Of a DNA stretch of 64,000 bases, positions 1 through 64,000 are shown piece by piece. The stretch is taken from IMG/VR virus record IMGVR_UViG_3300042402_002792; one strand, written 5' to 3'. Positions within the stretch are counted from its first letter, which is position 1. Each line of letters starts with the position of its first letter. The notes under the pieces are model-generated. The model did no database searches, was not told the DNA's origin, and saw nothing but the letters and a program-made list of their open reading frames with translations. The translations under genes and the position numbers were made by a program. Source of the DNA: a virus (lineage: Duplodnaviria; Heunggongvirae; Uroviricota; Caudoviricetes).

Positions 1-57
1 TTACACGGGTGAATGGTTCCTATAACGATGGGGGAACTACTTTAACAAATTCAATAT

Positions 58-131
58 GTATCTCTAATGTAATGGCAGCATGACAGTCTCCAAAACTGTT
101 CGTCGGGGTTCGAGTCCCTGGAGGTACGCCA
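58..131 (+). tRNA. tRNA-Trp (anticodon CCA)
   Basis: Manual cloverleaf. Acceptor 58-64 GTATCTC pairs with 121-127. D-arm 67-81. Anticodon stem 83-87/95-99 with loop CTCCAAA. T-arm CGGGG-TTCGAGT-CCCTG. CCA is encoded. Confidence 0.6.
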
Positions 132-196
132 AACAAGGGCCGTGAGATAATATCAAGACGATCGGCGCTGGAGCACCTACCCAGCACAAATTTTAT

Positions 197-271
197 AGCC
201 GTGTAGCTCAGAGGAAGAGCAATCGCTTGATAAGCGATAGGTCGACATTTCGAAACTGTCCATGGCTACCA
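197..271 (+). tRNA. tRNA-Ile (anticodon GAT)
   Basis: Acceptor AGCCGTG pairs with CATGGCT including one G·U. D-arm GCTC/GAGC. Anticodon stem ATCGC/GCGAT with loop TTGATAA. T-loop TTCGAAA, with one mismatch in the T-stem. CCA is encoded. Confidence 0.55.
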
Positions 272-341
272 GTTTAGGATGCTAACAGCAAAGTTAAAAA
301 CTTTTCTTATGGTGAAAACAAAATGCATCCTGTTTTATTAT

Positions 342-415
342 TCCCGGATAGTGTAGTGGTAACACAACAGACTTTGACTCTGCTATTGTAGGTTCGATTC
401 CTACTCCGGGTGCCA
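342..415 (+). tRNA. tRNA-Gln (anticodon TTG)
   Basis: D-arm GTGT-AGTGGTAA-CACA. Anticodon loop CTTTGAC. T-arm GTAGG-TTCGATT-CCTAC. Acceptor TCCCGGA/TCCGGGT with a U1·U72 mismatch. CCA is encoded. Confidence 0.55.
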
Positions 416-420
416 GTTTT

Positions 421-495
421 GGATGTTTAGCTCAGAGGTAGAGCACCACGTCGACACCGTGAAGGTCAGTGGTTCAATCCCACTAACATCCACCA
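421..495 (+). tRNA. tRNA-Val (anticodon GAC); loop position 33 is C
   Basis: Perfect acceptor GGATGTT/AACATCC. D-arm GCTC-AGAGGTA-GAGC. T-arm AGTGG-TTCAATC-CCACT. Anticodon loop TCGACAC. Confidence 0.5.
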
Positions 496-523
496 AGTTA
501 AGGATACTAACAGCAAAACCCTT

Positions 524-600
524 TTCGCCTTGTAAGCGAGTGGTAGTTGGTTCGAATCCAACATTAGGCTCCAAGCCTGATTAGCTCATTTGGTAGAGCA
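524..600 (+). tRNA. Circularly permuted or split tRNA-Thr(TGT)-like gene. The 3' half (anticodon arm through CCA, 524-573) lies directly upstream of its cognate 5' half (acceptor plus D-arm, 575-600)
   Basis: Region 524-573 reads TTCGC-CTTGTAA-GCGAG, then variable region, then T-arm GTTGG-TTCGAAT-CCAAC, then acceptor-3' ATTAGGC-T-CCA. Region 575-600 reads GCCTGAT-TA-GCTC-ATTTGGTA-GAGC-A. The acceptor strands are complementary at 7 of 7 positions with one G·U. The break falls at tRNA position 26/27. The unit is flanked by the inverted repeat AGGATAC (502-508) and GTATCCT (610-616). Confidence 0.4.
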
Positions 601-626
601 CTTTAAAATGTATCCTGTTTTTCTAT

Positions 627-702
627 GGTGTTAGTAGTGTAGTGGTCTGCACATTGCTCTGTGAAAGCGATAGTATGGGATCGTTCCCCATCTAACACCC
701 CA
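627..702 (+). tRNA. tRNA-His (anticodon GTG) with an encoded G-1
   Basis: Extra G at 627 sits opposite discriminator C699. Acceptor GTGTTAG/CTAACAC. Anticodon stem TTGCT/AGCGA with loop CTGTGAA. T-arm ATGGG-ATCGTTC-CCCAT. CCA is encoded. Confidence 0.65.
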
Positions 703-708
703 ATCATT

Positions 709-784
709 GCCGCTTTAGCTGATGTGGTCATAGCACCGGTTTGAAGCACCGAGGAACGTGGTTCGATCCCACGAGGCGGCACCA
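709..784 (+). tRNA. tRNA-Phe (anticodon GAA)
   Basis: Acceptor GCCGCTT/AGGCGGC. D-arm GCTG..TAGC. Anticodon loop TTGAAGC. T-arm CGTGG-TTCGATC-CCACG. CCA is encoded. Confidence 0.6.
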
Positions 785-789
785 AACAT

Positions 790-864
790 ACCACTGTCGT
801 ATAATGGAGTATACTCCGGTCTACGAAACCGGCAATGGAGGTTCGATTCCTTCCAGTGGTGCCA
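790..864 (+). tRNA. tRNA-Arg (anticodon ACG)
   Basis: Acceptor ACCACTG/CAGTGGT. D-arm GTAT..ATAC. Anticodon stem CCGGT/ACCGG with loop CTACGAA. T-loop TTCGATT. CCA is encoded. Confidence 0.65.
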
Positions 865-1019
865 GTTTATGGGATAGACGATAGTTTTGAGTCCCGCCTA
901 GTCTAGCCGAGTGCGCCGCTCGGTGACAAAACAGTATGACTAAGAGCGGTCTGTTAAACTTGACTATTCGAGACAATCTAGCGAGTCCTCCCAGGAGGAT
1001 AGTTAGGCGCCCAACTTTT
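865..1019 (+). ncRNA. Unassigned structured non-coding segment of 155 nt inside the tRNA cluster. It is not tRNA-shaped
   Basis: No open reading frame is present. It contains local hairpins (CCGAG..CTCGG, TCCTCC..GGAGGA) and a repeated GATAGTT. It is probably co-transcribed with the flanking tRNAs. Confidence 0.25.
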
Positions 1020-1096
1020 GCCCTTATACGCTAATTGGTAACGCGAATGGATTTAAAATCCGTTGTCTGTAGGTTCGAATCCAACTAAGGGTACCA
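1020..1096 (+). tRNA. Class-I (short variable loop) tRNA with anticodon TAA, formally Leu(UUA)
   Basis: Acceptor GCCCTTA/TAAGGGT. D-arm CGCT-AATTGGTAA-CGCG. Anticodon stem ATGGA/TCCGT with loop TTTAAAA. Variable region is 5 nt. T-loop TTCGAAT. CCA is encoded. Confidence 0.45.
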
Positions 1097-1097
1097 T

Positions 1098-1172
1098 ACC
1101 GCTTTCGTATAATGGATAATACAGCAGGCTTCTACCCTGCGAATATGGGTTCGATTCCTCTAGGCGGTGCCA
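1098..1172 (+). tRNA. tRNA-Arg (anticodon TCT)
   Basis: Acceptor ACCGCTT/AGGCGGT. D-arm GTAT..ATAC. Anticodon stem GCAGG/CCTGC with loop CTTCTAC. T-loop TTCGATT. CCA is encoded. Confidence 0.6.
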
Positions 1173-1265
1173 TATAAGCAAACACATTAGTGAGAGAACG
1201 GTCATAGACCTTAGGGCTTAGCCTGCGGCATCGTTATTTACGGTGGCTAGTGTGTTTACTTATAT
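1173..1265 (+). ncRNA. Roughly 93-nt structured element: a long hairpin closed by a 15/16-bp terminal helix, lying between two tRNAs
   Basis: TAAGCAAACACATTAG (1175-1190) is complementary to CTAGTGTGTTTACTTA (1246-1261). The interior forms sub-hairpins (GGTC-ATA-GACC, AACG..CGTT). No open reading frame is present. Confidence 0.3.
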
Positions 1266-1342
1266 GCCCCTTTACGCTAATTGGTAGTGCGGATTCTCTC
1301 AAAAGGAGTTGGCTGTCTGTTCGAATCAGACAAGGGGTACCA
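1266..1342 (+). tRNA. Class-I tRNA with anticodon CAA, formally Leu(UUG). Paralog of the tRNA at 1020-1096
   Basis: Acceptor GCCCCTT/AAGGGGT. D-arm CGCT-AATTGGTAG-TGCG. Anticodon stem ATTCT/GGAGT with loop CTCAAAA. Perfect T-arm GTCTG-TTCGAAT-CAGAC. CCA is encoded. Confidence 0.45.
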
Positions 1343-1344
1343 AA

Positions 1345-1418
1345 GCTCTTATAGGTAAGTGGTATACCAGCACTTTGGTAAAGTGCAATCACAAGTTCAA
1401 TTCTTGTTAAGAGCACCA
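1345..1418 (+). tRNA. tRNA-Thr (anticodon GGT)
   Basis: Perfect acceptor GCTCTTA/TAAGAGC. D-arm GGTA-AGTGGTA-TACC. Anticodon stem GCACT/AGTGC with loop TTGGTAA. T-arm ACAAG-TTCAATT-CTTGT. CCA is encoded. Confidence 0.65.
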
Positions 1419-1430
1419 GGTAAATATTGT

Positions 1431-2096
1431 ATGATTTTTTTACCAGCATTTTGTGTAGATGATTTTTACAGCAATCCAGACGCAGTAAGAGAGTTTGCTC
1501 TAAAACAAGAATTTAGGTCATCTGAAGGTCGTTGGCCTGGAAAGAGAACTAGAGACTTATCCGAAATTGATCCTGCGTTTCACGAACAATTCGCTAAAAA
1601 AGTTTTTTCTTTATTTCTTGAAGATGTAAACGATGTTACCAGATATAATTTGAAAACCAGTTTTCAAATGGTACCTACTCTAGATCAAGATCCAAACTCG
1701 CCTAAAAATCAAGGATGGATTCATTTTGATGATCAAACTGTTTTCGCAGGCATTGTATATCTTTCACCTGATGCAAGACCAGAAAACGGAACTTCTATCT
1801 TTAAGCTGATTAACGAATCTACGTTAGATCACGATTCTACATGTAAACAAGATTTTTATACAGGTAAAGTCTCAGAAAATTATGACGAAACAATATCACG
1901 CCATAATGGATCGTATCTAGAAACAATTAGTTTTAATAATTTATATAATCGAATGATCTGCTTTGATCGCAGTCAACCCCATGGTGTAAAATCTTTTTAC
2001 ACTACAGGTGAGACTAGATTAACACAAGTGTTCTTTCTTATGGATTTCGAAACAACAGTAACACCCCCTATTATTAGGCATAAAAAATATTTATGA
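1431..2096 (+). CDS. 2OG-Fe(II) oxygenase superfamily-like protein, first of a tandem paralog family
   Basis: ORF 1359-2096 trimmed to the first ATG downstream of tRNA-Thr. An HFD motif and a distal FDRSQPHGV (H plus RxS) match the 2-His-1-carboxylate plus 2OG-binding pattern. Confidence 0.5.
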   Translation: MIFLPAFCVDDFYSNPDAVREFALKQEFRSSEGRWPGKRTRDLSEIDPAFHEQFAKKVFSLFLEDVNDVTRYNLKTSFQMVPTLDQDPNSPKNQGWIHFDDQTVFAGIVYLSPDARPENGTSIFKLINESTLDHDSTCKQDFYTGKVSENYDETISRHNGSYLETISFNNLYNRMICFDRSQPHGVKSFYTTGETRLTQVFFLMDFETTVTPPIIRHKKYL

Positions 2097-2656
2097 ACAC
2101 ATCAATTTTTAAAGATTACACTGTAATCGACAACGCATTAGAAAATCCATATGACTTAGTTAATCAAGCTAACTCAATAAATTACTACACTAATGAAACA
2201 AATTCATTTGAAGACTTTAATTTAAGTGTACAAAATAAACCACCTGGAATTTGGAGAGGTTACAGATCAGAAGAGCTTGATAAACTAGTTCCGGAGTTAT
2301 TTGCAAATATTACTAATCAAATTATTAGTAAGGTTTTAAATATACAGCAGTTTCAATATGTAGTAAGCTCTTATTTGCATAGAGGCGATCAATCTATTGA
2401 TAGTCAAGATTTATGGCATGTAGATAAAAATGTAGCATTTGCATTTGTACTATACCTAAATCATAATCCTCCGGCAAAAACGGGTACTTTATTAAAAATA
2501 AATCAAGAAATTGTTCCAATTGAGAATAAATTTAATAGACTCGTAGTGTATAATAGCTCTATAGAACACAGAGTTGAAAACTTTTTTGGAGATACATTTG
2601 AGTCTAGTAGACTAACACTTACAGGATTTATTCATAAGCTAGCAATTAGCTGTTGA
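2093..2656 (+). CDS. 2OG-Fe(II) oxygenase-like paralog
   Basis: 187-aa ORF with start/stop overlap to its neighbours. Motifs WHVDKN (HxD) and distal EHRV. Confidence 0.5.
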   Translation: MNTSIFKDYTVIDNALENPYDLVNQANSINYYTNETNSFEDFNLSVQNKPPGIWRGYRSEELDKLVPELFANITNQIISKVLNIQQFQYVVSSYLHRGDQSIDSQDLWHVDKNVAFAFVLYLNHNPPAKTGTLLKINQEIVPIENKFNRLVVYNSSIEHRVENFFGDTFESSRLTLTGFIHKLAISC

Positions 2657-3273
2657 CAATGTTTATTTTAGATAACTTTATTGATAGATACCACGCTGAT
2701 AAAATTGAACAAGAATTTTCTAGTAACAAATTTCCGTGGTATTATCTAGAACAATCATTGCCATTGCCAGCAGTAACTAGTTTTGTAAATACGTCAGTTT
2801 TTAGACATTCGTTTATTGTTGAAAATAAATCAAATTCGGATTATGTAAGTCTGTTAACTCCGTTCTTAGAAAAAATAACTAATATGTTTTCCAGTAAGAT
2901 TGAAGTAGCTTCAATTACTGCAAACTTCTTGACCCCAAATCAAGATCTTATTGGAAAACATATTATACCTCATTATGATGTAAAATATGAAAATAAAGTT
3001 TACAACGAATTTCAAACATACACAGGATTATATTATGTAAATGATAGTGATGGCGAAACTATCTTGTTTAACGAAAAACAAGATGATGAACCTATACTAT
3101 CATTTACTGAATTAGGTAGAGTAATTCCAAAGAAAAATAGATTTGTATTTTGGAACTCTCGGCACTATCATAGTGCTCCAGCATCAGCAACAAGGAATAG
3201 ATTCGTAATTAATTTTAATTTTATAGTTGAAAAAGGAAGTGTGGCAGAGCCCGGTTTATTGCAGCAGTCTTGA
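2653..3273 (+). CDS. 2OG-Fe(II) oxygenase-like paralog (PhyH-like pattern)
   Basis: 206 aa. Motifs HYD...HYHS...RxR. The 3' end overlaps the tRNA-Ser gene by about 39 nt. Confidence 0.5.
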   Translation: MTMFILDNFIDRYHADKIEQEFSSNKFPWYYLEQSLPLPAVTSFVNTSVFRHSFIVENKSNSDYVSLLTPFLEKITNMFSSKIEVASITANFLTPNQDLIGKHIIPHYDVKYENKVYNEFQTYTGLYYVNDSDGETILFNEKQDDEPILSFTELGRVIPKKNRFVFWNSRHYHSAPASATRNRFVINFNFIVEKGSVAEPGLLQQS

Positions 3274-3326
3274 AAACTGCCGGCTCCGAAAGGGGTCCGT
3301 GAGTTCGAATCTCACCGCTTCCACCA
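3235..3326 (+). tRNA. tRNA-Ser (anticodon TGA), class II
   Basis: Acceptor GGAAGTG/CGCTTCC. Anticodon stem GCAGT/ACTGC with loop CTTGAAA. 18-nt variable arm. T-arm GTGAG-TTCGAAT-CTCAC. CCA is encoded. Confidence 0.65.
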
Positions 3327-3332
3327 AATTAT

Positions 3333-3407
3333 CGCGGGGTACGTCAGTGGCAGACTATCGGGCTCATAACCCGAAAGACGGAGGTTCGAGTCCTTCCCCC
3401 GCAACCA
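3333..3407 (+). tRNA. Initiator tRNA-fMet (anticodon CAT)
   Basis: C1·A72 mismatch. Anticodon stem TCGGG/CCCGA (three G·C pairs next to the loop) with loop CTCATAA. T-arm GGAGG-TTCGAGT-CCTTC. CCA is encoded. Confidence 0.65.
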
Positions 3408-3412
3408 AATAT

Positions 3413-3511
3413 GCCGCCATAGCTTAATGGTAAAGAAGCGAGCTTATACCTCGCCAAAGCACAGGCCAGATAAGCCTGAGTGTGCAGGTTCGAGTCCTGC
3501 TGGCGGCACCA
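3413..3511 (+). tRNA. Oversized (99-nt) tRNA-like gene. The candidate anticodon arm is GCGAG-CTTATAC-CTCGC (anticodon TAT) and is followed by an unusually long (~29-nt) extra arm
   Basis: Perfect acceptor GCCGCCA/TGGCGGC and T-arm GCAGG-TTCGAGT-CCTGC. CCA is encoded. The interior contains a second hairpin, CAGGC-CAGATAA-GCCTG. Identity could not be resolved by eye. Confidence 0.35.
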
Positions 3512-3519
3512 AAATTTAT

Positions 3520-3597
3520 GTAGGGGTGGCAGAGAGGCCCAATGCAGTGGATTGCAAATCCGCAAAACCGTCGGTTCGAATCCGACTCCCTACTCCA
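3520..3597 (+). tRNA. tRNA-Cys (anticodon GCA)
   Basis: Acceptor GTAGGGG/TCCCTAC with discriminator U. Anticodon stem GTGGA/TCCGC with loop TTGCAAA. T-arm GTCGG-TTCGAAT-CCGAC. CCA is encoded. Confidence 0.55.
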
Positions 3598-3620
3598 TAA
3601 TAAAATATAAGTAGTATATT

Positions 3621-3697
3621 GCCCCGATGACGGAATTGGTATACGTGTTGGTCTTAGAAGCCAAATTTTGCGAGTTCGAGTCTCGCTTGGGGCACCA
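3621..3697 (+). tRNA. Class-I tRNA with anticodon TAG, formally Leu(CUA)
   Basis: Acceptor GCCCCGA/TTGGGGC. Anticodon stem TTGGT/GCCAA with loop CTTAGAA. Variable region is 5 nt. T-arm GCGAG-TTCGAGT-CTCGC. CCA is encoded. Confidence 0.45.
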
Positions 3698-3703
3698 AAT
3701 AAT

Positions 3704-3777
3704 GCGGGATTAGTTTAATGGTCAAACGAAACCTTGCCAAGGTTTAGTCAGGAGTTCGATTCTCCTATCCCGCTCCA
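3704..3777 (+). tRNA. tRNA-Gly (anticodon GCC)
   Basis: Perfect acceptor GCGGGAT/ATCCCGC. D-arm GTTT..AAAC. Anticodon stem AAACC/GGTTT with loop TTGCCAA. T-arm AGGAG-TTCGATT-CTCCT. CCA is encoded. Confidence 0.65.
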
Positions 3778-3792
3778 AACATGTAGGTTGCT

Positions 3793-5241
3793 ATGTATAA
3801 AATTGTTGTTGTTGGTGGAGGAACAGCTGGATTAATGGCTGCATCGTTTTTAAAATCTACATATGGTCCTCACGTAGATGTAACTGTAATCTATGATCAT
3901 AAAAATCCAGGAATAGGTGTTGGAGAAAGTTTAACTCCTATAATTTATGAATACTTAACTGCTGTCGGAATTACTAGAGAAGAACTTATTTTAAATGTTA
4001 ATGCTACAGTTAAATTAGGTTTAAAATTTAAGAACTGGTTAAATGACGGCGGGTACTACTGGCATCCATTTGTGCAAAAAGACTCACCTAGAAATGATAT
4101 CGATGCCGCATTTGATCTAGCACATAACACTTATGACTCAGATAATGGCTATAGTAGTTATTTTTTAGAATCAAATCGTATACCTAAACAATCCGGTACA
4201 CAGGCATTACATATTGATTCTGTTCTTTTTGCTAGATATATAGAACACAAATTTAAAGATAGAATTAATATTGTCGATGGTATTGTAGATGAAGTAAATG
4301 TAAGCGAACACAATCATATTACTCACGTTAGATTAACAGACGGTCGAGTATTTGACGGTAACTTTTTTGTTGATGCTAGCGGGATGCAGTATGCATTATT
4401 TAAACACTTAAATGTAAAATGGGTTGACAAATCAGACTGGCTACCAATTGATCGATGTATCCCAAATCCAGTTCCGTGGACATTTACAACACAGCCTACT
4501 TATACTACATCCGAAGCTAGCAAAGACGGATGGATATTACAAGTTCCGTTGAGTAATCGTTGGGGTACTGGGTACCTTTACTCTAGTCAATTTCAACAAG
4601 ATAACCGTGCTCACGATACATTTGATCAGTTTTTAAAAAATAACTACGGCACAGAACTTACAAGCTCAAGAGTAATTAAATTTAAAAGTGGCTTTTGGGA
4701 AGATCAATGGGTTGGTAATTGTATTGCTGTAGGATTGTCAAGTGGGTTTACCGAACCGTTAGAAGCTACAAACATACACCATGTTGTTTATCAATTATGG
4801 ATGTTTACTGAAATGTTTAATTTAGAAATACTTAATTACGATAGAAAAAAATATAATAAAATGATGACCAGTTTTTATAACAATGTCTATTTGTATCTTA
4901 GATTTTGTTATACTACAGGAAGAACCGATAGTGAATTTTGGAAATACATGACAGCAAACGTTCCCGAATCAGTTCGAGACTTAGAAGAAAAAATCTCACG
5001 TAACTCAATGAATACCTACTCATTACCAGGTACTGTGTTTTCGTATCATAACTTTACAAAAGTAGCTCACGGGTTAGGAAAAATTAATAGAATGAGCTAC
5101 CTAAACGAGCTCAGATTACGAAATATGATTGAACAAGCAAGGATTAAAGCAACTAAACTCAAAATTGAAAAATTAGTTGACTATGAGACTAGCATTGATC
5201 ATTTAGAATATATAAAATCGGTCCTTAACTCAACTGGATAG
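3793..5241 (+). CDS. FAD-dependent (tryptophan-type) halogenase-like protein
   Basis: 482 aa. N-terminal GxGxxG FAD-binding fold (VVVGGGTAGLMAASF) and a W-x-W/L-x-IP-like motif (DGWILQVP), giving an overall flavin-halogenase architecture. The 3' end overlaps the next tRNA. Confidence 0.55.
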   Translation: MYKIVVVGGGTAGLMAASFLKSTYGPHVDVTVIYDHKNPGIGVGESLTPIIYEYLTAVGITREELILNVNATVKLGLKFKNWLNDGGYYWHPFVQKDSPRNDIDAAFDLAHNTYDSDNGYSSYFLESNRIPKQSGTQALHIDSVLFARYIEHKFKDRINIVDGIVDEVNVSEHNHITHVRLTDGRVFDGNFFVDASGMQYALFKHLNVKWVDKSDWLPIDRCIPNPVPWTFTTQPTYTTSEASKDGWILQVPLSNRWGTGYLYSSQFQQDNRAHDTFDQFLKNNYGTELTSSRVIKFKSGFWEDQWVGNCIAVGLSSGFTEPLEATNIHHVVYQLWMFTEMFNLEILNYDRKKYNKMMTSFYNNVYLYLRFCYTTGRTDSEFWKYMTANVPESVRDLEEKISRNSMNTYSLPGTVFSYHNFTKVAHGLGKINRMSYLNELRLRNMIEQARIKATKLKIEKLVDYETSIDHLEYIKSVLNSTG

Positions 5242-5295
5242 AGTGCAAGTCTTCGAAACTTGAAGTTAGGGGTTCGAGTCCTCTAGGGCCGGCCA
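5219..5295 (+). tRNA. tRNA-Arg (anticodon TCG)
   Basis: Acceptor CGGTCCT/AGGGCCG. D-arm ACTC..GAGT. Anticodon stem CAAGT/ACTTG with loop CTTCGAA. T-arm AGGGG-TTCGAGT-CCTCT. CCA is encoded. The 5' end overlaps the last 23 nt of the halogenase CDS. Confidence 0.55.
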
Positions 5296-5298
5296 GTT

Positions 5299-5373
5299 GC
5301 CGCTGTAGTTCAATGGATAGAACAAGTTCCTCCTAAGAATTAGATGTAGGTTCGATTCCTGCCAGAGGCGCCA
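5299..5373 (+). tRNA. tRNA-Arg (anticodon CCT)
   Basis: Acceptor GCCGCTG/CAGAGGC with one mismatch. D-arm GTTC..GAAC. Anticodon stem AGTTC/GAATT with loop CTCCTAA. T-arm GTAGG-TTCGATT-CCTGC. CCA is encoded. Confidence 0.55.
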
Positions 5374-5379
5374 AACATG

Positions 5380-5408
5380 TTGACAACGAATCTGCTATTA
5401 TGTATAAT
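5380..5408 (+). promoter_or_regulatory. Perfect sigma70 consensus promoter TTGACA-N17-TATAAT. The predicted start coincides with the 5' end of the tRNA-like gene at 5415
   Basis: TTGACA at 5380-5385, a 17-nt spacer, TATAAT at 5403-5408. Confidence 0.55.
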
Positions 5409-5414
5409 TACATT

Positions 5415-5523
5415 GTAGCCGTAACGCAAATAGGCAAAGCTCCAATAGCAACATTGTATGTTGTGAGGGACGGGGTCGAATATAGTTCGGTAACCCATGG
5501 AGGTTCGAAGCCTCCCGGCTACA
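5415..5523 (+). tRNA. Oversized (109-nt) tRNA-like gene of unresolved identity. A candidate anticodon arm GCAAC-ATTGTAT-GTTGT would give anticodon TGT
   Basis: Perfect acceptor GTAGCCG/CGGCTAC and perfect T-arm GGAGG-TTCGAAG-CCTCC. No CCA is encoded. A long internal hairpin GGGTCGAA-TATAG-TTCGGTAACCC sits in the variable region. The D-region is irregular. Confidence 0.3.
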
Positions 5524-5536
5524 TAGGACATTAAAA

Positions 5537-6133
5537 ATGATTATAAGAAATGTATTTGATACCCCAGTTGTAATACATCATTGTCATGACGCAGAAATAT
5601 TTGCTAACAAATCTATCAGAGATAGTATAGAGTTTGTGTTTGGTCTAGAAGAAATTAGAGAAACTATTGATCCATCTCAAGTAGGAAATGCTTTTACAAC
5701 TTGCAATCATTTTGATAAATTTCCGTTGATCTCTATGCCCGGAACTGAAAACTTATCAGAATGGGTAGCTAGGAAAATATTAGAAAGCAGTAAACACTTT
5801 GGATTTGAAAATTCTACCAAAATAGAATTTTTGAGAACATGGATAAATCTTTACTTCTATGGTTGTGAAGGAACCTGCCATCATCATCCAACAGACATTG
5901 ACGGTGTGGGAATTTTTTATATAAAGGTTCCTTCTAATAGTAGCCAATTAGTTTTTATCCGTGACGGCATCGATGGTACTAAGATTAATCAATATCCACC
6001 AGAACAACTTGCGTTTCAACCTGTTGTACAAGGAGACCTGATTATTCACAATCCTAAGGTGCCACATGCTATTTCTCAACATAAAGCTCACGATTCACGA
6101 ATATGTTTTATATACGAGTTTAAATATCATTAA
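5537..6133 (+). CDS. Hypothetical protein, possibly a divergent 2OG oxygenase-like paralog
   Basis: 198-aa ORF. His-rich motifs (CHHHPTD ... VPHAISQH). An AAGGA-type ribosome-binding site is absent but the gene packing is tight. Confidence 0.4.
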   Translation: MIIRNVFDTPVVIHHCHDAEIFANKSIRDSIEFVFGLEEIRETIDPSQVGNAFTTCNHFDKFPLISMPGTENLSEWVARKILESSKHFGFENSTKIEFLRTWINLYFYGCEGTCHHHPTDIDGVGIFYIKVPSNSSQLVFIRDGIDGTKINQYPPEQLAFQPVVQGDLIIHNPKVPHAISQHKAHDSRICFIYEFKYH

Positions 6134-6222
6134 GGAGAGTTGGCAGAGTGGTAATGCACCGGATTGCTAATCCGCCGTTCATGAAAGTGGGCGCACAGGT
6201 TCGAGTCCTGTACTCTCCGCCA
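6134..6222 (+). tRNA. tRNA-Ser (anticodon GCT), class II
   Basis: Perfect acceptor GGAGAGT/ACTCTCC. Anticodon loop TTGCTAA. Long variable arm. T-arm ACAGG-TTCGAGT-CCTGT. CCA is encoded. Confidence 0.6.
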
Positions 6223-6233
6223 TTATTTGTTAT

Positions 6234-6815
6234 ATGAAAATATTTGATAAAGTTTTAGGTCAAAATGCTTTACAATCTTTACAAAAAGAGATTGTGCATA
6301 GCACAGCATTTCCATGGTATAAAACACTAACAACTTACGATTTGAAAGAACCGAATAGCATCAATGACTATAGTTGGTTTCACTTAGTATCAAAAGAAGG
6401 CGAAGTAGTTTCACAAGTCTATTCGTTGCTGTATCCTATGTTGCTATGTGCATTTGATAATATTAACGAACCTGTTAAAGATTTTATAAGATTACGGTTA
6501 GCATTGCAAACACCGATAGGTCAAAAGTTTGTAAATGATGCTCACACAGACTACGGCTTTGAACACAAGACAGCATTATTATATTTGAACACTTGCGATG
6601 GTAACACAATCATCTACAATGAAGCTTATGATCACAAATCGCAAATAAGTCCACTAGATTATTTAAATAACAACTTAAAAAATAATTTAACTGTATTAAG
6701 TGAAGTTGAACCAGTAGAAAATAGACTAGTGCTGTTTGATGGTTTACGTTATCATTCAAGTCAGCGTCCTATTAACTTTCCTTACAGAATTATTTTAAAC
6801 ATAAATTATAATTAA
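6234..6815 (+). CDS. 2OG-Fe(II) oxygenase-like paralog
   Basis: 193 aa. Motifs AHTD (HxD) and distal LRYHSSQR. Confidence 0.5.
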   Translation: MKIFDKVLGQNALQSLQKEIVHSTAFPWYKTLTTYDLKEPNSINDYSWFHLVSKEGEVVSQVYSLLYPMLLCAFDNINEPVKDFIRLRLALQTPIGQKFVNDAHTDYGFEHKTALLYLNTCDGNTIIYNEAYDHKSQISPLDYLNNNLKNNLTVLSEVEPVENRLVLFDGLRYHSSQRPINFPYRIILNINYN

Positions 6816-6823
6816 TATTTTAT

Positions 6824-6899
6824 TCCCTGATAGCTCAGTCGGTAGAGCGACGGACTGTTAATCCGCAGGTCCCTGGTTCGAGCCCAGGTCGGGGAGCCA
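6824..6899 (+). tRNA. tRNA-Asn (anticodon GTT)
   Basis: Acceptor TCCCTGA/TCGGGGA. D-arm GCTC-AGTCGGTA-GAGC. Anticodon loop CTGTTAA. T-arm CCTGG-TTCGAGC-CCAGG. CCA is encoded. Confidence 0.65.
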
Positions 6900-6914
6900 A
6901 ACAAAGAGGAAATT

Positions 6915-7232
6915 ATGAGCAAAGGTAGTAGACCTCGTCCATATAGTGTTAGTCAAAATACGTTTGCTAGCAACTACGATGCAATTTTTCGCAAGCCCGA
7001 TCCTAGGGTTCGAGAAGAATCTATTCAAGAAGACGAAGCATTTAAAGAATTAGAAAAAAGGAATACAATGAGTCCATCAGTAGAACAAATGAAACAAGGT
7101 ACGTGCGGGTGCGGCCGTAGCCCTACAGGAAACTGTTGTGGGTGGCATGCGCTAACAGAAGAACAATATCAGCAACGTAAAGAACTTTACGAAACTGGTA
7201 AAGCTGATTTGCAAGGTCGCGAAGTTAAGTAA
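6915..7232 (+). CDS. Hypothetical Cys-rich protein
   Basis: 105-aa ORF. Ribosome-binding site AAGAGGA. Cys cluster CGCGRSPTGNCCGWH. Confidence 0.45.
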   Translation: MSKGSRPRPYSVSQNTFASNYDAIFRKPDPRVREESIQEDEAFKELEKRNTMSPSVEQMKQGTCGCGRSPTGNCCGWHALTEEQYQQRKELYETGKADLQGREVK

Positions 7233-7235
7233 TCT

Positions 7236-7865
7236 TTGATGTTAAGCACAGTCCTTGATAAGATTAACACTGACGCTGTTCATTATCAACAGCAGGCCGT
7301 AAGCACTGACATTTTTTCTTGGGAAGAATTAGAACGCTTGTTAAATCTTAGGCCATTTGTTAATCATAAAAGATTTCACATACTTAATGATAAAAACTAC
7401 ACTTGGCATAATCCAGGATGGGCTAGTGACAATGGGTATCCTCCGTCTTTGATACAAGAAGAAATCAAAAAGTATGTTTGCTATTTGAGTGACTGTTCTA
7501 AAGTAAACAAATCAATTAATGAGTTGTGTAAACTGATTGAAAATCAGACAGGCAGCGAAGTTGATGCTCATGTTTATTTTTCGTTTTTCTATCAAGATCA
7601 AGACATAGAAAAATATATACACAAAGATAAATCTAATAATTTAATAATTCAAATTGATGGAGAGACTAACTTTAAGGTATTCGGGACTGATCGAAACAGC
7701 GATATTATCTTAGATGTAATTATGCAACCTGGGGATATGCTTTACATACCTGCAGGATATTGGCACGGTGCGCTAAGTCTGAGTCGTAGATTAAGCTTGA
7801 GTATTCCTATTAGTCCTCATCGAGTTGAAATACAAGAAGATAGACACTGGATACAATTAAAATGA
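7236..7865 (+). CDS. Cupin/JmjC-like protein
   Basis: 209 aa. A motif GDMLYIPAGYWHG typical of cupin/JmjC beta-barrel hydroxylases. Confidence 0.45.
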   Translation: MMLSTVLDKINTDAVHYQQQAVSTDIFSWEELERLLNLRPFVNHKRFHILNDKNYTWHNPGWASDNGYPPSLIQEEIKKYVCYLSDCSKVNKSINELCKLIENQTGSEVDAHVYFSFFYQDQDIEKYIHKDKSNNLIIQIDGETNFKVFGTDRNSDIILDVIMQPGDMLYIPAGYWHGALSLSRRLSLSIPISPHRVEIQEDRHWIQLK

Positions 7866-8479
7866 AATACGCTTACTTTAACCCTACTATTGTAGCAATG
7901 GACGATGTACCTGATGATATTTTTCAATGGTGTGTAAATGCTGTTGAGCAAGCACATCTCAGAGAAGATCTCAATGATGCTGGTAATCCAGTATTAAGTA
8001 TTCGAGGCGGCCAACAAGTACAAATACTGCCTAACGAAATGGGTATAGATATAGAGCCGTTGGCTAGATACATTGAAGATATATGCACTCAATATATTGA
8101 TTCTGTACGTGCAAGTGCCGGCATTACCGATGAATTGCCTGTTAAACCTGTATTAGTTAGTGCATGGACTTTAAAACAAGGTCCAGGAGACTATCAGGCA
8201 CTACATAGTCATGAAGCACACTTGAGCGGTAATATCTACATACAAGTTCCAGAACTTGATCTAGATTCTACTAATACAGATTCGTGTATTGAATTTAGAT
8301 TGCCTACTGTACGTAACCCGGCAAGATTTGTATTCACAGACACTTGGCGGTTCAAACCTGAACGTGCTAAAATAATAATGTTTCCTAGTTATCTTCCACA
8401 CACAGTTTATCCGTGGACGGGTAAAGGGCATAGAATTAGTTTAGCATGGGATGCCAAATTAATTGACAAGAGTATCTAA
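7862..8479 (+). CDS. 2OG-Fe(II) oxygenase-like protein
   Basis: 205 aa. Motifs HSHEAH ... PHTVYP ... RISLAWD (distal His plus RxS). Confidence 0.45.
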   Translation: MKYAYFNPTIVAMDDVPDDIFQWCVNAVEQAHLREDLNDAGNPVLSIRGGQQVQILPNEMGIDIEPLARYIEDICTQYIDSVRASAGITDELPVKPVLVSAWTLKQGPGDYQALHSHEAHLSGNIYIQVPELDLDSTNTDSCIEFRLPTVRNPARFVFTDTWRFKPERAKIIMFPSYLPHTVYPWTGKGHRISLAWDAKLIDKSI

Positions 8480-8491
8480 AAGATATATAAT
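8463..8491 (+). promoter_or_regulatory. Perfect sigma70 consensus promoter TTGACA-N17-TATAAT, placed upstream of tRNA-Thr, the structured RNA and tRNA-Gly
   Basis: TTGACA at 8463-8468, 17-nt spacer, TATAAT at 8486-8491. It is followed by AGACACA, as in the promoter at 10240. Confidence 0.55.
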
Positions 8492-8524
8492 AGACACAAG
8501 TTAGAAATTGTTCTTTAAAAATTT

Positions 8525-8599
8525 GCCGGATTAGCTCAGTGGTAGAGCAACCGCCTTGTAAGCGGTAGGTCGTCAGTTCAATCCCGACATCCGGCACCA
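8525..8599 (+). tRNA. tRNA-Thr (anticodon TGT)
   Basis: Perfect acceptor GCCGGAT/ATCCGGC. D-arm GCTC-AGTGGTA-GAGC. Anticodon stem ACCGC/GCGGT with loop CTTGTAA. T-loop TTCAATC. CCA is encoded. Confidence 0.65.
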
Positions 8600-8902
8600 A
8601 GAAAAACCCCGGTTTACTCTTTTACGTTATATAAAGAGCGTCCCTGTAACGATAGACCAGGGGGTACACTAGGACCTGACCTTACAGTCCCCGTTGGGGG
8701 ATACTGAAAACTGCCTAGGGTGAGGAACGCTAACCTCTTCCAAAAGAAGAAATACGTGGACAGAGTAACCGCTCAGTCTAGGGCTCATGTGGTGTGAGTA
8801 GCTAGACACTTTAATCAAATACATTTGGCTTAACTATAAGTTAAGTTGCAAGGACGGCACACCATCCGCAATGAAAAAGTGACAAGTGTGTTTGATTAAA
8901 GT
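8600..8902 (+). ncRNA. Highly structured ~300-nt non-coding RNA candidate lying between tRNA-Thr and tRNA-Gly
   Basis: No open reading frame. A 21-bp long-range helix (8802-8822 with 8879-8903). A perfect hairpin CTTAACT-ATA-AGTTAAG. Nested hairpins GTCTAGGGCTCA..TGAGTAGCTAGAC. CCCTG..CAGGG and CTCTTT..AAAGAG stems. This resembles the stable RNAs embedded in the T4 tRNA cluster. Confidence 0.35.
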
Positions 8903-8976
8903 GCGGGGTTAGTTTAATGGCAAAACAGCAGATTTCCAATCTTCGGTCGAGAGTTCGATTCTCTCACTCCGCTCCA
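8903..8976 (+). tRNA. tRNA-Gly (anticodon TCC)
   Basis: Acceptor GCGGGGT/ACTCCGC. D-arm GTTT..AAAC. Anticodon loop TTTCCAA. T-arm GAGAG-TTCGATT-CTCTC. CCA is encoded. Confidence 0.6.
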
Positions 8977-8987
8977 AAATATAAATT

Positions 8988-9620
8988 ATGGAATTAATAA
9001 CACATACAGCACCAAAACAAGGTATATCGTTTTTGGTAATTAAAAATTTATACTCTCAAAATGAGTTATTTTTAATCCAAAAAGAGTTAGACTTTCTTTG
9101 GAGTAGTCTTGCTTTTTCAAGAGATGAGGACTATCTAAATGTTGCAAAATTAGATGACGGATCAATATTAGGTAAAAGAAGTGGTGTTTGGTTAGATTTT
9201 TTCTATAACAAACGAGAAAGTTCTAGTATATTACGACTTAATCGAAAACCATTTTCAGACGATACAATAAGAAATACATTTGCTAATTTGAATCCATATC
9301 ATTTTCATTATCTTAAATTAGATTATGATAATACTTTACTTCAGTATTATGAAAATTCGGATTATTATAAACCGCACACTGATCATTCTATGTTTAGTTT
9401 AGTGACATGGTTTCATAAAGATCCAAAAAAATTTACTGGAGGAAATTTTAAGTTTACAGATTTAGACTATACAATTGAAATTGAAAATAATATGTGTGTA
9501 ATCTTTCCAAGTTTCTTGTGGCACGAAGTAGAAGAAATTAAAATAACAGAAACTAGTAAATATGAGCCAAATGGAAGATTTTCAATGACTCAATTTGTAG
9601 TGTATAATCCAACAAAATAG
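8988..9620 (+). CDS. 2OG-Fe(II) oxygenase (prolyl-4-hydroxylase-like pattern)
   Basis: 210 aa. Motifs HTD ... WHEV ... RFS (HxD...H...RxS). Confidence 0.55.
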   Translation: MELITHTAPKQGISFLVIKNLYSQNELFLIQKELDFLWSSLAFSRDEDYLNVAKLDDGSILGKRSGVWLDFFYNKRESSSILRLNRKPFSDDTIRNTFANLNPYHFHYLKLDYDNTLLQYYENSDYYKPHTDHSMFSLVTWFHKDPKKFTGGNFKFTDLDYTIEIENNMCVIFPSFLWHEVEEIKITETSKYEPNGRFSMTQFVVYNPTK

Positions 9621-9694
9621 GACCTTAGCTCAGTTGGTAGAGCGTCTGCCTTACACGCAGAATGTCGTCGGTTCGAACCCGGCAGGTCCTACCA
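9619..9694 (+). tRNA. tRNA-Val (anticodon TAC)
   Basis: Perfect acceptor AGGACCT/AGGTCCT. D-arm GCTC-AGTTGGTA-GAGC. Anticodon stem TCTGC/GCAGA with loop CTTACAC. T-loop TTCGAAC. CCA is encoded. Confidence 0.65.
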
Positions 9695-9701
9695 AAAAAT
9701 T

Positions 9702-9778
9702 CGGAGTGTAGCGCAGTCTGGTAGCGCACCTGGTTTGGGACCAGGGGGTCCAAGGTTCGAATCCTTGTACTCCGACCA
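9702..9778 (+). tRNA. tRNA-Pro (anticodon TGG)
   Basis: Acceptor CGGAGTG/TACTCCG. D-arm GCGC..GCGC. Anticodon stem CCTGG/CCAGG with loop TTTGGGA. T-arm CAAGG-TTCGAAT-CCTTG. CCA is encoded. Confidence 0.65.
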
Positions 9779-9794
9779 TATTTAAGGACTATGT

Positions 9795-9947
9795 ATGCCA
9801 ATGTATGAGACAACTGTAAGAACACCACAAGGTGAAGAAAAGAAGCGAATCTATGCGGATACACCGCAAGAGGCTAAAAAACTTTTTGAAACGTTGTACG
9901 GTGGTCCTCGAGCAGTTCCGTATATTCCAAAAATAGTCGCAAGTTAA
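9795..9947 (+). CDS. Small hypothetical protein of 50 aa
   Basis: Open reading frame MPMYETTVRTPQGEEKKRIYADTPQEAKKLFETLYGGPRAVPYIPKIVAS with an AAGGA ribosome-binding site 6 nt upstream. It sits between two tRNAs and was too short for the ORF track. Confidence 0.35.
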   Translation: MPMYETTVRTPQGEEKKRIYADTPQEAKKLFETLYGGPRAVPYIPKIVAS

Positions 9948-9948
9948 C

Positions 9949-10024
9949 GGGGGATTAGCTCAGCTGGGAGAGCGGTAGCTTTGCAAGCTATAGGTCAACG
10001 GTTCGATCCCGTTATCCTCCACCA
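9949..10024 (+). tRNA. tRNA-Ala (anticodon TGC)
   Basis: Acceptor GGGGGAT/ATCCTCC including a G3·U70. D-arm GCTC-AGCTGGGA-GAGC. Anticodon stem GTAGC/GCTAT with loop TTTGCAA. T-arm AACGG-TTCGATC-CCGTT. CCA is encoded. Confidence 0.65.
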
Positions 10025-10041
10025 ACAAACAGGAGAACGTA

Positions 10042-10242
10042 ATGAAAACGCAAGTTAAAACAAGACCCGTTCGCCTACGTAATATTCGGAATAATCAAGA
10101 AGTTATCTGCGATGATTATACCAATGTTCGGACTATCGACGGGCAGGACTTCGTTGAAGTCCATTTTGAAAATCAAACTCGTAAATTTTGGCTTAACAAA
10201 GCACCCTTACAAAAGGTAAAAGAGAAGTCCAAAAAGAGTTGA
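10042..10242 (+). CDS. Small basic hypothetical protein of 66 aa
   Basis: AGGAG ribosome-binding site 7 nt upstream of the ATG. Lys/Arg-rich. Confidence 0.5.
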   Translation: MKTQVKTRPVRLRNIRNNQEVICDDYTNVRTIDGQDFVEVHFENQTRKFWLNKAPLQKVKEKSKKS

Positions 10243-10268
10243 CAAAGATTAAGATCTATACTATAATA
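10240..10268 (+). promoter_or_regulatory. Perfect sigma70 consensus promoter TTGACA-N17-TATAAT driving a ~500-nt non-coding leader or RNA upstream of the TROVE-like gene
   Basis: TTGACA at 10240-10245, 17-nt spacer, TATAAT at 10263-10268. Confidence 0.55.
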
Positions 10269-10274
10269 GACACA

Positions 10275-10781
10275 TAGCAAGCAGAAATGCTTGTAGAGAG
10301 TTTTAGGATCGGTACAGCAACATTCATATTACTATGGATCGTTGGACCCTATGGTAGTCAGCTGGAGTTGAAAGGTTCGCCTGGAGACTGTGAAGGTTGC
10401 TATTGAAATAGACCAACAAGCACAGAGTGATGGCCTGTGTAAAATAAAAGCAGTCAACAACGATCCTGTTAGTTTTGGATGACTACAGCAATTTAAATCA
10501 ATCGAACTAAAGCTATAGAAGGTGGCCGCGGGGCACAGTAGAAATACTGTTTTAGAAATAGACGCTCAAGGAATAGCTAGGCCGGCAAAGCCCGGATATG
10601 ATTTACATACAGAAAAATATGTAATAGGCAACATGAATGTTGCTAGGGTCTGAGTGCCGTAATTGGTCAGACCAGAAAATAAACAAATTGGCACGATCAT
10701 CCTGTTAAAGTTTTAGAATGTTAACAGCAACTTTAAATTTTCAAGCATATCGAAAAAAAATACATTCTGTGAGGTAATAAA
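10275..10781 (+). ncRNA. Candidate ~500-nt structured non-coding RNA, possibly Y-RNA-like given its Ro60/TROVE-like neighbour, or a long structured 5' UTR
   Basis: No open reading frame of 60 aa or more on the plus strand across ~500 nt downstream of a consensus promoter. Multiple hairpins (CAAGCA-GAAA-TGCTTG, GGTCTGA..TCAGACC, GCAACAT..ATGTTGC). A T-loop-like GGTTCGCC. Two copies of the ATCCTGTTA..TAACAGCAA hairpin motif. Confidence 0.3.
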
Positions 10782-12191
10782 ATGAACGCATTTGTAAACG
10801 CAATCGCAAATCAAGAAGCCCGTACCGCAAACGGTATGAAGGCACGTAAGTCAACAGCTAAGGCTACCGTTGACCTGTTCTACAACATCGGTGCAAGCCG
10901 TGGTAAGGACATCACAGGCGACTTCACAGCCGCTTATGTGGAAAACGCAGACGTAGCATTACGCATCGCACAATGGGCACGTGATGTCCGAGGTGGTGCA
11001 GGTGAACGTCAACTGTTCCGTGATATTCTAGTTCATCTAGAAAAGCGTGACCCAGACGCCGCTTTGGCTCTTCTAAAGAAGATTCCAGAAGTTGGACGTT
11101 GGGATGACATCTTTGTCTTCACCAACCCTGTTCTGAAGTCAGCCGCTTATACCATGTTGGGCGATGCCCTTCGTGCTAATAACGGTCTGGCTGCAAAGTG
11201 GACCCCCCGTAAGGGTCAAATTGCCGCTGAGATTCGTGCCTTCTTTGGCATGACTCCGAAGCAATATCGTAAGAGCCTTGTTGCTCTTACCAAGGTGGTT
11301 GAAACCCAGATGTGTGCTAACGACTGGGATAACATCAACTTTAGCCATGTTCCTTCTGTGGCTGCTCGCAACTACAAGAAGGCATTCAACCGTCACACTC
11401 CTCTGTTCGCAGAGTATGTGGCCAAGTTGGTGGCAGGGGATAAGACTGTTAAGGTTAACGCCAGCGCAATCTTCCCACATGATGTCCTAAAGGGCATCGC
11501 ACACAGCTACACTAAGCTGAACAAGACAGAAACCGACCATGTGATTGCACAATGGGACGCTCTGCCTAACTATGTAGGTGACGCAAGTATCCTACCTCTA
11601 GTTGACGTTTCTGGTTCGATGACAACATCTGTTCCAGGTTCAACTGTTCGCTGTTTAGATGTAGCAGTCGGTCTAGGCTTGTATCTTGCAGATAAGAACA
11701 AGGGTGTGTTCAAGGACACGTTCTTGACTTTCTCAAGCAAGCCACAACTGGCTACTCTAAAGGGTAACATTGTTGCAAAGGTTGACCAAATGTCAAGTAG
11801 CAACTGGGAAATGAGCACTAACTTGCATGCCGCTATGGACAAGATCCTAAGCGTTGCAGTTAAGGGTTCAGTACCGGCTAGTGACATGCCAAAGATGTTA
11901 CTCATCTTGAGTGACATGCAGTTTAACCAATGTGCTCGTTTCGACGACTCAGCAATGCAAATGATTGAACGAAAGTTCGCAGATGCAGGTTACACTGTTC
12001 CGCAAATTGTTTTCTGGAACCTAAACAGTTCTGGCAACGTGCCTGTAAAGGCAGACAAGAGTGGCGCGGCACTGGTAAGTGGTTTTAGTCCAAGCATCAT
12101 GACAGCTCTGTTGTCAGCGGATATGGACCAATTCACTCCAGAAGGTATCATGATGAAGACTGTAATGGTTCCTCGTTATGACCTTAACTAA
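10782..12191 (+). CDS. Ro60/TROVE-like or DUF2828-like protein with a C-terminal vWA (MIDAS) domain
   Basis: 469 aa. MIDAS motif DxSxS (LVDVSGSMTT) within a vWA-like C-terminal half, and a helical N-terminal half. Noticeably GC-richer than its neighbours. AGGTAAT ribosome-binding site. Confidence 0.5.
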   Translation: MNAFVNAIANQEARTANGMKARKSTAKATVDLFYNIGASRGKDITGDFTAAYVENADVALRIAQWARDVRGGAGERQLFRDILVHLEKRDPDAALALLKKIPEVGRWDDIFVFTNPVLKSAAYTMLGDALRANNGLAAKWTPRKGQIAAEIRAFFGMTPKQYRKSLVALTKVVETQMCANDWDNINFSHVPSVAARNYKKAFNRHTPLFAEYVAKLVAGDKTVKVNASAIFPHDVLKGIAHSYTKLNKTETDHVIAQWDALPNYVGDASILPLVDVSGSMTTSVPGSTVRCLDVAVGLGLYLADKNKGVFKDTFLTFSSKPQLATLKGNIVAKVDQMSSSNWEMSTNLHAAMDKILSVAVKGSVPASDMPKMLLILSDMQFNQCARFDDSAMQMIERKFADAGYTVPQIVFWNLNSSGNVPVKADKSGAALVSGFSPSIMTALLSADMDQFTPEGIMMKTVMVPRYDLN

Positions 12192-12210
12192 AAAGTATTA
12201 ACTTTTGAAA

Positions 12211-12236
12211 TAGCACCTTCGGGTGCTATTTTTTTA
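12211..12236 (+). terminator. Rho-independent terminator
   Basis: Hairpin TAGCACC-TTCG-GGTGCTA followed by T7. Confidence 0.6.
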
Positions 12237-12238
12237 GG

Positions 12239-12267
12239 TTGACGTAGCCAAAGTTTGGTGCTATAAT
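12239..12267 (+). promoter_or_regulatory. Perfect sigma70-type promoter TTGACG-N17-TATAAT. The ATG at 12274 lies 6 nt after the -10 element, implying a leaderless transcript
   Basis: TTGACG at 12239-12244, 17-nt spacer, TATAAT at 12262-12267. Confidence 0.5.
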
Positions 12268-12465
12268 ATGTGTATGTACAAAGTAATAAACAAAGAAATA
12301 GAAACAGAATTTCCTAGCTTAGATGCGGCAATGGCCTATGCTAAGACTTTAGATGCTTTTGTTAGTATCACAGGAAGCGAATTTGAAATCGTAGGTAAGT
12401 TTGGCGTTGATGAAGTAGCTGATCCAAACTACGACGGATGGATATCTAGAAAACAAGGAGTGTAA
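12268..12465 (+). CDS. Small hypothetical protein, probably initiating at ATG 12274 as a leaderless mRNA
   Basis: 65-aa ORF. A second in-frame ATG at 12274 coincides with the predicted transcription start. Confidence 0.45.
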   Translation: MCMYKVINKEIETEFPSLDAAMAYAKTLDAFVSITGSEFEIVGKFGVDEVADPNYDGWISRKQGV

Positions 12466-12466
12466 A

Positions 12467-12958
12467 ATGCCGTGGATTGAAAATGTAAGTTTGGGAGATA
12501 TCCCAAAAGGTCGGCATCACCTTGCTGGCGAGAATAGTATGCTAATTCAGATTGTTGATCCCGGCATGGAGTTTCCTCACCCTATGCACAAGTTCAAAGA
12601 GACACATCGATTTCAGTTTCTGGACCTTGAGGTAGGTGATGCATTTGGTGAAGAATTTAAAGTCACCGATGCTCAGGCGGACCTACTTGTCAGACTATTA
12701 CAACATGCATTGGACAAAAGAATGAATGTAGTTGTTCACTGTGTTGCAGGAGTGTGCCGGTCGGGTGCGGTCTGTGAGGTTGGTGTAATGATAGGCTTTA
12801 ATGATACTGAAGTTTTTCGTAGTCCTAACTTAATGGTCAAGCATAAGATGATGAAAGTTTTAGGTTGGACTTATGATGAAAACGAAGCGCACACTATTAA
12901 TGGTGTAATTTTAGATTCTGGGCTTATTGTGCCTAAGAACTACGAAGGTGATATTTAA
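12467..12958 (+). CDS. Dual-specificity (Cys-based, CX5R) phosphatase
   Basis: VVVHCVAGVCRSGAV matches the VHCxAGxxRSG DSP/PTP P-loop signature. 163 aa. Confidence 0.65.
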   Translation: MPWIENVSLGDIPKGRHHLAGENSMLIQIVDPGMEFPHPMHKFKETHRFQFLDLEVGDAFGEEFKVTDAQADLLVRLLQHALDKRMNVVVHCVAGVCRSGAVCEVGVMIGFNDTEVFRSPNLMVKHKMMKVLGWTYDENEAHTINGVILDSGLIVPKNYEGDI

Positions 12959-12973
12959 AGAAAGGAGGGCAAG

Positions 12974-13579
12974 ATGCCTAGTGTATTTTTAGTTAGCGAC
13001 ACGCATTTCGGACATACCGGCGTCTGTCGCTTCACACGTAACGATGGTGTTACAAAGTTACGCCCATGGGATAGTCCTGAAGAAATGGACGAAGCTATGA
13101 TCAAGGCGTGGAACGAGCGAGTTAAACCCACTGACAAGGTCTACCACTTGGGCGATGTTGTCATCAACCGTAAGGCCATGTCAACGTTAGCTCGTTTAAA
13201 CGGCGACAAGGTTTTAATCCGCGGCAACCACGACATCTTCCGTGACGACGAGTACAGACAGTACTTTAGAGAATTACGTGCATACCATGTTATGAACGGA
13301 ATGATCTTAAGTCACATTCCTGTACATAGTGATAGCTTAGGACGTTTTGGAGTTAACATTCACGGACACTTACACGCAAACCGCGTTAAGAAGGCCCGTG
13401 GTGTTGATGCACGTACAGGAGAGATCTTATACAGCGATGAGAACGATGTTCGTTACCATTGTGTCTGCGTAGAGCAAACACCTAACTTTGCTCCTATATT
13501 GTTTGAAGAAGTAATTGCACGGATTGAAGCAGAAGGTGGCACAGTTGGTTTTAAAAACGGCAACGGCCCTACAATGTAA
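12974..13579 (+). CDS. Calcineurin-like metallophosphoesterase
   Basis: Motifs DTHFGH, GDVV, GNHD and GHLH. AAGGAGG ribosome-binding site. Confidence 0.65.
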   Translation: MPSVFLVSDTHFGHTGVCRFTRNDGVTKLRPWDSPEEMDEAMIKAWNERVKPTDKVYHLGDVVINRKAMSTLARLNGDKVLIRGNHDIFRDDEYRQYFRELRAYHVMNGMILSHIPVHSDSLGRFGVNIHGHLHANRVKKARGVDARTGEILYSDENDVRYHCVCVEQTPNFAPILFEEVIARIEAEGGTVGFKNGNGPTM

Positions 13580-13683
13580 AGAAAAAGAATGTCTTATCGT
13601 AAATATTATTTTAAACAAATGATTAGGACCGTTAAGGCATTCTTACTGTATACCAAAGGGTTTGTTTTAAATAGGAAAATATA

Positions 13684-14145
13684 ATGTCAAAATGTTATCA
13701 GTTAATCGGAGTACCGGCAAGCGGAAAAAGTACCTGGGCCGAAGCTCAAGACTGGGCGCATCTTTGTGCCCACATTAGCACAGACAAATGGGTAGAAATC
13801 TTTGCTAAAGAGATTGGCAGTACTTATAGTCAAGTGTTTACAGACTTTATGCCTACTGCTGTAGAACTTATGGCTAAAGAAGTTGTTGTTGCTCGAGACA
13901 TGGGACGAGATATTATTTGGGACCAAACTAGCACTACTGTAAAAAGTCGTACTAAGAAATTTGCTATGTTGCCAGATTATTATCATATTGCTGTGGTATT
14001 TAAAATACCCGAGCATAAAGAACTTTACCGCAGACTACTTAGCCGGCCAGGCAAGGATATTCCAGATCATGTTATTGCCAGCATGATTGCTAATTTCGAA
14101 ATGCCTACAGAAGAAGAAGGATTTAAAGAAATATGGTACGTATAA
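13684..14145 (+). CDS. Polynucleotide 5'-kinase, matching the T4 Pnk/PseT N-terminal kinase domain only
   Basis: Walker A GVPASGKSTWAEA compared with T4 Pnk GCPGSGKSTWAREF. IIWDQTSTT compared with T4 IISDTNLN. 153 aa, about the kinase-domain length. No HAD phosphatase domain is present. Confidence 0.6.
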   Translation: MSKCYQLIGVPASGKSTWAEAQDWAHLCAHISTDKWVEIFAKEIGSTYSQVFTDFMPTAVELMAKEVVVARDMGRDIIWDQTSTTVKSRTKKFAMLPDYYHIAVVFKIPEHKELYRRLLSRPGKDIPDHVIASMIANFEMPTEEEGFKEIWYV

Positions 14146-14876
14146 TTTTACTTTTATTATTTGTAACACAGAGTGCTTTTGCTCAGCAATGGACGTCAAT
14201 AGAATATTTTGATAAACCGATTCCGATTAAATTTTTTAAATCTGAAAAATCTGGTAAAAACCCTACAGTGTTAATAGTGCATGGAACAGCTGGCGTTTCG
14301 AACAGAGAAGAAAATTGGGCAAGATTTTTTCATAAAAATTCTTATAATGTGTTAATAGTTGATTTTAAAACAGGAAGATTTACTAGTCCACAAGATCGTA
14401 ATAAGGTAAATTTTGAAGGACTTGTTACGTGGACACATCAATGGTTAAAAGATCATCCAGAAGTAGACCCAAATAATATTACTTATATGGGACTAAGTTT
14501 AGGAGGATTTTTAGGTTTTTGGTTAGATAATACAGCCGCATTTAACAACTATATTTTGTTTTACCCAGGATGCTTTCATCTATTAAATAGAAGAGAAGGC
14601 CTTGTTGTAAAGGAAAGAATCAATCCTACATTAATAATATGGGGAGAATCGGACAGTTATGAAGAAGGAACTTACTGTCCTAGAGTTTTAAATAAAATGA
14701 ACGGAAAGGTTTCTGGGCATTCTATTCCTAATGCCGGACATGGATTTGATGGCGATAGATTTGTATCTTCATTTTCTGATCCAGCTAGCCCTAGTGGTCG
14801 AGCAAGTTTAGAACCAAATAACAATGCTTTAAATAGTTCTAGACAAAAAATAATAGAATTTTTATCAATTAAATAA
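14133..14876 (+). CDS. Secreted alpha/beta hydrolase (dienelactone-hydrolase-like)
   Basis: Signal peptide MVRIILLLLFVTQSAFA. GxSxG nucleophile elbow (GLSLGG). 247 aa. Confidence 0.5.
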   Translation: MVRIILLLLFVTQSAFAQQWTSIEYFDKPIPIKFFKSEKSGKNPTVLIVHGTAGVSNREENWARFFHKNSYNVLIVDFKTGRFTSPQDRNKVNFEGLVTWTHQWLKDHPEVDPNNITYMGLSLGGFLGFWLDNTAAFNNYILFYPGCFHLLNRREGLVVKERINPTLIIWGESDSYEEGTYCPRVLNKMNGKVSGHSIPNAGHGFDGDRFVSSFSDPASPSGRASLEPNNNALNSSRQKIIEFLSIK

Positions 14877-14879
14877 CAT

Positions 14880-15467
14880 ATGGATACTTTTGCAGAAATT
14901 TATTACCCAGAGTTAGTAGCTGATGTTCAAAACATATACTGGGATACTATTGATAAAATAGGTAAACAAACTGTAGGACGTACTATTAAAAGTATCACTA
15001 TTGATAAAGAAAATCCTGAACATTATCCATTGTGCCTTTTATATAAAAAATATGAATCAATTTTATCTCCCCATTTTTTACTTATTCATGTAACACCCAA
15101 ATTTACAACTCCGATACATTTAGACGGTGCGTTACCAACAAAACAAAGACAGACAAGTTTTAATATTCCTATAGAAGGATGCAACGGAGAGTGTGTAACT
15201 GAATTTTTTGATATTCCTGAAAATGACTTTTGGATAGATTATCCAAATGCAACTAGATTTTTAAAAGACGGCATTACCGAATCAAAAATCGGTGAATATC
15301 GATTAACTAGTAATCCAGTTTTAGTATGTCCTCAAACACCACATAGAGTCAACAATCTTCAAGGAACTGTTGATAGAATTACAGTTAGTTGGTCGTTAAG
15401 ACGAGACTGGTCATTTCGAAAAGCCTTTAATTTTTTTAAAGAACAAGGTCGACTTGTTTTAAATTAA
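14880..15467 (+). CDS. 2OG-Fe(II) oxygenase-like protein
   Basis: Motifs HLD ... PHRV ... RITVS (HxD, distal His, RxS). Confidence 0.4.
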   Translation: MDTFAEIYYPELVADVQNIYWDTIDKIGKQTVGRTIKSITIDKENPEHYPLCLLYKKYESILSPHFLLIHVTPKFTTPIHLDGALPTKQRQTSFNIPIEGCNGECVTEFFDIPENDFWIDYPNATRFLKDGITESKIGEYRLTSNPVLVCPQTPHRVNNLQGTVDRITVSWSLRRDWSFRKAFNFFKEQGRLVLN

Positions 15468-16289
15468 ACTATTTTCAATACTTGTTGTTATACTTTCGCC
15501 CAACGGTACACGCATAATACCATTTGGTCGTTTATAAAAATTATAAGATAAATCTTCAGTAGTTGCCAGCAGAGCACTGTCACTAGGGATTAGTTCTGTA
15601 TGTAGTTTACAGAATTTTTCTTGATAATGCTTTAGTGTTTCTGCTAATGATGTTATTGACATGTCTCTGCAAATTTTTAATGCTGATCTAAACACCCCAG
15701 GCCCCACATACCCAAATGTTTTTTGAAAAATTTCTAAATGCTGAATCGGTTTTTTACTAAAAATAATTCCAGATCTTAACTCTGGAATACCTAGATTTTT
15801 ACTAAAGCCTAATAAAACTATTTCGGTATTTTCAGGAATTGGTGTTTTAGTCAAACTAGTGCCTATGTATGCTCCGTCTAGTATGTGCATTTTGCTAGGC
15901 CAAGTTGTATTAACTACATTACCATCAACAGCACTAGGACATGATGCGTAACTAATTTCACAAGGGACTTTTTCATTTACTTCTAATCCGGCCTTGATAG
16001 TCTTAAGCCAGAAATAATCTCCTTGTAACAGATGTATATTCTTATACATTAGTCCTAGCGTTTCTAGACCTTGAGTAATGCCATTATTCATTAGATAAGA
16101 ATATCTAAATTGATCTAACTGTATTAACGGATTATACCATTCTTTAACTTCAGAACAAATATCATTTATTTCGGAGTTACCTATTGGTTCAACAAATCTA
16201 TCAACAATCTGAAGCTGATTAATAATACTAGGTAACCGAATAGGGGTTACTTTAGGAAAAGGATACTTTCCTTTTTGATCTAAAAACAT
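15459..16289 (-). CDS. PLP-dependent aminotransferase-like protein (short)
   Basis: 276 aa. SKNLGIPELRSG resembles the SKxxGxxGxRxG PLP-lysine motif of class I/II aminotransferases. Confidence 0.4.
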   Translation of the reverse strand: MFLDQKGKYPFPKVTPIRLPSIINQLQIVDRFVEPIGNSEINDICSEVKEWYNPLIQLDQFRYSYLMNNGITQGLETLGLMYKNIHLLQGDYFWLKTIKAGLEVNEKVPCEISYASCPSAVDGNVVNTTWPSKMHILDGAYIGTSLTKTPIPENTEIVLLGFSKNLGIPELRSGIIFSKKPIQHLEIFQKTFGYVGPGVFRSALKICRDMSITSLAETLKHYQEKFCKLHTELIPSDSALLATTEDLSYNFYKRPNGIMRVPLGESITTSIENSLI

Positions 16290-16299
16290 AGTTAACTTA

Positions 16300-17103
16300 T
16301 TAAGACTTTTTCGGTTTGCTAATTAATTTTGCTATCTGTCCTTCTAGGTCAAATTCCCACCAGCGATGAGTGTTAATTAATTCGCGTTGATTATGATGAT
16401 GGTTATTATGCCAACCAAACCCTAATGTGAGATAACCCACAAGTATGTTATTTTGACTAGTATCAGTCGTATCAAAATTACGATAGTTTAGGAAAGGTAT
16501 GTTCATGTGTGTTATACTACTGACAATATTTTCTCTTGTGTGTTCTAAAATAGCAGGCAGTAGATACAAACTTAGGGCTAGGCTAAGATCAATATATGCC
16601 AGTGCAAGGAAGACAATCCAGTTAATCTTTATAAAGTGTTTACTAATCCACATCAAGAACGGGTCTTTGAACACACGCCTTGAACAATAATTTTGTAAAC
16701 TAATAACCTTGTTAGTGCTTTCTTTTAGTCTGTAGATTAAAAAACTTTGTAGAAATCCATACTGACTAGGACTGCTAGGATCTGCAGGAAGATCTGATAT
16801 CTTATGATGCTTCTGATGAATAGCTACCCAAAAATGTATTGGAGCAAAGCCCCCTAACGTACTAAGAACAGCTAGGGTATACTCTACAGGTTTCCATGTT
16901 TCAAATTGTCTGTGGGCAAAAAGTTTATGACTACCTACACCGTTTCCTATAGGACCAACAAGGAACCATGCGAGCACGACCAACCACCAGTTGATTGTTA
17001 AATGCCCTAGATAAACAGCTATTAACATCATCACAGCTATGATGTGCATGGGCAACCAGTATCTCCAAAAATATCTATTCATAGTATTAAAAAATATTGT
17101 CAT
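16300..17103 (-). CDS. Membrane fatty-acid desaturase
   Basis: Three His boxes (HKLFAHRQF, HQKHHK, HNNHHH) and multiple transmembrane segments. Confidence 0.65.
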   Translation of the reverse strand: MTIFFNTMNRYFWRYWLPMHIIAVMMLIAVYLGHLTINWWLVVLAWFLVGPIGNGVGSHKLFAHRQFETWKPVEYTLAVLSTLGGFAPIHFWVAIHQKHHKISDLPADPSSPSQYGFLQSFLIYRLKESTNKVISLQNYCSRRVFKDPFLMWISKHFIKINWIVFLALAYIDLSLALSLYLLPAILEHTRENIVSSITHMNIPFLNYRNFDTTDTSQNNILVGYLTLGFGWHNNHHHNQRELINTHRWWEFDLEGQIAKLISKPKKS

Positions 17104-17129
17104 ACAGTATTTAACCTATAAATATTTTC

Positions 17130-18614
17130 ATGAAGAAAAATATACATGCATTGCTTATTGGAAGTATTGATTTTGATTTAGTATCTCGGCCTATAGGATT
17201 ATTTAGACTTAGAACTGCTGCTGAAGATCAAGGATTTGATGTTGAGGTAATTGACTATAGTTGGTGTATTAGCGAAAATGAAATGTTAGCCATATGTGAT
17301 CACTGTATAGGAGACAATACATTAGTCTTTGGAATTAGCGGTGTCTGGTGGTCATTTTTAGGTCTAGACGCAGGTACAAAAAAACATTCATGGGCGTGTG
17401 AAAGTTTTTTTAATACATTTAAGAAAAAATATCCGCATGTAAAAATAGTACTAGGGTCGCCGCCAACTGGAATGAATATACCTCGAGTGTTAAAAGATAA
17501 TTCTGATTGGGTTTTTAGCGGATTTTCTGATCAAAGTTTTCCAGAACTGCTTAAAAAACTATCTGGACAAGATTCTACTTTAAAATATTTTAAAGAAAAT
17601 AATCATTATGTAGTTAATAGTAATAGAGATCATATAACGCACGACATGTCAACAATACAGACAAAATGGAAAAAATCTGATGGGTGGACTGAACATCAAC
17701 CTATCCCATTAGAGTTAAGTAGAGGTTGTATTTTTAAATGCGCTTTTTGTAACCATCCATTTCTTGGAAAAAAGTCTTTTGACTATATTAGATCGTCAGA
17801 AAGCATTGCAGACGAATTATCACAAAATTATGAGTTGTTCGGGACTACTAGATACCTATTACTTGATGACACTATGAATGATAGTTTAGAAAAGTTAGAC
17901 CGATTAGACAAGGCTATTGAATTATCTAAAATTCCAAATTTTGAATTCTGTGCCTATATTAAACCAGAAACAATCGTTGCTAACCCTAGCATGATTGAAA
18001 AATTAAAACATCTAGGGTTAAGAGGCGGCTTTGTCGGTATCGAAAGTTTTAATATGCCAGCTAGAAAGATCATAGGAAAAGGGATGGATATTGACAAAGT
18101 TAACGACGTGTGTGCTAAACTAGTATCTCAAAGTAACGCAAAACTTTTTTGTAGTTTAATTTTAGGTCTACCTGGTGATAAATTAGAAGATGCTGATAAA
18201 TGGTTAGACTTTCTAAAAGCAAATAAAAACGATCTTTATTCTTGCTGGAATATGCATCCTTTAGGAATTATGGGAGAGGTTGGAGAGAATGGCGCAAGTT
18301 TAATCGAAAAAAATCCAGAAAAATTTGGATACACATTACTAGGATTTAATCCATCTCAAAATATATGGAATTGGAAGAATGAGAATATGTCTAATATCTC
18401 AGCCAGTCTTAAAGCCAATCAGTTTAGACATAACAGTGCAGGGTATGTAACTGCCGGAGGGTGGGCTGTTGGTAGTCACTGGTATATAGGATCCAGTGAC
18501 GATGTCATTGATAATCAAGAGTTAAAATTAGATAGGCTTGCTAAAGCTACTTCTGCTATTAGTGTTGACCGTAAAAAACAGATTTTGCAATTTTTAAATT
18601 ATTTTGAAAAATAA
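17130..18614 (+). CDS. B12-binding-domain radical SAM enzyme
   Basis: 494 aa. CxxxCxxC (RGCIFKCAFCNH) following an N-terminal Rossmann-like, B12-binding-type region. Confidence 0.55.
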   Translation: MKKNIHALLIGSIDFDLVSRPIGLFRLRTAAEDQGFDVEVIDYSWCISENEMLAICDHCIGDNTLVFGISGVWWSFLGLDAGTKKHSWACESFFNTFKKKYPHVKIVLGSPPTGMNIPRVLKDNSDWVFSGFSDQSFPELLKKLSGQDSTLKYFKENNHYVVNSNRDHITHDMSTIQTKWKKSDGWTEHQPIPLELSRGCIFKCAFCNHPFLGKKSFDYIRSSESIADELSQNYELFGTTRYLLLDDTMNDSLEKLDRLDKAIELSKIPNFEFCAYIKPETIVANPSMIEKLKHLGLRGGFVGIESFNMPARKIIGKGMDIDKVNDVCAKLVSQSNAKLFCSLILGLPGDKLEDADKWLDFLKANKNDLYSCWNMHPLGIMGEVGENGASLIEKNPEKFGYTLLGFNPSQNIWNWKNENMSNISASLKANQFRHNSAGYVTAGGWAVGSHWYIGSSDDVIDNQELKLDRLAKATSAISVDRKKQILQFLNYFEK

Positions 18615-19369
18615 AATTTTATAAACCATGCAGGTATATCTAATTCCCACCATTTATGTCCTAATTTCCAATTATTAGGATCAGCATGATGATTATTGTG
18701 CCAACCTTCTCCCATGGTAAGATATCCAGCCCATAAACTATTTGTTGCTTGATCTTTTTCTAAATTATAATTTTTATAACCGTGTAAATGACAATACCAA
18801 TTTACAAACAAGTTGGCTTCGATTTTCCATAAAACAGCAGCTGGCACAAATACATACCAAAATGCCTTACTGCTAACAGCAAGTATCACAGTGAAAACTA
18901 TTATTAAAATTTTATAGTAATGCTGATCATACCAAAGTAAAAATTTATCACGTAGCAAATCTCTGTATATTTTCATTTGCAATACTTTTTGTCTTTGTTC
19001 TAAAGTAAGTTCCCAACCTATTACAGTATTCCAAAAACCAGTAGTAGGACCGTGGACATCTTTATCTTCTCCCTGGTCGCTGTGTTTATGATGGTGTCTA
19101 TGACTTATAGCAAATTTTAAAGGGCTATGATTGACTTGAAAGATACTTAAAAAAATTATTAAATTATTTTTAAACTTGCTGCCTGCTTCAAAACTACGAT
19201 GACTTACAAGTCGATGGTGTAAACTTAGACACATGTGATTAAATCTAATCATGAACCATAACGGAATTAACCAAAGCCAATCTGCACCCTTATACATTAG
19301 ATAAAAACCAGTTAAGGTTAATATCCAAAACACAATGACAGTAAACTGATATTTAGAAATACGACTCAT
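18599..19369 (-). CDS. Membrane fatty-acid desaturase
   Basis: His boxes HRLVSH, HRHHH and HNNHH. Transmembrane N-terminus. Confidence 0.65.
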   Translation of the reverse strand: MSRISKYQFTVIVFWILTLTGFYLMYKGADWLWLIPLWFMIRFNHMCLSLHHRLVSHRSFEAGSKFKNNLIIFLSIFQVNHSPLKFAISHRHHHKHSDQGEDKDVHGPTTGFWNTVIGWELTLEQRQKVLQMKIYRDLLRDKFLLWYDQHYYKILIIVFTVILAVSSKAFWYVFVPAAVLWKIEANLFVNWYCHLHGYKNYNLEKDQATNSLWAGYLTMGEGWHNNHHADPNNWKLGHKWWELDIPAWFIKFYFSK

Positions 19370-19379
19370 TCAATTTAGA

Positions 19380-20165
19380 TTAAACAGTAGATTCTTTTTT
19401 CATAAAGAAGTGTTTTATCATAAAAGCAGGCGGGTCTATTTCATACCATCTTTCACCTTGCCACCAGCGGCCGGGATTAGCATGATGATTGTTATGCCAT
19501 CCTTCACCTAAAGCTAAAATACTAGCTAGCCAGTTATTATGACTTAGATCTTTTACTTCATAGCGTCGATACCCTAACTGCCACTTGCCAGTAAGATGAG
19601 GAAGTACGCCAATTGCCGCTGCTCCGTGGAAACACCCTATTGCAGGTAAGCAATAGGCAAATGCGGCCAATTTCCAATCTATTAGTGCAAGTATCAAGAT
19701 CGTAAAAAAGTTTAAAGCAAAATAATTTCTATGAACGAATCGCATAGAAGCAGTTTTAAGAAAGGGTACAACATGTCGTTTAGGCATAGATAACGGAGCC
19801 CAAACTGTAAACCATGTTTTAATCCAACCATCTCTAGCAGGATTGTGTGGATCTCGATTAGTATCACTAGTTGTGTGATGTAATCGATGAACGCTACACC
19901 ACATTGCAGGACTTCCTAAACTTGTAAAAATACTCGAAATTAAAAGTATCTTTTCTTTAATAGGTGTTGTTTCAAAACTCTTGTGGCTATAATACCTGTG
20001 AAGTGCTACATTTACTCCAACGATCCCAGTCCATAAAAAACATAAAAATCCTATAAGAGGCCATGTCCACGTAGGGTTATAAAATAACCATACAACTCCT
20101 GCGGTTGCAATAACATGATTTGTTACATGTAATATGCGAAATTTAGTAATATTATTAAAACTCAT
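19380..20165 (-). CDS. Membrane fatty-acid desaturase
   Basis: His boxes HRYYSH, HRLHH and HNNHH. Confidence 0.65.
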   Translation of the reverse strand: MSFNNITKFRILHVTNHVIATAGVVWLFYNPTWTWPLIGFLCFLWTGIVGVNVALHRYYSHKSFETTPIKEKILLISSIFTSLGSPAMWCSVHRLHHTTSDTNRDPHNPARDGWIKTWFTVWAPLSMPKRHVVPFLKTASMRFVHRNYFALNFFTILILALIDWKLAAFAYCLPAIGCFHGAAAIGVLPHLTGKWQLGYRRYEVKDLSHNNWLASILALGEGWHNNHHANPGRWWQGERWYEIDPPAFMIKHFFMKKESTV

Positions 20166-20190
20166 ACCTGTGCCTCTTTTATACTGGTAT

Positions 20191-20814
20191 TTATTTTTTC
20201 CGCCATTCAGGTTTTAGAACTCCGGTTCTTACAATGTAATCTTTGTGTGTATGTGTAACCCTACCCATCATTGCATAAACCCAATCGATATTAGATATTG
20301 TATTAGCAGGTATTTCGCACAGCGTATAAAAATCATATCTATTGTTTATTTCTGGAACTACTTTTATCCCAAAAGCATCAAATGCCCGGTGACGTTTTTT
20401 TTCTGTAATTGTGTGCCATCTAAGTTTTCCTCGAGATTCTGAATAAGAAAACATTTCTAACCAAAGTAACCGTAATCCTCCGTTTGACATTACATTTATT
20501 TTAGGATCTGCTTTTAAATAAGAAACCACCCAACCGTCATTCCACTCTTGAGGAAGATCATATCTAATAGCTACATATGCTAATAGTTGTTCTTCCTGAA
20601 AAATTCCCATCAATATATGATCAGTATCTTCTTCTGACAAATAATATTTTTCAACAGCAGAAAACCATAAGTCTGTCATTTTATAAAAATGCTCATCTTT
20701 AGATATACCTTCTCCTGTTTTTTTAGTCTGCTTTTTAGATATAGAATCAAAATTTCTATAATATATGTCTTTAATTTGAAAAAAATGATCTCGAGTTAGT
20801 ATTTTTACCTGCAT
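20191..20814 (-). CDS. Hypothetical protein
   Basis: 207-aa ORF in the minus-strand operon. Confidence 0.4.
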   Translation of the reverse strand: MQVKILTRDHFFQIKDIYYRNFDSISKKQTKKTGEGISKDEHFYKMTDLWFSAVEKYYLSEEDTDHILMGIFQEEQLLAYVAIRYDLPQEWNDGWVVSYLKADPKINVMSNGGLRLLWLEMFSYSESRGKLRWHTITEKKRHRAFDAFGIKVVPEINNRYDFYTLCEIPANTISNIDWVYAMMGRVTHTHKDYIVRTGVLKPEWRKK

Positions 20815-21344
20815 GGTTTATTCCATTCTTTAAGAACATTTTTATCACCGTAGTATAGTACATGTTGATAACAATCCGATGCATCTCCTTCACAGACCCA
20901 GATGTTTTCTCCTACAAAAAAATCTAAATTAATTTTTTTTAAATCTGAGATCATTTTATAAAATAATCTTTTATTTTTATTACGTGTAATAATTGCTATT
21001 CTAAAATTTGGTTGTTGCTTGCACCAAGAAATTTGTTCAGAAATCATTTCATATAATCCATCATTGATTGACTTTTGAACTGCTGTAACCCTAGGATATT
21101 GCCATGTCCTATTTAAAATTCTATAAGATCCTACAGGCCACCAATCTCGTCTATAGACTGTACTAAAGATTGTAGGATCTTGAGTTTGATTTTTTTTAAA
21201 ATATGTTAATATTTCTTGCTCATCTAAATTGAAACGTTCATCGCTATAATTTAAAGCAAGTTTGCTAGGCAAAGTTGATTGTATTTTCTTATACTGTTCG
21301 AAAACATAACGTCGAGGATCTCGACTGTCAAATAATTCTACCAT
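20805..21344 (-). CDS. Hypothetical protein
   Basis: 179-aa ORF whose start/stop overlaps its neighbours. Confidence 0.4.
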   Translation of the reverse strand: MVELFDSRDPRRYVFEQYKKIQSTLPSKLALNYSDERFNLDEQEILTYFKKNQTQDPTIFSTVYRRDWWPVGSYRILNRTWQYPRVTAVQKSINDGLYEMISEQISWCKQQPNFRIAIITRNKNKRLFYKMISDLKKINLDFFVGENIWVCEGDASDCYQHVLYYGDKNVLKEWNKPCR

Positions 21345-21349
21345 AAATC

Positions 21350-22099
21350 TTAATAGGTATCAAGATGTGATATACCTATTTTTTCTCTAAAGTCATCAGT
21401 AAATTTGCCGTCAATTCTTAAACTATATGTATAGGTTGATATGGCATCACCGCCGTGCCAGTCTAAACTATTAAAAAAGGCAGCTGGGGTATCTATATAA
21501 GTTTTTTCTTTAGTATCAGGATCTAATAGCCAAAACTTTTTTTTACCAGTAGGGTTAATCCAAACAAATTCTTCCCTATGTGGGAAATATTTAGGAGCAT
21601 CTCGATGTACTTGTAAAGTACAATCGTGTTCATTTAAAAAGAATACTATTCTACCTACATCTTCAAAAATTTTAATTTGATAAATCCATTCTAGTAATTT
21701 TGGGAAGTGTTCAGCATTTTCAGTAACTTCTGTATGTTCTGATCTGCCTTTTAAAAAATAATTTTCTAATCTTTTTTCTGGAGGCATATCACGTAATGTT
21801 ACCACTCTACTAGCATTGTACATTTCTTCGTACAGTTTAAAAAACACAGCACGTTGATCCCAATTAAGAGAATTAAAAATTTCTTTATCAAACTCATCAT
21901 GAGAAATTTTGTATTGTTTTGCTAAATCCATAAAAGATTTGCGTTGTTGAAGGTCCCCTAATCCTACACCATATATAGTAGTGCTTGTTTTACTTTTAGC
22001 TAGACCATAACATATTTCTTTATGTAAGGATTGTAAGGTACTTAGATCAATAAAATTAGTTAAATCAATATAGGATTGATTGTTTATACCCTTTAACAT
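21350..22099 (-). CDS. 2OG-Fe(II) oxygenase-like protein
   Basis: Motifs HRD ... WHGG (HxD plus distal His). Confidence 0.4.
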   Translation of the reverse strand: MLKGINNQSYIDLTNFIDLSTLQSLHKEICYGLAKSKTSTTIYGVGLGDLQQRKSFMDLAKQYKISHDEFDKEIFNSLNWDQRAVFFKLYEEMYNASRVVTLRDMPPEKRLENYFLKGRSEHTEVTENAEHFPKLLEWIYQIKIFEDVGRIVFFLNEHDCTLQVHRDAPKYFPHREEFVWINPTGKKKFWLLDPDTKEKTYIDTPAAFFNSLDWHGGDAISTYTYSLRIDGKFTDDFREKIGISHLDTY

Positions 22100-22102
22100 A
22101 AA

Positions 22103-22552
22103 TTACATTTCTTCTATTTTATTCCATGCTGATTCTAGATCATCAAAAGTTGTAGCAAGAGTTAACGGTAAAAAATAATCACCAGTTTTTTGAAAACTCT
22201 GGATCCCACTTAATTTTAAATAAGCTGCTCGTTTATTAGCGTAGTCTGTAAACCACGGTGTATCAGCAATAGATAACAAATCATCAACAGAATTAAACAC
22301 TGTTATAGTATAAGAAGTATCAACAGAATTGTCTCTTGAAAAATACGTTACAATTCCATTTGGTTTCTCTCTAAACTCTAACATTGCTACTGCCAAATCT
22401 TGATAAACTTGTGCGTTATAATACTGAAGCGGAACAATTGGATTATTGTCGGCATCTAAATTATTTTTTTGAAAAATACCTGTTACGCCGTCTAGTCCTT
22501 TATAAACAAGTCCGGGAACAGATGAAACATACTTTGTAAAAGAAATAAACAT
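22103..22552 (-). CDS. Hypothetical protein, paralog of the gene at 23505-23966
   Basis: Shared motif ADNNPIVPLQYYNAQVY compared with ADNQPIIPNQYFNKQVF. CAGGAG ribosome-binding site. Confidence 0.45.
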   Translation of the reverse strand: MFISFTKYVSSVPGLVYKGLDGVTGIFQKNNLDADNNPIVPLQYYNAQVYQDLAVAMLEFREKPNGIVTYFSRDNSVDTSYTITVFNSVDDLLSIADTPWFTDYANKRAAYLKLSGIQSFQKTGDYFLPLTLATTFDDLESAWNKIEEM

Positions 22553-22635
22553 GATTTTCTCCTGATTTGTAACTATTTAGCGATTGATAATTCACTTTAT
22601 TTTTTTCTGAAAAATTTCAAAATAAATATTGTACT

Positions 22636-23508
22636 ATGCAAGATAAAATTTACTTAGATGAAATACCTCACAATCATGCTGTTGACCGATACATCATGGA
22701 TGTAACTGGATCTAAAGAAAAGTGGTTAGCTGTAAAACATAGCTTAGTTAAAAATAAAGCCAAACTGAAAATTTTAGATTATAATCACGAAGCCCTGTCA
22801 GCTGATACTTTAGAAGCTATTCAACGATTTGGGTTTCATGGATGGACCAATAAGAGTATTTTACAACCAAACATTTCTAAATATGGAGGATTAAGCTTTG
22901 TTTATAATCCTAAACATCTAGACGAAATGGACAAAAACTCTAGTACGTTGGGTACAAGTAGAAACACTATAGATCAGTTTTATGATTATAATACTACAAA
23001 TACACCAAATCTAAAAAATAGCTATTTAGACACATATAGTTTTACTGAAAATACAGATTTAAGAAATTTTGGTTATATTAAAGATTTTCTAGATAGTAGA
23101 TCAAAAAGAACGCTTATTAGAAGTCGACTAGGTGTTATCAAAGCAGGAAATCCTAATTTTAAATTTAACGAATATGCATGGCATAGAGACGAGCAAATAT
23201 GTGTAAACATACGTATAAACATACCTATTGTTACAGAATTAGATTATCTGTTTCAATTAAGAGATGAAGAACCCTATCACTTAGAGACAGGGTATGCTTA
23301 TACATGGGACACTACTCACCCGCATAGGGTATATCATTTTGCTGAAACTACTAAAGATAGGATACATTTTGTATTAGGATATAGTCCGTGGTTTGATTTT
23401 GATAAAGAAAATCAATGCTGGATAAAAAATGAGTTTTGGGGTAAACACCCTATACAAATGGTTATGGACGGTGATATATTTTCAGGATTAGAGCTAGTTG
23501 ACAATTAG
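22636..23508 (+). CDS. 2OG-Fe(II) oxygenase-like protein
   Basis: 290 aa. Motifs HRD ... HPHRVYHF ... RIHF. Confidence 0.4.
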   Translation: MQDKIYLDEIPHNHAVDRYIMDVTGSKEKWLAVKHSLVKNKAKLKILDYNHEALSADTLEAIQRFGFHGWTNKSILQPNISKYGGLSFVYNPKHLDEMDKNSSTLGTSRNTIDQFYDYNTTNTPNLKNSYLDTYSFTENTDLRNFGYIKDFLDSRSKRTLIRSRLGVIKAGNPNFKFNEYAWHRDEQICVNIRINIPIVTELDYLFQLRDEEPYHLETGYAYTWDTTHPHRVYHFAETTKDRIHFVLGYSPWFDFDKENQCWIKNEFWGKHPIQMVMDGDIFSGLELVDN

Positions 23509-23966
23509 TCTAAAGATGATGCTGAATCTTCAAACATTTGAGCTGCAACAGCATAATTTGGAGGAAGTTCAGTAAGTTGCTGAGAAGAAAATTTAGCTGT
23601 CATAGTAACATCAATAAGATTTAAAAAATTTTGTCTAGCAGTGTTAAACGATGCTCTTTCCTCTGTTTGTAACAGTTCTCGATACTTTACATCATTTTTG
23701 TAAACTTGTAAGGTTATTATTTCGCTGTTTGCAGGATTAACATACGTATCATAATTGATAAAATCGCCGTCTGAAAAGCAGTTTCTAAAATTTCTTGCAG
23801 CATTCATCCACTCCATGAATACCTGCTTGTTAAAGTATTGGTTAGGGATAATAGGCTGATTATCCGCCGAATTATTTTCAGTAGAAATAATTTCTGCTAC
23901 CATCTGTAAGGGTATATATTTTGCATCAGGGGAGTTAGGTGACCACTTACTAATTATCAAAAACAT
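23505..23966 (-). CDS. Hypothetical protein, paralog of the gene at 22103-22552
   Basis: 153 aa with a conserved N-terminal motif shared with its paralog. Confidence 0.45.
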   Translation of the reverse strand: MFLIISKWSPNSPDAKYIPLQMVAEIISTENNSADNQPIIPNQYFNKQVFMEWMNAARNFRNCFSDGDFINYDTYVNPANSEIITLQVYKNDVKYRELLQTEERASFNTARQNFLNLIDVTMTAKFSSQQLTELPPNYAVAAQMFEDSASSLD

Positions 23967-24055
23967 GATTTAAATTCCTTTTAACACACGTATATTTATT
24001 ATCAACCTAATAATTGAAGGTAAAGCTGACCTTTTAAACTGCGTACTTTTTACTA

Positions 24056-25210
24056 TTATTCTTCAAATAATCTAGTAACTATGACTTCGTCGTTCAATAG
24101 TTGTTCTTTATCTTTATTAAAGAAAATAACCATTGCAGTTGTGTCTAATGAATTTTTTCTAGCAATTGGGACCATTACTTGACTTTTTATGTGTTTGAAT
24201 ACTTGTTGGACTGATTTTGAATTTTCAATGTCTTTCCATTTTATGTTTTTAGATAATCTTTCTCTATCATTTAGCAAATAGATTCTAGAAATAAATCCAT
24301 TTATTTTGTATGTTGACAAATCGGAGTTGTAAGGAAATTTATTTGTATAACATTCTATAGTTAACGAATGCTGAGTGTATTCTAGTGCTTTTGATGCGGC
24401 AATATAAGACATATGTCCGTGTAAGCGAAAATTAATTTCTATACAAAAAAATTGATTATCTTTAACTTTAAGCTCAATATGTGTAGGTCCAAACTGATGA
24501 TTCAATACATTTAACCATCCTGTTACTGCTTTATATATAGCATCAATAAGAAGCACTTCTTCATGAGGATCAATTAATTGTATCTTGTGCTTCCATATTT
24601 TTTCATCATTATTCCTTATATATTTCCAAACTGCAACTAGTTTATGTTTCCCCTCGCTACTAACTAAATCTACACCATACTCCTCACCTTCAAAATACTG
24701 AGAAATAAAATATTTTCCATTTTCATCTTTTGGATTATATGTGTCTCTAAAATAAACATCTACACATCCGCCTGTTAATTTTATGTCATAAGGTTTAACA
24801 ATACAATTTTTATATTGTTCTATAAATTCTTTAAAATTGTTTTTAGAAGAATTTTGTCCTAATAATTGGTACAAATGAAACTTATCGTATCTTTCATTGG
24901 AAAAAGTTTTGTCGTTCGATTTATCTAAACTTAACAGTTCATCTATAAGGTCTTTACACTGTTGAGCAGATTCTGTGCAAGCAAATGAAAATAATATGTT
25001 GTGTTTAAATGATTGTATTTCATTTAAAAATTTTTCTGGAGTTTCAAAAATAAAACAAGTTTTATAAAGATAAGATTCTACTTTGTTAAAATGAGTATGA
25101 AAAGATTCTTTTGAACTAAAAATATGAATAGGAATGATTCCGTAGTTAGCACTTACCGCTGCTATGGAATTATGAGACATAAAACCATCTATAATAAGAG
25201 AGTATTTCAT
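24056..25210 (-). CDS. ATP-grasp family enzyme
   Basis: 384 aa. C-terminal ...CIEINFRLHG (catalytic E-x-N plus R of ATP-grasp). Glycine-rich ATP-binding region. Confidence 0.5.
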   Translation of the reverse strand: MKYSLIIDGFMSHNSIAAVSANYGIIPIHIFSSKESFHTHFNKVESYLYKTCFIFETPEKFLNEIQSFKHNILFSFACTESAQQCKDLIDELLSLDKSNDKTFSNERYDKFHLYQLLGQNSSKNNFKEFIEQYKNCIVKPYDIKLTGGCVDVYFRDTYNPKDENGKYFISQYFEGEEYGVDLVSSEGKHKLVAVWKYIRNNDEKIWKHKIQLIDPHEEVLLIDAIYKAVTGWLNVLNHQFGPTHIELKVKDNQFFCIEINFRLHGHMSYIAASKALEYTQHSLTIECYTNKFPYNSDLSTYKINGFISRIYLLNDRERLSKNIKWKDIENSKSVQQVFKHIKSQVMVPIARKNSLDTTAMVIFFNKDKEQLLNDEVIVTRLFEE

Positions 25211-25836
25211 TATATGTTATTTTTTTCTATTACAAATTTATTATATTTGTTATAAGACATTTCTATAAGATTTAAAAATTTATTATAATTGTTAATTTTT
25301 CCTCTAATAATTCCTAAAACTTTTTTTCCGTTTGGGACAGTTGCACCGTGTTTGCAACTATAATTATTAAAAGCAAACACGTTTGCATCGGGTGGTAAAT
25401 CTATATACTTAGAACGATTTTCATACTTAATAAAAAATGAAGGGTCTTCTTGTATTAGTACAAATCTAAATCTAAAATCCGTTTCTTGGTCGTACACTTT
25501 TTGATCCATATGTGCAGGAACAGCTATTTTATTACACCACAGACTTATAGTTTCAACTTCTATAGGAAGATATTCATTTAATATGTTAATTTCTTCAATT
25601 AACAACTCTTTAATATCTAAGAACTTTCCAGGATATAAGATTTTCGATTCATCAACATCTTCTTTTTTATAGCACAACATTCCTTCCCAGAATTCGGGAA
25701 TTTTGCTATCACTAGGCTTGCTTATTGATTCTTTGTGCGTTAAAAAAATATCTAAGATTTTATCTTTATATCTAAAAGGCAAGTAAGGAATAGCCAACGG
25801 CAAAAAAAATACATCATTAACATTTAAATTAGACAT
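25210..25836 (-). CDS. 2OG-Fe(II) oxygenase-like protein (Asp/Asn beta-hydroxylase-like pattern)
   Basis: Motifs AHMD ... KHGATVP. AGGAG ribosome-binding site upstream. Confidence 0.35.
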   Translation of the reverse strand: MSNLNVNDVFFLPLAIPYLPFRYKDKILDIFLTHKESISKPSDSKIPEFWEGMLCYKKEDVDESKILYPGKFLDIKELLIEEINILNEYLPIEVETISLWCNKIAVPAHMDQKVYDQETDFRFRFVLIQEDPSFFIKYENRSKYIDLPPDANVFAFNNYSCKHGATVPNGKKVLGIIRGKINNYNKFLNLIEMSYNKYNKFVIEKNNI

Positions 25837-25912
25837 TGCTCCTATTTATAAAAGTTTAATTTGGTTATTGTTAGCTACGATTTTTACTAGTAAAATTTGA
25901 AGATATAAGTAC

Positions 25913-25941
25913 TTGACTAAAGAAAAACAATTGTGTATAAT
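25913..25941 (+). promoter_or_regulatory. Perfect sigma70 consensus promoter TTGACT-N17-TATAAT, with an ATG 6 nt downstream (leaderless)
   Basis: TTGACT at 25913-25918, 17-nt spacer, TATAAT at 25936-25941, ATG at 25948. Confidence 0.5.
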
Positions 25942-25947
25942 AATAAA

Positions 25948-26499
25948 ATGACTAAGATTTCAAAAAGCCTCCAACGGAATACATTTCAAAAGAAAAATTA
26001 CCTTGAGCGACAAGCTGAGAAAGGTAAAACTCCGGAAAACGACGAAGACACTCGTGCTATGCAAGAGTACTATGAATCTTGGGATGCCAACGAAGAGCAA
26101 AAAGAAGCAGATCCAAAATGGTACGAATACAATCTCGAAGCAGACTTACGTACTACCGATTGGATTTTGGAGAAAGTTAGAGCAGACGAACTCTATGCTC
26201 AAAACTTGTATGCGGCAATGTGTAACAATGATTTCATCAAACGTGAAATGTGGCCTATTCTCAAAGACCAAAAATGGTCATGTTCATGGCGCTACGCTGG
26301 TGGAATTGTTGCTCACATGCGTCAAGAAGGCGACTACATCGACTGGTATTGTAGCGGTATTCGAAATGACTACGATGATGAGAAAGAAAACAAACTAGCA
26401 GGCGGTCGTAACTATGCGCCCGAAAGTGTAGTTACTGAAGAAATTGAAAATGACCTGTATAAATTAGGCTGGTTAGTAGTAAAGGATAACAATGAATAG
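25948..26499 (+). CDS. Acidic hypothetical protein
   Basis: The ORF track starts at GTG 25933 inside the -10 element. The first ATG at 25948 is preferred. 183 aa. Confidence 0.45.
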   Translation: MTKISKSLQRNTFQKKNYLERQAEKGKTPENDEDTRAMQEYYESWDANEEQKEADPKWYEYNLEADLRTTDWILEKVRADELYAQNLYAAMCNNDFIKREMWPILKDQKWSCSWRYAGGIVAHMRQEGDYIDWYCSGIRNDYDDEKENKLAGGRNYAPESVVTEEIENDLYKLGWLVVKDNNE

Positions 26500-26872
26500 A
26501 ATTGAAGGTAAAAAAGATCACGGTTGGGGATTTGAAATAGCATGGGCTAACAAAGACAAGTACTGCGGTAAGTTACTAATATTCAATAATCCCGGAGCAA
26601 AAACTAGTATGCATTTTCATAAAGAACGCGAGAAAAGCTGGTTTATTAATGCAGGTGTTTTTCAATTGAGATACATTGATATTAAAACTGCAGAACTTAA
26701 ACAGTTAACTCTTAAAGAAGGCGACACACATACTATGCCTCCTTTAACTCCGCATCAACTTATAGCTATGAGTCCTGAAGCTATGATCATTGAAGTAAGC
26801 ACACCCGAAGTAGAAAATGATAACTACAAAATAGGACCAGGAGATAGTGATGGAAAGAACATACCTAGCTGA
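26492..26872 (+). CDS. Cupin-domain protein
   Basis: 126 aa. SMHFHKEREKSWF...GD conserved cupin motifs. Confidence 0.45.
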   Translation: MNRIEGKKDHGWGFEIAWANKDKYCGKLLIFNNPGAKTSMHFHKEREKSWFINAGVFQLRYIDIKTAELKQLTLKEGDTHTMPPLTPHQLIAMSPEAMIIEVSTPEVENDNYKIGPGDSDGKNIPS

Positions 26873-27017
26873 AGAAATCTTTGAAGATATACCCGGAGAT
26901 CCGGATAATGTTATTATGAAGTTTCCTCCGGACCTTATTAAAGAATTAGGATGGAAAGAAGGTGATTCTATTGATGTTAAACTTGAAAATGGCGCAATCG
27001 TATTGCAAAGGATATAA
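26850..27017 (+). CDS. AbrB/MazE-fold (SpoVT/AbrB-like) small DNA-binding protein
   Basis: 55 aa. KFPPDLIKELGWKEGDSIDVKLENGAIVLQ resembles the MazE/AbrB looped-hinge-helix domain. It overlaps the upstream gene by 23 nt and its stop overlaps the infA ATG. Confidence 0.4.
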   Translation: MERTYLAEEIFEDIPGDPDNVIMKFPPDLIKELGWKEGDSIDVKLENGAIVLQRI

Positions 27018-27238
27018 TGGCTAAAAATTCAGAGTTAATTGAACTTACAGGCAAAGTAGACGAAGTACTTCCTAACTCTACATTTAGGGTTAGGGTTGAT
27101 AACACAGCAAGTATAGTACTGTGTTATATGGGCGGTAGACTTAAACAAAACAAAATTAAAGTGATTCTAGGCGATAAGGTTAAAATAGAAATTAGCCCAT
27201 ATGACCTCACAAAGGGCAGAATAACTTATAGGATGTAA
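27017..27238 (+). CDS. infA: Translation initiation factor IF-1
   Basis: 73 aa. GKVDEVLPNSTFRVRVDN...ILGDKVKIEISPYDLTKGRITYR aligns along its length with bacterial IF-1 (GTVLETLPNTMFRVELENG...[23 protein letters not shown]). Confidence 0.8.
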   Translation: MAKNSELIELTGKVDEVLPNSTFRVRVDNTASIVLCYMGGRLKQNKIKVILGDKVKIEISPYDLTKGRITYRM

Positions 27239-27239
27239 T

Positions 27240-27902
27240 ATGAACACCATACTCGAACGTGTAAATTTTGTCTGCAAGAACGTTCGAGAAATTAATCGAA
27301 CGGGTGTTACATTTAAAAAACTTATAACTTCTATGAGGTCTCTGTTTAAACAACAGAACTTTGACCTTACAATCAAAACTAAAAAAGACAAATATCTAGA
27401 GTCTTTTGAGTTCTATGTTAATGCGTATTACGATCCAGAAGACGACTTTAATAATGATACTCCTATCGAAGTTATCATACACCATAACTTTGACGATGTT
27501 AGCGTGTTTACCAGTAGCCAATTAACAGACTTTCTTATACAGATTTACGATGCTACAGTACATGAGTATCGTCATCAACAACAAAGTGCCTCTAGAAATT
27601 ATCAAACATACAGCAGTCATATACAATCACCTTACGAAGAATATCTAACAGATCCTGATGAAGTAGACGCTTATGCACTTAGTATCGCCATAGAACTGCT
27701 AAGATTTATGCACAAAGAAAGAGCCAAAAAATACCTAACTAGAATACGCACTTTGGCTAAAATGCGTGTGGATAATGGTTATGTTAGTCCAAATTTAAAA
27801 GCCTATGTTGAACACTTTGGCATTAATGATACAACCAAAAAGTTATCCAAAAAGGTATATAAGCATCTAGATGCTATTGACAAAGAACAAATTTTCATGT
27901 AA
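27240..27902 (+). CDS. Hypothetical protein
   Basis: 220-aa ORF. Confidence 0.4.
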   Translation: MNTILERVNFVCKNVREINRTGVTFKKLITSMRSLFKQQNFDLTIKTKKDKYLESFEFYVNAYYDPEDDFNNDTPIEVIIHHNFDDVSVFTSSQLTDFLIQIYDATVHEYRHQQQSASRNYQTYSSHIQSPYEEYLTDPDEVDAYALSIAIELLRFMHKERAKKYLTRIRTLAKMRVDNGYVSPNLKAYVEHFGINDTTKKLSKKVYKHLDAIDKEQIFM

Positions 27903-27935
27903 AATAACGCTATCATAACACAGTTAGAGAGCGAC

Positions 27936-28625
27936 ATGAGCCAAACTTTTCCCACCCGTCGTGTACTTGAACTTGCCTGTGCGGCACAACGAACTAACAA
28001 AGAATACCTTAAAGAAAATCAAAGTGTCTTTGACAACGAAGGCAAGTTCCTTTTTGTCAAACACACTAACAAAGGACTTGTCCGTTGGGCGTTAGGTATC
28101 GATCGTGCAGGAATAGCGCAAGAATTTGCACCTCAAGATATATTTGTTGAGGACTGCGATAAAGAACAGGCAGACGAAATTCAAAAGTATTTTCGTAGAC
28201 TGATGTTTTCGGCTATTAAGGGCGACAACGAATTTCAAACCGAAGTCAATGCCTTGCTTAACGAAGCAGAAGTACCTGCTAACAAGATTGGCTACATTGC
28301 CTGCTTGCCTAGCGTTTATCTTAAAGACTCATCTCGAAACAGTTTTGAAAAACGTATTCGTGGCCTAGATGAAGGGTATGTTGCAGATGTAGATAAATGG
28401 ATTACTGATCGAGACTGCGAAATTGTACAATGCATCCGTTCAAAAAACTTTGATGCTTTCAATGTTGATGCTATTATAGATAATAAACTAACCAGCTGGT
28501 TTAGCAAATTTGAAATTAAAATTGGACCAGCTGTCCTTGTTAAAGGCAAAGTCAAAGAACACAGTCATAACTGGTTAACCAAAAAGTCTACTACTAGACT
28601 TAATTACGTAAAGATTGCACAATGA
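27936..28625 (+). CDS. Hypothetical protein
   Basis: 229-aa ORF. Confidence 0.4.
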   Translation: MSQTFPTRRVLELACAAQRTNKEYLKENQSVFDNEGKFLFVKHTNKGLVRWALGIDRAGIAQEFAPQDIFVEDCDKEQADEIQKYFRRLMFSAIKGDNEFQTEVNALLNEAEVPANKIGYIACLPSVYLKDSSRNSFEKRIRGLDEGYVADVDKWITDRDCEIVQCIRSKNFDAFNVDAIIDNKLTSWFSKFEIKIGPAVLVKGKVKEHSHNWLTKKSTTRLNYVKIAQ

Positions 28626-28867
28626 ATCGTCTAAAAGAAATTTTAAGTTTCCTTAAATGGCAGGTCCGTCAATGGAAATGGCACGACTATCTTTGGTTTG
28701 CAGCCTGCTTCATGGTTAGCTTTGACTTTGAAAACAAAGGTACCGTATTTGTTATTGGTATTACCATTGCCGTAATTATGATACTCAGTACCTTGACTAA
28801 GTGGCAATGGAATAATTGGAAGCGTGAGCGTGAAGAACTACTTAAAACTATTAAGGATGGAAAGTAA
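28622..28867 (+). CDS. Small membrane protein
   Basis: 81 aa with two hydrophobic helices. Confidence 0.4.
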   Translation: MNRLKEILSFLKWQVRQWKWHDYLWFAACFMVSFDFENKGTVFVIGITIAVIMILSTLTKWQWNNWKREREELLKTIKDGK

Positions 28868-29307
28868 TGTACACCGAAGAAGAATATGATGCATTTGCTG
28901 AAAAAATGGAAGAAGCCTATCCTAAACTATTTCAAGAGCCCTATGGAGGATTTTGCGTAGGACCAGGTTGGTGGCCTATTATCGAAACACTTAGTAGACA
29001 GATTCATCATCATGTTGAATGGAAGCAAAATCAACTTGAAAAATACAAACAAGGTAACGGTTGCCCTGATGTAACAGTAAATCAAATTAAAGAAAAGTTT
29101 GGCGGTCTACGTTTCTACTACAGTGGTGGTGACGACGAAGTATCTGGTATGGTTCGTATGGCTGAAGCATGGGCTGAACATACTTGTGAAGAATGTGGTG
29201 CCCCCGGTAAGAGCCGAGATAGTGGGTGGATTAAGACTCTGTGTGATCATCACGAAGCAGAGCGTCAACAACGAAACAAAGAATATGAAAATCAAATTAG
29301 TCAGTGA
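28867..29307 (+). CDS. Hypothetical protein with a Cys-rich C-terminus
   Basis: 146 aa. CEECGAP...CDHH motif. Confidence 0.4.
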   Translation: MYTEEEYDAFAEKMEEAYPKLFQEPYGGFCVGPGWWPIIETLSRQIHHHVEWKQNQLEKYKQGNGCPDVTVNQIKEKFGGLRFYYSGGDDEVSGMVRMAEAWAEHTCEECGAPGKSRDSGWIKTLCDHHEAERQQRNKEYENQISQ

Positions 29308-30133
29308 TCTACATTTAGAGTTCTCTGACATCAATATTAAAAACGATGAAGGCTGCGATGTCCTAATCCTTTCTGGCGACATTATGATCGCTGAAGAACT
29401 CTACGATCATCCTGAAACCAGCTACAACATGTATTCAAATGTAAATCTAGCGGATCTCGGACGTAAGCAACAGCGTGTTCAAGTGTTCCGTGACTTCTTA
29501 AAGCGTGTGAGCTTTCAGTTCCCGCATGTGGTATACGTTGCAGGCAATCATGAGTTCTATCACGGCAAATGGGAACGCACACTAAAAGTTCTGCATGACG
29601 AGTGCGCTAAGTTTCCCAACGTCTACTTTTTAGAGCAAGAGTCTAAGACCATCGATGATGTTACCTTTATTGGTGGCACACTTTGGACTGACATGAACAA
29701 AGGTGATCCTTTGACTCTGCATGCCGTTCGAGACATGATGAGTGACTTCCGTGTAATTCTCAAAGAGAATGAAGGCTACACTAGACTCAAGCCCGCAGAC
29801 ACTTGCGTTCGTCATAAGAAGATGTTACAATACATCAGAACAGTGGTTGCAGAACAACATGATAGAAAGTTTGTAGTAGTTGGACATCACAGTCCCAGCA
29901 AGCTGTCAACTCATGAACAGTATGCTAATGAACACTTGATGAATGGTGCTTACAGCAGTGACTTGAGCGAGTTCATTATGGATCACCCACAGATTAAATT
30001 GTGGACACATGGACATACACATCATCCTTTTGACTATGTCCTTGGGGAGACACGTATTGTTTGTAACCCTCGTGGCTATGAAGGCTATGAGCCAGAGAGT
30101 GGCTGGAACCCTAACATTGTACTGGAGATATAA
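29285..30133 (+). CDS. Calcineurin-like metallophosphoesterase
   Basis: The ORF track's 29099 start was trimmed to ATG 29285 (MKIKLVSDLHLEF). Motifs GDxx, GNHE and GHTH. Confidence 0.55.
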   Translation: MKIKLVSDLHLEFSDINIKNDEGCDVLILSGDIMIAEELYDHPETSYNMYSNVNLADLGRKQQRVQVFRDFLKRVSFQFPHVVYVAGNHEFYHGKWERTLKVLHDECAKFPNVYFLEQESKTIDDVTFIGGTLWTDMNKGDPLTLHAVRDMMSDFRVILKENEGYTRLKPADTCVRHKKMLQYIRTVVAEQHDRKFVVVGHHSPSKLSTHEQYANEHLMNGAYSSDLSEFIMDHPQIKLWTHGHTHHPFDYVLGETRIVCNPRGYEGYEPESGWNPNIVLEI

Positions 30134-30268
30134 ATGGAACCGAATATTGCAGAAATGCTAAGAAGCACAGCTAAAAATATGAGTGAACTTTTTCTTATGT
30201 TAGCTAATAGAGTTGAACAGTTAGAACAAGAAAATCAAGAACTTAGAGAAAAACTGGAACAAAAATGA
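30134..30268 (+). CDS. Small coiled-coil protein of 44 aa
   Basis: MEPNIAEMLRSTAKNMSELFLMLANRVEQLEQENQELREKLEQK. ATGA overlap with the next gene. Confidence 0.35.
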   Translation: MEPNIAEMLRSTAKNMSELFLMLANRVEQLEQENQELREKLEQK

Positions 30269-30714
30269 AAATTGGTCTTAGTTACAGCCGTTGCGTTCGA
30301 GACATTGTAGAAGGCAAAGTTGATATTGCCGATGTGCTTGTTATTATTGCTCGCACAGATTTTGATCCTAATAACAACGAGCAATGGCAAGGCATTTGGG
30401 AAGGTTATGCTGGCGGCAGTAATCGTGGCAGTATGATTAGAATGTTTGCTGGCTCAAATCCTGAATGGAGTAATTATGGAGACGAGGATGAAGACCTTTT
30501 CCGTAGTGTCAGTATTGAACTTTACGACTCAGGTAAACTACACCAACCTCGCAAGTTTGGTGCTCATCCTCGGCGACTGCCTTACTACTGGCTTAATACT
30601 TTCTTGCCTGACGACGAATTAGATAGTAACCCTGCGGCAAAAAAAGCATTTGAAAAATTTCAAATGCTTGCAGGGTTAACTAATGGCAAACCATTTCAAA
30701 CGGAGCACGAGTGA
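30265..30714 (+). CDS. Hypothetical protein
   Basis: 149-aa ORF. Confidence 0.4.
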   Translation: MKIGLSYSRCVRDIVEGKVDIADVLVIIARTDFDPNNNEQWQGIWEGYAGGSNRGSMIRMFAGSNPEWSNYGDEDEDLFRSVSIELYDSGKLHQPRKFGAHPRRLPYYWLNTFLPDDELDSNPAAKKAFEKFQMLAGLTNGKPFQTEHE

Positions 30715-31427
30715 CTACCTCGATCATATCTCAGATAATGAATCGTCAACACATTGACACTATTGATAATCTTTTTAAAAATGAATATCGAGAAGATCCT
30801 ATTAAGCTCGATGTTAATCCTCTAGTATTGAGTGTGCGTCTTAAAAAGATTCGAGAAGAAAATCCTAATCAGTGGTTTCGATTAGAAAGTCCTGAAGTCA
30901 AAGCTAGACTAATGGGCGATGACTTTAACGAAGCTGAAGATATTAAGGACTATTACAGTAAAAAATTAATGTGGACTAGTCTTAAAGACACAAAACTCAG
31001 TGACTATAGAACTCATTTGATGAGTTATCTTGCACATCCAAAGACTGTTTTATCTCGCAAAGAAGCAGGCATGATTGTATCACTGCCCTATTTTTATGCA
31101 GAAGATCAAGTAATGGATTCGATTGCTAAAAACTATCTTGTCACAGACTGTCCAGATGTTCGCCCAAACTTGAATAAATTTACTAGACAAATGGTCTTTA
31201 TTCATAGTACTAAACGGTGGGTTAACAGAAAACAATTTATATTTTACTGGTTTGCAGATGACAATAGATTTGTGTATAATATACAGCTAGAGGAAGGTAA
31301 CCTCTTGCGTAAATTTTTTGAAGACGTAGTGTTAACACAATCAACCACTACATTCGAAACACATATCGCCAAAGTTGATTACCCGTTTGATTATTACAAA
31401 ATGTTTGATTTTAGGATGGTAAAATGA
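30711..31427 (+). CDS. Hypothetical protein
   Basis: 238-aa ORF. Confidence 0.4.
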   Translation: MTTSIISQIMNRQHIDTIDNLFKNEYREDPIKLDVNPLVLSVRLKKIREENPNQWFRLESPEVKARLMGDDFNEAEDIKDYYSKKLMWTSLKDTKLSDYRTHLMSYLAHPKTVLSRKEAGMIVSLPYFYAEDQVMDSIAKNYLVTDCPDVRPNLNKFTRQMVFIHSTKRWVNRKQFIFYWFADDNRFVYNIQLEEGNLLRKFFEDVVLTQSTTTFETHIAKVDYPFDYYKMFDFRMVK

Positions 31428-31600
31428 TTAGAGTAATAATTCTTTTTATTCTGTTGACACTAATGACTTTTGGTGCAATTTGGGGGGTGAAGAAATTATC
31501 CGGACAGCAGATTATAGACTTGACTCGTATCGGCATTTATGCTATAATTAGCTCATCTGTTGCAGTTGCACTGATGTTTATTTTGGTTGAAATTTTTTAA
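31424..31600 (+). CDS. Small two-helix membrane protein of 58 aa
   Basis: MIRVIILFILLTLMTFGAIWG...ALMFILVEIF. ATGA overlap with the upstream gene. It contains an internal promoter for the SPFH gene. Confidence 0.4.
   Translation: MIRVIILFILLTLMTFGAIWGVKKLSGQQIIDLTRIGIYAIISSSVAVALMFILVEIF
31520..31548 (+). promoter_or_regulatory. Perfect sigma70 consensus promoter TTGACT-N17-TATAAT, upstream of the SPFH-ClpP genes
   Basis: TTGACT at 31520-31525, 17-nt spacer, TATAAT at 31543-31548. Confidence 0.5.
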
Positions 31601-31609
31601 GGATTTATA

Positions 31610-32404
31610 ATGAAACATATTGCTACTCTTTCTCTTATTGCCGCTGCAATTCTGGCCACCGGTTGTACCCGTATTGAAACCGGTGAGGTCGGAGTTCGCG
31701 TTGGTTTTGATAAACAAGTTAAACCAGGTGAGCTCCAACCAGGCTCGTTTAATCAGGTGCTGATCGGTGATGTGTTGACCTTCCCCTACAAGGACGTCAA
31801 CGTTGTGATTGAAAACATGACTCCTGTGGCCAAAGACAACAGCACCATGAAAGATCTCGACGCTGTGGTTGTTTACAACATCAACAAGGATCAAGCGTCT
31901 GAACTGTATAGTTCTAAGAACCGCAGTTTCCACGCAGACTTCAAAGGCGACACTTACCTGATGTATAACTACATCGTGCAAAATGCTCGTAATGCAGTGT
32001 ACAAGGCTGCTCGAAAATACGAAGCATTGGACATGGCCGATAACCGTGACAATATGGAAACTTTCATCAAGGAAGAAATTACTCGCAACCTTGCTGAAGA
32101 AAAACTGGACGGTAGTATCACTATTACACAGGTCATGATTCGTAATGTTCTGCCTGCTGATTCAGTTGTGGCTAGTGCCAACGAATTGGTTCGTAGCAAG
32201 AACGAACTCAAGCAGAAAGAGATCGAAGTTAAGACTGCCGAAGCAGAAGCACGTCGAATGGCTGCTCTAGCTAACAATAGTTCTAGTTCCATTGCGTTCA
32301 TGAATGCTCAGGCTGCTCTTAATATCTCCGAGGGTATTAAGAATGGCAAGGTGCAGACTATTGTTGTGCCCAGCAACATGACCAGTTTGATGTTGCCGAA
32401 ATAA
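31610..32404 (+). CDS. SPFH/band-7 (stomatin/prohibitin-like) lipoprotein
   Basis: Lipobox LATGC in the signal peptide. SPFH-like body with a C-terminal coiled coil (EVKTAEAEARRMAALA). GC-richer than neighbours. Confidence 0.55.
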   Translation: MKHIATLSLIAAAILATGCTRIETGEVGVRVGFDKQVKPGELQPGSFNQVLIGDVLTFPYKDVNVVIENMTPVAKDNSTMKDLDAVVVYNINKDQASELYSSKNRSFHADFKGDTYLMYNYIVQNARNAVYKAARKYEALDMADNRDNMETFIKEEITRNLAEEKLDGSITITQVMIRNVLPADSVVASANELVRSKNELKQKEIEVKTAEAEARRMAALANNSSSSIAFMNAQAALNISEGIKNGKVQTIVVPSNMTSLMLPK

Positions 32405-32419
32405 CTAAGGAAAAATAAT

Positions 32420-33010
32420 ATGCCTAATCTTGTACCCATGGTTATCGAGCAAGAAGCTCGAGGAGAACGTAGTTATGACATCTACAGTCGACTGCTTAAA
32501 GATCGTATTGTAATGTTAGACACAGATGTAAATGAGCATAGTGCTAGTTTACTGATTGCACAGTTGTTATTTTTAGAAAGTCAAGGAAATGAAGACATCA
32601 ACTTCTTTATCAACAGCCCAGGCGGAGTCGTTACTGCGGGAATGGCAATATACGATACAATGCAGTTTATTAAACCCGATGTTAGCACCATTGTTATGGG
32701 CCAGGCTTGCAGTATGGGCAGTCTCCTTGCCACAGCAGGAGCCCCAGGCAAGCGAAAAATGCTGCCAAACGCCCGACACATGATTCATCAGCCCTCGGGA
32801 GGTGCTCGCGGACAAGCTACAGACATGCAGATTCAAGTTGAAGAAATCTTAAAAATGAAGAAATCTTTAACCGATATCTATGTCAAGCACAATTCTAAGG
32901 GTAAAACTTTTGCACAGTTTAGCCACGATATGGAACGTGATAAGTTTATGAGTGCTGAAGAAGCTTTAGACTACGGTTTGATTGACGAAATTGTAGATAA
33001 ACGCTCATAA
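32420..33010 (+). CDS. clpP: ATP-dependent Clp protease proteolytic subunit
   Basis: 196 aa. Catalytic Ser (GQACSMGS), His (MIHQP) and Asp context. Conserved N-terminus ...[16 protein letters not shown]. Confidence 0.8.
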
Positions 33011-33066
33011 AGTGCGTACATAATAGAAATAGGCACAGCACTTAAATATTTAAAATAGGAGAGGCT

Positions 33067-33792
33067 GTGTCTAGAAAACCGTTTAATTGGTCGTTGTTGG
33101 ACAGAGATAACTTGTACACAATGATGTACGAGTTAAAACCCTTTGTAGTGGGCAAACGTTTAGCCGTTCGAGCCCTACAAAAACTCCTCTCTGATCACTT
33201 AAAATATTATTTGCCCATTAGAGTTCGAATGGATCATGACTCTACACACGAAAAGGGGCTAGTATATATCGGTGGCGCATACTATTCTTATCATGATCAA
33301 GAAGAACATAGGCAGATAGAAATTGTCTTCAGCTATAAATCCAAAGATGCTACACTAGTATTATCAGATCATCGATGGGGGAGAATGTGCAAACTGTTTG
33401 CAGATACAATCTTGCACGAAGTTGTCCATATGCGACAATATCGAACTAGAAATTTCAAAGATATTCCGGGCTACCTAAGCACAGCATATTATGCTAGAGA
33501 TCGTCGAGAGCAAGAATACTACGGTCATAAAGACGAAATGGGTGCATTTGCCTTTAACATTGCCTGCGAGTTAAATGACAAATTTGGCAACGATTTTGAC
33601 GCAGCCAAGCACTATTTGGACAGCAATCTATCTAAACGTGCCAAAAAGTCCTGCTGGCACAAGTATATGAAAACATTTGATTGGAACCATAACCATCCAG
33701 TTATACGCTCTATGAAAAAGAAAATTATCCGAAACTTACCCTATGCCCAAATAGGCAAGCCATTTAAAACGCCAGACTACTTGACCTATTAA
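33067..33792 (+). CDS. Putative zinc metalloprotease (HExxH)
   Basis: 241 aa. GTG start with an AGGAG ribosome-binding site. LHEVVHMRQY zincin motif. Confidence 0.4.
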   Translation: MSRKPFNWSLLDRDNLYTMMYELKPFVVGKRLAVRALQKLLSDHLKYYLPIRVRMDHDSTHEKGLVYIGGAYYSYHDQEEHRQIEIVFSYKSKDATLVLSDHRWGRMCKLFADTILHEVVHMRQYRTRNFKDIPGYLSTAYYARDRREQEYYGHKDEMGAFAFNIACELNDKFGNDFDAAKHYLDSNLSKRAKKSCWHKYMKTFDWNHNHPVIRSMKKKIIRNLPYAQIGKPFKTPDYLTY

Positions 33793-33809
33793 TTTATTGA
33801 TGTTATAAT
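33781..33809 (+). promoter_or_regulatory. sigma70-type promoter TTGACC-N17-TATAAT, upstream of the ligase gene
   Basis: TTGACC at 33781-33786, 17-nt spacer, TATAAT at 33804-33809. TAGGAG ribosome-binding site at 33828. Confidence 0.5.
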
Positions 33810-33839
33810 TAGACATTGATAAACTAATAGGAGTTCACC

Positions 33840-35153
33840 GTGAGCGATCCCTGTCATAGTGTTGTTTGGGCACTAGAAACTCACCCTAGCCGCCTTAACA
33901 AAGAAGGCATTATAGAAGTTCAAATGAACGAAGGTAACGATGAGTTCTTTGCAGGATGTCGTCTTGCACTAGATCCTATGATTACTTTTGGACTTAAACA
34001 AATACCGGAGAAAACAAATGAAGACGGCCTTGGCTTATCTTGGGATGCTTTTAATAGTGTTGCTCAGCGTTTATGTAATCGTGAGCTCACAGGCAATGTT
34101 GCCAGGAGTGCCGTTGAAGCTCTAATGAATACAGCAACTAATTCCGAATGGAATGGTTGGTATAGACGCATTCTTATCAAAGATTTGCGTTGCGGTGTTA
34201 GCGAAAAAACTATTAATAAAGTTGTAAAGAAGGTTAAAAAATATGCTATTCCTACTTTCGAATGTCAGCTTGCTCACGATAGTGCTAATCATGAATCGAA
34301 AGTATCTGGAAAGAAACTTATCGAAGTTAAACTCGACGGCGTCCGTGTTATCACTATTGCTTATCCAGACGGGCGTGTTGATCAGTATAGCCGCAACGGT
34401 AAAGAACTTGTAAATTTTCCTCACATTAAAGAACAGCTCAGTGAAGTAGCCAAAGGCTTTGACATACCTTACGTGCTCGATGGTGAGGTAATGAGTAGCT
34501 CATTCCAGGATCTTATGAAACAGGTTCACCGTAAGAGCGATGTTCAGAGTAAGGATGCTATTCTTTATCTGTTTGACATAATGCCTTTGGTAGATTTTAA
34601 GAAAGGCTTTAGCAATTTGTTGCAGACAGAGCGCAGTGGATTACTGCAAAGTTGGCATGAACTTGAAGAAAAAAACTTGCCTAACATTCGTGTACTTGAA
34701 CACGAGCTGGTAGATCTTGATACTGAGGCAGGTCGTAATCTGTTTAAAGAGATTAATCGTGATGCTATCGATAATGGTTACGAAGGTATTATGATTAAGG
34801 ATCCCGATGCGCCATATGAATGTAAACGTAGTACAGCTTGGCTCAAACTCAAGCCGTTTATCGAAGTATCGCTAACTGTTACGGCTGTAGAAGAAGGCAC
34901 TGGTCGTAATGTAGGTAAATTGGGTGCCTTGGTATGTGAAGGTATTGATGATGGAAAAGGTATATCCGTTAATGTTGGTAGCGGCTTTACTGATGCTAAT
35001 CGGGATGATTATTGGACGAGTCGTGAAGAAGTGGTTGGCAAAGTCGTGGAAGTACGGGCTGACGCAATCACTCAGAATCAAGACGGTTCTTATTCGTTAC
35101 GTTTTCCGCGGTTTATACGCTTCAGGGGGTTTAAAGATGGCGAGAAAATTTAA
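33840..35153 (+). CDS. ATP-dependent DNA ligase
   Basis: 437 aa. Adenylation motif I KxDGxR (VKLDGVRVI) and a downstream OB-domain-like region. GTG start. Confidence 0.7.
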   Translation: MSDPCHSVVWALETHPSRLNKEGIIEVQMNEGNDEFFAGCRLALDPMITFGLKQIPEKTNEDGLGLSWDAFNSVAQRLCNRELTGNVARSAVEALMNTATNSEWNGWYRRILIKDLRCGVSEKTINKVVKKVKKYAIPTFECQLAHDSANHESKVSGKKLIEVKLDGVRVITIAYPDGRVDQYSRNGKELVNFPHIKEQLSEVAKGFDIPYVLDGEVMSSSFQDLMKQVHRKSDVQSKDAILYLFDIMPLVDFKKGFSNLLQTERSGLLQSWHELEEKNLPNIRVLEHELVDLDTEAGRNLFKEINRDAIDNGYEGIMIKDPDAPYECKRSTAWLKLKPFIEVSLTVTAVEEGTGRNVGKLGALVCEGIDDGKGISVNVGSGFTDANRDDYWTSREEVVGKVVEVRADAITQNQDGSYSLRFPRFIRFRGFKDGEKI

Positions 35154-35385
35154 TATTAGACGGAGTATGAACAAGGATATTGTCTATGGTGCTTTGTTAG
35201 AATTAAGTCAAAATCAACGTGTCTGGCACGAAAGTTCTGTTAGTCCCGAATACAGCAAGTTGACTGAAGAAGGCAGAGAAGCTATCATTCATGTCATTGA
35301 AGAAATGTTCCGTGGACTTCAAACTATTCATCAGTTAGAAATTAAGGAAGAAGCCAAACGACAAACTCTCGAGGCACTACGATGA
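35137..35385 (+). CDS. Small hypothetical protein
   Basis: ORF 34924-35385 trimmed to ATG 35137 (MARKFNIRRS...), which overlaps the ligase stop. Confidence 0.4.
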   Translation: MARKFNIRRSMNKDIVYGALLELSQNQRVWHESSVSPEYSKLTEEGREAIIHVIEEMFRGLQTIHQLEIKEEAKRQTLEALR

Positions 35386-35606
35386 AATTTATTCAACAAG
35401 TATCAAAAATACGAACAGTGAGACAAGGTGATAGTAAGTTTATGCTCAACGACGGTCTAGTGATATGCCCTAGAGCAGGATTTGAAATTAACGAACACTG
35501 CCCACGAGAATATCGACAGATTATTGCTGCCTGTATTGATCAAGGTTGGCTTAAACCCGTTGCTCATGTGTACGGCAAAGAACTAACAATGGATGCATTA
35601 CGATGA
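35382..35606 (+). CDS. Small hypothetical protein
   Basis: 74 aa with overlapping start/stop. Confidence 0.4.
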   Translation: MKFIQQVSKIRTVRQGDSKFMLNDGLVICPRAGFEINEHCPREYRQIIAACIDQGWLKPVAHVYGKELTMDALR

Positions 35607-35803
35607 GCTCAGTCAGCAATGTTACAGCACGTATTAACGAAATTTATCGTTATAACGAAATTAAAAAAGCAGATATTCGACTAGAACAACAGCGTGTTGA
35701 CGAGCGCAGAATTAAATATCAAAAAGAGGTCGAAGAACAAAAACGAATTGAAATGAATCGTAGAATGAATCGGCCTGGACAGAATGTAGATAGGATGGCT
35801 TGA
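35603..35803 (+). CDS. Small basic coiled-coil protein
   Basis: 66 aa. Confidence 0.4.
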   Translation: MSSVSNVTARINEIYRYNEIKKADIRLEQQRVDERRIKYQKEVEEQKRIEMNRRMNRPGQNVDRMA

Positions 35804-35807
35804 TTAA

Positions 35808-35993
35808 ATGATAAAGATAGAAAAGGATCAAATATGGACTTCTCAAAATAGAACAGAATTTCATATAGACGATATTAGAGAAACAGAAAAAGGTGTGTGG
35901 ATACACTATACTAATACCTTTACTCAGCAGACATATAGTTGTCTTGAGGAAGCATTTAGACAAAGATTTTACCCGGTAATGAACCGGGGTTAA
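35808..35993 (+). CDS. Small hypothetical protein
   Basis: 61 aa. Confidence 0.35.
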   Translation: MIKIEKDQIWTSQNRTEFHIDDIRETEKGVWIHYTNTFTQQTYSCLEEAFRQRFYPVMNRG

Positions 35994-36015
35994 ATATATT
36001 TTTAAAGGAGATAAT

Positions 36016-36702
36016 ATGTTTGGAACAGCTTATACAGGCGGAGTAGTTTATCGTTCTGCCAGTGAAATTAATTCAGCTATGGGTCGTGTCTACGGACATA
36101 TGAGTCTTGCTGTATTAACTAGCATGATTGTCAGCTACTTTGTGGGCACTAGTCCAGAGTTGCTACAATTTTTCTTTACAGGTGTAATGAAATGGATTGT
36201 GATTTTTGCACCGTTAGTGGCTATTTTTGCCTTTGCGTTTGCATCAGAAAAATTTAGCAAAACAGGATTGCAGGCATTCTTGCACGGCTTTGCAGCTCTA
36301 ATGGGACTTAGCTTTGCCACAATTTTTGCAGTATTCACTATGGGCAGTATTGTTAGTGCCTTTATGGGTGCGGCTATATTGTTTGCAGTAATGAGCGGCT
36401 ATGGTTATTTTACTAAGAAAGATCTTAGCGGTGTTGGACAATTCATGTTTATTGGATTGATTGCTATCATTATTGCCAGCATTGTGAATATTTTTATTGG
36501 CAGCACGGTTATGCAGATGGTAATTTCAGCATTGGCTATTATCATCTTCTTAGGGCTAACTGCCTACGATACTCAACGAATTCGTGAAATGGTTAGTATT
36601 GATAATACCGGCCGTGAGGAAGTAATCGGCGCATTGACTCTATATATGGATTTTATCAACTTGTTTATCAACTTGTTACAACTGTTTGGCGATAGAAAAT
36701 GA
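36016..36702 (+). CDS. Bax-inhibitor-1/YccA (TMBIM) family membrane protein
   Basis: 228 aa with 7 predicted transmembrane helices. AAAGGAG ribosome-binding site. Confidence 0.5.
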   Translation: MFGTAYTGGVVYRSASEINSAMGRVYGHMSLAVLTSMIVSYFVGTSPELLQFFFTGVMKWIVIFAPLVAIFAFAFASEKFSKTGLQAFLHGFAALMGLSFATIFAVFTMGSIVSAFMGAAILFAVMSGYGYFTKKDLSGVGQFMFIGLIAIIIASIVNIFIGSTVMQMVISALAIIIFLGLTAYDTQRIREMVSIDNTGREEVIGALTLYMDFINLFINLLQLFGDRK

Positions 36703-37136
36703 TACGTGAATTTATCAATATTGTAGAAGGCATTCGCATCACTGACGATTGGTTCAAAGACGGTGGGTTCAAAACCTACAAACGTCCAGCCAAAGAGCGT
36801 TATGAGATTGCCAGCGAACCCGGCACTATCGACACACTGGAAGGTCCGGTTAAGTATCCAAAAGGATTCTACATCATGACCGGGCCAAAAGGTGAACAGT
36901 ATCCTATCAGTCCAGAGAAGTTTAACGATCTTAAAGATGATCTAGGTGATGGTGTTTGCACACCAAAAAAGATCATCAAAGTGGCTAAACTAGCAGATCA
37001 CTCCGGAACAGTTGACACAAGTTGGGGAGAGAAGTTACACTATAATCCAGGCGAAGACGTTGTTGTTCGTCATGGTGAGAACGACTACGGTGTTGTTAAG
37101 AAAGACATATTCGCACAAACATACGAGAAAATGTAA
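36699..37136 (+). CDS. Hypothetical protein
   Basis: 145-aa ORF. Confidence 0.4.
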   Translation: MIREFINIVEGIRITDDWFKDGGFKTYKRPAKERYEIASEPGTIDTLEGPVKYPKGFYIMTGPKGEQYPISPEKFNDLKDDLGDGVCTPKKIIKVAKLADHSGTVDTSWGEKLHYNPGEDVVVRHGENDYGVVKKDIFAQTYEKM

Positions 37137-37972
37137 TGGCACAAAGAAGCAATTATTGGTCATGCAGTAAATTTGCAGACTGGGTTCGTGGAACACCTAA
37201 GGCAGGTGCTAAAACTTCGGACGGGTGGCACGAATGGGAAGTTGAAGCAAAACGATACAATCCCGTTCGCTACTGGATTGCAGAAGAAGCCTTAGACGCC
37301 ATACAGAACTTTATCTGGTGGCCAGTAGATAGGATTTATGATGTCAAGTACTATATTAATAACCGTTGGGTTAGTCGGACTCATAGTCTTACTGCTCACC
37401 CTCGCGACATCAAACCCGGCCAGTGGCAGGATGTTGGTAACAGGTTTCTTCCCTGCTTGTTCAACGAACTTGTAGACTTTGTTGAAATTGAATCTGCATG
37501 GAGCCACATTGCATGGGGTGATGCCAAAGATAAAGCCAAATACAATGCTCCCTTCTGGGCAAGTGGGTGGTTCCGTTGGCGTGTGTGGCGCTGTCCACAA
37601 GCCGGCATTGACCACCTTGATTGGGCAATGACACTGACCAACACTGACTGGTGTGAACCTGACGATCCAGAATATGGCAAACCTACATTACAAGCAGAAC
37701 GTGCAAAAGAAATCAAAGAACTCTACACTTGGTGGACTGTGACCTATCGTGCTCGCCCTGATCCATATGATGCAAGTGGGTGGACTGAATACTGCGAACA
37801 GGCACGGTTGCTCAACGATGGCAGACTATTTGGCAGCAAGAAGACTCCTGAACTTGAAGAACTCAGCACACGCTCACATGAACTGCTACAGAAGATTGAA
37901 GCAGAATACGCTGCCGAAGATGAAGCTATGATGATCCGACTAATCAAGGCACGTGACAGTCTTTGGACATAA
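37136..37972 (+). CDS. Hypothetical Trp-rich protein
   Basis: 278-aa ORF. Confidence 0.4.
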   Translation: MAQRSNYWSCSKFADWVRGTPKAGAKTSDGWHEWEVEAKRYNPVRYWIAEEALDAIQNFIWWPVDRIYDVKYYINNRWVSRTHSLTAHPRDIKPGQWQDVGNRFLPCLFNELVDFVEIESAWSHIAWGDAKDKAKYNAPFWASGWFRWRVWRCPQAGIDHLDWAMTLTNTDWCEPDDPEYGKPTLQAERAKEIKELYTWWTVTYRARPDPYDASGWTEYCEQARLLNDGRLFGSKKTPELEELSTRSHELLQKIEAEYAAEDEAMMIRLIKARDSLWT

Positions 37973-38047
37973 AAGTCTAATTTTGTAATCATTTTGTAAT
38001 CTCTTTGTGTTTAAATAATTATATCACTAACACAAGGAGACTTACAG

Positions 38048-39048
38048 TGAAAAAACTATTTGCTATTCTATTAGCCTCGGTGGCTATGTCAGTTCAAGCT
38101 GATATCACAGGCGCAGGCGCAACGTTCCCGTTTCCAATCTATGCCAAATGGGCTGAAGGATATAAGAAAGCCACAGGTAACAGTTTAAACTATCAAAGTA
38201 TTGGTAGTTCTGGTGGTATTAGACAAATCAACGCAAAGACCGTCGACTTTGGTGCAACGGACGCTCCAGTAAGTGGAGAGAACTTAGACAAGATGGGACA
38301 AGTACAGTTTCCAGCAATCATCGGCGGAACAGTGCCAGTTGTCAACTTAGATGGTATCAAGCCCGGCGAACTAAAGATCACTGGACCTGTTATGGCTGAA
38401 GTATTCATGGGCAACATCACTAAGTGGAATGATCCTAAGTTAGTAGCATTGAATCCAGGCAAAACATTACCTAACACAGAAATCACTGTTGTCCATCGTG
38501 CTGATGGATCAGGAACAACATTTAACTGGACAGACTATCTTGCTACAGTAAGTCCTGAGTGGCTAGCTAAAGTAGGTCGTGGTGCCGCAGTTAAATGGCC
38601 CTCACCAAATAGTGTAGGTGGCAAAGGCAATGAAGGTGTTGCTGCCAACGTGAATCGTATCAAAGGCTCAATTGGTTATGTAGAGTATGCTTATGTTAAG
38701 AAGAACAACATGGTGTTTCTACAACTACAAAACAAGTCAGGTAAGTTTGTTAGTCCAGATGACCTAACATTTGCTGCCGCAGCCGATGGTGCTGATTGGT
38801 TTAGTGTCCCCGGTATGGGATTAAGCATTGTGGATCAGAAGAATCCTAATGCATGGCCAGTAAGTTCAGCAAGTTTTATCATTATGTACAAAGAGCCAAA
38901 AAACAAAGCCACTAGCGATGAAGTATTAAAGTTCTTTGATTGGGCATTTAAGAATGGTAAAAAGGATGCCATAGATTTAGACTATGTTCCATTACCGGAT
39001 GCACTAACAAAGCAAATACGTGAACGTGTTTGGACACAAATTAAATAA
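38048..39048 (+). CDS. pstS: Periplasmic phosphate-binding protein PstS
   Basis: The ORF track's 38005 start was trimmed to GTG 38048 (AAGGAG ribosome-binding site 7 nt upstream). Signal peptide MKKLFAILLASVAMSVQA. Conserved PstS motifs (GATFPFPIYAKWA, SGGI, GATDAP, GSIGYVEYAY). GC-richer than neighbours. Confidence 0.8.
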
Positions 39049-39131
39049 TATTGTGTAAACGATTAAAGGGGCTACCGCGTTATATATATGTAGGATATAA
39101 ATTTCTACATTAACCAAAAAGGAAACTTATC

Positions 39132-39374
39132 ATGAAATTGATCGCAACTTTAATCGCTACTATGTTTGCCGCTACTGCTTTTGCTCAAGCACCAGCTAAG
39201 AAAGAAGAAAAGAAAGTGGAAGCTAAGCCTGCTGTTACTGCACCGGCTCCAGCTGCTAGTACTCCTGCACCCAGCGCACCTGCTGCCAAAGCAGACACTA
39301 AAAGCGAAGCCAAAGCCGCTCCCGCTAAAAAGGACGACAAAAAGCCTGCTGACGCAGCTCCAGCTAAGAAGTGA
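39132..39374 (+). CDS. Secreted Ala/Pro/Lys-rich low-complexity protein
   Basis: 80 aa. Signal peptide MKLIATLIATMFAATAFAQA followed by PAPA/AKK repeats. Confidence 0.45.
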   Translation: MKLIATLIATMFAATAFAQAPAKKEEKKVEAKPAVTAPAPAASTPAPSAPAAKADTKSEAKAAPAKKDDKKPADAAPAKK

Positions 39375-39544
39375 TCTTGAAGACGGCGAAGATTGTTTCT
39401 GTGAAGAATTAGCCCTTCACGTTTCATATCGCCGTCCAGAATTAGTTCAGGATAGTAAAATCGTTGATGACGATGAAAAACTGCCCGAACATATTCGTTG
39501 GAAACTATTTTTAGCTAGGCAATTAGCATTAGTAAAATACAGAG

Positions 39545-39575
39545 AAGCCCATGGTTAAGCCCTGGGCTTTTTTGT
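39545..39575 (+). terminator. Rho-independent terminator
   Basis: Hairpin AGCCCA..TGGGCT followed by T6. Confidence 0.5.
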
Positions 39576-39603
39576 GTAAATAAAATATCAAAAGGAGACT
39601 GCT

Positions 39604-39870
39604 ATGAAATTATTAGCCGCGTTAGTATTAGGATTATCATTAGGTCTAGCACAAGCTAGCGAACCTGCTAAAAAGCCAGAAGGCGAAACTAAAGATGTTA
39701 AAGTTGGTAACAAGACTCAAGAAGTCCGTGTGCCAAAGTCTGCTAAAATTGACTGTAAAGTAGAAGCAAACAAGGACAAGACTGAGTGCAAGAAGCAACC
39801 AAAAGAAATGCCAAAGATTGATAAACCAGTAGTCAAAGAAGAACCAAAAAAAGAATCAGCTAAGAAGTAA
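39604..39870 (+). CDS. Secreted Lys-rich small protein
   Basis: 88 aa. Signal peptide MKLLAALVLGLSLGLAQA. AAAGGAG ribosome-binding site. Confidence 0.5.
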   Translation: MKLLAALVLGLSLGLAQASEPAKKPEGETKDVKVGNKTQEVRVPKSAKIDCKVEANKDKTECKKQPKEMPKIDKPVVKEEPKKESAKK

Positions 39871-39878
39871 GCTGTTGT

Positions 39879-39911
39879 AACCTGTAGATTTAACTCTACA
39901 GGTTTTCTTTT
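39879..39911 (+). terminator. Rho-independent terminator
   Basis: 10-bp perfect hairpin AACCTGTAGA-TTTAAC-TCTACAGGTT followed by TTCTTTT. Confidence 0.65.
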
Positions 39912-39940
39912 GACTAATTATCTGCGTATATAAATAATCG

Positions 39941-40642
39941 ATGAGAATTTGTATACTTGCATCTCCAAGAACCGGTAGCCAGCATTTAGCTGAGATTATA
40001 AGAAGATCATATCCTAATATGACAGACTGCCTAGAGCCGTTTACTGATAGTGATTTCCTAAGAGATATAGAATTAAAAAATAATCAAATTATTCTATCAA
40101 CAAATAAAAAATATAAATCTGTTAGACAGCGTGTTGAAACTGTTTGTAATTTCATTGATAAGTCCGATTCAAATCAAAATTTAGTATTAAGATTATTTTT
40201 ATTAGATTATATAGAATCTTTTTTACCCCAAATTGTTTACTTTCTTAAAAAAAATAATTTTAAATTTTTAGTTCTAAAAAGAGACTTGTCGGAACAATTA
40301 TTAAGTTGGGCTATTGCAAGAACCACAGACAAATATAATACCGTTACTAAAGGTTATGATATTGGGCAGAAATTTAAAGTTACAGACTTTCACAGTGTTC
40401 AATGGTTGTTTAATCAACAAAAAGAATTTGATAGAAGATTAAGTGCCTTAGATATCGAATACAAAACTATCCATTATACTACATTATATCAAGACTTAGA
40501 ACAGTTATTGAATATTCAAGTTAATCAAACTAGTCTCACTCTTAAAAAACAAGTTGTAGGTAACCATTACGATTATATAGAAAATGCAGAGCAAGTAAAA
40601 GAAATTATAGAGAATATTACAAATGGAACAAAAATATATTAA
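39941..40642 (+). CDS. Sulfotransferase-family (Stf0-like) protein
   Basis: 233 aa. N-terminal PAPS-binding-like P-loop (ILASPRTGSQHL). A TATAAATA late-promoter-like motif sits at about 39921. Confidence 0.4.
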   Translation: MRICILASPRTGSQHLAEIIRRSYPNMTDCLEPFTDSDFLRDIELKNNQIILSTNKKYKSVRQRVETVCNFIDKSDSNQNLVLRLFLLDYIESFLPQIVYFLKKNNFKFLVLKRDLSEQLLSWAIARTTDKYNTVTKGYDIGQKFKVTDFHSVQWLFNQQKEFDRRLSALDIEYKTIHYTTLYQDLEQLLNIQVNQTSLTLKKQVVGNHYDYIENAEQVKEIIENITNGTKIY

Positions 40643-41573
40643 ATTAGTACATTCAAATCCCGACCACGAAAACTGGTTTGTAGTCAACTGGTGTTTGGGT
40701 AATACTTGCAATTTTGAGTGTAGTTATTGCCCAGCTGCACTACACGACGGATCAAAACGTTGGCCAGATCCTCAAGTAATTAAAAATTTTATTGCTCGTG
40801 TTAAAGATCATTTTTTTCATAAAAATATCTATTTTGAATTTACAGGTGGCGAAGTTACCATGTACAAGCACTTTACTGAAATTTGTCAATTTTGTGCAGA
40901 CATGGGAATCAAAGTAGGATTGATCAGCAACGGTTCTCGAACTATTCGATACTGGGAAGAAAACAAACAGTTCTTTGATCACGTATGTCTAAGCTTCCAC
41001 CCGGAGTTTGCTGATGAAAAACATTTTGTTGAGGTAGTTAAGACCTTGCACAAAGATGTAAGAACTCATGTTAACATTATGATGAGTCCAGAAAAGTTTG
41101 ACTATTGCTATGCTGTAGCTAACAAAGTTAAAAACTTAGGAAATATAAGCATGGCCTTACAGCCGTTAATTCACGACTTTGGTGACACACTTTATAATTA
41201 CAGCGAATTCCAAAAAAAGATCTTTGATAAACAGCACGAACTAATTACCAAACATATTAAGTTTGATCAGTCGTTTGATTATTATAGAGGTGCTATGAAG
41301 ATGGTCAATGAAGAAGGACAATCGATGATTTCTAGCGCACATAGATTTATCAGTGATAAAACTAATGACTGGTCCAACTGGAATTGCTACGCTGGTGTAG
41401 AACAGCTGATAGTTGATATGGACGGATCAATCTATCGAGGATGGTGCAAGATGGGAGGAGCAATAGGCAATATTGCCGATCATGTGTTTGATTTACCAAC
41501 TGAACCTATTCAATGTCAAAAAACAATGTGCCATTGTAATTTTGATATTATGTGTACTAAAGAAAAAATTTAA
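40623..41573 (+). CDS. Radical SAM enzyme (family A) with a C-terminal Cys-rich, SPASM-like tail
   Basis: CxxxCxxC (CNFECSYC). C-terminal block AGVEQLIVDMDGSIYRGWCKMGGAIGN...CQKTMCHCNFDIMC, shared with the gene at 46080-47135. Confidence 0.6.
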   Translation: MEQKYIKLVHSNPDHENWFVVNWCLGNTCNFECSYCPAALHDGSKRWPDPQVIKNFIARVKDHFFHKNIYFEFTGGEVTMYKHFTEICQFCADMGIKVGLISNGSRTIRYWEENKQFFDHVCLSFHPEFADEKHFVEVVKTLHKDVRTHVNIMMSPEKFDYCYAVANKVKNLGNISMALQPLIHDFGDTLYNYSEFQKKIFDKQHELITKHIKFDQSFDYYRGAMKMVNEEGQSMISSAHRFISDKTNDWSNWNCYAGVEQLIVDMDGSIYRGWCKMGGAIGNIADHVFDLPTEPIQCQKTMCHCNFDIMCTKEKI

Positions 41574-42391
41574 AAAAAGGCAACATTCATTGCATCAACA
41601 TCTTTTTGAGTCTTATAAAGATGTGTTGCAAATTTTGTAACATCCCAGGATGCAATAGATTGAGTTGTTATTATATTAGCTAACTGATCGCTTAGTATGT
41701 TTCGATTAATTTTACTAATATGATTTACTCTATAGTCTAACCCTGGAGTCTTTGCATTTGAAGATAGCATATATTGGTGTAAAGACGAACTGCTAAATTC
41801 ATTACTGCTAATATCTGCTAGTGTATCAGTTTCATTTAGTATAGGAAAAAAGTTATCAGTAGCAGTTACTAACTTGTTTAATTGACTAATCTTTTTTCCT
41901 TCTTCTGGAGAACGAAAACATTTTAAAACAATCACTTTGTTTGTTATATTATGCTGACTCCACACTTTTAAAAACGATGCTAATTTTAAAATATTGTAAT
42001 TAAGAGAAGGATGTAATACTTCTTCCATAGCCCATAATGCATGATCTTTATTTTCTTTAATCCATTGTTGTTCTCGGCGGCTTCTTAAATCTACTACATC
42101 TAATAAATTATAGAAAATACCTAGACTAGGATCCGGCATATTCCATGCATATAATCTTTGCTCGTTAGTTAATGCAAAAACAAATATGTCTTCTTTGTCG
42201 TATTCTTCGTTTATCAAATATTGATGAAATCTCATCATGGTAAAATTTAAACCACTGCCAGATACAGCATGATTAATTGAAGGTACATTTAACTTTTGTC
42301 CTAAATATGTAGACCAGTGTAATGGACTAACTTCTTTTAGTACCCAGTCATAACCGGCAAAACTGTCTCCAAATACAACTACTTTCTTCAT
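41570..42391 (-). CDS. SGNH/GDSL-like hydrolase family protein (paralog 1)
   Basis: N-terminal MKKVVVFGDSFAGY (GDSx block I). Paralogous to the gene at 42388-43197. Confidence 0.4.
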   Translation of the reverse strand: MKKVVVFGDSFAGYDWVLKEVSPLHWSTYLGQKLNVPSINHAVSGSGLNFTMMRFHQYLINEEYDKEDIFVFALTNEQRLYAWNMPDPSLGIFYNLLDVVDLRSRREQQWIKENKDHALWAMEEVLHPSLNYNILKLASFLKVWSQHNITNKVIVLKCFRSPEEGKKISQLNKLVTATDNFFPILNETDTLADISSNEFSSSSLHQYMLSSNAKTPGLDYRVNHISKINRNILSDQLANIITTQSIASWDVTKFATHLYKTQKDVDAMNVAFF

Positions 42392-43197
42392 AAAGGGCCT
42401 CGTGTATTACTCAATCTTACAACTTCATCTTTAGTATTATAAATGTTTTTAATAAAATGATTAGAATCGAATCCGTTAGTGCTGTTATTTTTAAATATTT
42501 CATAAACTAGTCTAACTAAAATTTCTCTGTTTACTTTTGAAAAATGATTCATTCTAGGATCATTGCCGCCGATACATTGAGCAAACATTTCGTAACTAGC
42601 AAATTCATCTATGGATAATTTATACAATGAATTTTCTTTTTCTAATATAGGAAAAAAATTACTATTAGGTTTTATTATCTCATTGAGAGATTCGATGTGT
42701 TGATCAAAATATATACCAAATACACGCATAACCAGTAACTTGTTAGTTAAATGAGAGTCGGCCCAAACTTTTAAAGTAGCAAACGTCTGTACTAACTCAA
42801 AATTTAACCCTTGATTAGCACAACTCATTTGATACCACTCAAAACTCTTTATATTATTTTTAAGCCATCTCTTTTCATGTCTAGTATAAAAAGGATTATG
42901 CAGAGCACCAGGTGCTACACCTAGACTAGGATGTGGCATGGTTTTTGTGTAAGATCTCGAAACTGGGTCACTTGTTAAAAATATAATGTAATCTTCAGAA
43001 TCGTATTCTTCAGACAAATAGTATTCAAAAAACATATGTAACGAATAAGATAAACTACTACCCGCTATACCATACATAAGTAAAGGTAAATTGAGCTTGT
43101 TGGCTAATTCAGTAGTCCAGGAGCAGGTAATATCACCTGCTTCTACACCCTTAGAATAATTAGCAAAGCTATCACCAAATACTACTAGCTTCTTCAT
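42388..43197 (-). CDS. SGNH/GDSL-like hydrolase family protein (paralog 2)
   Basis: N-terminal MKKLVVFGDSFANY. Start/stop overlap with neighbours. Confidence 0.4.
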   Translation of the reverse strand: MKKLVVFGDSFANYSKGVEAGDITCSWTTELANKLNLPLLMYGIAGSSLSYSLHMFFEYYLSEEYDSEDYIIFLTSDPVSRSYTKTMPHPSLGVAPGALHNPFYTRHEKRWLKNNIKSFEWYQMSCANQGLNFELVQTFATLKVWADSHLTNKLLVMRVFGIYFDQHIESLNEIIKPNSNFFPILEKENSLYKLSIDEFASYEMFAQCIGGNDPRMNHFSKVNREILVRLVYEIFKNNSTNGFDSNHFIKNIYNTKDEVVRLSNTRGPL

Positions 43198-44711
43198 CTT
43201 AGACCGTGTTCTTTATAATATTCTTCACAGAGGTAATAAAATTCAAACATTTCAGGAAATATTTCTAAAAAGTCTTTACCACGACGCTCTTTAATTTTAT
43301 TTACAAAGTCGTAGAAATATGCTCTGCTATCTAAATCAAAAGGTGTACGTTCAGGAATAGCCATTGACTTTGCTTCATGCGAAAGGAAATAAGAAGAATA
43401 TTCTGTCCATGATCCAGAATGTTTAGCTCTTATACCTCTAGCTCGCATAGCCCTAATATCAGTGTCATTTTTAAATGAATGATCTAAAATAAACTGGTTG
43501 GTAATTTCAAAATACTTTGCATACTCTGCTGGCAATATGTGAGGATTGTGATGTCTAGGGAACGACACAAGATTAGGATATAAACCTAAATTAAACCCGT
43601 GTGTATCAATTTTCTTCTGTACCCAGTAGGCAAAATCAGGCATAGTAGTGATACTGAAAGTATTAATAGCTGCTTGGAATCCCATGCTAAAATTATCAGG
43701 ATTAAGACCAAACTTGTCTCTGTTTCCTAGAATATAATCAATGTTTCTTTCAAATCGTTCCCATGACAAGTTCTGTCTAATATACTCTGCTCTAACGCCT
43801 ACTGATTCCATACTAGGCTGTAATCTTACATATAGATGCTTAGTTAGTCTAGGTAGGAATCCTAAAAATCGATCTAACAAATCTGCTCTAGTATTCATAT
43901 TAGATAATATACCTAGTTCAACGTGTCGATCACGTTTGCCTAAATCTTCATAAGCATTGATTAATTTTTCCATCACTTCGTAAAATTTTGGCATGTATGT
44001 AGGTTCGCCACCTAGTATGTTAATATTACGGGTTGAGTGTCTTCCTACATCGTAGAACCACTCCCAGAATACTTTCTCAAGTTTTTCTGGTGCAGCAGGG
44101 AATTGTTTTTCAACATCTTCTTTATTAAGCTCACCGTATTTTAACAGTTCGGAAACCCATTGACTACTGTAGTGTACAGAACAATAGGTACATTTTAAAT
44201 CACAAGTATTACCTAAAATTATTTCTAACATGTCAACTTTGTCAGACATTAATAAAGGATGTCCATAATGAAGTTCATCTGCTGTCTGAGGAACGTTATC
44301 TAAATGAAATTGATATACATCATTAACTATGTTCGGATGCAGTTTTTTATCTTCAATTAAAACCTCGTTAACAAATCGTTTTAAACCAGTTCTCGGAGGA
44401 TTAGTTTTATTAGCTTCTAATCTAAGACAAGATTCACAATCAACATGAGTTATACCTAGCAATTTTTCTTTTCTACGATCTTGCTCATACGGCAAATTTT
44501 GTATGGCATTGATACCATGCAACTCTATGTCTTGTTCAGTGATTACCTGTTTAGGTGTTCTACAGCAGTTGCGAATATGGCCACTTTGTAGATTAACAAT
44601 AGGATAATTCCATTTAAAGGCACAAGCAACGTTATCTATTTCTAATTTCTGACCAAAGTGGATTACCTGTTCGACAACAGCCTTTGGAGGCGTACTCTGA
44701 TTATCATACAT
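43194..44711 (-). CDS. Radical SAM enzyme (family B) with an N-terminal Cys-rich domain
   Basis: 505 aa. CDLKCTYCSVHYSSQW core. N-terminal NCCRT...CESC motif shared with the genes at 44704-46083 and 47164-48426. Confidence 0.6.
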   Translation of the reverse strand: MYDNQSTPPKAVVEQVIHFGQKLEIDNVACAFKWNYPIVNLQSGHIRNCCRTPKQVITEQDIELHGINAIQNLPYEQDRRKEKLLGITHVDCESCLRLEANKTNPPRTGLKRFVNEVLIEDKKLHPNIVNDVYQFHLDNVPQTADELHYGHPLLMSDKVDMLEIILGNTCDLKCTYCSVHYSSQWVSELLKYGELNKEDVEKQFPAAPEKLEKVFWEWFYDVGRHSTRNINILGGEPTYMPKFYEVMEKLINAYEDLGKRDRHVELGILSNMNTRADLLDRFLGFLPRLTKHLYVRLQPSMESVGVRAEYIRQNLSWERFERNIDYILGNRDKFGLNPDNFSMGFQAAINTFSITTMPDFAYWVQKKIDTHGFNLGLYPNLVSFPRHHNPHILPAEYAKYFEITNQFILDHSFKNDTDIRAMRARGIRAKHSGSWTEYSSYFLSHEAKSMAIPERTPFDLDSRAYFYDFVNKIKERRGKDFLEIFPEMFEFYYLCEEYYKEHGLR

Positions 44712-46083
44712 ATGTTAGTTCTTTTAATTTTGCAAATTCAGGGAATGTCTTATACCATGTGGTTCCTCGACGTTGGTCAAGTTTGTCAAAGAACGCAACA
44801 AAATTTTTCCCCCAGGTTGGATTATTAACCATATTTAAATTTTGTTCTATACTAAGGTCTTTAACCTTTTGTAGGCTACGTATAAAATATTGTATGCTTT
44901 TTATTTGCCACTCGTCTATACTCACTACTTGAAATAATCTAAGTGATGTTAAGCAATCATCAATATGAGGGATAACTTCTAAAGGAATAAAATCTAGATT
45001 AAATTCTTTTGGCCAATCTACAGATGCCCAGTTTAGTTTGATCGGTTTCTTATATTTTAAGAAAATCTCTCTAACAAAGTCAATATAATTCTTCATCGAA
45101 GGGATAGTTACTAACTGAACTGCTGGCAAAAACTGAACTTCAATATGACTGCAAGTCATGTATTTTTCTACATTTTCTTTCCACTGAGCCCACTCAGTAC
45201 CAAATCTTACATATTCTAATTGTTCTTCGGTATTTTCTCCGCTTATCTGCACATGTATGTTAAAATATTTTGATAATTTTTTTGAATATTCTAAAAACCT
45301 ATCTAGCAAATGTGATGGTGTATTACCGTTAGTAACGATTGATAAGCCTTTTTTATCTATTGTTGTTTGATCTAATATTAAAGACATGCGATCGCCTATC
45401 TCTAGCATCTTGTCTAAGTATCTAAAAAAGTCTTTAATTATTAGTGGCTCACCACCAATAAAGTTTACATGGGGCAATGTAGGCCAGGCTTCTTCAAAAT
45501 ATTCCCAAAACGTTTTTACAAGTGGAGAATCAAAATCGTTTTCCCAGGTTAGGTAAACATCTTCTCCGTATTTTCTTTTTTCAGCAGCCCATAAACTACT
45601 AAAGTAATCTGAACAATATATACACTTTGAATCACAGGTATTGCCTAATACAATTTCTAGTACTCGAGTATTTTTACTAGTATAAAATGTGTCCCAGGGA
45701 GCATTATCAGCATTTATATCAGATCCGTCTGGTGGAACATTAGGGTGACTTTTTCTTAGTTCATAAAGCATAGCATGTGATGTCCTTTTACTTTGAAGGC
45801 CTTTGTCTTCTAGTTTCCAACACACACCACAGTCTCCAGGTCGTTTACCAGCAAGCATATCTTTTCTACGCTGTACAACATGACGAGGATTCCAAAACAA
45901 ATTTGTACCTTGATCTGCTACTTCTTCGTCAGTAACTTCTAAAGGAGCTGTTCTACAACAATAATTTACAGCATTACGTTGAGGAAAAAATTGTACATAA
46001 TTCCATGCCTGGTCACACATTGTGTCAGTTCTTGCATAGATTTGATTGTCTTGCTCTTGTTTAATATTAATTGTTTTTGTCAT
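44704..46083 (-). CDS. Radical SAM enzyme (family B)
   Basis: 459 aa. CDSKCIYCSDYFSSLW core. N-terminal YCCRT...CGVCW motif. Confidence 0.6.
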   Translation of the reverse strand: MTKTINIKQEQDNQIYARTDTMCDQAWNYVQFFPQRNAVNYCCRTAPLEVTDEEVADQGTNLFWNPRHVVQRRKDMLAGKRPGDCGVCWKLEDKGLQSKRTSHAMLYELRKSHPNVPPDGSDINADNAPWDTFYTSKNTRVLEIVLGNTCDSKCIYCSDYFSSLWAAEKRKYGEDVYLTWENDFDSPLVKTFWEYFEEAWPTLPHVNFIGGEPLIIKDFFRYLDKMLEIGDRMSLILDQTTIDKKGLSIVTNGNTPSHLLDRFLEYSKKLSKYFNIHVQISGENTEEQLEYVRFGTEWAQWKENVEKYMTCSHIEVQFLPAVQLVTIPSMKNYIDFVREIFLKYKKPIKLNWASVDWPKEFNLDFIPLEVIPHIDDCLTSLRLFQVVSIDEWQIKSIQYFIRSLQKVKDLSIEQNLNMVNNPTWGKNFVAFFDKLDQRRGTTWYKTFPEFAKLKELTYV

Positions 46084-47135
46084 TTCCTATCACCAAAGAG
46101 AATATAATCTTCTTTAGTATATCCTTCCATAATTTCACTACCAGAATTAGCTGTAGGTTTACTATTTTTATTGTCAAGGCCGCCTCTAATAGGAACTATA
46201 GCCCATGTACAGTAGTCTACAAAATACGGCAATTCTTTTAACTCTTGTTCTAAACTTAATGTCTCTTCTCGATTATGAGGGGCCATCATAAATTTTATTT
46301 CTAAATGACCTAGACCACCATGCTCTGCTTTTTCTTTAGCAATAGCTTCAATGACCTTAACAAGTTTAGGTCTATCATAAAATTCAAAGTGTACACTAAT
46401 ATTCAAATCACCGTAGTGTATAATTTCTTTATAATAGTCTGGCTTGCGACTACCGTTGCTATGCAAACTTACGTGATGTCCCATGGCGTTTAAATAACGC
46501 AACCAGTCTAAAAAATCTTTGTTAGCAGTAGGTTCACCGCCACTAATGATAAAATTTACACTTTCCCCTTTGGTAAATCTTTCTTCTATAAGCGAAGTAG
46601 CTTGCATAAGTTCTTCTAAAGATTTATGCGGATCAGTATTATTATGAATCCAGGGCCAGCAGTAACTACAATCGTAATTGCAACGTCGGCCTATCTCCCA
46701 GTACACTTGTTTTTGTGTACTAGCATGAGTACGTTCCATTGCTACAAATTGTACTAGATCGTTATTTCTATGTTCATTTAGGGGTTCTAAATTGTGACTT
46801 TTGCGTAACAATGGTTTAAATTCTATATTACTAACTTTGGGTATAAACAAATCTGCACCACAACTACATATATTTCTTTTGCAATCTATCCAATCGTTTG
46901 GTACTGTAAAGTCATCCCATACACTACCTAATTTTCCGCCCACCCGGCAACTAGCAGTCCACACGCCGCCGTCCATATCAATAAACAAACTGTCAACACC
47001 TGCACCACATTTCCAGTTTGCAAGATAATTTAATTTTGCGCCAACAAGTTCGTCTGTACTCCAATCTCGCCATGTGCCATCTTTATCATATGTTCTAATT
47101 GGTTTACCTGGAGTGAAATCTGCATTATGTGTCAT
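46080..47135 (-). CDS. Radical SAM enzyme (family A)
   Basis: 351 aa. CNYDCSYCW core. C-terminal GAGVDSLFIDMDGGVWTASCRVGGKLGS...CKRNICSCGADLF block paralogous to the gene at 40623-41573. Confidence 0.6.
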   Translation of the reverse strand: MTHNADFTPGKPIRTYDKDGTWRDWSTDELVGAKLNYLANWKCGAGVDSLFIDMDGGVWTASCRVGGKLGSVWDDFTVPNDWIDCKRNICSCGADLFIPKVSNIEFKPLLRKSHNLEPLNEHRNNDLVQFVAMERTHASTQKQVYWEIGRRCNYDCSYCWPWIHNNTDPHKSLEELMQATSLIEERFTKGESVNFIISGGEPTANKDFLDWLRYLNAMGHHVSLHSNGSRKPDYYKEIIHYGDLNISVHFEFYDRPKLVKVIEAIAKEKAEHGGLGHLEIKFMMAPHNREETLSLEQELKELPYFVDYCTWAIVPIRGGLDNKNSKPTANSGSEIMEGYTKEDYILFGDRK

Positions 47136-47163
47136 AGTAGATTATTTATTGCTATATATTAAC

Positions 47164-48426
47164 ATGACAAATAAAATATGTCCTTTGCCGTGGAATCAAT
47201 TAATGATTCAGCAGAACGGAGACTTTAGATTGTGCTGTCAATGTGTACATCCTCCTTTTGGTAAGACAGATATGCGTATTCAGGAACAGTCTATAAATGA
47301 TGCACGTAACAGTGAACTTCACCAACGGGTGCGGACTCAGATGCTTGCAGGAGAAGAGCCCACAGAATGTAAGTTATGCTGGGATGAAGAAAGCCATGGG
47401 CTGAGTAGTAAACGACTTCACATGCTCAAACATTACCCTATAGACAAAATTAAACAAACTACATCGGGCTACATAGACGTAAATGAATTTCCGTTATTGT
47501 ATCTCGATCTGCGATTTGGGAACTTATGTAACATGAAGTGTCGAAGTTGTGGCCCGGCAGATAGCAGTCTTTGGTACGAAGATGTAGAAGCTGTTAATCC
47601 GCCCGAGTATATCGCGTTTGATTTTTACCTGTCTAAACAGTATCAGCTAAAGAAGATTAACAATACGTGGACCTTAAAGGACGATGACTTTGCATGGTAT
47701 GAAAGTGAATCGTTTTGGGATATGATGCAACACATAGTTCCGCAAATAGATAGGCTATACCTAACAGGTGGGGAGCCGTTAATTAATAAAGCACAATGGC
47801 GATTGCTAGACCTGTGTATTGAATTGGGGGTTAGCAATAAGATTGTATTAGAATACAACAGTAATATGACACGAGTTCCCGATACAGCTTTTGATATATG
47901 GAAACAGTTTAAAGAAGTACACATCGGTTGCAGTATTGATGCGGTGGAAGATTTAGCCTACTATATTCGTTATCCAGGCAAGTGGGACGATATACAAGCT
48001 AACATTATTAAATTAGGTAACGCAGATTGCCGCAACTTAGTTGCAAAATTTTCACCCACTATTAGTGTGTTTAATATTTTAGGATTCCTTGAGCTTGTTG
48101 ATTGGCTACACTCTAATCCTCTACCAAGAATTAGGGTAGTACCGTCGTTTCATATTTTGGAAGGACCGGGATTCCAAAATATACAATCTCTACCAAAAGA
48201 AACCAAAGATTGGATAGTAGTACAGTACAACGAATGGTATGCTGGCGCTCCGTGGCGTATGCGCCACAAAACTCAATTCGATACTATTTTAAGTTATATG
48301 CAGGCGCAGGATCGTAGTCATTTACTAGCAGACTTAAAAGAACATACTGCAAAATTGGACAACCATCGTAACCAACAGCTAGCAGACTACGTTCCTTGGC
48401 TAGCCAAAATATTAGAAAACACTTGA
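47164..48426 (+). CDS. Radical SAM enzyme (family B)
   Basis: The ORF track's 47074 start was trimmed to ATG 47164 (MTNKICPLPW). N-terminal LCCQC...CKLCW motif. Core CNMKCRSCGPADSSLW. Confidence 0.55.
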   Translation: MTNKICPLPWNQLMIQQNGDFRLCCQCVHPPFGKTDMRIQEQSINDARNSELHQRVRTQMLAGEEPTECKLCWDEESHGLSSKRLHMLKHYPIDKIKQTTSGYIDVNEFPLLYLDLRFGNLCNMKCRSCGPADSSLWYEDVEAVNPPEYIAFDFYLSKQYQLKKINNTWTLKDDDFAWYESESFWDMMQHIVPQIDRLYLTGGEPLINKAQWRLLDLCIELGVSNKIVLEYNSNMTRVPDTAFDIWKQFKEVHIGCSIDAVEDLAYYIRYPGKWDDIQANIIKLGNADCRNLVAKFSPTISVFNILGFLELVDWLHSNPLPRIRVVPSFHILEGPGFQNIQSLPKETKDWIVVQYNEWYAGAPWRMRHKTQFDTILSYMQAQDRSHLLADLKEHTAKLDNHRNQQLADYVPWLAKILENT

Positions 48427-48451
48427 CGTAACCCACTGTTGACTGTATAAT
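48423..48451 (+). promoter_or_regulatory. sigma70-type promoter TTGACG-N17-TATAAT
   Basis: TTGACG at 48423-48428, 17-nt spacer, TATAAT at 48446-48451. AAGGAG ribosome-binding site at 48471 before ATG 48484. Confidence 0.5.
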
Positions 48452-48483
48452 ATACATATTGTTTAACGCAAAGGAGCATCCAA

Positions 48484-49665
48484 ATGGCAACTAAACTCAA
48501 AAAAGAATCTATTGCACTTCGTGAAAAAGCCAAACGTGACTACAGTCCAAGTTGGGTTGGTTGCGAGTCTTGGGATGAGAATAAGTTCCTGCGTTTCTTT
48601 CACAGTTCTATGCAATACTATCGTATGGAATCTACGGGCAAAGAACTCAAAAGCAAAGTTATTGACTGGATGGGCAAGAATGGTTACGACAAAAAGACTA
48701 TTGCTAGTTTTAAGAAAACTAAAGACAATCGTTGCTCTCTGACTGTAGGTTCTATTGCTGCCTGTTTGCTTAAAGGCATGCCTAGTACACGCCCTGACTT
48801 TAATAACGGTCGTGACACTGCCACTTGGTTAGGTGCAGAGATTGCTAAGATTATTGATGAAGGTAAGAACGACATTGATGAAGAAGCAGTTAAGGCAGCT
48901 GAAGATGCAAAGCCTGCCGTCTACGTTCCTAGTATCCAAGAACGTGTTCGAGAAGCAGCCTATCTAATGACTGAAGAAATTGAAGATGCTTATCAAAGTT
49001 TCAGTCAAGATCCCGAAAACTTTGATCCCAAGGCATTTAAGATTCTTAACTTGCTCAAAGGTAAGGGAGCTAAGGCAGCTCACGCACGTATTATTCGTGA
49101 TTACTATGCTCGCGATCTTGCAGAGCTTAATGAACTTGCTAGCGGCAATGCTGACGAACAGTTGAAAGAAGGTTACAAGCATCGTAGCCGTAAGCAGATC
49201 AAGGCGTTTATTGCATTCTTGCAGGAAATTGAAAGTGCCTGCAACATGCTGATGCAAGAAGCTAAAGTTAACAAAAAGCCTCGCAAAACTAAAGCAGTTA
49301 GCAAGGACAAGCTGGTAGCAAAGCTCAAGTACAAGAAGACTGACGAGCCGCTGAAGCTGGTTAGTGTTAACCCTGCAGACATTGTTGGTGCTCAAGAGCT
49401 GTGGATTTACAATAGTAAAACTCGTAAATTGGGCAAGTATGTAGCAGAAGAATTTAAAGAGTTGGGTATTAAAGGCACTACAATTACCGGTTTTAGTGAA
49501 ATGAAATCTGTACAAAAGACATTACGTAAGCCTGCAGATCAACTTAAAGAGTTCAAAGCCGCAGGCAAAGTAGCACTACGCAAGTTTTTAGAAGACATTA
49601 ATGCTGTAGATACTAAAATGAATGGTCGCATTAATGAAGAAACTATTCTACTTAAAGTAGCATAA
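48484..49665 (+). CDS. Hypothetical protein
   Basis: 393 aa. Good ribosome-binding site. GC-richer than neighbours. Confidence 0.5.
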   Translation: MATKLKKESIALREKAKRDYSPSWVGCESWDENKFLRFFHSSMQYYRMESTGKELKSKVIDWMGKNGYDKKTIASFKKTKDNRCSLTVGSIAACLLKGMPSTRPDFNNGRDTATWLGAEIAKIIDEGKNDIDEEAVKAAEDAKPAVYVPSIQERVREAAYLMTEEIEDAYQSFSQDPENFDPKAFKILNLLKGKGAKAAHARIIRDYYARDLAELNELASGNADEQLKEGYKHRSRKQIKAFIAFLQEIESACNMLMQEAKVNKKPRKTKAVSKDKLVAKLKYKKTDEPLKLVSVNPADIVGAQELWIYNSKTRKLGKYVAEEFKELGIKGTTITGFSEMKSVQKTLRKPADQLKEFKAAGKVALRKFLEDINAVDTKMNGRINEETILLKVA

Positions 49666-49709
49666 AATAGTTCAGGCCATGGATAAATACTCAAAAGAGA
49701 GTATTTTCT

Positions 49710-51050
49710 ATGGCCATTAATGTTTTTGAACCACTAAAATTTAGTACGCAAGGTATTATCGATCTTGCTACAAAACAGTCTTTGGTTGTCACAGACGGTA
49801 AAATTACCGTAGACACCGTTGAACCAAAAAAGGATATTGCCTTTGTTGGATCTAGCTTTGCTGATGTAGAAGGCAAAGGAATCAAATGGTCCGACGGTAA
49901 AAAGAATAAAGGACTAAGTTACAAAAAATCAAAACTAAGTTCTGATCTTAGTTTAAATCTTGTAGAAGAACAAGATTATCAAATTGGCGACACTTCTGTT
50001 CTTAGCTTCTCAGAACTAGGTCCTACTGTTACAAAAAGTAATCTTAAACAATTAGGAACTCTCAAATCATTAAAAGTATCCGGCGATGTTATCTTAGGAG
50101 AATTTGCTGGTTTTTACAGTGAACTAAATCGTTTAGGTATTAACACAGAAACACCTGCGGGTGCGTTAGGTGTATTTGAAAACGGTGTTGATATGTTCTT
50201 CGGCAGTAATAAAATTGATACTGCTACACTAGGTACTATCGGCAACGATCATTTAGAACTAGTTACAGATAGCACAGTAAGAATCACTGTAGCTAATAAC
50301 GGTGATGTTAGAGTACACGGAAAACTCTACGCTGAAGAAGTTATCACAGCAAGATCTAGCCCATTAGTATTTCAAGAAACAGACACTAGTACAAATTACG
50401 GTAAAGGTATAGTTTGGTCTAAGATTCGTGGTAGTATAAAACAATTTGTTTTACAAGCTAGCCCAGATAGAATTTGGTCTACAGAACACATTGACCTACA
50501 GGGTGGTAAGCATTTTAGTATTGACAATATGCCAGTGCTGGCCTATACCGAACTAGGATCAACAGTTACCGAAAGTTCTTTACAAAAGTTAGGTGTTCTT
50601 AGAGAATTACAAGTAGCTGGAGATGCCGCAGTTACTAGAACCTTATCAACTACTAGATTAAGTATAGGTAACACTAGCCTTGTTGATAATGAACTACATG
50701 CTTATGGAGATCTAAAAATAGGTCGCCATGAAAGCACAGAGATTAGTTTAGGTCAAAATATAGTAATTGGTAACTCAGAAAACTATGCAAGAACAGTGTC
50801 AGTATATGGTAACCTTACTGTAGGAGTTGCACAACCAGATCCAGGTTTTGCGTTGACAGTAGCAGGTCCAGTTAGCATAGATAATAAAAAATTCTTAAAA
50901 GGAATTACAAAACCAACACAAGGTCAATATAACAAAGGCGACATTGTGTGGAATACCGATCCTAAGGCTACAGATTATATCGGTTGGGTTTGTGTAACTT
51001 CAGGTGAACCAGGACACTGGTTGCCGTTTGGTATGATTGCTAGCCAGTGA
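49710..51050 (+). CDS. Putative virion structural or fibre-like protein with an internal duplicated motif
   Basis: 446 aa. The repeat FSELGPTVTKSNLKQLGTLKSLKVSGD matches YTELGSTVTESSLQKLGVLRELQVAGD. Gly/Thr/Val-rich beta-type composition. Confidence 0.4.
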   Translation: MAINVFEPLKFSTQGIIDLATKQSLVVTDGKITVDTVEPKKDIAFVGSSFADVEGKGIKWSDGKKNKGLSYKKSKLSSDLSLNLVEEQDYQIGDTSVLSFSELGPTVTKSNLKQLGTLKSLKVSGDVILGEFAGFYSELNRLGINTETPAGALGVFENGVDMFFGSNKIDTATLGTIGNDHLELVTDSTVRITVANNGDVRVHGKLYAEEVITARSSPLVFQETDTSTNYGKGIVWSKIRGSIKQFVLQASPDRIWSTEHIDLQGGKHFSIDNMPVLAYTELGSTVTESSLQKLGVLRELQVAGDAAVTRTLSTTRLSIGNTSLVDNELHAYGDLKIGRHESTEISLGQNIVIGNSENYARTVSVYGNLTVGVAQPDPGFALTVAGPVSIDNKKFLKGITKPTQGQYNKGDIVWNTDPKATDYIGWVCVTSGEPGHWLPFGMIASQ

Positions 51051-51625
51051 TAGCATGGGCAATAGGCAACGGACAAAGTCGTTTAAGTTTTGATTTAACA
51101 TCAATAACAGACTATACTGTTGGTTGTAACGCACTTTATCGAGATTTTTATTCTAGTGAACTAGTAGCGGTTGATCGTAGAATGGTCGCAGAAATACTAA
51201 CTAGTTCTTATGCTAACCCTGTATACACAAGACCCGATTGGTGTAATGAGTTTAGGGATTCGCGGGTGCGATCTTTGCCAGACATACCGTTCACTGGTCC
51301 TCAAAAAGCTGACATACCATTTCACTGGAACAGCGGACCGTACGCTATCCTGTTAGCCTGTTTACAATATCCTAAAGAAATTAATTTAGTAGGTTTTGAT
51401 CTTTGGGGTGATCAACAACTAGTTAACAACGTCTACAAAGGTACTAGTAATTACGACCCTGTTTCTCATCGGGCTATTGATCCTAGTCATTGGATTTATC
51501 AATTTAAAAAAATCACTACTCATTTTAATTCTATACATTTCATACAACACCAAACGATCAATTGGGCGATTCCGGACGAGTGGACCAGCATCAAGAACTT
51601 GACAATTAAATACTTTCCTGTATAA
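51047..51625 (+). CDS. Hypothetical protein
   Basis: 192-aa ORF with ATGA overlap to the upstream gene. Confidence 0.4.
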   Translation: MIAWAIGNGQSRLSFDLTSITDYTVGCNALYRDFYSSELVAVDRRMVAEILTSSYANPVYTRPDWCNEFRDSRVRSLPDIPFTGPQKADIPFHWNSGPYAILLACLQYPKEINLVGFDLWGDQQLVNNVYKGTSNYDPVSHRAIDPSHWIYQFKKITTHFNSIHFIQHQTINWAIPDEWTSIKNLTIKYFPV

Positions 51626-51711
51626 TTACTACAGCGGCCTTATACGTCATTCAACCCGCTATATAAATTCTGCATGTCGTCAAACTTGCTCATACATTAA
51701 GGAGACTAGAG

Positions 51712-52239
51712 ATGGCAAAATATCTTTCAACAAAAACTTACGGCAACGACAGAGGTCTGTCATGCTGCTTTAGACAATGGCGATCTACCCATTCACATTG
51801 TTCTTTACTTCACGGTTATTCAATTGGTATTCGATTGGTATTCGAATCTGACACGTTAGATGATCGTAATTGGGTTATGGACTTTGGCGGACTTAAAGCA
51901 TTTAAAGAATGGTCAGAGTGGCAATTCGATCATACATTAGTCATCGGTAAAGACGATCCAGAACGTGGAACATTTGTAGAACTAAACAAAATTCAAGGCG
52001 GTTTCAAAAACATGGGCATCATTGATCTACGTATTGTAGACGGTGTTGGTTGTGAACTGTTTGCTGAACTTGCTTATCGTACAATGAATGAAATTTTACA
52101 AGCTTACAAAGAAGGTCGAGGATGGACTCATCCAGATGGTCGTGTATTTGAAGCAAGGTATCCTACTGGTCAAAGTGTTCGACTTCGTTCAGCAGAAGTA
52201 TTTGAACACGAAGGTAATTCAGCTACTTACGAAGGCTGA
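51712..52239 (+). CDS. 6-pyruvoyl-tetrahydropterin synthase (PTPS/QueD)-like protein
   Basis: 175 aa. Cys...His-Gly motif (HSHCSLLHGYS) and PTPS-like size and fold. AGGAG ribosome-binding site. Confidence 0.45.
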   Translation: MAKYLSTKTYGNDRGLSCCFRQWRSTHSHCSLLHGYSIGIRLVFESDTLDDRNWVMDFGGLKAFKEWSEWQFDHTLVIGKDDPERGTFVELNKIQGGFKNMGIIDLRIVDGVGCELFAELAYRTMNEILQAYKEGRGWTHPDGRVFEARYPTGQSVRLRSAEVFEHEGNSATYEG

Positions 52240-52934
52240 TGTTAAACGTTATTTGTTTAAAACACGGGATCAAATATGGTCCCGAGTATGTTAACAATCT
52301 TTACAATATGATTCAGAGGCACTTAACTGTGCCTCATCGTTTTGTTTGTTTTACTGAAGACGTCTCAGGATTAGATCCTAAAATTGAAATTAAACCGTTA
52401 GACGGTCCCAAACTAAAAGGTTGGTGGTGGAAACCTTATCTTTTTAAACAAGGTCATTTTCCAAACGGGGATACTAATCTATTTTTTGATTTAGACATGG
52501 TCATAATCAAAAACATTGATAATATAGCACAATATATGCCTGACAGCTTTGTAGGACTTAGAGATGTTGGCCGTGTATTTCAAAGAGGTAATGATCGATT
52601 AGGCAGTGCTGTATTAAAATGGGCAGCAAATCAGTATTCAGAAATATGGACTCAATTAGAATCTAACCCCCAGTATGCTGGTCAGTTTCACGGAGATCAA
52701 GATTATATCTGGTGCTTCCATAGAGACAAAATAAAATTTTTTCCAGATAAATGGATTATGAGCTACAAGTGGGAAGTTAGAGATCGGACAGAACTTGTTC
52801 GTATAAATGGACGTTTTAACTTCGATACGGTTAAAGATGTAACACCTGATCCAGATACTAGTGTACTAGCGTTTCACGGCAGTCCAGATCCTCACGAAGT
52901 TAAAGATCCGATTATAGTTGACAACTGGCGATAA
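52239..52934 (+). CDS. Hypothetical protein
   Basis: 231-aa ORF. Confidence 0.4.
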   Translation: MLNVICLKHGIKYGPEYVNNLYNMIQRHLTVPHRFVCFTEDVSGLDPKIEIKPLDGPKLKGWWWKPYLFKQGHFPNGDTNLFFDLDMVIIKNIDNIAQYMPDSFVGLRDVGRVFQRGNDRLGSAVLKWAANQYSEIWTQLESNPQYAGQFHGDQDYIWCFHRDKIKFFPDKWIMSYKWEVRDRTELVRINGRFNFDTVKDVTPDPDTSVLAFHGSPDPHEVKDPIIVDNWR

Positions 52935-52946
52935 ATCGTCTATAAT
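52918..52946 (+). promoter_or_regulatory. Perfect sigma70 consensus promoter TTGACA-N17-TATAAT, with an ATG 6 nt downstream (leaderless)
   Basis: TTGACA at 52918-52923, 17-nt spacer, TATAAT at 52941-52946, ATG at 52953. Confidence 0.5.
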
Positions 52947-52952
52947 TGTAGT

Positions 52953-54002
52953 ATGTTACACACAGAGACTACTATGACAAAACGTATCGGATTTGCTTGT
53001 AAATGGATTGATAATCCTACTCAAGTAGATGGCATTAAACCCAAAGATGATTGTAAAAAATACAATACCGGATCAACTACTGTTGCTTGGTTAAATAGAC
53101 AAAGCAAAGATGTAGCTGTTGAAAAACTATGGAACCTTATGAAAGGTAACATTGAATCTACTCGTTTGCTAGTTGAAAGGGTAGGTAATTTAAATGAAAA
53201 TCTTAGAATGGTACGACTCAGTAGCGATATCCTTCCTGTGTACACTGAGCCAACTTGGTCTTGGTTTTATAGGCAGTCCGATGTTAGAAGTTACGCCGAA
53301 CGATTTTTCGGAGAAGTCGGATCTCTGGCTAGGAAGAATTCTGTTAGGCTTAGCTTCCATCCTGGTCAGTTTTGCGTGTTGGCATCTGCTGACCCTGATA
53401 TTGTAAACAGATCCATTGAGGAATTTGAATATCATGCAGATATGGCGAGATGGATGGGGTTTGGTCAAAGATATCAGGACTTTAAGATCAACGTCCACAT
53501 CTCCGGTAGAGCCGGTCCAGAAGGTATTCGGTCTGCCCTCAAACGCCTTACCCCCGAAGCAAGAAACTGCATTACCATCGAAAACGAAGAAATGTCCTGG
53601 GGACTCGATTCAACCCTCGAGCTCGCAGGGGATCTCGCTTTGGTGTTAGACATACACCATCACTGGATTCGAGAAGGCGAGTATATCCATCCGAATGATG
53701 ATCGAGTTAAGAGAGTTATTGATAGTTGGCGTGGTGTTCGCCCAGTTTGCCATTACAGTGTGAGTCGAGAAGATGTCTTAGTTGCTCACTGTAATATAAC
53801 ACTCCCCGATCATAAGAGCCTCTTAGAATCAGGACATAAAAAACAAAAACTGCGAGCCCATAGTAATTTCTATTGGAACACCGCAGTTAATGAATGGGCA
53901 TTAGGCTTTACCGAAACTCACGATATCATGTGTGAATCTAAAGCAAAGAACCTAGCTAGTTTTGCACTGCATCAGCAGGCTACAACTTTAGGTCTTTTGT
54001 GA
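52953..54002 (+). CDS. TIM-barrel endonuclease-like protein (UV-damage endonuclease UvdE-like)
   Basis: 349 aa. N-terminal RIGFACKWID resembles the UvdE start. Overall length and predicted fold are consistent. This is an uncertain call. Confidence 0.3.
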   Translation: MLHTETTMTKRIGFACKWIDNPTQVDGIKPKDDCKKYNTGSTTVAWLNRQSKDVAVEKLWNLMKGNIESTRLLVERVGNLNENLRMVRLSSDILPVYTEPTWSWFYRQSDVRSYAERFFGEVGSLARKNSVRLSFHPGQFCVLASADPDIVNRSIEEFEYHADMARWMGFGQRYQDFKINVHISGRAGPEGIRSALKRLTPEARNCITIENEEMSWGLDSTLELAGDLALVLDIHHHWIREGEYIHPNDDRVKRVIDSWRGVRPVCHYSVSREDVLVAHCNITLPDHKSLLESGHKKQKLRAHSNFYWNTAVNEWALGFTETHDIMCESKAKNLASFALHQQATTLGLL

Positions 54003-54305
54003 TTTAGGCTTACGTGGAGCACGTGGCTGTTTTGGAGCAGGTGCTGCCTTAGGTGCTTTTGGCTTTGCTGGTGCTTTTGGCTTTGCTGGTGCTTTTGGCT
54101 TTGCTGGTTTAGCAGGTGCTGCCTCAACTACTGCCGCAGGTACAACCGCTTCTGGAACAACTACGACCGCATCAACTACTGCTGGTGCTGCCTCAATAAC
54201 CGGGGCTGCTTCTACTTTATACGGTGCCTCTGGGACTGCTTCTGGCTTTTTGCCTGTGAAGAATTCTGCAATTTTCTTGAACATTCTATGTTCCTCCTTA
54301 GGCAA
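53988..54305 (-). CDS. Histone H1-like Lys/Ala/Pro-rich DNA-binding protein
   Basis: 105 aa. C-terminal (AKPKAP)x3 plus KPK repeats, encoded by a perfect 18-bp x3 tandem repeat. Confidence 0.45.
   Translation of the reverse strand: MPKEEHRMFKKIAEFFTGKKPEAVPEAPYKVEAAPVIEAAPAVVDAVVVVPEAVVPAAVVEAAPAKPAKPKAPAKPKAPAKPKAPKAAPAPKQPRAPRKPKSQKT
54053..54106. repeat. Perfect tandem repeat (18 bp x 3) within a coding sequence
   Basis: GTGCTTTTGGCTTTGCTG repeated three times, encoding AKPKAP on the minus strand. Confidence 0.8.
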
Positions 54306-54328
54306 TTATTTATAAGCTAAATATAAAC

Positions 54329-54898
54329 ATGCCATTTAATTTTATAAAAAACGTTGTTTTAAATGAAAATACTCCTAGTAAAGAGCTAGAGTTATTACCG
54401 TTACCTTATTCAAAAGGTGATTTAGAACCTTCTATATCGGAAGATACTATCAACTATCACTATGGCAAACTAGCAAAGACCTATGTGGATCGTTACAATG
54501 CTAGAGAGGGCGACTTAGACTTTAATGAAGCTGGTGCATTCCTGCATAATATCCTATTTCCACAGTACAAGAAACCCAACGGTAAGAATGATCCAGATGG
54601 TAGCGCCAGTGAGTTTATCACTAAACATTTTAAGACATTTGCTAACTTTAAAGAAGAATTTAGCAAAGTAGCAATGGGCATACAAGGATCGGGCTGGGCA
54701 TATCTTGCTAAAGATGGTAAGATCAAAACAATTAAGAATCATCAGATCAAAAACGACATTGTTCTTTTAATAGATTGGTGGGAACATGCTTGGGCTCTTG
54801 ATTATCAAAGTGACAAAAAGAAGTACTTAGAAAATCAGTGGAAAATTATCAACTGGAATGTTATTAGTGCTAGATTAGGATTAGTTACAAACGACTAA
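54329..54898 (+). CDS. Fe/Mn superoxide dismutase family protein
   Basis: 189 aa. Metal-ligand positions are conserved: H in NYHYGK, H in FLHNILF, and D-x-x-x-H in IDWWEHAW (compare the DVWEHAYY signature). Confidence 0.5.
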   Translation: MPFNFIKNVVLNENTPSKELELLPLPYSKGDLEPSISEDTINYHYGKLAKTYVDRYNAREGDLDFNEAGAFLHNILFPQYKKPNGKNDPDGSASEFITKHFKTFANFKEEFSKVAMGIQGSGWAYLAKDGKIKTIKNHQIKNDIVLLIDWWEHAWALDYQSDKKKYLENQWKIINWNVISARLGLVTND

Positions 54899-55172
54899 TA
54901 TCTCTAGTACTAGATACTGGCATATCCCATATTAGGCGTCGCTCGACGCCTTTCTTTTGAGCAAACCGTTTGGCATCACAATGCTCACAACAATGAAAGT
55001 AGTTGTTGTTTAGTCGCTTGGGGCTAATCTTTTCTTTTGGTCTACGAAAAGTTTCGCCACAATTGTCGCAGCGGAACAATACTAGTGTTTGTGTTCTACT
55101 ATACTCGTGTATAACACCTGTTTTACTAGGTCTATGATATATGTTAACTTCTTTTTCTGTGCCTAAGAACAT
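54885..55172 (-). CDS. Small zinc-finger protein
   Basis: 95 aa. CDNCGETF...CCEHCD four-Cys motifs. Confidence 0.4.
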   Translation of the reverse strand: MFLGTEKEVNIYHRPSKTGVIHEYSRTQTLVLFRCDNCGETFRRPKEKISPKRLNNNYFHCCEHCDAKRFAQKKGVERRLIWDMPVSSTRDISRL

Positions 55173-55230
55173 AAAAGTATTTACATTAGGGTTATAAAAA
55201 TTTTAGGTAAATATCAAAAGAGGACAAAAA

Positions 55231-55554
55231 ATGATCACAGTTACTGAGACTGCTGCTGACAAAATTAAAGATATCTTAGCAGAAGAAAACAACCCAGGCG
55301 CCAAATTACGTATGTTTGTACAAGGAGGCGGGTGTTCAGGATTTAGTTATGGCTTTACTATCGACGATAAACTAGCCGAAGACGACTGGGATATTGAAGC
55401 TAACGGTGTACATGTCCTTGTAGATTCTATGAGTGCTCAATATTTAGAAGGTGCAATTGTAGACTACAAAGAAGAATTAATGGGTTCAAATTTTACAATC
55501 AAGAACCCAAATGCAACAACAACATGCGGTTGCGGATCTAGTTTCGGGGTATAA
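55231..55554 (+). CDS. IscA/HesB-family Fe-S cluster insertion protein
   Basis: 107 aa. C-terminal CGCGSSF signature and conserved [15 protein letters not shown] ribosome-binding site. Confidence 0.75.
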
Positions 55555-55555
55555 T

Positions 55556-58500
55556 ATGGCAAGACAAGAAATTGATATCGGTGTACAAGGTAATGACGGC
55601 ACAGGCGACAGTATTCGTGAAGCCTTTAGAAAAGTTAACGAAAATTTAAGCGATCTATATGCAGTCATAGGAGAAGGTGATTTAATTAAATCTACTAGTT
55701 TAGATGACTTTCCTAGCTCATATGCTCCTAATCAAATATTTGTTGTTAACGATCCCGGTGATGCAGTACTTGCTAAAACCATTGTAGGCACTAATGGTAT
55801 TAGCATTGACAATACTAACGAAGACGAATTAATTATCAGTGCTGGTGGTGCAAAGTTAAATGGTGACTTAACGCCTAGTCTCGGTGCTCCGCTAAATGCT
55901 AACAGTCTACCTATTGGTCGTGTTGGTGAGCCAAATGCTACAAATGTAAACCTTTTTAACAGTGTTCACGGTACTAATATAACCGTTGACGATCTTGCTG
56001 TTACCAAAGGATACGCTGACCGCAGATATTTACAATCATCAGGCGGGTCAGGTGCTGGCCAGATTCGTATTAGAACTGAACCAGTTGATCAATCAGAATA
56101 TACACAAACTATCGAAGCCTATCAAAATGGTAATATTAAAATTACAGGTCACGGATACGATAGTGGTAGTGATGGTATTGCTTTTAAATATTATTCAACT
56201 GGTTCATCTGCAACCGGCCTAGTTGAGGGGACAACTTATTATTTAAAATATGTAAACACTGTTGAATTAAGTGTACATCCTACATTTGACGATGCTAGAG
56301 CAAATCCTGGAACTAATAGAATAGCTATTCCCACAGGATCAGGATCAGGTGTACAAACTCTTACAGATGCGTTTTTAGACACGTCTATACCAGGTAATTT
56401 CTTAACCAACGAAGCATTACCTAGAATAAGCACAGTTCGACGTCAAGGCGATGTAATGGCCGGTCCGTTATATTTGTCAGATCATCCTGAGCCGTTAAAC
56501 GAAAATCCTATACCGGCAGTAACAGGTGCTAATCCAGATTTTCAAGCTGCTACAAAATATTACGTTGACAATAACAGTTTTGCTAGCAATATTAATTTAT
56601 TTGTAAGCACATCAGGTGACGATGATCAAACAAATACTCCTCCTGGTAAGGAAGGTAGAGCGTTAGCTTATGCCTATGAAACACTAGGAGCAGCTTGCCG
56701 TAAAGCTGAAGAATTGATTGAACTAGCAGCAAACGAACCTGGACCTTATAGACAGCGTCTAGCATTTACAGTAGGCGGAGAAACTACTAACAGTCAAGTT
56801 CAGTCAGTAGCTATAACTGGTGGCACTGGTTATAGTGCTGTTGAAATATTACTATCTAAAAATAGAGAATATATTCGAGCTGAAGTTATCGGATATATCA
56901 ATTCTACTTTCCCTAATTTTAATTACGACGAAGAACTGTGTTCTCGAGATGTAGGATTAATTATCGACGCTGTAATTTTAGATGTATTATTTGATAGTAA
57001 TCATCAATCAATTAATGCAGGTCGATCATATTTTAGTAATTTAAGTGCTAGAATTGCTAGCGGAAATCAAAAAACTGAAACACTTGCTGGTATTAATTAT
57101 GCTAAATCATTGGCAGATTATGTACTACAAAAAATTAATCCGCCGGTAAGTTACCAGTCAGTATATACAAGACAAAGTGATCTTATTAACAGTAACAGCA
57201 CACAACGAACTCTTGTTGGGACAAAATTTAATGTAATTACTGGAATTATAAACAACGGTTTATCGTCAACTCCAAACATTGATTATGGTACTGGATTAGT
57301 ATCATTTGTGGTAAACAACGGTGGACAAGGATATGTTGATCAAGGTAATCCAACAAACATTGATATTATTCCCGGTAAAATTGTTCGAGGTATAAATTCT
57401 GAAGCTGTTGCTAGAGTTGTTAGTTATACCGCAGGTGTAACAACTGATACTATAGAATGTACACTTCTAACACCATTTAATTTTAGTGTAGCTGAAGAAA
57501 TTGAATTTGCCGAGGCTAACAAAGTTTATCAAATTACAATTAGACCCGAAAGTGGAATTTATTACGAAGACTATCCTATTAGAGTTCCTGCTAACGTAAC
57601 TATTAGAGGCGATGATTTCCGCAGAACAATTATACGTCCTAAAGATCGTGCAAGTCAAAGCCCATGGATTGAGACTTATTTTTACAGAGATACAAATTTT
57701 GACGGCTTAGATCTTGCTCCTACATACTATCCTGAAGCAGTTAGATTGCTTGAAGATAACAAAGACTTCTTAAAGAGAGAGGTTATTGCATGGATTGCTG
57801 CTCAAGTGTCAGGTAACATATCACCGTTTACGTCTGGCTTTACTTACAATCAAGGTAAGTGCTCTCGTGATGTAGGATTAATTGTCGACGCATTAATTCA
57901 AGACATTAAGTATGGTGGCAATGCTTCAACTTATGACGCTTCATCATTATATTATAACGGTGTTACAAGTAAGATTACTGGGCAAGAAGCACAGACCGCA
58001 GCAGCACTTACACAATTAAAAACTATTGTTGTAAACTTTGTTTTAACTAACACTGCATACACTGCACTTCAGGCAGCAGTTAGTCAAACTATTACAGCTC
58101 CTGCAAGTGAGGCTGGTGCTGTTACTAAATCAAATACATTGTTAACCAGTGTAGCTAGTGTAGTATCAACTGGATTATCTGCCTTGCCAGCTACTTATGA
58201 TAGTCCTAGATATGGATATCATTACTTAACAGATACTACAAGGGTTATGGATTTAGGTCCGTCATACACAAATGAAGGCGGTTACGTAAACTCTGCTAAG
58301 TTGTTAGAAATAAACAAAGAATATATTAAGGCAGAAGTTACAGCATTTGTGTCTGCACAACCTGGTGTTATATCTTTTGATACTGCAAAAAGTTCTAGAG
58401 ACACAGGATTAATATTAGATGCAATTATTGCAGATTTACGAGCAGGTGGACGAATTAATGCTGTAAGCACAGCAGCAACATTCTTAAATTCAGCGCCTAC

Positions 58501-61500
58501 TGTTACACAGGCAGCATGTATTGCTGGCATGAATCATATTAATACAATTGCACAAAAAATTATTTTAAACCAAGCACCAACTGTAACTTATCAAAGTTCC
58601 GTAGCGCAAATTTTAAACAATACACTCACTGCTGAAACTGGCAGTGGTGCTGATATTACTAATTTAGTAAGTACAGTAGTATTTGCATTTAATCCTAGTT
58701 TTAATCCTCCAAAGAATAATTCTAATGTTGACGTATTCTTGTTTAATGATGCAGTGAGGGTTAGTAATATAACAGCACAAGGACATGGCGGTTTTATGTG
58801 TGTCCTTGATCCGTCTGGATCAATTGGATCTAAGAGTCCGTATGTACAAGAAAGTGGATGTTTTTCTAAAAGTATTAATAGACAAACGTTTGCAGGTGGT
58901 ATGTTTATCGACGGCTTCTGTGGAAGATTGAAAACTAAGATCACTAATGTCAGTGGATTAAACTTAACACTGTCAGGATTAACTTATCGTAGACCTGTGG
59001 CGCCAGCAGCGTTTTATTATAACGGATTCCGTTATCAAGTTGATAACATTAAATCTTATAATGCAGGTACTGGAGTAGCTGTTATTGAATTAAATCCAAC
59101 TACACCATGGACAAATGGCAACCTTAATATTATTTTAGAAACCCCCGGCAATCGATCAATGCTAGCTAATGACTTTACACAAGTTAACGACTTAGGCTAC
59201 GGTATTGTTGCACACAACACTGGATTAACAGAGCAAGTTTCAACATTTACATATTACTGTCATACTGCTTATCTTGCCAGTTACGGTGGACAGATTCGTT
59301 CTGTTGCTGGGTCAAATGCACAAGGTAATTACGGTCTTAAGGCCATTGGTGCTGATCCAACCGAAATTCCAGACCAGGTATCATTATCTCAAAATATGAC
59401 GCAGGTAGCTAAGGTCTATCGTTTTGACGACTTTAGTGCTGACAATCAAAAGAATGACATTGAACTATATGTTAAACGATATGCATATATTCCTAGTTCA
59501 ATTAGTGAAATTGAAATTGATCATAACAACGGTAGTATTTCAAGATATGAACTTAGAACTATTACTAGAACTGGTTTAAATGAAAGTCAATACACTTATC
59601 GAATCACAGGTGTAACACAAGCATCAACTGCTGTAGTTACAGTCATGGGTACATTACCTTTAACTATTACAGGTATTACTAGAGCTAGTCCAGCTGAAGT
59701 AACTGTCAGCGGTAGTCATGGAATGACAAATGGTGACTTTGTAACAATTACTGGTGTTGTAGGTATGACTCAGATCAACAACGGTAGTTACTACATTAAG
59801 TCTACCGGTGCTAGTACTTTTGAATTATATACTGACGACACACTAATTCCAGAATTAGATAGCGTTAACTTTACTTCTTATGCTAGTGGTGGTACTGTTG
59901 AAAGTCCTATTAAATTTTACAAAGGTGACAGAATTGCTATCAGCGGTGTAGGAGGTATGACGCAACTTAACGGAAACAAATACTATGCTAAACCGTTAAC
60001 ATATAAAACATTCGAACTATATGCTGACTACAATCCTGCTACTGATACACTAAGTAGTCCTATTAACTCCACAGCATTTACTGCTTATACAAGTGGTGGT
60101 ACTGTAAATGAAAAATTCACTTATAATATTTCAGCTATAACTAAAGCTAATCCTGCACAGGTTACATTTAGTGAAAACCATCACTTCATTGACGGCGACC
60201 TTGTAAAAATTGAAAGTGTAGCTGGCATGATACAGATTACCGGATTGTACTATGTCAAACGTAATGGCGCAAATACTATTCAACTTTATCAAGATCCTAC
60301 ACTAGCTACAACAGTTGACAGCACTTCTTTTAGTACCTACACTAGCGGTGGTACTTGCTTCGGTGGTAAAGAAATATTGTTACTGAGCATTAGCACAAAT
60401 TCAAACGATAACAGAGAAGCTAACGGTTTTACTACTCAATTACATGATCACATGAACATCGGAATTCGAGAATTACAAAACTTTAGATTCAATGAAGTTG
60501 AGAACGTAAACCCAACTAGACCTAGTACTGCTTTAGAATTTGATGCAACGTTACCGGATGTTTATAGGATTATTGCCTATGGTACTAGTCTTGCAGACGG
60601 ATCAAAGTTACCTGCTAATAGTGCCGTTCTAAGTGCAGATACTTCTTTTGTTTATATTAAGCCAACTAGCGATCCAACTAAAATTACCACAGTAGATCCT
60701 GATAATGGTGCAAAAACTATGGGGTCATTAGTTGGAGATGATAAAGTTGCTATCTTTGAAATCTCTGGTGCAGAAAATGCATCTAAACGTGATTTGTTAA
60801 ACACTGGTACACTGCTTTTTGCATGGAACGGTAAAATGCATCGAATTACCGGCTATACTCCGGCTGTAGGAATGGTGCCACCATATATCAGTTTTACTGA
60901 TGTAACTGACAACAATAATTACGGAACAAGTACTGGTCTTAATCGAGTCCTTAGTGGCTCAAGTTCTACTGTATTGCGAGCAGGTTTACCAGCAGGCTCA
61001 ACCGCTAGTATCACAGTTAAAATTTCAACATGTCGAGCAACTGGTCATGATTTCTTAGATATAGGAACTGGTGGTTACAATACTACAAACTATCCTAGTG
61101 CAATCTTTGGTAATCCTAGTCAAGGTCCTACACAAGAAAACGAAGTCACTGAATTATTAAAAGGTCGTGTATTCTATGTAACAACAGATCAAGACGGTGT
61201 GTTCCGTGTAGGTCGATTCTTTACAGTTGACCAGGGTACTGGTACTGTTACGTTCTCAGCTAGTATTGCTCTAAGCAACTTAGACGGTATTGGATTTAAG
61301 CGTGGTGTTACTGTTGCTGAATTCTCAACAGATGCAACAATGACTAATAATGCTACCGATACTGTTCCAGTACAGTCAGCAATTAGAGGATATATTGACA
61401 AACGACTAGGTTTAGATCATAGTGGTAATACTGTTCCAGTACCAAACTTAATCGGTTCTGGTTACTTACCGCTTAACGGTGCGCTACCTATGAAAGCTAA

Positions 61501-63010
61501 CTTTAATGCAGGCGGCTTTAATATTCAAAACCTAGCAGCACCTATGGATCCGTCGGAAGCAGCTACCAAACTGTATGTTGATAATTTAGTTGGATTGAAC
61601 GACGAATTATCTGAGCTAACAGATATGGCTATTCTAAATGCCGCATCTGGTGATGTGTTAATGTTTACAGGTGGCAATTTAAATGCTGTCAGTGCAACTA
61701 TAAGTGGAGATATTGTACCTACTTACACTAGTTTATATGCTTCACCGTTAGTAGGTGGTATTACCAGTGCTCCAACAATTGACTCAGGCATTGCTGGAAC
61801 TAGTAATATATTTGTATCTGGTGGTATTGTTGTCGACGATATTACTGGTTTCCCAACAGTTGGTTATATTCAAATCAACGGAGAAATTTTCCAATACACA
61901 GGAATTACAGCGCCGAGTAATAGATTTGATGGTATCACAAGAGCAAAATACAGTACCAGTGCAGCAATTCATGCAGGCGGATCTATTGTTAAAAGTGTGG
62001 AACATGCAAGATTAGATTTACAATATGCACCTTTAAGTATTGTTAATGCTGATGTAAGTCTCACAGCAGCTATTGCACAAAGTAAATTGGCAATGACTGC
62101 GGCTACTACCCGTGCTAATGCTACAGGCATTACACAAGCAGATAGAGGCTTAGCAAGTTTTGACAGTGCTAATTTTGAAATTACTAACGGATGGGTTGGT
62201 ATTAAAGCTGGTGGTGTTACATTAAGTGAAATAGCAAATATTACTGATGCTAGAATATTAGGTAACTTTACAGGATCAGCGGCAGCACCGCAAGAACTAA
62301 CAGCATCAACTGTTGGTACAAAATCACTTGAAGCTTTGTTTACTTCTAACGGTGCATTGACTAGAACTGGTTCTGAAACATTCGCTGTAGTTGGAATTAC
62401 AACTAACGGAGCTAACGACAGCATTGTAAAAACATCCGGTAGTGGTACTATAGATGTTAAAGGGTTGTTAATTAACGGTAGTAATGCACTAACGCACAGT
62501 AGTACAACTATTAAACTAACTACACCAGGCGGTATTGATATAATAAGTGCTAGCGGTACAGCTAATAATGCTACTCCAGTAACTATATTAGGACAGTGGG
62601 CTTTAGGTACTAATGCTACATTACAAGCAACATTTGCTGACTTAGCAGAATTTTACAGCAGTGATCAAATATATGAGCCAGGAACAGTTTTAGTATTTGG
62701 TGGCGATGCTGAAGTAACTACTACTAATATATTCGGCGATACTAGAGTAGCTGGTGTTGTGTCAACAGAACCAGGCTTTATGATGAATGGTGAGCTTGCA
62801 GGTACTAGAGCATGTATTGCACTACAAGGGCGTGTACCATGTAAAGTCGTAGGTAAAGTTAAAAAAGGTGACTTACTAACAACGGCTGGAGTACTAGGTC
62901 ATGCTGCTAAAGCTATAAATCCTCAAGTAGGTACACTAATAGGTAAAGCATTACAAGATAAAGATTACTCCGAAGCTGGTGTAATCGAAGTTGCAGTGGG
63001 GCGTGTATAA
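55556..63010 (+). CDS. Giant virion structural (fibre/adhesin-like) protein of 2484 aa with internal ~75-aa tandem repeats
   Basis: The ORF track's 55511 start was trimmed to the ATG after the IscA stop. N-terminal GDSIREAFRKVNENLSDLY motif shared with the next gene. Gly/Thr/Ser/Asn/Val-rich. Three tandem repeats span about 59660-60360. Confidence 0.55.
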   Translation: MARQEIDIGVQGNDGTGDSIREAFRKVNENLSDLYAVIGEGDLIKSTSLDDFPSSYAPNQIFVVNDPGDAVLAKTIVGTNGISIDNTNEDELIISAGGAKLNGDLTPSLGAPLNANSLPIGRVGEPNATNVNLFNSVHGTNITVDDLAVTKGYADRRYLQSSGGSGAGQIRIRTEPVDQSEYTQTIEAYQNGNIKITGHGYDSGSDGIAFKYYSTGSSATGLVEGTTYYLKYVNTVELSVHPTFDDARANPGTNRIAIPTGSGSGVQTLTDAFLDTSIPGNFLTNEALPRISTVRRQGDVMAGPLYLSDHPEPLNENPIPAVTGANPDFQAATKYYVDNNSFASNINLFVSTSGDDDQTNTPPGKEGRALAYAYETLGAACRKAEELIELAANEPGPYRQRLAFTVGGETTNSQVQSVAITGGTGYSAVEILLSKNREYIRAEVIGYINSTFPNFNYDEELCSRDVGLIIDAVILDVLFDSNHQSINAGRSYFSNLSARIASGNQKTETLAGINYAKSLADYVLQKINPPVSYQSVYTRQSDLINSNSTQRTLVGTKFNVITGIINNGLSSTPNIDYGTGLVSFVVNNGGQGYVDQGNPTNIDIIPGKIVRGINSEAVARVVSYTAGVTTDTIECTLLTPFNFSVAEEIEFAEANKVYQITIRPESGIYYEDYPIRVPANVTIRGDDFRRTIIRPKDRASQSPWIETYFYRDTNFDGLDLAPTYYPEAVRLLEDNKDFLKREVIAWIAAQVSGNISPFTSGFTYNQGKCSRDVGLIVDALIQDIKYGGNASTYDASSLYYNGVTSKITGQEAQTAAALTQLKTIVVNFVLTNTAYTALQAAVSQTITAPASEAGAVTKSNTLLTSVASVVSTGLSALPATYDSPRYGYHYLTDTTRVMDLGPSYTNEGGYVNSAKLLEINKEYIKAEVTAFVSAQPGVISFDTAKSSRDTGLILDAIIADLRAGGRINAVSTAATFLNSAPTVTQAACIAGMNHINTIAQKIILNQAPTVTYQSSVAQILNNTLTAETGSGADITNLVSTVVFAFNPSFNPPKNNSNVDVFLFNDAVRVSNITAQGHGGFMCVLDPSGSIGSKSPYVQESGCFSKSINRQTFAGGMFIDGFCGRLKTKITNVSGLNLTLSGLTYRRPVAPAAFYYNGFRYQVDNIKSYNAGTGVAVIELNPTTPWTNGNLNIILETPGNRSMLANDFTQVNDLGYGIVAHNTGLTEQVSTFTYYCHTAYLASYGGQIRSVAGSNAQGNYGLKAIGADPTEIPDQVSLSQNMTQVAKVYRFDDFSADNQKNDIELYVKRYAYIPSSISEIEIDHNNGSISRYELRTITRTGLNESQYTYRITGVTQASTAVVTVMGTLPLTITGITRASPAEVTVSGSHGMTNGDFVTITGVVGMTQINNGSYYIKSTGASTFELYTDDTLIPELDSVNFTSYASGGTVESPIKFYKGDRIAISGVGGMTQLNGNKYYAKPLTYKTFELYADYNPATDTLSSPINSTAFTAYTSGGTVNEKFTYNISAITKANPAQVTFSENHHFIDGDLVKIESVAGMIQITGLYYVKRNGANTIQLYQDPTLATTVDSTSFSTYTSGGTCFGGKEILLLSISTNSNDNREANGFTTQLHDHMNIGIRELQNFRFNEVENVNPTRPSTALEFDATLPDVYRIIAYGTSLADGSKLPANSAVLSADTSFVYIKPTSDPTKITTVDPDNGAKTMGSLVGDDKVAIFEISGAENASKRDLLNTGTLLFAWNGKMHRITGYTPAVGMVPPYISFTDVTDNNNYGTSTGLNRVLSGSSSTVLRAGLPAGSTASITVKISTCRATGHDFLDIGTGGYNTTNYPSAIFGNPSQGPTQENEVTELLKGRVFYVTTDQDGVFRVGRFFTVDQGTGTVTFSASIALSNLDGIGFKRGVTVAEFSTDATMTNNATDTVPVQSAIRGYIDKRLGLDHSGNTVPVPNLIGSGYLPLNGALPMKANFNAGGFNIQNLAAPMDPSEAATKLYVDNLVGLNDELSELTDMAILNAASGDVLMFTGGNLNAVSATISGDIVPTYTSLYASPLVGGITSAPTIDSGIAGTSNIFVSGGIVVDDITGFPTVGYIQINGEIFQYTGITAPSNRFDGITRAKYSTSAAIHAGGSIVKSVEHARLDLQYAPLSIVNADVSLTAAIAQSKLAMTAATTRANATGITQADRGLASFDSANFEITNGWVGIKAGGVTLSEIANITDARILGNFTGSAAAPQELTASTVGTKSLEALFTSNGALTRTGSETFAVVGITTNGANDSIVKTSGSGTIDVKGLLINGSNALTHSSTTIKLTTPGGIDIISASGTANNATPVTILGQWALGTNATLQATFADLAEFYSSDQIYEPGTVLVFGGDAEVTTTNIFGDTRVAGVVSTEPGFMMNGELAGTRACIALQGRVPCKVVGKVKKGDLLTTAGVLGHAAKAINPQVGTLIGKALQDKDYSEAGVIEVAVGRV
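59660..60360 (+). repeat. Three tandem in-frame coding repeats of about 230 nt inside the giant structural gene
   Basis: Protein repeats I(T/S)xIT(R/K)A(S/N)PA(E/Q)VT.S..H...GD.V.I..V.GM.Q(I/L)NG..YY.K....FELY.D...(V/I)(D/N)S..FT.YTSGGT occur three times. Confidence 0.55.
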
Positions 63011-64000
63011 TGACAAAACAAATAGTTAACTTAGGTGTAGCTAATAAAGGCAACGGAGATCCTATCCGTACAGCATTTGATAAAGTTAATCAAAACTTTA
63101 CAGAACTTTATAATGCTATAGGATTAGGAGATGGTAATCTCAACATAGGAGCATTTGAGTTTTCAGGTAGCACTATGACTACAACTGACAGCAGTGACAT
63201 TGTCATTGCTCAACGAACTCAAATTACCAGCAACTTAACTGTACAGGGAGACATACTTCCTTCAGTAGCCAACGGTGGAGATCTAGGAAGTTTGACTAGG
63301 CCATGGCGAAGTTTGTATGTTAGCAATTCAACAATTTATCTTGGAAGCACACCATTAAGTGTTGATGCAGGCGGAAATATTTTAATTGATGGTAATGTCT
63401 ACGGCGGCGGTGGCGATAGCCTAACCAGCAGCAACGACATCGATATCACCATCAACAATGATGATAGTAGTAGTTACACATGGAATTACGGTAACACTGG
63501 TACATTAACGCTACCAAACAGTCAAACTATAGACGCTTCATCATCGACTATCTTAACGGTAGGTTCAACTGATGCTCGTTTACATTTAGATTCATTCAAT
63601 CAAGTAGCAAAGATAACAGCCAAGAAATCTTTTAACAGGAATTTTTATAGTGGCGGTAGTGAAACGTTTACCTATGCTGAAGGAACGGTGACTGTTCAGT
63701 TTTTAGATAATACCAATTTATATTTTAGAGAACTATTGTCAAGACTCGAAAGTCACTTTAATGGAAACGATAATTTTGCTTTTGACTACAGCAATGTTGT
63801 CTTAACAATAAACACCGAGGGAGAAAATCTAGCATCGACTGTGACTAATGTCACTAGTGATTTTGCTGACCCGCCAACATTTACCATAACACTGGAAACA
63901 CTCCACCCAGAACCTATAACAATAACTGATATCACAATTGATTACGATTACAATAATACCATTGGTTTAGATGTAGACGGTGATTATTTTGGAATAGCCA
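63010..64000 (+). CDS. Second structural protein (partial, continues beyond the window), paralogous at its N-terminus to the giant protein
   Basis: Begins MTKQIVNLGVANKGNGDPIRTAFDKVNQNFTELYNAIG, compared with MARQEIDIGVQGNDGTGDSIREAFRKVNENLSDLYAVIG. TAATG overlap with the upstream gene. Confidence 0.5.
   Translation, partial: MTKQIVNLGVANKGNGDPIRTAFDKVNQNFTELYNAIGLGDGNLNIGAFEFSGSTMTTTDSSDIVIAQRTQITSNLTVQGDILPSVANGGDLGSLTRPWRSLYVSNSTIYLGSTPLSVDAGGNILIDGNVYGGGGDSLTSSNDIDITINNDDSSSYTWNYGNTGTLTLPNSQTIDASSSTILTVGSTDARLHLDSFNQVAKITAKKSFNRNFYSGGSETFTYAEGTVTVQFLDNTNLYFRELLSRLESHFNGNDNFAFDYSNVVLTINTEGENLASTVTNVTSDFADPPTFTITLETLHPEPITITDITIDYDYNNTIGLDVDGDYFGIA

What the first reader, a model, noticed from the sequence alone, without database searches (positions are those of the whole stretch)
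10240..14145. Possible RNA quality-control or end-healing module: Ro60/TROVE-like protein plus candidate Y-RNA-like non-coding RNA, followed by DSP phosphatase, metallophosphoesterase and a T4 Pnk-like kinase
A consensus promoter drives a ~500-nt non-coding RNA directly upstream of a TROVE/DUF2828-like vWA protein. Downstream on the same strand sit three end-modifying enzymes: a CX5R dual-specificity phosphatase, a calcineurin-type phosphoesterase, and a 153-aa protein whose Walker A and downstream motifs closely match the T4 polynucleotide kinase N-terminal domain. In bacteria Ro60 (Rsr) is encoded next to Y-RNAs and next to RNA repair enzymes. Bacterial Pnkp is a kinase plus metallophosphoesterase. 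This locus resembles a split Pnkp with a Ro/Y-RNA partner. An ATP-dependent ligase lies at 33840 in the same window.
Basis: partly seen in the sequence, partly recalled or inferred. Interest (0 to 1): 0.8.

Follow-up and report, generated by a model that had tools for sequence, protein, structure and literature searches.

The report
Phage Ro-like protein with modular partner RNAs
A giant freshwater phage encodes a ring-shaped Ro60-like RNA-binding protein behind three folded RNA modules, and the same uncatalogued RNA motif sits beside this protein's gene in many unrelated phages, so it is probably the protein's unknown RNA partner.

Summary
There is a perfect sigma-70 promoter (10239-10267), an ORF-free leader of about 510 nt, a DUF2828/DUF7788 ORF (10782-12191), and then a CX5R phosphatase, a metallophosphoesterase and a P-loop kinase.

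- **Protein:** its AlphaFold model (pLDDT 91.5) matches only Ro60/TROVE structures over its full length.
- **Leader:** it matches no Y RNA family in Rfam. It is three tandem modules. Each is closed by an 8-bp covarying helix, with a 5' junction NN-ACAGCAA-Y and an A-rich 3' junction.
- **Other copies:** two more modules lie in the tRNA cluster. One of them (501-616) holds a circularly permuted tRNA that partly matches Rfam YrlA.
- **Spread:** models built from these modules find the motif next to DUF2828 genes in Listeria, Staphylococcus, Bacillus, Enterococcus, Campylobacter, Mycobacterium, Pseudomonas and E. coli phages and a cyanophage. They find none in the phage T5 tRNA region.
- **Operator:** the last module ends 1 nt before the Shine-Dalgarno sequence.

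I infer Y-RNA analogues plus an autoregulatory operator.

The phosphatase/kinase genes form a separate operon. The kinase belongs to the polynucleotide-kinase group, and RNA repair is unproven. The ligase at 33840 is a DNA ligase.

The parts
10239..10267 (+). Sigma-70-type promoter: TTGACA, 17-nt spacer, TATAAT. The transcript should start near 10274.
   Evidence: 12 of 12 consensus matches. The same promoter-to-modules layout occurs in related loci and in Bacillus phage Tsamsa.
10277..10294 (+). Hairpin at the 5' end of the transcript: GCAAGCA, GAAA loop, UGCUUGU.
   Evidence: Read from the sequence. Related loci keep a hairpin here with different stems, for example ACAAUAG/CUAUUGU. Not tested statistically.
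10304..10468 (+). RNA module A. P1a is 10304-10311, the ACAGCAA core is 10314-10320, the interior is an ornate domain of about 140 nt, and P1b is 10461-10468.
   Evidence: Module scan. 24 distinct homologues were found. P1 is kept in 29 of 29 sequences, with compensatory changes. The module is present or absent as a unit among relatives.
10475..10704 (+). RNA module B. P1a is 10475-10482, the core is 10485-10491, the interior is a structured domain of about 205 nt, and P1b is 10697-10704. A possible pseudoknot joins GUGCC 10654-10658 to GGCAC 10690-10694.
   Evidence: The RNAalifold consensus of 27 homologues has 41 pairs, and 23 of them show compensatory changes. The pseudoknot was seen by eye only.
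10714..10769 (+). RNA module C, the minimal module in the 5' UTR. P1a is 10714-10721, the core is 10724-10730, then a small hairpin and an A-rich tract, and P1b is 10762-10769. It ends 1 nt before the Shine-Dalgarno sequence.
   Evidence: Model R1 scores it 81.5 bits. P1 forms standard pairs in 99.8% of cells, with 48 double changes against 10.6 in shuffles, 0 of 500 shuffles reaching the observed value. A module ends 15-19 nt before the ATG in 68 of 72 related loci.
10771..10774 (+). Shine-Dalgarno sequence GAGG of the Ro-like gene.
   Evidence: Read from the sequence. The layout of P1b, then UG, then a purine-rich Shine-Dalgarno sequence also occurs in phages DLP_6, phiN3 and Kae01.
10782..12191 (+). 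Ro60-fold protein of the DUF2828/DUF7788 family (phrog_850), 469 aa, with an intact MIDAS motif (D275, S277, S279, T346, D378).
12207..12232 (+). Intrinsic-terminator-like hairpin with a T run. It ends the Ro-like transcription unit.
   Evidence: 11-bp stem with a T run.
12239..12267 (+). Second promoter: TTGACG, 17-nt spacer, TATAAT with an extended TG. It drives the downstream enzyme operon.
   Evidence: 11 of 12 consensus matches.
12268..12465 (+). 65-aa ORF of unknown function, first gene of the downstream operon.
   Evidence: No family hit. It lies downstream in 31 of 106 related loci.
12467..12958 (+). PTP/DSP-fold phosphatase carrying HCVAGVCRSG. Substrate unknown.
   Evidence: DSPc 3.5e-6, below the cut-off. 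The best PDB hits are dual-specificity phosphatases at E about 0.09. It lies downstream in 71 of 106 related loci.
12974..13579 (+). Calcineurin-type metallophosphoesterase (phrog_547).
   Evidence: A homologue (E 1e-10) lies about 700 nt downstream of the DUF2828 gene in Enterococcus phage VRE9_4.
13684..14145 (+). P-loop kinase of the polynucleotide-kinase group (AAA_33). The Walker A motif is GVPASGKST, with candidate catalytic Asp34.
   Evidence: TIGR04075 Pnkp kinase domain 1.1e-5. phrog_505 4.6e-10. A profile against the PDB gives CthPnkp 3.7e-4, Pnkp1 1.9e-3, T4 Pnk 3.2e-3 and PSTK 7e-3.
275..332 (+). Minimal ACAGCAA module between tRNA-Ile and tRNA-Gln. P1 is UAGGAUGC/GCAUCCUG and the core is 285-291.
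   Evidence: Model R1 scores it 65.8 bits, E 8e-12.
501..616 (+). ACAGCAA module between tRNA-Val and tRNA-His. Its interior is a circularly permuted tRNA-Thr(UGU)-like domain in the order anticodon arm, T arm, closed acceptor stem, D arm. This is the YrlA-like layout.
   Evidence: ARAGORN calls tRNA-Thr(UGU) on the re-permuted sequence. Rfam YrlA scores 33.4 bits, E 4.5e-6, model positions 23-87, below the gathering score of 69. The minimum-free-energy fold agrees.

Best explanation
**What the locus is.** Window 10239-12232 is one transcription unit. It runs: consensus promoter, 5' hairpin, three tandem structured RNA modules (A, B, C), Shine-Dalgarno sequence, a Ro60-fold protein of the DUF2828/DUF7788 family, terminator.

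**What the modules are.** They belong to an RNA family that is absent from Rfam 15. Each module has an 8-bp closing helix: a U-G pair, an A-U pair, then six covarying pairs. It has a 5' junction NN-ACAGCAA-Y and an A-rich 3' junction. On this constant base sits a variable 'head'. The head is a small hairpin, a YrlA-like permuted tRNA, or an ornate domain of 150-230 nt.

**Shown.**
- The protein has the Ro60 fold.
- The modules are real structured RNA elements.
- They accompany DUF2828 genes on the same strand in very distant phages.

**Inferred.**
- The constant base is the binding site of the Ro-like protein, as the terminal stem of Y RNAs is for Ro60.
- Modules A and B, and the stand-alone modules in the tRNA cluster, are released. 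The U-rich linkers resemble RNase E sites. They then act as Y-RNA analogues that bring tRNA-like or other RNA heads to the protein ring.
- Module C abuts the ribosome-binding site. It would let surplus protein repress its own translation.

**Likely biological role (inferred).** Quality control or protection of the phage's own tRNA pool, or countering host defences that act on RNA.

**The downstream operon.** Genes 12268-14145 encode a 65-aa protein, a CX5R phosphatase, a metallophosphoesterase and a Pnk-group kinase. This is a separate unit and a frequent neighbour in this phage clade. It may heal RNA ends, but that link is weaker.
For: **Fold.**
- The AF2 model has pLDDT 91.5 and pTM 0.90.
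- The ten best Foldseek PDB hits are all Ro60/TROVE proteins: Xenopus, human, Deinococcus Rsr and Thermus phage phiLo. There is then a gap to bare vWA domains.
- A sequence profile also ranks Ro60 first, but weakly (E 0.06).
- The MIDAS residues are invariant.

**RNA modules.**
- A motif scan gave 230 modules on the gene strand and 4 on the opposite strand, across the window and 85 loci.
- All P1 variants are compensatory.
- P1 forms standard pairs in 99.3-99.8% of cells. 7 of 8 pairs show compensatory changes. 0 of 500 shuffles reach the observed values. Slid controls give 25-55% paired.
- Module B has 23 covarying pairs.

**Association with the gene.**
- A module ends 15-19 nt before the ATG in 68 of 72 clade loci.
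- Models built only from other phages find modules within about 150 nt of the DUF2828 ORF. These are Listeria A511 (E 1.7e-7), Bacillus Tsamsa (2.8e-7), Staphylococcus S-CoN_Ph11 (three in tandem, 1e-6), Enterococcus VRE9_4, Campylobacter F374, cyanophage BUCT-ZZ01 and mycobacteriophage Jubie.
- They also find modules in the adjoining tRNA clusters of Pseudomonas Milchi and E. coli VpaE1.
- All 20 hits of model R2 with E <= 2 lie on the gene's strand.
- Negative control: the phage T5 tRNA region (45 kb, 25 tRNAs, no DUF2828 homologue) has no hit below E 0.5.

**Link to Y RNAs.**
- The module at 501-616 partly matches YrlA.
- The middle of three modules after the Jubie 'Ro-like' gene matches the full YrlA model (39.3 bits, E 2.4e-7) and has the same ACAGCAA base.

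**Literature.**
- Phage Ro60 proteins bind adjacent Y-like RNAs (PMC4201824, PMC12135203).
- The Felixounavirus Bas63 gp130 is Ro60-like by structure and lies upstream of tRNAs. It counters the ppl defence system. Its authors only speculated that some 'tRNAs' are Y RNAs (PMC11482910).
Against: - There is no binding, processing or expression data for this locus.
- The leader itself matches neither Y_RNA nor YrlA. The two YrlA hits are below Rfam's gathering score and rest largely on tRNA-like parts.
- Modules also lie 10 kb from the gene, between tRNAs. In one relative (L026) a module sits upstream of a different small ORF. A role unrelated to the protein is therefore possible.
- The motif was not detected significantly next to the DUF2828 genes of Vibrio phage PVA23, Sinorhizobium phage phiN3 or Klebsiella phage Kae01.
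- The tRNA-like module of VpaE1 gets no YrlA hit.
- The CGAA/GNCGAAN0-1G motif of Ro60-bound Y RNAs is absent.
Confidence: 0.6

Rival explanations
1. The modules are generic processing or stability elements ('punctuation') of phage tRNA-region transcripts. Host or phage RNases recognise them. They lie near the DUF2828 gene only because that gene sits in the tRNA region.
For: - Modules lie between tRNA genes at 275-332 and 501-616, and in tRNA-dense DNA in 107 of 118 motif-selected IMG/VR loci.
- One module lies upstream of another ORF in L026.
- The linkers are U-rich, like RNase E sites (my reading).
Against: - The T5 tRNA cluster has none.
- In Listeria, Staphylococcus, Bacillus, Campylobacter and Enterococcus phages and in mycobacteriophages, the best hits abut the DUF2828 ORF itself, not the tRNAs.
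- The sequence core is conserved across hosts whose RNases differ widely.
Confidence: 0.17
2. The leader is purely a cis-regulatory 5' UTR, such as a sensor or attenuator of DUF2828 translation. No trans-acting RNA product is made.
For: - The last module ends 1 nt from the Shine-Dalgarno sequence, and this spacing is conserved.
- The leader and the ORF share one promoter and one terminator.
Against: - Modules also lie downstream of the gene in Jubie, Staphylococcus phage S-CoN_Ph11 and VpaE1.
- Modules stand alone between tRNAs.
- Modules A and B come and go among relatives while C stays.
- Some modules carry tRNA mimics.
Confidence: 0.1
3. The Ro-like protein, its RNA, the CX5R phosphatase, the metallophosphoesterase and the kinase form one RNA end-healing and repair pathway, a split Pnkp with a Ro/Y partner.
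For: - The kinase belongs to the Pnk group.
- The three enzymes lie within 3.5 kb downstream on the same strand in 60-71 of 106 clade loci.
- A phrog_547 phosphoesterase also lies near DUF2828 in an Enterococcus phage.
- An RNA ligase lies directly upstream of DUF2828 in Klebsiella phage Kae01.
- Mycobacteriophage LeBron carries a Ro-like protein, a Pnk and an RNA ligase (PMC13148394).
Against: - The enzymes have a separate promoter and follow a terminator.
- Their order and spacing vary, and they are absent near DUF2828 in distant phages.
- I found no RNA ligase. The ligase at 33840 is a DNA ligase, and one phage RNA ligase used as a tblastn query gave no match in the window.
- The 'kinase' next to DUF2828 in DLP_6 is unrelated.
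- The substrates of the phosphatase and the phosphoesterase are unknown.
Confidence: 0.25
4. The modules are small selfish or recombining repeat elements that spread within tRNA regions and have no function of their own.
For: Modules are gained and lost as units at the repeated junction sequence.
Against: - Helices are kept by compensatory change, and the core is conserved across distant phage families.
- The position relative to the start codon is fixed.
Confidence: 0.04

Closest known systems
Ro60 (Rsr) with Y RNAs: bacterial YrlA/Yrn1, mycobacteriophage YrlA-like RNAs, and Thermus phage phiLo Ro60 with Yrl1/Yrl2 (PMC4201824, PMC12135203)
   Same: - A ring of HEAT repeats plus a vWA domain with a MIDAS motif.
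- Small RNAs encoded next to the gene on the same strand, often several in tandem.
- RNAs closed by a stem formed from their 5' and 3' ends.
- At least one RNA with a tRNA-like domain in the order T arm, closed acceptor stem, D arm.
   Different: - The protein is in Pfam DUF2828/DUF7788, not TROVE. Sequence identity to Ro60 structures is 12-17%.
- The RNA base carries ACAGCAA plus an A-rich strand, not the CGAA/GNCGAAN0-1G motif.
- The heads are far more varied, from 40 to 230 nt.
- Modules are embedded in the gene's own 5' leader, and one copy sits at the ribosome-binding site.
- Further copies are scattered through a tRNA cluster.
Felixounavirus Bas63 gp130 (PhageMaP preprint, PMC11482910)
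   Same: - Felixounaviruses carry this family: the VpaE1 homologue is 38% identical to the window protein. That Bas63 gp130 is itself the homologue is my inference; it was not aligned.
- The paper reports Ro60-like structure and a position directly upstream of the tRNA cluster.
   Different: That work gives a phenotype, countering the ppl defence system. It only speculates that some annotated tRNAs are Y RNAs. No RNA motif was defined there. The modules found here in the sister phage VpaE1 (L205 4880-4951 and 5365-5501) are candidates.
T4 Pnk and bacterial Pnkp(-Hen1) RNA end-healing enzymes
   Same: The kinase has the Walker A motif, an Asp after strand 2 and a lid rich in Arg. Its only PDB relatives are CthPnkp, Pnkp1, T4 Pnk, mammalian PNKP and PSTK. 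A metallophosphoesterase is encoded beside it.
   Different: - The kinase is a stand-alone protein of 153 aa.
- The phosphoesterase is a separate small protein of the YfcE/PdeM-like type, not the Pnkp phosphatase domain.
- There is no ligase or Hen1 partner.
- The E-values are modest (1e-5 to 4e-4).
Large and small stable RNAs of phage tRNA regions: ROOL, GOLLD, and the phage T5 RNAs RNAI, RNAIII, RNA1, RNA2 and RNAX
   Same: They are structured non-coding RNAs of unknown function embedded among phage tRNA genes. Listeria phage A511 has a ROOL-like RNA 1 kb upstream of its DUF2828 gene.
   Different: The window has no Rfam match to ROOL or GOLLD. The module model finds nothing in the T5 tRNA region.
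Autoregulatory mRNA operators that mimic a protein's RNA ligand, such as thrS and ribosomal-protein operons (general knowledge)
   Same: A copy of the presumed RNA ligand lies directly at the ribosome-binding site of the protein's own mRNA.
   Different: This is inferred from layout alone. Nothing was tested.

Membership tests
Ro60 / TROVE proteins | Ring of HEAT-like helical repeats followed by a vWA domain (whole-protein fold) | tested here: met
   The AF2 model has pLDDT 91.5. The ten best Foldseek PDB hits are all Ro60/TROVE, with E 2.4e-8 to 3.3e-6 and TM up to 0.63 over about 500 aligned columns.
Ro60 / TROVE proteins | Sequence match to the Pfam TROVE domain or to Ro60 sequences | tested here: not met
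   There is no TROVE hit. Only vWA_Ro60 appears, at E 0.039 and 14.3 bits against a cut-off of 27.7. phmmer against the PDB finds nothing. A profile ranks Ro60 first, but at E 0.06.
Ro60 / TROVE proteins | MIDAS motif (DxSxS...T...D) in the vWA domain | tested here: met
   D275, S277, S279, T346 and D378 are invariant in 66 homologues. The motif aligns to the Ro60 MIDAS.
Ro60 / TROVE proteins | Binds Y RNA on the outer surface and misfolded RNA ends in the central hole | not testable with these tools
   This needs biochemistry.
DUF2828/DUF7788 (phrog_850, 'Ro-like RNA-binding protein') | Profile match above threshold over the full length | tested here: met
   DUF7788 4e-49 and DUF2828 1.1e-26. 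phrog_850 3.3e-140 over residues 1-467. Homologues occur in 706 phage records.
Y RNA / YrlA (Rfam RF00019, RF02553) | Covariance-model match of the leader 10275-10781 | tested here: not met
   No such hit at E <= 10 or at gathering scores.
Y RNA / YrlA (Rfam RF00019, RF02553) | Covariance-model match of the module at 501-616 | tested here: inconclusive
   YrlA scores 33.4 bits, E 4.5e-6, over model positions 23-87 only. The gathering score is 69.
Y RNA / YrlA (Rfam RF00019, RF02553) | 5' and 3' ends pair to form a closing stem; encoded next to the Ro gene on the same strand | tested here: met
   P1 covariation. Adjacency and strand.
Y RNA / YrlA (Rfam RF00019, RF02553) | tRNA-like domain in the order T arm, closed acceptor stem, D arm | tested here: met
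   Met for 501-616 only. Modules A, B and C show no tRNA-like part.
Y RNA / YrlA (Rfam RF00019, RF02553) | Conserved CGAA / GNCGAAN0-1G motif at the Ro60-binding site | tested here: not met
   The conserved junction here is NN-ACAGCAA-Y. No GNCGAAN0-1G was seen in the module bases. This was judged by eye.
Polynucleotide 5'-kinase (T4 Pnk / bacterial Pnkp kinase domain) | P-loop GxxxxGK(S/T) and a catalytic Asp after strand 2 | tested here: met
   GVPASGKST is at residues 9-17. Asp34 falls in the stretch aligned with Pnkp1 residues 12-158, but the printed alignment puts it one column from the Pnkp1 Asp. It is a candidate only.
Polynucleotide 5'-kinase (T4 Pnk / bacterial Pnkp kinase domain) | Significant profile similarity to characterised members | tested here: met
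   TIGR04075 kinase region 1.1e-5. phrog_505 4.6e-10. CthPnkp 3.7e-4, Pnkp1 1.9e-3 and T4 Pnk 3.2e-3. The values are modest, but all 14 PDB hits are polynucleotide kinases or the tRNA kinase PSTK.
Polynucleotide 5'-kinase (T4 Pnk / bacterial Pnkp kinase domain) | Fused 3'-phosphatase domain; 5'-OH kinase activity | tested here: not met
   There is no fused domain in the 153-aa protein. Activity cannot be tested here. The AF2 model was too poor to use (pLDDT 53.8).
PTP / dual-specificity phosphatases | HCX5R(S/T) active-site loop and a profile match | tested here: inconclusive
   HCVAGVCRSG is present. DSPc scores 27.3 bits, below the cut-off of 33.5. PDB hits have E about 0.09.
Calcineurin-like metallophosphoesterases | Profile match above the cut-off with the metal-binding motifs | tested here: met
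   Metallophos scores 30.7 bits against a cut-off of 21.5. DTHF, GD, GNHD and GHLH are visible in the sequence.
ROOL / GOLLD ornate RNAs | Covariance-model match | tested here: not met
   None in the window.

The most novel reading that the evidence does not exclude
The ACAGCAA modules are a new, widespread class of modular Y-like RNAs. They would be the dedicated partners of the phage DUF2828 Ro paralogue. A constant protein-binding base would carry interchangeable heads: a tRNA mimic, an ornate domain or a bare hairpin. An operator copy would control the protein's own translation. The resulting particle would guard phage tRNAs or disarm host defences that act on RNA, such as the ppl system countered by Bas63 gp130.
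Probability: 0.45. Interest if true: 0.85.

Novelty: new variant of a known kind. Interest (0 to 1): 0.75.

Why it matters
- **Scale.** Ro-like DUF2828 proteins occur in at least 706 sequenced phages. These include well-studied Felixounavirus phages, Listeria phage A511 and cluster L mycobacteriophages. The family has more than 6,000 clusters at 50% identity. No RNA partner has been described for it.
- **What is new.** This work gives a defined, searchable RNA motif with clear covariation. It lies beside the gene across very distant phages. In public records it is unannotated, or annotated as tiny 'hypothetical proteins'.
- **What it makes testable.** The questions are what phage Ro-like proteins bind and why they sit in tRNA clusters. 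Both can now be tested in tractable phages. One family member already has a counter-defence phenotype.
- **A possible general design.** One protein-binding base carrying many different RNA heads would be of interest for RNA biology and engineering.

Tried and rejected
- **Rfam on the leader.** Nothing at gathering scores or at E <= 10. It is not Y_RNA, YrlA, ROOL, GOLLD or a ribozyme.
- **Leader as one RNA.** Folding it whole gave only z = -2.4 and a misleading long-range structure. The modular reading replaced it.
- **My first reading of the repeats.** I read them as local hairpins CUGUUA/UAACAG spanning module junctions. I dropped this in favour of the module-closing helix P1, which covaries.
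- **Near-identity search.** Megablast of the locus against sequenced phages found no match.
- **Sequence search against the PDB.** phmmer with the Ro-like protein found nothing.
- **Mixed alignment of module A types.** It gave a poor consensus beyond P1.
- **VpaE1 tRNA-like module.** No YrlA hit.
- **Models R1 and R2.** No significant hit next to the DUF2828 genes of Vibrio phage PVA23, phiN3 or Klebsiella phage Kae01.
- **Kinase structure.** The AF2 model had pLDDT 53.8, so no fold search was run.
- **RNA ligase.** tblastn with the Kae01 RNA ligase found nothing in the window. This is only one query, so absence of an RNA ligase is not proven. I did not scan all 58 long ORFs of the window.
- **DLP_6 neighbours.** Its 'kinase' is unrelated to the window kinase, and its metallophosphoesterase shares only a short local match (E 0.018) with the window phosphoesterase.
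- **Permuted tRNA as a functional tRNA precursor.** I considered this unlikely. The window already has a normal tRNA-Thr(UGU) at 8525-8599, and related modules have degenerate or missing anticodon arms.

Full report
**Setting.** The window comes from a freshwater metagenomic phage contig of about 364 kb. It has no close relative among sequenced phages. Its first 10 kb hold 25 tRNA genes on the + strand. These are interspersed with 2OG-Fe(II) oxygenase, JmjC and halogenase genes. The finding lies directly after the last tRNA (Ala, 9949-10024) and a 66-aa ORF.

**Observation.**
- The promoter TTGACA-17-TATAAT at 10239-10267 matches 12 of 12 consensus positions.
- No ORF over 44 aa lies before the ATG at 10782.
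- The 469-aa ORF matches DUF7788 (4e-49), DUF2828 (1e-26) and phrog_850 'RNA-binding protein' (3e-140).
- A CX5R protein, a metallophosphoesterase and an AAA_33 kinase follow.

Two corrections apply.
- A terminator-like hairpin (12207-12232) and a second promoter (12239-12267) split the region into two transcription units.
- The ligase at 33840 is a DNA ligase.

**The protein has the Ro60 fold.**
- An exhaustive search found 6,249 cluster representatives of this family.
- With 66 of them as the alignment, AlphaFold2 gave a confident model (pLDDT 91.5, pTM 0.90).
- Its ten best PDB matches are all Ro60/TROVE proteins: Xenopus 1yvr and 2i91, human 9nep, Deinococcus Rsr 2nvo, and Thermus phage phiLo 9kop and 9l5y. 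E-values run from 2e-8 to 3e-6, and TM reaches 0.63 over the full length.
- The next hits are isolated vWA domains at E >= 0.02.
- By sequence the link is marginal (Ro60 is the top hit at E 0.06). No TROVE Pfam hit exists.
- The MIDAS residues are invariant.
- Public annotation already calls mycobacteriophage homologues 'Ro-like RNA binding protein'.
- A preprint noted Ro60-like structure for Bas63 gp130. That gene lies upstream of the phage's tRNAs and counters the ppl defence system.

**The leader is three RNA modules, not one RNA.**
- The leader matches no Rfam family.
- Comparison with 80 related contigs showed that it is modular. Segments 10262-10471 and 10472-10698 are present, absent or replaced as units. 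The last 80 nt are always kept.
- Reading the alignments gave the rule. Each module is 5'-UUUUA-[P1a]-NN-ACAGCAA-Y...variable...A-rich-[P1b]-UGUUA-3'.
- P1a and P1b are complementary, and they differ between modules and between phages in a fully compensatory way. Examples are GGAUCG/CGAUCC, GAUUAG/CUAAUC, GGUUAG/CUAACC, GGCUAG/CUAGCC and GAAUGU/ACAUUC.
- A scan for this rule found 230 modules on the gene strand and 4 on the other strand.
- On an unguided alignment of 60 minimal modules, 99.8% of cells form standard pairs. There are 48 double changes against 10.6 expected, 0 of 500 shuffles reach that, and slid controls give 25-55% paired.
- On 39 more diverse modules, 7 of 8 pairs show compensatory change.
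- Module B has a rich internal structure: 41 pairs, 23 of them with compensatory changes.
- In the window the modules are A (10304-10468), B (10475-10704) and C (10714-10769). C ends 1 nt before the Shine-Dalgarno sequence.
- In 68 of 72 relatives a module ends 15-19 nt before the ATG.

**More modules in the tRNA cluster, one of them YrlA-like.**
- The same base occurs at 275-332, between tRNA-Ile and tRNA-Gln, and at 501-616, between tRNA-Val and tRNA-His.
- The interior of 501-616 is a circularly permuted tRNA. Its order is anticodon arm, T arm, acceptor stem closed by UCCAA, then D arm. ARAGORN calls tRNA-Thr(UGU) once the halves are swapped.
- This order is the hallmark of bacterial YrlA Y RNAs. 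Rfam YrlA matches it at E 4.5e-6, below the gathering score.
- Related contigs carry Cys-like, Leu-like or anticodon-arm-less versions. This argues for mimicry rather than a working tRNA.

**The motif follows the gene across distant phages.**
- In mycobacteriophage Jubie, three tandem modules with the same ACAGCAA base lie just after the 'Ro-like' gene. The middle one matches the full YrlA model (39.3 bits, E 2.4e-7).
- Model R1 was built only from the window's clade. It finds two modules just upstream of Listeria A511 gp57 (E 1.7e-7 and 1.2e-6) and four in the tRNA cluster of Pseudomonas phage Milchi. It finds others in cyanophage BUCT-ZZ01 and E. coli phage VpaE1.
- Model R2 was trained without the loci it was then run on. 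It finds modules in the promoter-driven leader of Bacillus phage Tsamsa gp247 (2.8e-7). It finds three in tandem right after the Staphylococcus S-CoN_Ph11 gene (1e-6). It finds further modules right before the Enterococcus VRE9_4 and Campylobacter F374 genes.
- All 20 R2 hits are on the gene's strand.
- A pattern scan of IMG/VR found the motif almost only in tRNA-dense DNA. DUF2828 homologues down to 42% identity are often nearby.
- The phage T5 tRNA region serves as a negative control. It has 25 tRNAs and eight known stable RNAs but no DUF2828 homologue, and it gives no hit.
- The motif was not detected significantly in Vibrio phage PVA23, phiN3 or Klebsiella phage Kae01. By eye, phiN3 and PVA23 have a short ACAGCAA stem at the start site (phiN3 ahead of the Shine-Dalgarno sequence, PVA23 over the ATG), and Kae01 a stem with a variant core.

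**Mechanism.**
- Shown: a Ro60-fold protein; a family of structured RNA modules with a constant base and variable heads; and tight, strand-specific linkage between the two across phage families.
- Inferred: the base is the protein's binding site; free modules act as Y-RNA analogues; module C is an autoregulatory operator. The role would be quality control or protection of phage tRNAs, or counter-defence.
- Known Ro60 systems provide the precedent. These are YrlA next to rsr, and phiLo Ro60 binding the adjacent Yrl RNAs and recruiting PNPase.

**The enzyme operon.**
- A profile of the kinase hits only polynucleotide kinases and PSTK in the PDB: CthPnkp 3.7e-4, Pnkp1 1.9e-3 and T4 Pnk 3.2e-3. 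It also matches the kinase region of TIGR04075 (1.1e-5) and phrog_505.
- The phosphoesterase is phrog_547 and PdeM/YfcE-like.
- The CX5R protein is sub-threshold for DSPc.
- The three genes lie within 3.5 kb downstream in 60-71 of 106 clade loci, in variable order. They are absent near distant homologues. One exception is a phrog_547 gene in Enterococcus phage VRE9_4.
- Supporting themes elsewhere: an RNA ligase lies beside the gene in Klebsiella phage Kae01. LeBron encodes a Pnk and an RNA ligase alongside its Ro-like protein.
- RNA end-healing is plausible but unproven. I found no RNA ligase in the window.

**Verdict.** The main new result is an uncatalogued, widespread RNA motif family that is probably the partner of phage DUF2828 Ro-like proteins. 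This is a new variant of the Ro60/Y RNA kind.

Noticed in passing
window 3413-3508: Rfam calls a 96-nt tRNA here (59.5 bits) that ARAGORN did not report. It may be a tRNA with a long insertion or an unusual arm.
   Followed up: no
window 1359-9620: The tRNA cluster is interleaved with at least six 2OG-Fe(II) oxygenase, JmjC or DUF6445 genes and a tryptophan-halogenase-like gene (3793-5241). This is an odd companion set for tRNAs.
   Followed up: partly
L206 (Listeria phage A511) 1507-2058: A ROOL RNA match (87.5 bits, E 3e-16, just under the gathering score of 99.1) lies about 1 kb upstream of the DUF2828 gene gp57. It sits between a tRNA and the three ACAGCAA modules.
   Followed up: no
L208 4519-4608 and 4738-4866 (Staphylococcus phage S-CoN_Ph11); L003 9409-9537 (Pseudomonas phage Milchi): Small 'hypothetical protein' CDSs in the public records overlap ACAGCAA modules found by the covariance models. 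They are probably mis-annotated RNA genes.
   Followed up: partly
L026 3157-3271: This module has a degenerate permuted tRNA (T arm, UUCG-closed stem, D arm, half an anticodon arm). It lies directly upstream of the homologue of the window's 66-aa ORF, so modules are not exclusive to the DUF2828 leader.
   Followed up: partly
L001 (cyanophage BUCT-ZZ01) 737-1137: A tmRNA gene, matched as permuted or beta-type at 94-112 bits, is unannotated in the record. Several unannotated tRNAs lie around the DUF2828 gene.
   Followed up: no
L205 (E. coli phage VpaE1) 5365-5501: This module's predicted fold has a T-arm-like hairpin (GAAGGUUCGAUUCCUUC), a closed stem and a D-arm-like hairpin. It gets no Rfam YrlA hit. 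It is a candidate for the 'Y RNA among the tRNAs' proposed for Bas63.
   Followed up: partly
L214 (phage T5) 10285-13950 and 20849-21567: T5 has eight annotated stable RNAs of unknown function inside its tRNA cluster, some of them tRNA-like. They are unrelated to the ACAGCAA module by the model search.
   Followed up: partly
window 14133-14876 and 55511-63010: An alpha/beta-hydrolase (dienelactone-hydrolase-like) ORF with a signal-like N-terminus overlaps the end of the kinase gene. Separately, there is a single ORF of about 2,500 aa at 55511-63010.
   Followed up: no

What the first reader, a model, noticed from the sequence alone, without database searches (positions are those of the whole stretch)
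10275..10781. About 500 nt of promoter-driven non-coding sequence with extensive secondary structure, a candidate Y-RNA-like or novel structured RNA
A textbook TTGACA-17-TATAAT promoter at 10240-10268 is followed by ~500 nt with no plausible ORF but with many stable hairpins. These include a GNRA-loop hairpin, 7-bp stems, and a T-loop-like GGTTCGCC. There are also two copies of a hairpin motif that recurs in the tRNA clusters. The position immediately 5' of a Ro60-like gene mirrors bacterial YrlA and Y-RNA loci.
Basis: partly seen in the sequence, partly recalled or inferred. Interest (0 to 1): 0.75.

Follow-up and report, generated by a model that had tools for sequence, protein, structure and literature searches.

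The report
Tandem Y-like RNAs before Ro-like gene
The 500-base stretch is a real, conserved structured RNA made of three tandem modules that share one short signature, and that signature sits next to a Ro60-like phage gene in viruses of many bacterial phyla, which points to an apparently undescribed counterpart of the Ro60/Y-RNA particle.

Summary
A perfect sigma-70 promoter (10239-10267) drives about 510 nt with no credible ORF, then a 469-aa gene and a terminator. The leader consists of a 5' GNRA hairpin and three tandem modules. Each module is closed by a 7-bp helix (5'-AG+5 nt / 5 nt+CU-3'), has ACAGCAA two bases inside the 5' strand, and has a G right after the 3' strand. Across 20 diverse homologous leaders all 418 helix cells pair, and 10 of 21 pairs show compensatory changes. 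The module interiors (140, 205 and 31 nt) differ; the two long ones have covarying helices of their own. The gene (Pfam DUF2828+DUF7788) has a full-length Ro60 fold. The same module lies beside DUF2828 genes, on the same strand, in phages of Proteobacteria, Cyanobacteria, Firmicutes, Actinobacteria and Campylobacterota, and between tRNA genes, including twice in this window. Some modules carry a YrlA-type tRNA mimic. The best reading is a Y-RNA-like partner of a Ro60 paralogue, with the last module probably also acting as a translational operator. Protein binding is inferred, not shown. No Rfam family reaches threshold; the only family that touches the short modules is the Dictyostelium Class I RNA, which has the same architecture.

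The parts
10239..10267 (+). Sigma-70-type promoter, TTGACA-17-TATAAT. The expected transcription start is about 10274.
   Evidence: 12 of 12 consensus positions. A promoter of this type sits at the equivalent place, 290-565 nt upstream of the ATG, in nearly all homologous loci although its spacer sequence differs.
10278..10293 (+). 5'-terminal hairpin, CAAGCA-GAAA-UGCUUG (GNRA loop).
   Evidence: Sequence. Relatives keep a GNRA hairpin here with different stems. A role in stabilising the 5' end is inferred.
10305..10468 (+). Module 1. Closing helix 10305-10311 (AGGAUCG) with 10461-10467 (CGAUCCU), spacer GU, ACAGCAA at 10314-10320, G at 10468. The 140-nt structured interior includes the UUCG hairpin at 10373-10382.
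   Evidence: helix 1 is 100% paired, 3 of 7 pairs have double changes, and the stem variants are AGGAUCG, AGAUUAG, AGGUUAG and AGGCUAG. Interior helices 10341-10363/10395-10417 and 10420-10428/10433-10440 covary.
10476..10704 (+). Module 2. Closing helix 10476(7)-10482 (UGGAUGA) with 10697-10703 (UCAUCCU): 6 bp in this window, 7 bp in relatives that have A at the first position. Spacer CU, ACAGCAA at 10485-10491, G at 10704. The interior is 205 nt with several hairpins.
   Evidence: helix 2 is 100% paired, with variants AGGAUGA, AGGAUAG and AGGAUGG. Interior hairpins such as 10603-10608/10619-10624, 10627-10633/10638-10644 and 10647-10653/10667-10673 show compensatory changes. Some relatives lack this module entirely.
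10715..10769 (+). Module 3 (minimal). Closing helix 10715-10721 (AGAAUGU) with 10762-10768 (ACAUUCU), spacer UA, ACAGCAA at 10724-10730, a 31-nt A/U-rich interior, G at 10769. It abuts the ribosome-binding site.
   Evidence: helix 3 is 100% paired and 5 of 7 pairs have double changes (AGAAUGU, AGGUUAU, AGAAUGC, UGAAUGC). Model R1 scores it 48.5 bits, but it was a training sequence. Rfam Dicty_Class_I_RNA scores 20.9 bits.
10771..10784 (+). Shine-Dalgarno GAGG (10771-10774) and start codon (10782-10784) of the Ro60-like gene, beginning 2 nt after module 3.
   Evidence: Sequence. In 6 of 9 cultured phages with upstream modules, the last module ends 11-22 nt before the start codon.
10782..12191 (+). 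Gene for a 469-aa Ro60-like protein (Pfam DUF2828 + DUF7788; TROVE-like helical ring plus vWA domain with a DxSxS MIDAS motif).
   Evidence: Pfam. Invariant D275, S277 and S279. A profile of 15 diverse homologues hits Ro60/TROVE chains first in the PDB. The AF2 model has pLDDT 87, and its top 12 Foldseek hits are all full-length Ro60 structures.
12207..12232 (+). Intrinsic terminator that ends the leader+gene transcription unit. The next promoter is at 12239-12267.
276..332 (+). Free-standing minimal module between tRNA-Ile and tRNA-Gln: AGGAUGC-UA-ACAGCAA-33 nt-GCAUCCU-G.
   Evidence: Rfam Dicty_Class_I_RNA scores 25.1 bits, E = 0.014, over the full model.
501..617 (+). Module between tRNA-Val and tRNA-His whose 93-nt interior is a tRNA mimic in YrlA order: anticodon-arm-like hairpin, T arm, closed acceptor-like hairpin, D arm.
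   Evidence: Rfam YrlA scores 33.4 bits, E = 1.2e-5, at 538-605. Model R1 scores 28.6 bits, E = 0.0015, and this unit was not in the training set. Relatives vary the 'anticodon' and the acceptor loop.

Best explanation
The interval 10275-10781 is the 5' part of a single transcription unit: promoter, about 510 nt of RNA, a Ro60-like gene, then a terminator. It encodes three tandem Y-RNA-like modules.

Each module is defined by four features. A 7-bp helix joins its two ends, with the base pairs A-U and G-C conserved and the other five free to covary. The single-stranded motif (A)CAGCAA starts two bases after the 5' strand. An unpaired G(U) follows directly after the 3' strand. The interior is variable.

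I propose that this signature is the binding site of the co-encoded DUF2828/DUF7788 protein, a structural paralogue of Ro60. The variable interiors (140 and 205 nt of covarying structure here; a tRNA mimic in sibling modules) would then be effector domains, as in Y RNA and YrlA.

Module 3 has almost no interior and ends 2 nt before the Shine-Dalgarno sequence. In this lineage it most likely doubles as an operator through which the protein represses its own translation.

Free-standing modules in the tRNA cluster would be released as small RNAs by ordinary tRNA processing.

Shown: the promoter and terminator, the helices and their covariation, the motif, its strand-specific linkage to DUF2828 genes across phyla, the Ro60 fold, and the YrlA-like interiors.

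Inferred: protein binding, autoregulation, RNA processing, and the downstream role. That role is probably RNA quality control or repair, or recruitment of a host exoribonuclease, by analogy with Ro60/Y RNA/PNPase.
For: Structure: three closing helices are 100% paired in 418 cells of 20 diverse leaders. Ten of 21 pairs show double changes (44 cells) and none shows a one-sided change. Slid controls give 33-50% pairing and at most one compensatory cell. The same rule holds in all 48 unique leaders. Interior helices covary.

Signature in this window: five modules, all on the + strand and all within the tRNA/DUF2828 region.

Linkage to the gene in 15 cultured phages sampled at 28-49% protein identity: 12 have modules on the gene strand within about 0.5 kb of the gene.
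- Directly upstream in Synechococcus BUCT-ZZ01 (3), Stenotrophomonas DLP_6 (1), Sinorhizobium phiM12 (1), Aeromonas LAh_9 (6-7), Bacillus Thrax1 (3, behind a TTGACA/TATAAT promoter), Campylobacter NCTC12673 (2), Listeria LMSP-25 (3) and Enterococcus EF1 (1).
- Directly downstream in Mycobacterium DuncansLeg (3), Staphylococcus S-CoN_Ph3 (3) and a Felixounavirus (4, in the adjoining tRNA cluster).

Linkage in 80 loci from bacterial and archaeal genome assemblies: 97 strict modules upstream and 8 downstream on the gene strand, against 4 inside the gene and 4 on the opposite strand. A covariance model found 13 hits at E <= 1e-4 in loci not used for training, all on the + strand and upstream.

Protein: full-length Ro60 fold.

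Y-RNA parallel: the interiors of some modules match Rfam YrlA (window 538-605 at 33.4 bits; L093 at 27.3; L090 at 37.5) and have the order T arm, acceptor hairpin, D arm. This is the YrlA design described in PMC4201824. Thermus phage phiLo has two Y-like RNAs upstream of its Ro60 gene, and they bind the protein (PMC12135203).

Operator idea: the last module ends 11-22 nt before the start codon in six lineages.
Against: There are no binding, expression or processing data.

The region fails the Rfam YrlA and Y_RNA models and lacks the GNCGAA motif that marks known bacterial Ro60 sites.

Three of the 15 cultured phages sampled showed no clear module within 2.5 kb of the gene (Vibrio R11Z has ACAGCAA but no helix; Erwinia pEa_SNUABM_44; Aeromonas Aeh1). 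24 of 76 genome loci had no strict module.

The position next to the Shine-Dalgarno sequence is not universal. In Listeria and Bacillus phages the last module is 74-92 nt upstream, and in Mycobacterium and Staphylococcus phages the modules are downstream. Autoregulation therefore cannot be the general function.

A host factor rather than the phage protein could be what reads the motif.
Confidence: 0.62

Rival explanations
1. The leader is purely a cis-acting 5' UTR of the DUF2828 mRNA, such as a translational operator, a ligand- or temperature-sensing element or a stability element. It has no trans-acting RNA product.
For: There is no terminator between the RNA and the gene. Module 3 abuts the Shine-Dalgarno sequence, as it does in several other lineages.
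Against: The same module occurs away from any start codon: between tRNA genes (window 276 and 501; DLP_6; Felixounavirus) and downstream of the gene in Mycobacterium and Staphylococcus phages. Modules 1 and 2 carry large, independently covarying domains that a simple operator does not need. Relatives swap or drop whole modules while keeping module 3.
Confidence: 0.14
2. The modules are processing or punctuation signals, or binding sites for a host factor such as an RNase or an RNA chaperone, in long phage tRNA-region transcripts. Their linkage to DUF2828 arises only because that gene tends to lie in tRNA regions.
For: Many modules start 4-10 nt after a tRNA 3' end and end about 10 nt before the next tRNA. 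The A/U-rich linkers (AGUUUU, GUUA) resemble RNase E-type sites; this comes from my own knowledge and was not tested.
Against: Arrays of modules flank the gene where no tRNA gene separates them from it, as in Aeromonas LAh_9 and Staphylococcus S-CoN_Ph3, and in Mycobacterium DuncansLeg where the array lies downstream of the gene. The T4 tRNA cluster shows no module in the 8 kb examined. The motif is the same in phages of five host phyla whose RNases and chaperones differ, which favours a phage-encoded reader.
Confidence: 0.14
3. The modules are a selfish or recombinogenic DNA repeat, a miniature mobile cassette, that shuffles sequence between phages and has no RNA-level function.
For: The leaders are mosaic. 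Related phages carry alternative interiors between identical borders, and some lack module 2.
Against: The modules show strict strand bias relative to the gene (105 flanking the gene on its strand against 4 on the opposite strand). Compensatory changes preserve RNA pairing, and the single-stranded motif is conserved. At the DNA level there are no terminal repeats beyond the 7-bp helix.
Confidence: 0.04
4. The tRNA-like module at 501-617, and by extension the family, is a circularly permuted tRNA gene with a circularisation or processing signal. Alternatively, the module is a small self-cleaving ribozyme.
For: ARAGORN calls a 76-nt tRNA-Thr(UGU) when the two halves are rotated. In this window the acceptor-like hairpin loop reads CCA.
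Against: In relatives the 'anticodon' varies (UGU, UAU, UAA, UCU), and the acceptor hairpin is closed by UUCA or other loops rather than CCA. It is therefore a mimic, as in YrlA. Minimal modules are only about 35-55 nt, with just 7 conserved unpaired bases (for example phiM12 2450-2484). That is too little for a known ribozyme fold, and no ribozyme family matches.
Confidence: 0.03

Closest known systems
Bacterial Ro60 (Rsr) with YrlA/Y RNAs (Rfam RF02553; Chen et al. 2014, PMC4201824)
   Same: The RNA is encoded on the same strand within a few hundred bases of a Ro60-fold gene. The 5' and 3' ends of each RNA pair to form a closing stem with a short conserved motif on the 5' side. The effector domain is variable and in some members is a tRNA mimic with the order T arm, acceptor hairpin, D arm. 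Several RNAs occur per locus.
   Different: The protein belongs to Pfam DUF2828/DUF7788, not TROVE, and the similarity shows only by fold and a weak profile match. The conserved motif is ACAGCAA with AG/CU base pairs and a 3' G, not GNCGAA(N)G. The three modules of this region have no tRNA-like domain. They are fused in tandem to the mRNA. All scores are below the Rfam gathering threshold.
Thermus phage phiLo Ro60 with Yrl1/Yrl2 (PMC12135203)
   Same: This is a phage-encoded Ro60-fold protein with Y-like RNAs located immediately upstream of its gene, and binding was shown experimentally there. 9kop and 9l5y are among the best structural matches to the model of the window protein.
   Different: phiLo Ro60 is a recognisable TROVE protein and its RNAs carry the CGAA motif. 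Here both the protein family and the RNA signature differ, and the distribution is far wider: more than 700 phage records carry the gene.
Dictyostelium Class I RNAs (Rfam RF01414; Kjellin et al. 2021, PMC7919456)
   Same: The architecture is the same. The 5' end is (A)AG. A short covarying stem of 6-7 bp joins the two ends. A conserved single-stranded motif containing ACAGCAA sits next to the 5' strand. The rest is variable and A/U-rich. The 3' end is CUGU, with the C pairing to the 5' G. Total length is about 55-60 nt for minimal modules. RF01414 is the only Rfam family that hits the short phage modules, always over the full model (20.9-29.6 bits).
   Different: Class I RNAs are reported only from dictyostelid amoebae, are made from their own promoters, and have a 3-nt rather than 2-nt spacer before ACAGCAA. 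Their only confirmed protein partner is the RRM protein Rnp1A. The phage scores are below the gathering score of 41.5. Homology, convergence on a shared reader and coincidence cannot be told apart with these tools.
Type III toxin-antitoxin loci (ToxIN-like): promoter, tandem RNA repeats, then the gene of the protein that binds them (from my own knowledge)
   Same: The layout is the same: one promoter, a tandem array of structured RNA units, then the protein gene, so that RNA and protein are made from one transcript.
   Different: The units here differ in length and interior. The protein has a Ro60 fold, not an endoribonuclease fold. There is no terminator between the array and the gene in this window, and no evidence of toxicity.

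Membership tests
YrlA / bacterial Y RNA (Rfam RF02553) | Reaches the Rfam gathering score (69 bits) | tested here: not met
   No YrlA or Y_RNA match at E <= 10 in 10000-10900. The sibling module at 538-605 scores 33.4 bits, which is also below threshold.
YrlA / bacterial Y RNA (Rfam RF02553) | Encoded within about 4 kb of a Ro60 orthologue and on the same strand | tested here: met
   The modules end 13 nt before the start codon of a gene whose product has a Ro60 fold. The protein is a paralogue (DUF2828), not a TROVE-annotated orthologue.
YrlA / bacterial Y RNA (Rfam RF02553) | The 5' and 3' ends pair to form the stem that carries the protein-binding site | tested here: met
   Each module is closed by a covarying 7-bp helix. 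Whether the mature ends lie there was not tested.
YrlA / bacterial Y RNA (Rfam RF02553) | GNCGAA(N)G motif near the 5' end | tested here: not met
   No module carries this motif at the corresponding position. The conserved motif is (A)CAGCAA.
YrlA / bacterial Y RNA (Rfam RF02553) | tRNA-like domain (T arm, acceptor-like stem-loop, D arm) | tested here: not met
   Absent from modules 1-3 of the finding. Present in the sibling module 501-617 and in modules of Felix-like, Bacillus and Mycobacterium phages.
YrlA / bacterial Y RNA (Rfam RF02553) | Bound by the Ro60 protein in vivo | not testable with these tools
   Needs RIP, CLIP or EMSA.
Dictyostelium Class I RNA (Rfam RF01414) | Reaches the Rfam gathering score (41.5 bits) | tested here: not met
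   20.9 bits (10716-10769), 25.1 bits (277-332), and 29.6 and 28.0 bits (Aeromonas phage LAh_9 modules).
Dictyostelium Class I RNA (Rfam RF01414) | Short covarying stem that joins the 5' and 3' ends, with 5' (A)AG and 3' CUGU | tested here: met
   UAG/AAG + 5 bp ... 5 bp + CU-GU in the window and in other phages, compared with the description in PMC7919456.
Dictyostelium Class I RNA (Rfam RF01414) | 11-nt motif CCUUACAGCAA adjacent to the 5' strand | tested here: inconclusive
   The last 7 nt (ACAGCAA) are identical and include three of the five most conserved positions (C9, A10, A11). The first 4 nt are replaced by a 2-nt variable spacer.
Dictyostelium Class I RNA (Rfam RF01414) | Length 42-65 nt, expressed from a DUSE promoter in Dictyostelia | tested here: not met
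   Module 3 and the 276-332 module are about 55 nt, but modules 1 and 2 are 164 and 229 nt. The context is a bacterial-type promoter in a phage.
Ro60 / TROVE protein family (for the adjacent gene) | Pfam TROVE domain detected by sequence | tested here: not met
   Pfam reports only DUF2828 and DUF7788. phmmer against the PDB finds nothing. A profile of 15 homologues hits Ro60 chains first, but weakly (E = 0.014-0.07) and only over the vWA region.
Ro60 / TROVE protein family (for the adjacent gene) | Helical-repeat ring plus vWA domain with a MIDAS motif (the Ro60 fold) | tested here: met
   The AF2 model has pLDDT 87.4 and pTM 0.87. Its top 12 Foldseek PDB hits are all Ro60/TROVE structures aligned over about 500-550 columns, with query-normalised TM-scores of 0.37-0.64 (0.46 or higher in 11 of the 12) and E-values from 3e-8 to 7e-5. 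DxSxS is invariant.

The most novel reading that the evidence does not exclude
The helix + ACAGCAA + G(U) module is the cognate RNA ligand of the whole DUF2828/DUF7788 branch of Ro60-like proteins, which makes this a second, very widespread Ro/Y-type ribonucleoprotein. The Class I RNAs of dictyostelid amoebae, whose function has been unknown since 2004 and which are thought to be unique to that group, would then be members or direct analogues of the same RNA family, read by a related protein or acquired from bacteria or phages. The DUF2828 family also occurs in eukaryotes: the annotation of phage Aeh1 notes similarity to Arabidopsis T31B5.30, and the papers that mention DUF2828 are mostly about plants.
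Probability: 0.2. Interest if true: 0.9.

Novelty: new variant of a known kind. Interest (0 to 1): 0.8.

Why it matters
DUF2828/DUF7788 genes occur in at least 706 sequenced phage records from more than 30 host genera and in many metagenomic contigs, yet they are annotated only as 'hypothetical' or, by resemblance, as 'RNA-binding' or 'Ro-like'.

A short RNA signature that is easy to search for and that travels with the gene across five host phyla gives the family a concrete, testable partner. It also defines a large class of phage small RNAs, including tRNA mimics, that current RNA family libraries miss because the conserved parts are split by a variable interior.

It extends the Ro60/Y-RNA principle (closing stem for the protein, variable effector domain) to a second protein family. 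It also places that system in phage tRNA regions next to kinase, phosphatase and, in a Listeria phage, RtcB genes. That neighbourhood makes a role in tRNA or RNA repair or quality control during infection directly testable.

The detailed match to Dictyostelium Class I RNAs offers a new experimental handle on a 20-year-old orphan RNA class.

Tried and rejected
1. Known RNA families. Rfam at gathering threshold finds only tRNAs in the window. In E-value mode, nothing better than E = 0.4 falls within 10000-10900.

2. DNA similarity to sequenced phages. None at blastn sensitivity.

3. Coding potential. The longest ORF is 44 aa, and indels and mosaicism are incompatible with coding.

4. CRISPR-like repeat. 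The start GUUUUAG looked suggestive, but the spacings (171 and 239 nt) and the paired architecture rule it out.

5. Functional circularly permuted tRNA at 501-617. First suggested by ARAGORN on rotated sequence. Rejected because relatives vary the anticodon and the acceptor loop.

6. T4 stable RNAs rnaC and rnaD as members. They lack the module.

7. Pairing of ACAGCAA with UUGCU inside modules 1 and 2. The partner is not conserved.

8. Extension of the closing helix into the flanks. Only a U-G pair can be added.

9. Tools and sources that failed.
- AFDB Foldseek, wanted to find eukaryotic (Dictyostelium) homologues, was not available.
- Avesson et al. 2011, which lists the Class I RNA pull-down proteins, is not held.
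- Alignment A1 was too diverse for a genome scan, so A2 was used instead.
- Literature searches for 'permuted tRNA' with 'bacteriophage', for DUF2828, and for ACAGCAA with 'phage' and 'tRNA' found no description of this motif.
Full report
**What is in the sequence**

Positions 10239-10267 hold a perfect TTGACA-17-TATAAT promoter, the best site in 9000-12500. The next credible ORF starts at 10782, and nothing longer than 44 aa lies in between. A terminator follows the gene at 12207-12232, and a new promoter starts at 12239. Promoter, about 510 nt of RNA, one gene and a terminator therefore form one transcription unit.

The 507 nt fold somewhat better than shuffles (z = -2.24). Neither Rfam at gathering threshold nor a permissive scan assigns the region to a family. 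No sequenced phage shares the DNA at blastn sensitivity.

**Anatomy**

Repeat analysis showed three copies of GUUUU(A)G-N6-7-ACAGCAA, at 10300, 10473 and 10710.

IMG/VR holds 80 loci whose product is 85-100% identical to the downstream protein. Their upstream regions are conserved but mosaic. A sigma-70-type promoter sits at the equivalent place in nearly all of them.

Aligning 48 unique leaders revealed the logic. The 7 nt before each ACAGCAA, after a 2-nt spacer, are complementary to 7 nt far downstream, and those 7 nt are always followed by G. This gives three consecutive modules:
- Module 1: 10305-10311 with 10461-10467, interior 140 nt.
- Module 2: 10476(7)-10482 with 10697-10703, interior 205 nt.
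- Module 3: 10715-10721 with 10762-10768, interior 31 nt.

Every one of the 48 leaders keeps these helices although the helix sequences differ:
- Module 1: AGGAUCG, AGAUUAG, AGGUUAG, AGGCUAG.
- Module 2: AGGAUGA, AGGAUAG, AGGAUGG.
- Module 3: AGAAUGU, AGGUUAU, AGAAUGC, UGAAUGC.

For a formal count I cut segments by sequence alignment only, not by pairing. In 20 diverse leaders, 418 of 418 cells pair. Ten of 21 pairs show changes on both sides (44 cells) and none shows a one-sided change. Sliding the partner by 1-3 columns drops pairing to 33-50%, with at most one compensatory cell.

The interiors of modules 1 and 2 contain further helices with compensatory changes. It is an AGG-UUCG-CCU tetraloop hairpin that alternates with CUUG versions.

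A GNRA hairpin caps the 5' end at 10278-10293 and is conserved with different stems.

Some relatives lack module 2 altogether or carry different interiors between the same borders. The modules therefore behave as exchangeable cassettes.

**The same module elsewhere in the window**

The same rule (7-bp helix, 2-nt spacer, ACAGCAA, G after the 3' strand) finds two more instances, both on the + strand inside the tRNA cluster. One is at 276-332, between tRNA-Ile and tRNA-Gln. The other is at 501-617, between tRNA-Val and tRNA-His.

The interior of the 501-617 module looks like a tRNA in permuted order: anticodon-like arm, T arm, acceptor stem, D arm. After rotation, ARAGORN calls it tRNA-Thr. Rfam, however, aligns 538-605 to YrlA, the bacterial Y RNA, at 33.4 bits and E = 1.2e-5. 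In related contigs the 'anticodon' varies (UGU, UAU, UAA, UCU), and the acceptor hairpin is closed by loops other than CCA. It is a tRNA mimic of the YrlA kind, not a working permuted tRNA.

**The gene**

Pfam sees only DUF2828 and DUF7788, and plain sequence search of the PDB finds nothing. A profile of 15 homologues from distant phages hits Ro60/TROVE chains first, but weakly and only over the vWA/MIDAS region.

I built an AlphaFold model on a 58-sequence alignment; it has pLDDT 87.4 and pTM 0.87. Its top 12 Foldseek hits in the PDB are all full-length Ro60 structures: Thermus phage phiLo, Xenopus, human and Deinococcus. E-values run from 3e-8 to 7e-5 and the best query-normalised TM-score is 0.64.

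**Linkage of module and gene**

Homologues of the protein occur in 706 phage records. I sampled 15 cultured phages at 28-49% protein identity and scanned their flanks.

Modules on the gene strand lie directly upstream of the gene in eight:
- Synechococcus BUCT-ZZ01 (three in tandem)
- Stenotrophomonas DLP_6 (one)
- Sinorhizobium phiM12 (one)
- Aeromonas LAh_9 (six or seven)
- Bacillus Thrax1 (three, again behind a consensus promoter)
- Campylobacter NCTC12673 (two)
- Listeria LMSP-25 (three)
- Enterococcus EF1 (one)

They lie directly downstream in three:
- Mycobacterium DuncansLeg (three)
- Staphylococcus S-CoN_Ph3 (three)
- a Felixounavirus (four, in the adjoining tRNA cluster)

Three phages showed none within 2.5 kb. 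DLP_6 and BUCT-ZZ01 have additional modules further from the gene; in DLP_6 these lie in its tRNA cluster, and each starts about 10 nt after a tRNA.

In 80 loci from bacterial and archaeal genome assemblies, a strict scan found 97 modules upstream and 8 downstream on the gene strand. It found only 4 inside the gene and 4 on the opposite strand, in 327 kb.

I also built a covariance model from 35 short modules. Outside its own training sequences it found the 501-617 module in the window (E = 0.0015) and nothing else below E = 1. In genome loci not used for training it gave 13 hits at E <= 1e-4, all on the + strand and upstream of the gene.

The T4 tRNA cluster, including rnaC and rnaD, has no module in the 8 kb examined.

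Modules with YrlA-like interiors also occur in the Felix-like, Bacillus and Mycobacterium phages and in about a quarter of 63 distinct tRNA-cluster modules from IMG/VR. All 63 are followed by G.

**Interpretation**

The design has four elements: a stem formed by the two ends, a short conserved motif on its 5' side, a variable effector domain that is sometimes a tRNA mimic, and a location next to and on the strand of a Ro60-fold gene. This is the design of bacterial Y RNAs (PMC4201824). Thermus phage phiLo provides an experimentally verified phage case, with two Y-like RNAs upstream of its Ro60 gene (PMC12135203).

I therefore read the region as three tandem Y-RNA-like modules whose common signature is the probable binding site of the co-encoded Ro60 paralogue. 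Module 3 ends 2 nt before the Shine-Dalgarno sequence. The last module ends 11-22 nt before the start codon in six lineages, so it probably also serves as an autoregulatory operator there. That position is not universal, so autoregulation cannot be the general function.

The neighbouring genes point to RNA end-healing or repair, but this is inference only. They are a DSP-type phosphatase, a metallophosphoesterase and an AAA_33 kinase here; a kinase and a metallophosphoesterase in DLP_6; and RtcB in the Listeria phage.

Binding, processing and function have not been tested.

**An unexpected resemblance**

The only Rfam family that touches the short modules is Dicty_Class_I_RNA. It always aligns over its full length, at 20.9-29.6 bits against a gathering score of 41.5.

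The published description of Class I RNAs (PMC7919456) matches the phage module feature by feature:
- a start at (A)AG;
- a 6-bp covarying stem that joins the ends;
- the motif CCUUACAGCAA next to the 5' strand;
- a variable remainder;
- an end at CUGU, whose C pairs with the 5' G;
- a length of about 60 nt.

Those authors found the class only in dictyostelids. Membership fails the Rfam threshold, and the spacer differs by one base. I could not test whether Dictyostelium has a DUF2828-type protein. I report this as a lead, not a finding.

**Verdict**

The RNA is not a member of YrlA, Y_RNA or any other Rfam family. It represents a widespread signature that appears to be undescribed and is attached to a distinct protein family. 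I class it as a new variant of a known kind.

Noticed in passing
window 276-332 and 501-617: Two free-standing copies of the same helix+ACAGCAA module sit between tRNA genes. The second carries a 93-nt tRNA mimic in YrlA order (Rfam YrlA 33.4 bits at 538-605). In this window its acceptor-like hairpin loop happens to read CCA and its 'anticodon' reads UGU.
   Followed up: yes
window 277-332 and 10716-10769; L086 2053-2189: Short modules align over the full length of the Rfam Dictyostelium Class I RNA model (20.9-29.6 bits, below the gathering score of 41.5). They share its (A)AG start, end-joining stem, ACAGCAA motif and CUGU end.
   Followed up: partly
window 12467-14145: Directly after the Ro60-like gene come a DSP-type phosphatase, a metallophosphoesterase and an AAA_33 P-loop kinase. 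Distant phages show similar neighbours: a kinase and a metallophosphoesterase in DLP_6 (L082), a metallophosphatase in Bacillus Thrax1 (L090), and a phosphohydrolase and an RtcB ligase in Listeria LMSP-25 (L092). This is a possible RNA end-healing and repair neighbourhood.
   Followed up: partly
L001 2900-3003 (IMGVR_UViG_3300008111_001716): This close relative carries a duplication of about 46 nt that spans the 3' half of module 3, the ribosome-binding site and the first 18 nt of the gene. As a result it has two candidate 3' strands and two start regions.
   Followed up: no
window 3413-3508: Rfam calls a 96-nt tRNA here (59.5 bits) that ARAGORN did not report. It may have a long insert or an intron.
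   Followed up: no
window 1359-9620: The tRNA genes are interleaved with at least seven 2OG-Fe(II)-oxygenase/JmjC-type genes and a tryptophan-halogenase-like gene (3793-5241).
   Followed up: no
window 16300-20165 (- strand) and 17130-18614 (+ strand): Three fatty-acid-desaturase-family genes and a radical-SAM gene lie together, an unusual set of auxiliary metabolic genes for a phage.
   Followed up: no
window 10042-10242: The stop codon of the upstream 66-aa ORF (TGA at 10240-10242) lies inside the -35 hexamer of the leader promoter. This ORF and its DNA are conserved in only some relatives.
   Followed up: no
L090 215-340 (Bacillus phage vB_BanS-Thrax1): A module in the tRNA cluster has a variant motif (ACAGCUA) and a YrlA-like interior that gives the best YrlA score seen in this work (37.5 bits, full model). 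The motif therefore tolerates some change.
   Followed up: partly
L084 2440-2500 (Vibrio phage vB_ValM_R11Z): ACAGCAA lies about 25 nt upstream of the DUF2828 start codon, behind a promoter-like TTTACA...TATAAT, but with no convincing 7-bp closing helix. It may be a degenerate or differently built operator.
   Followed up: no
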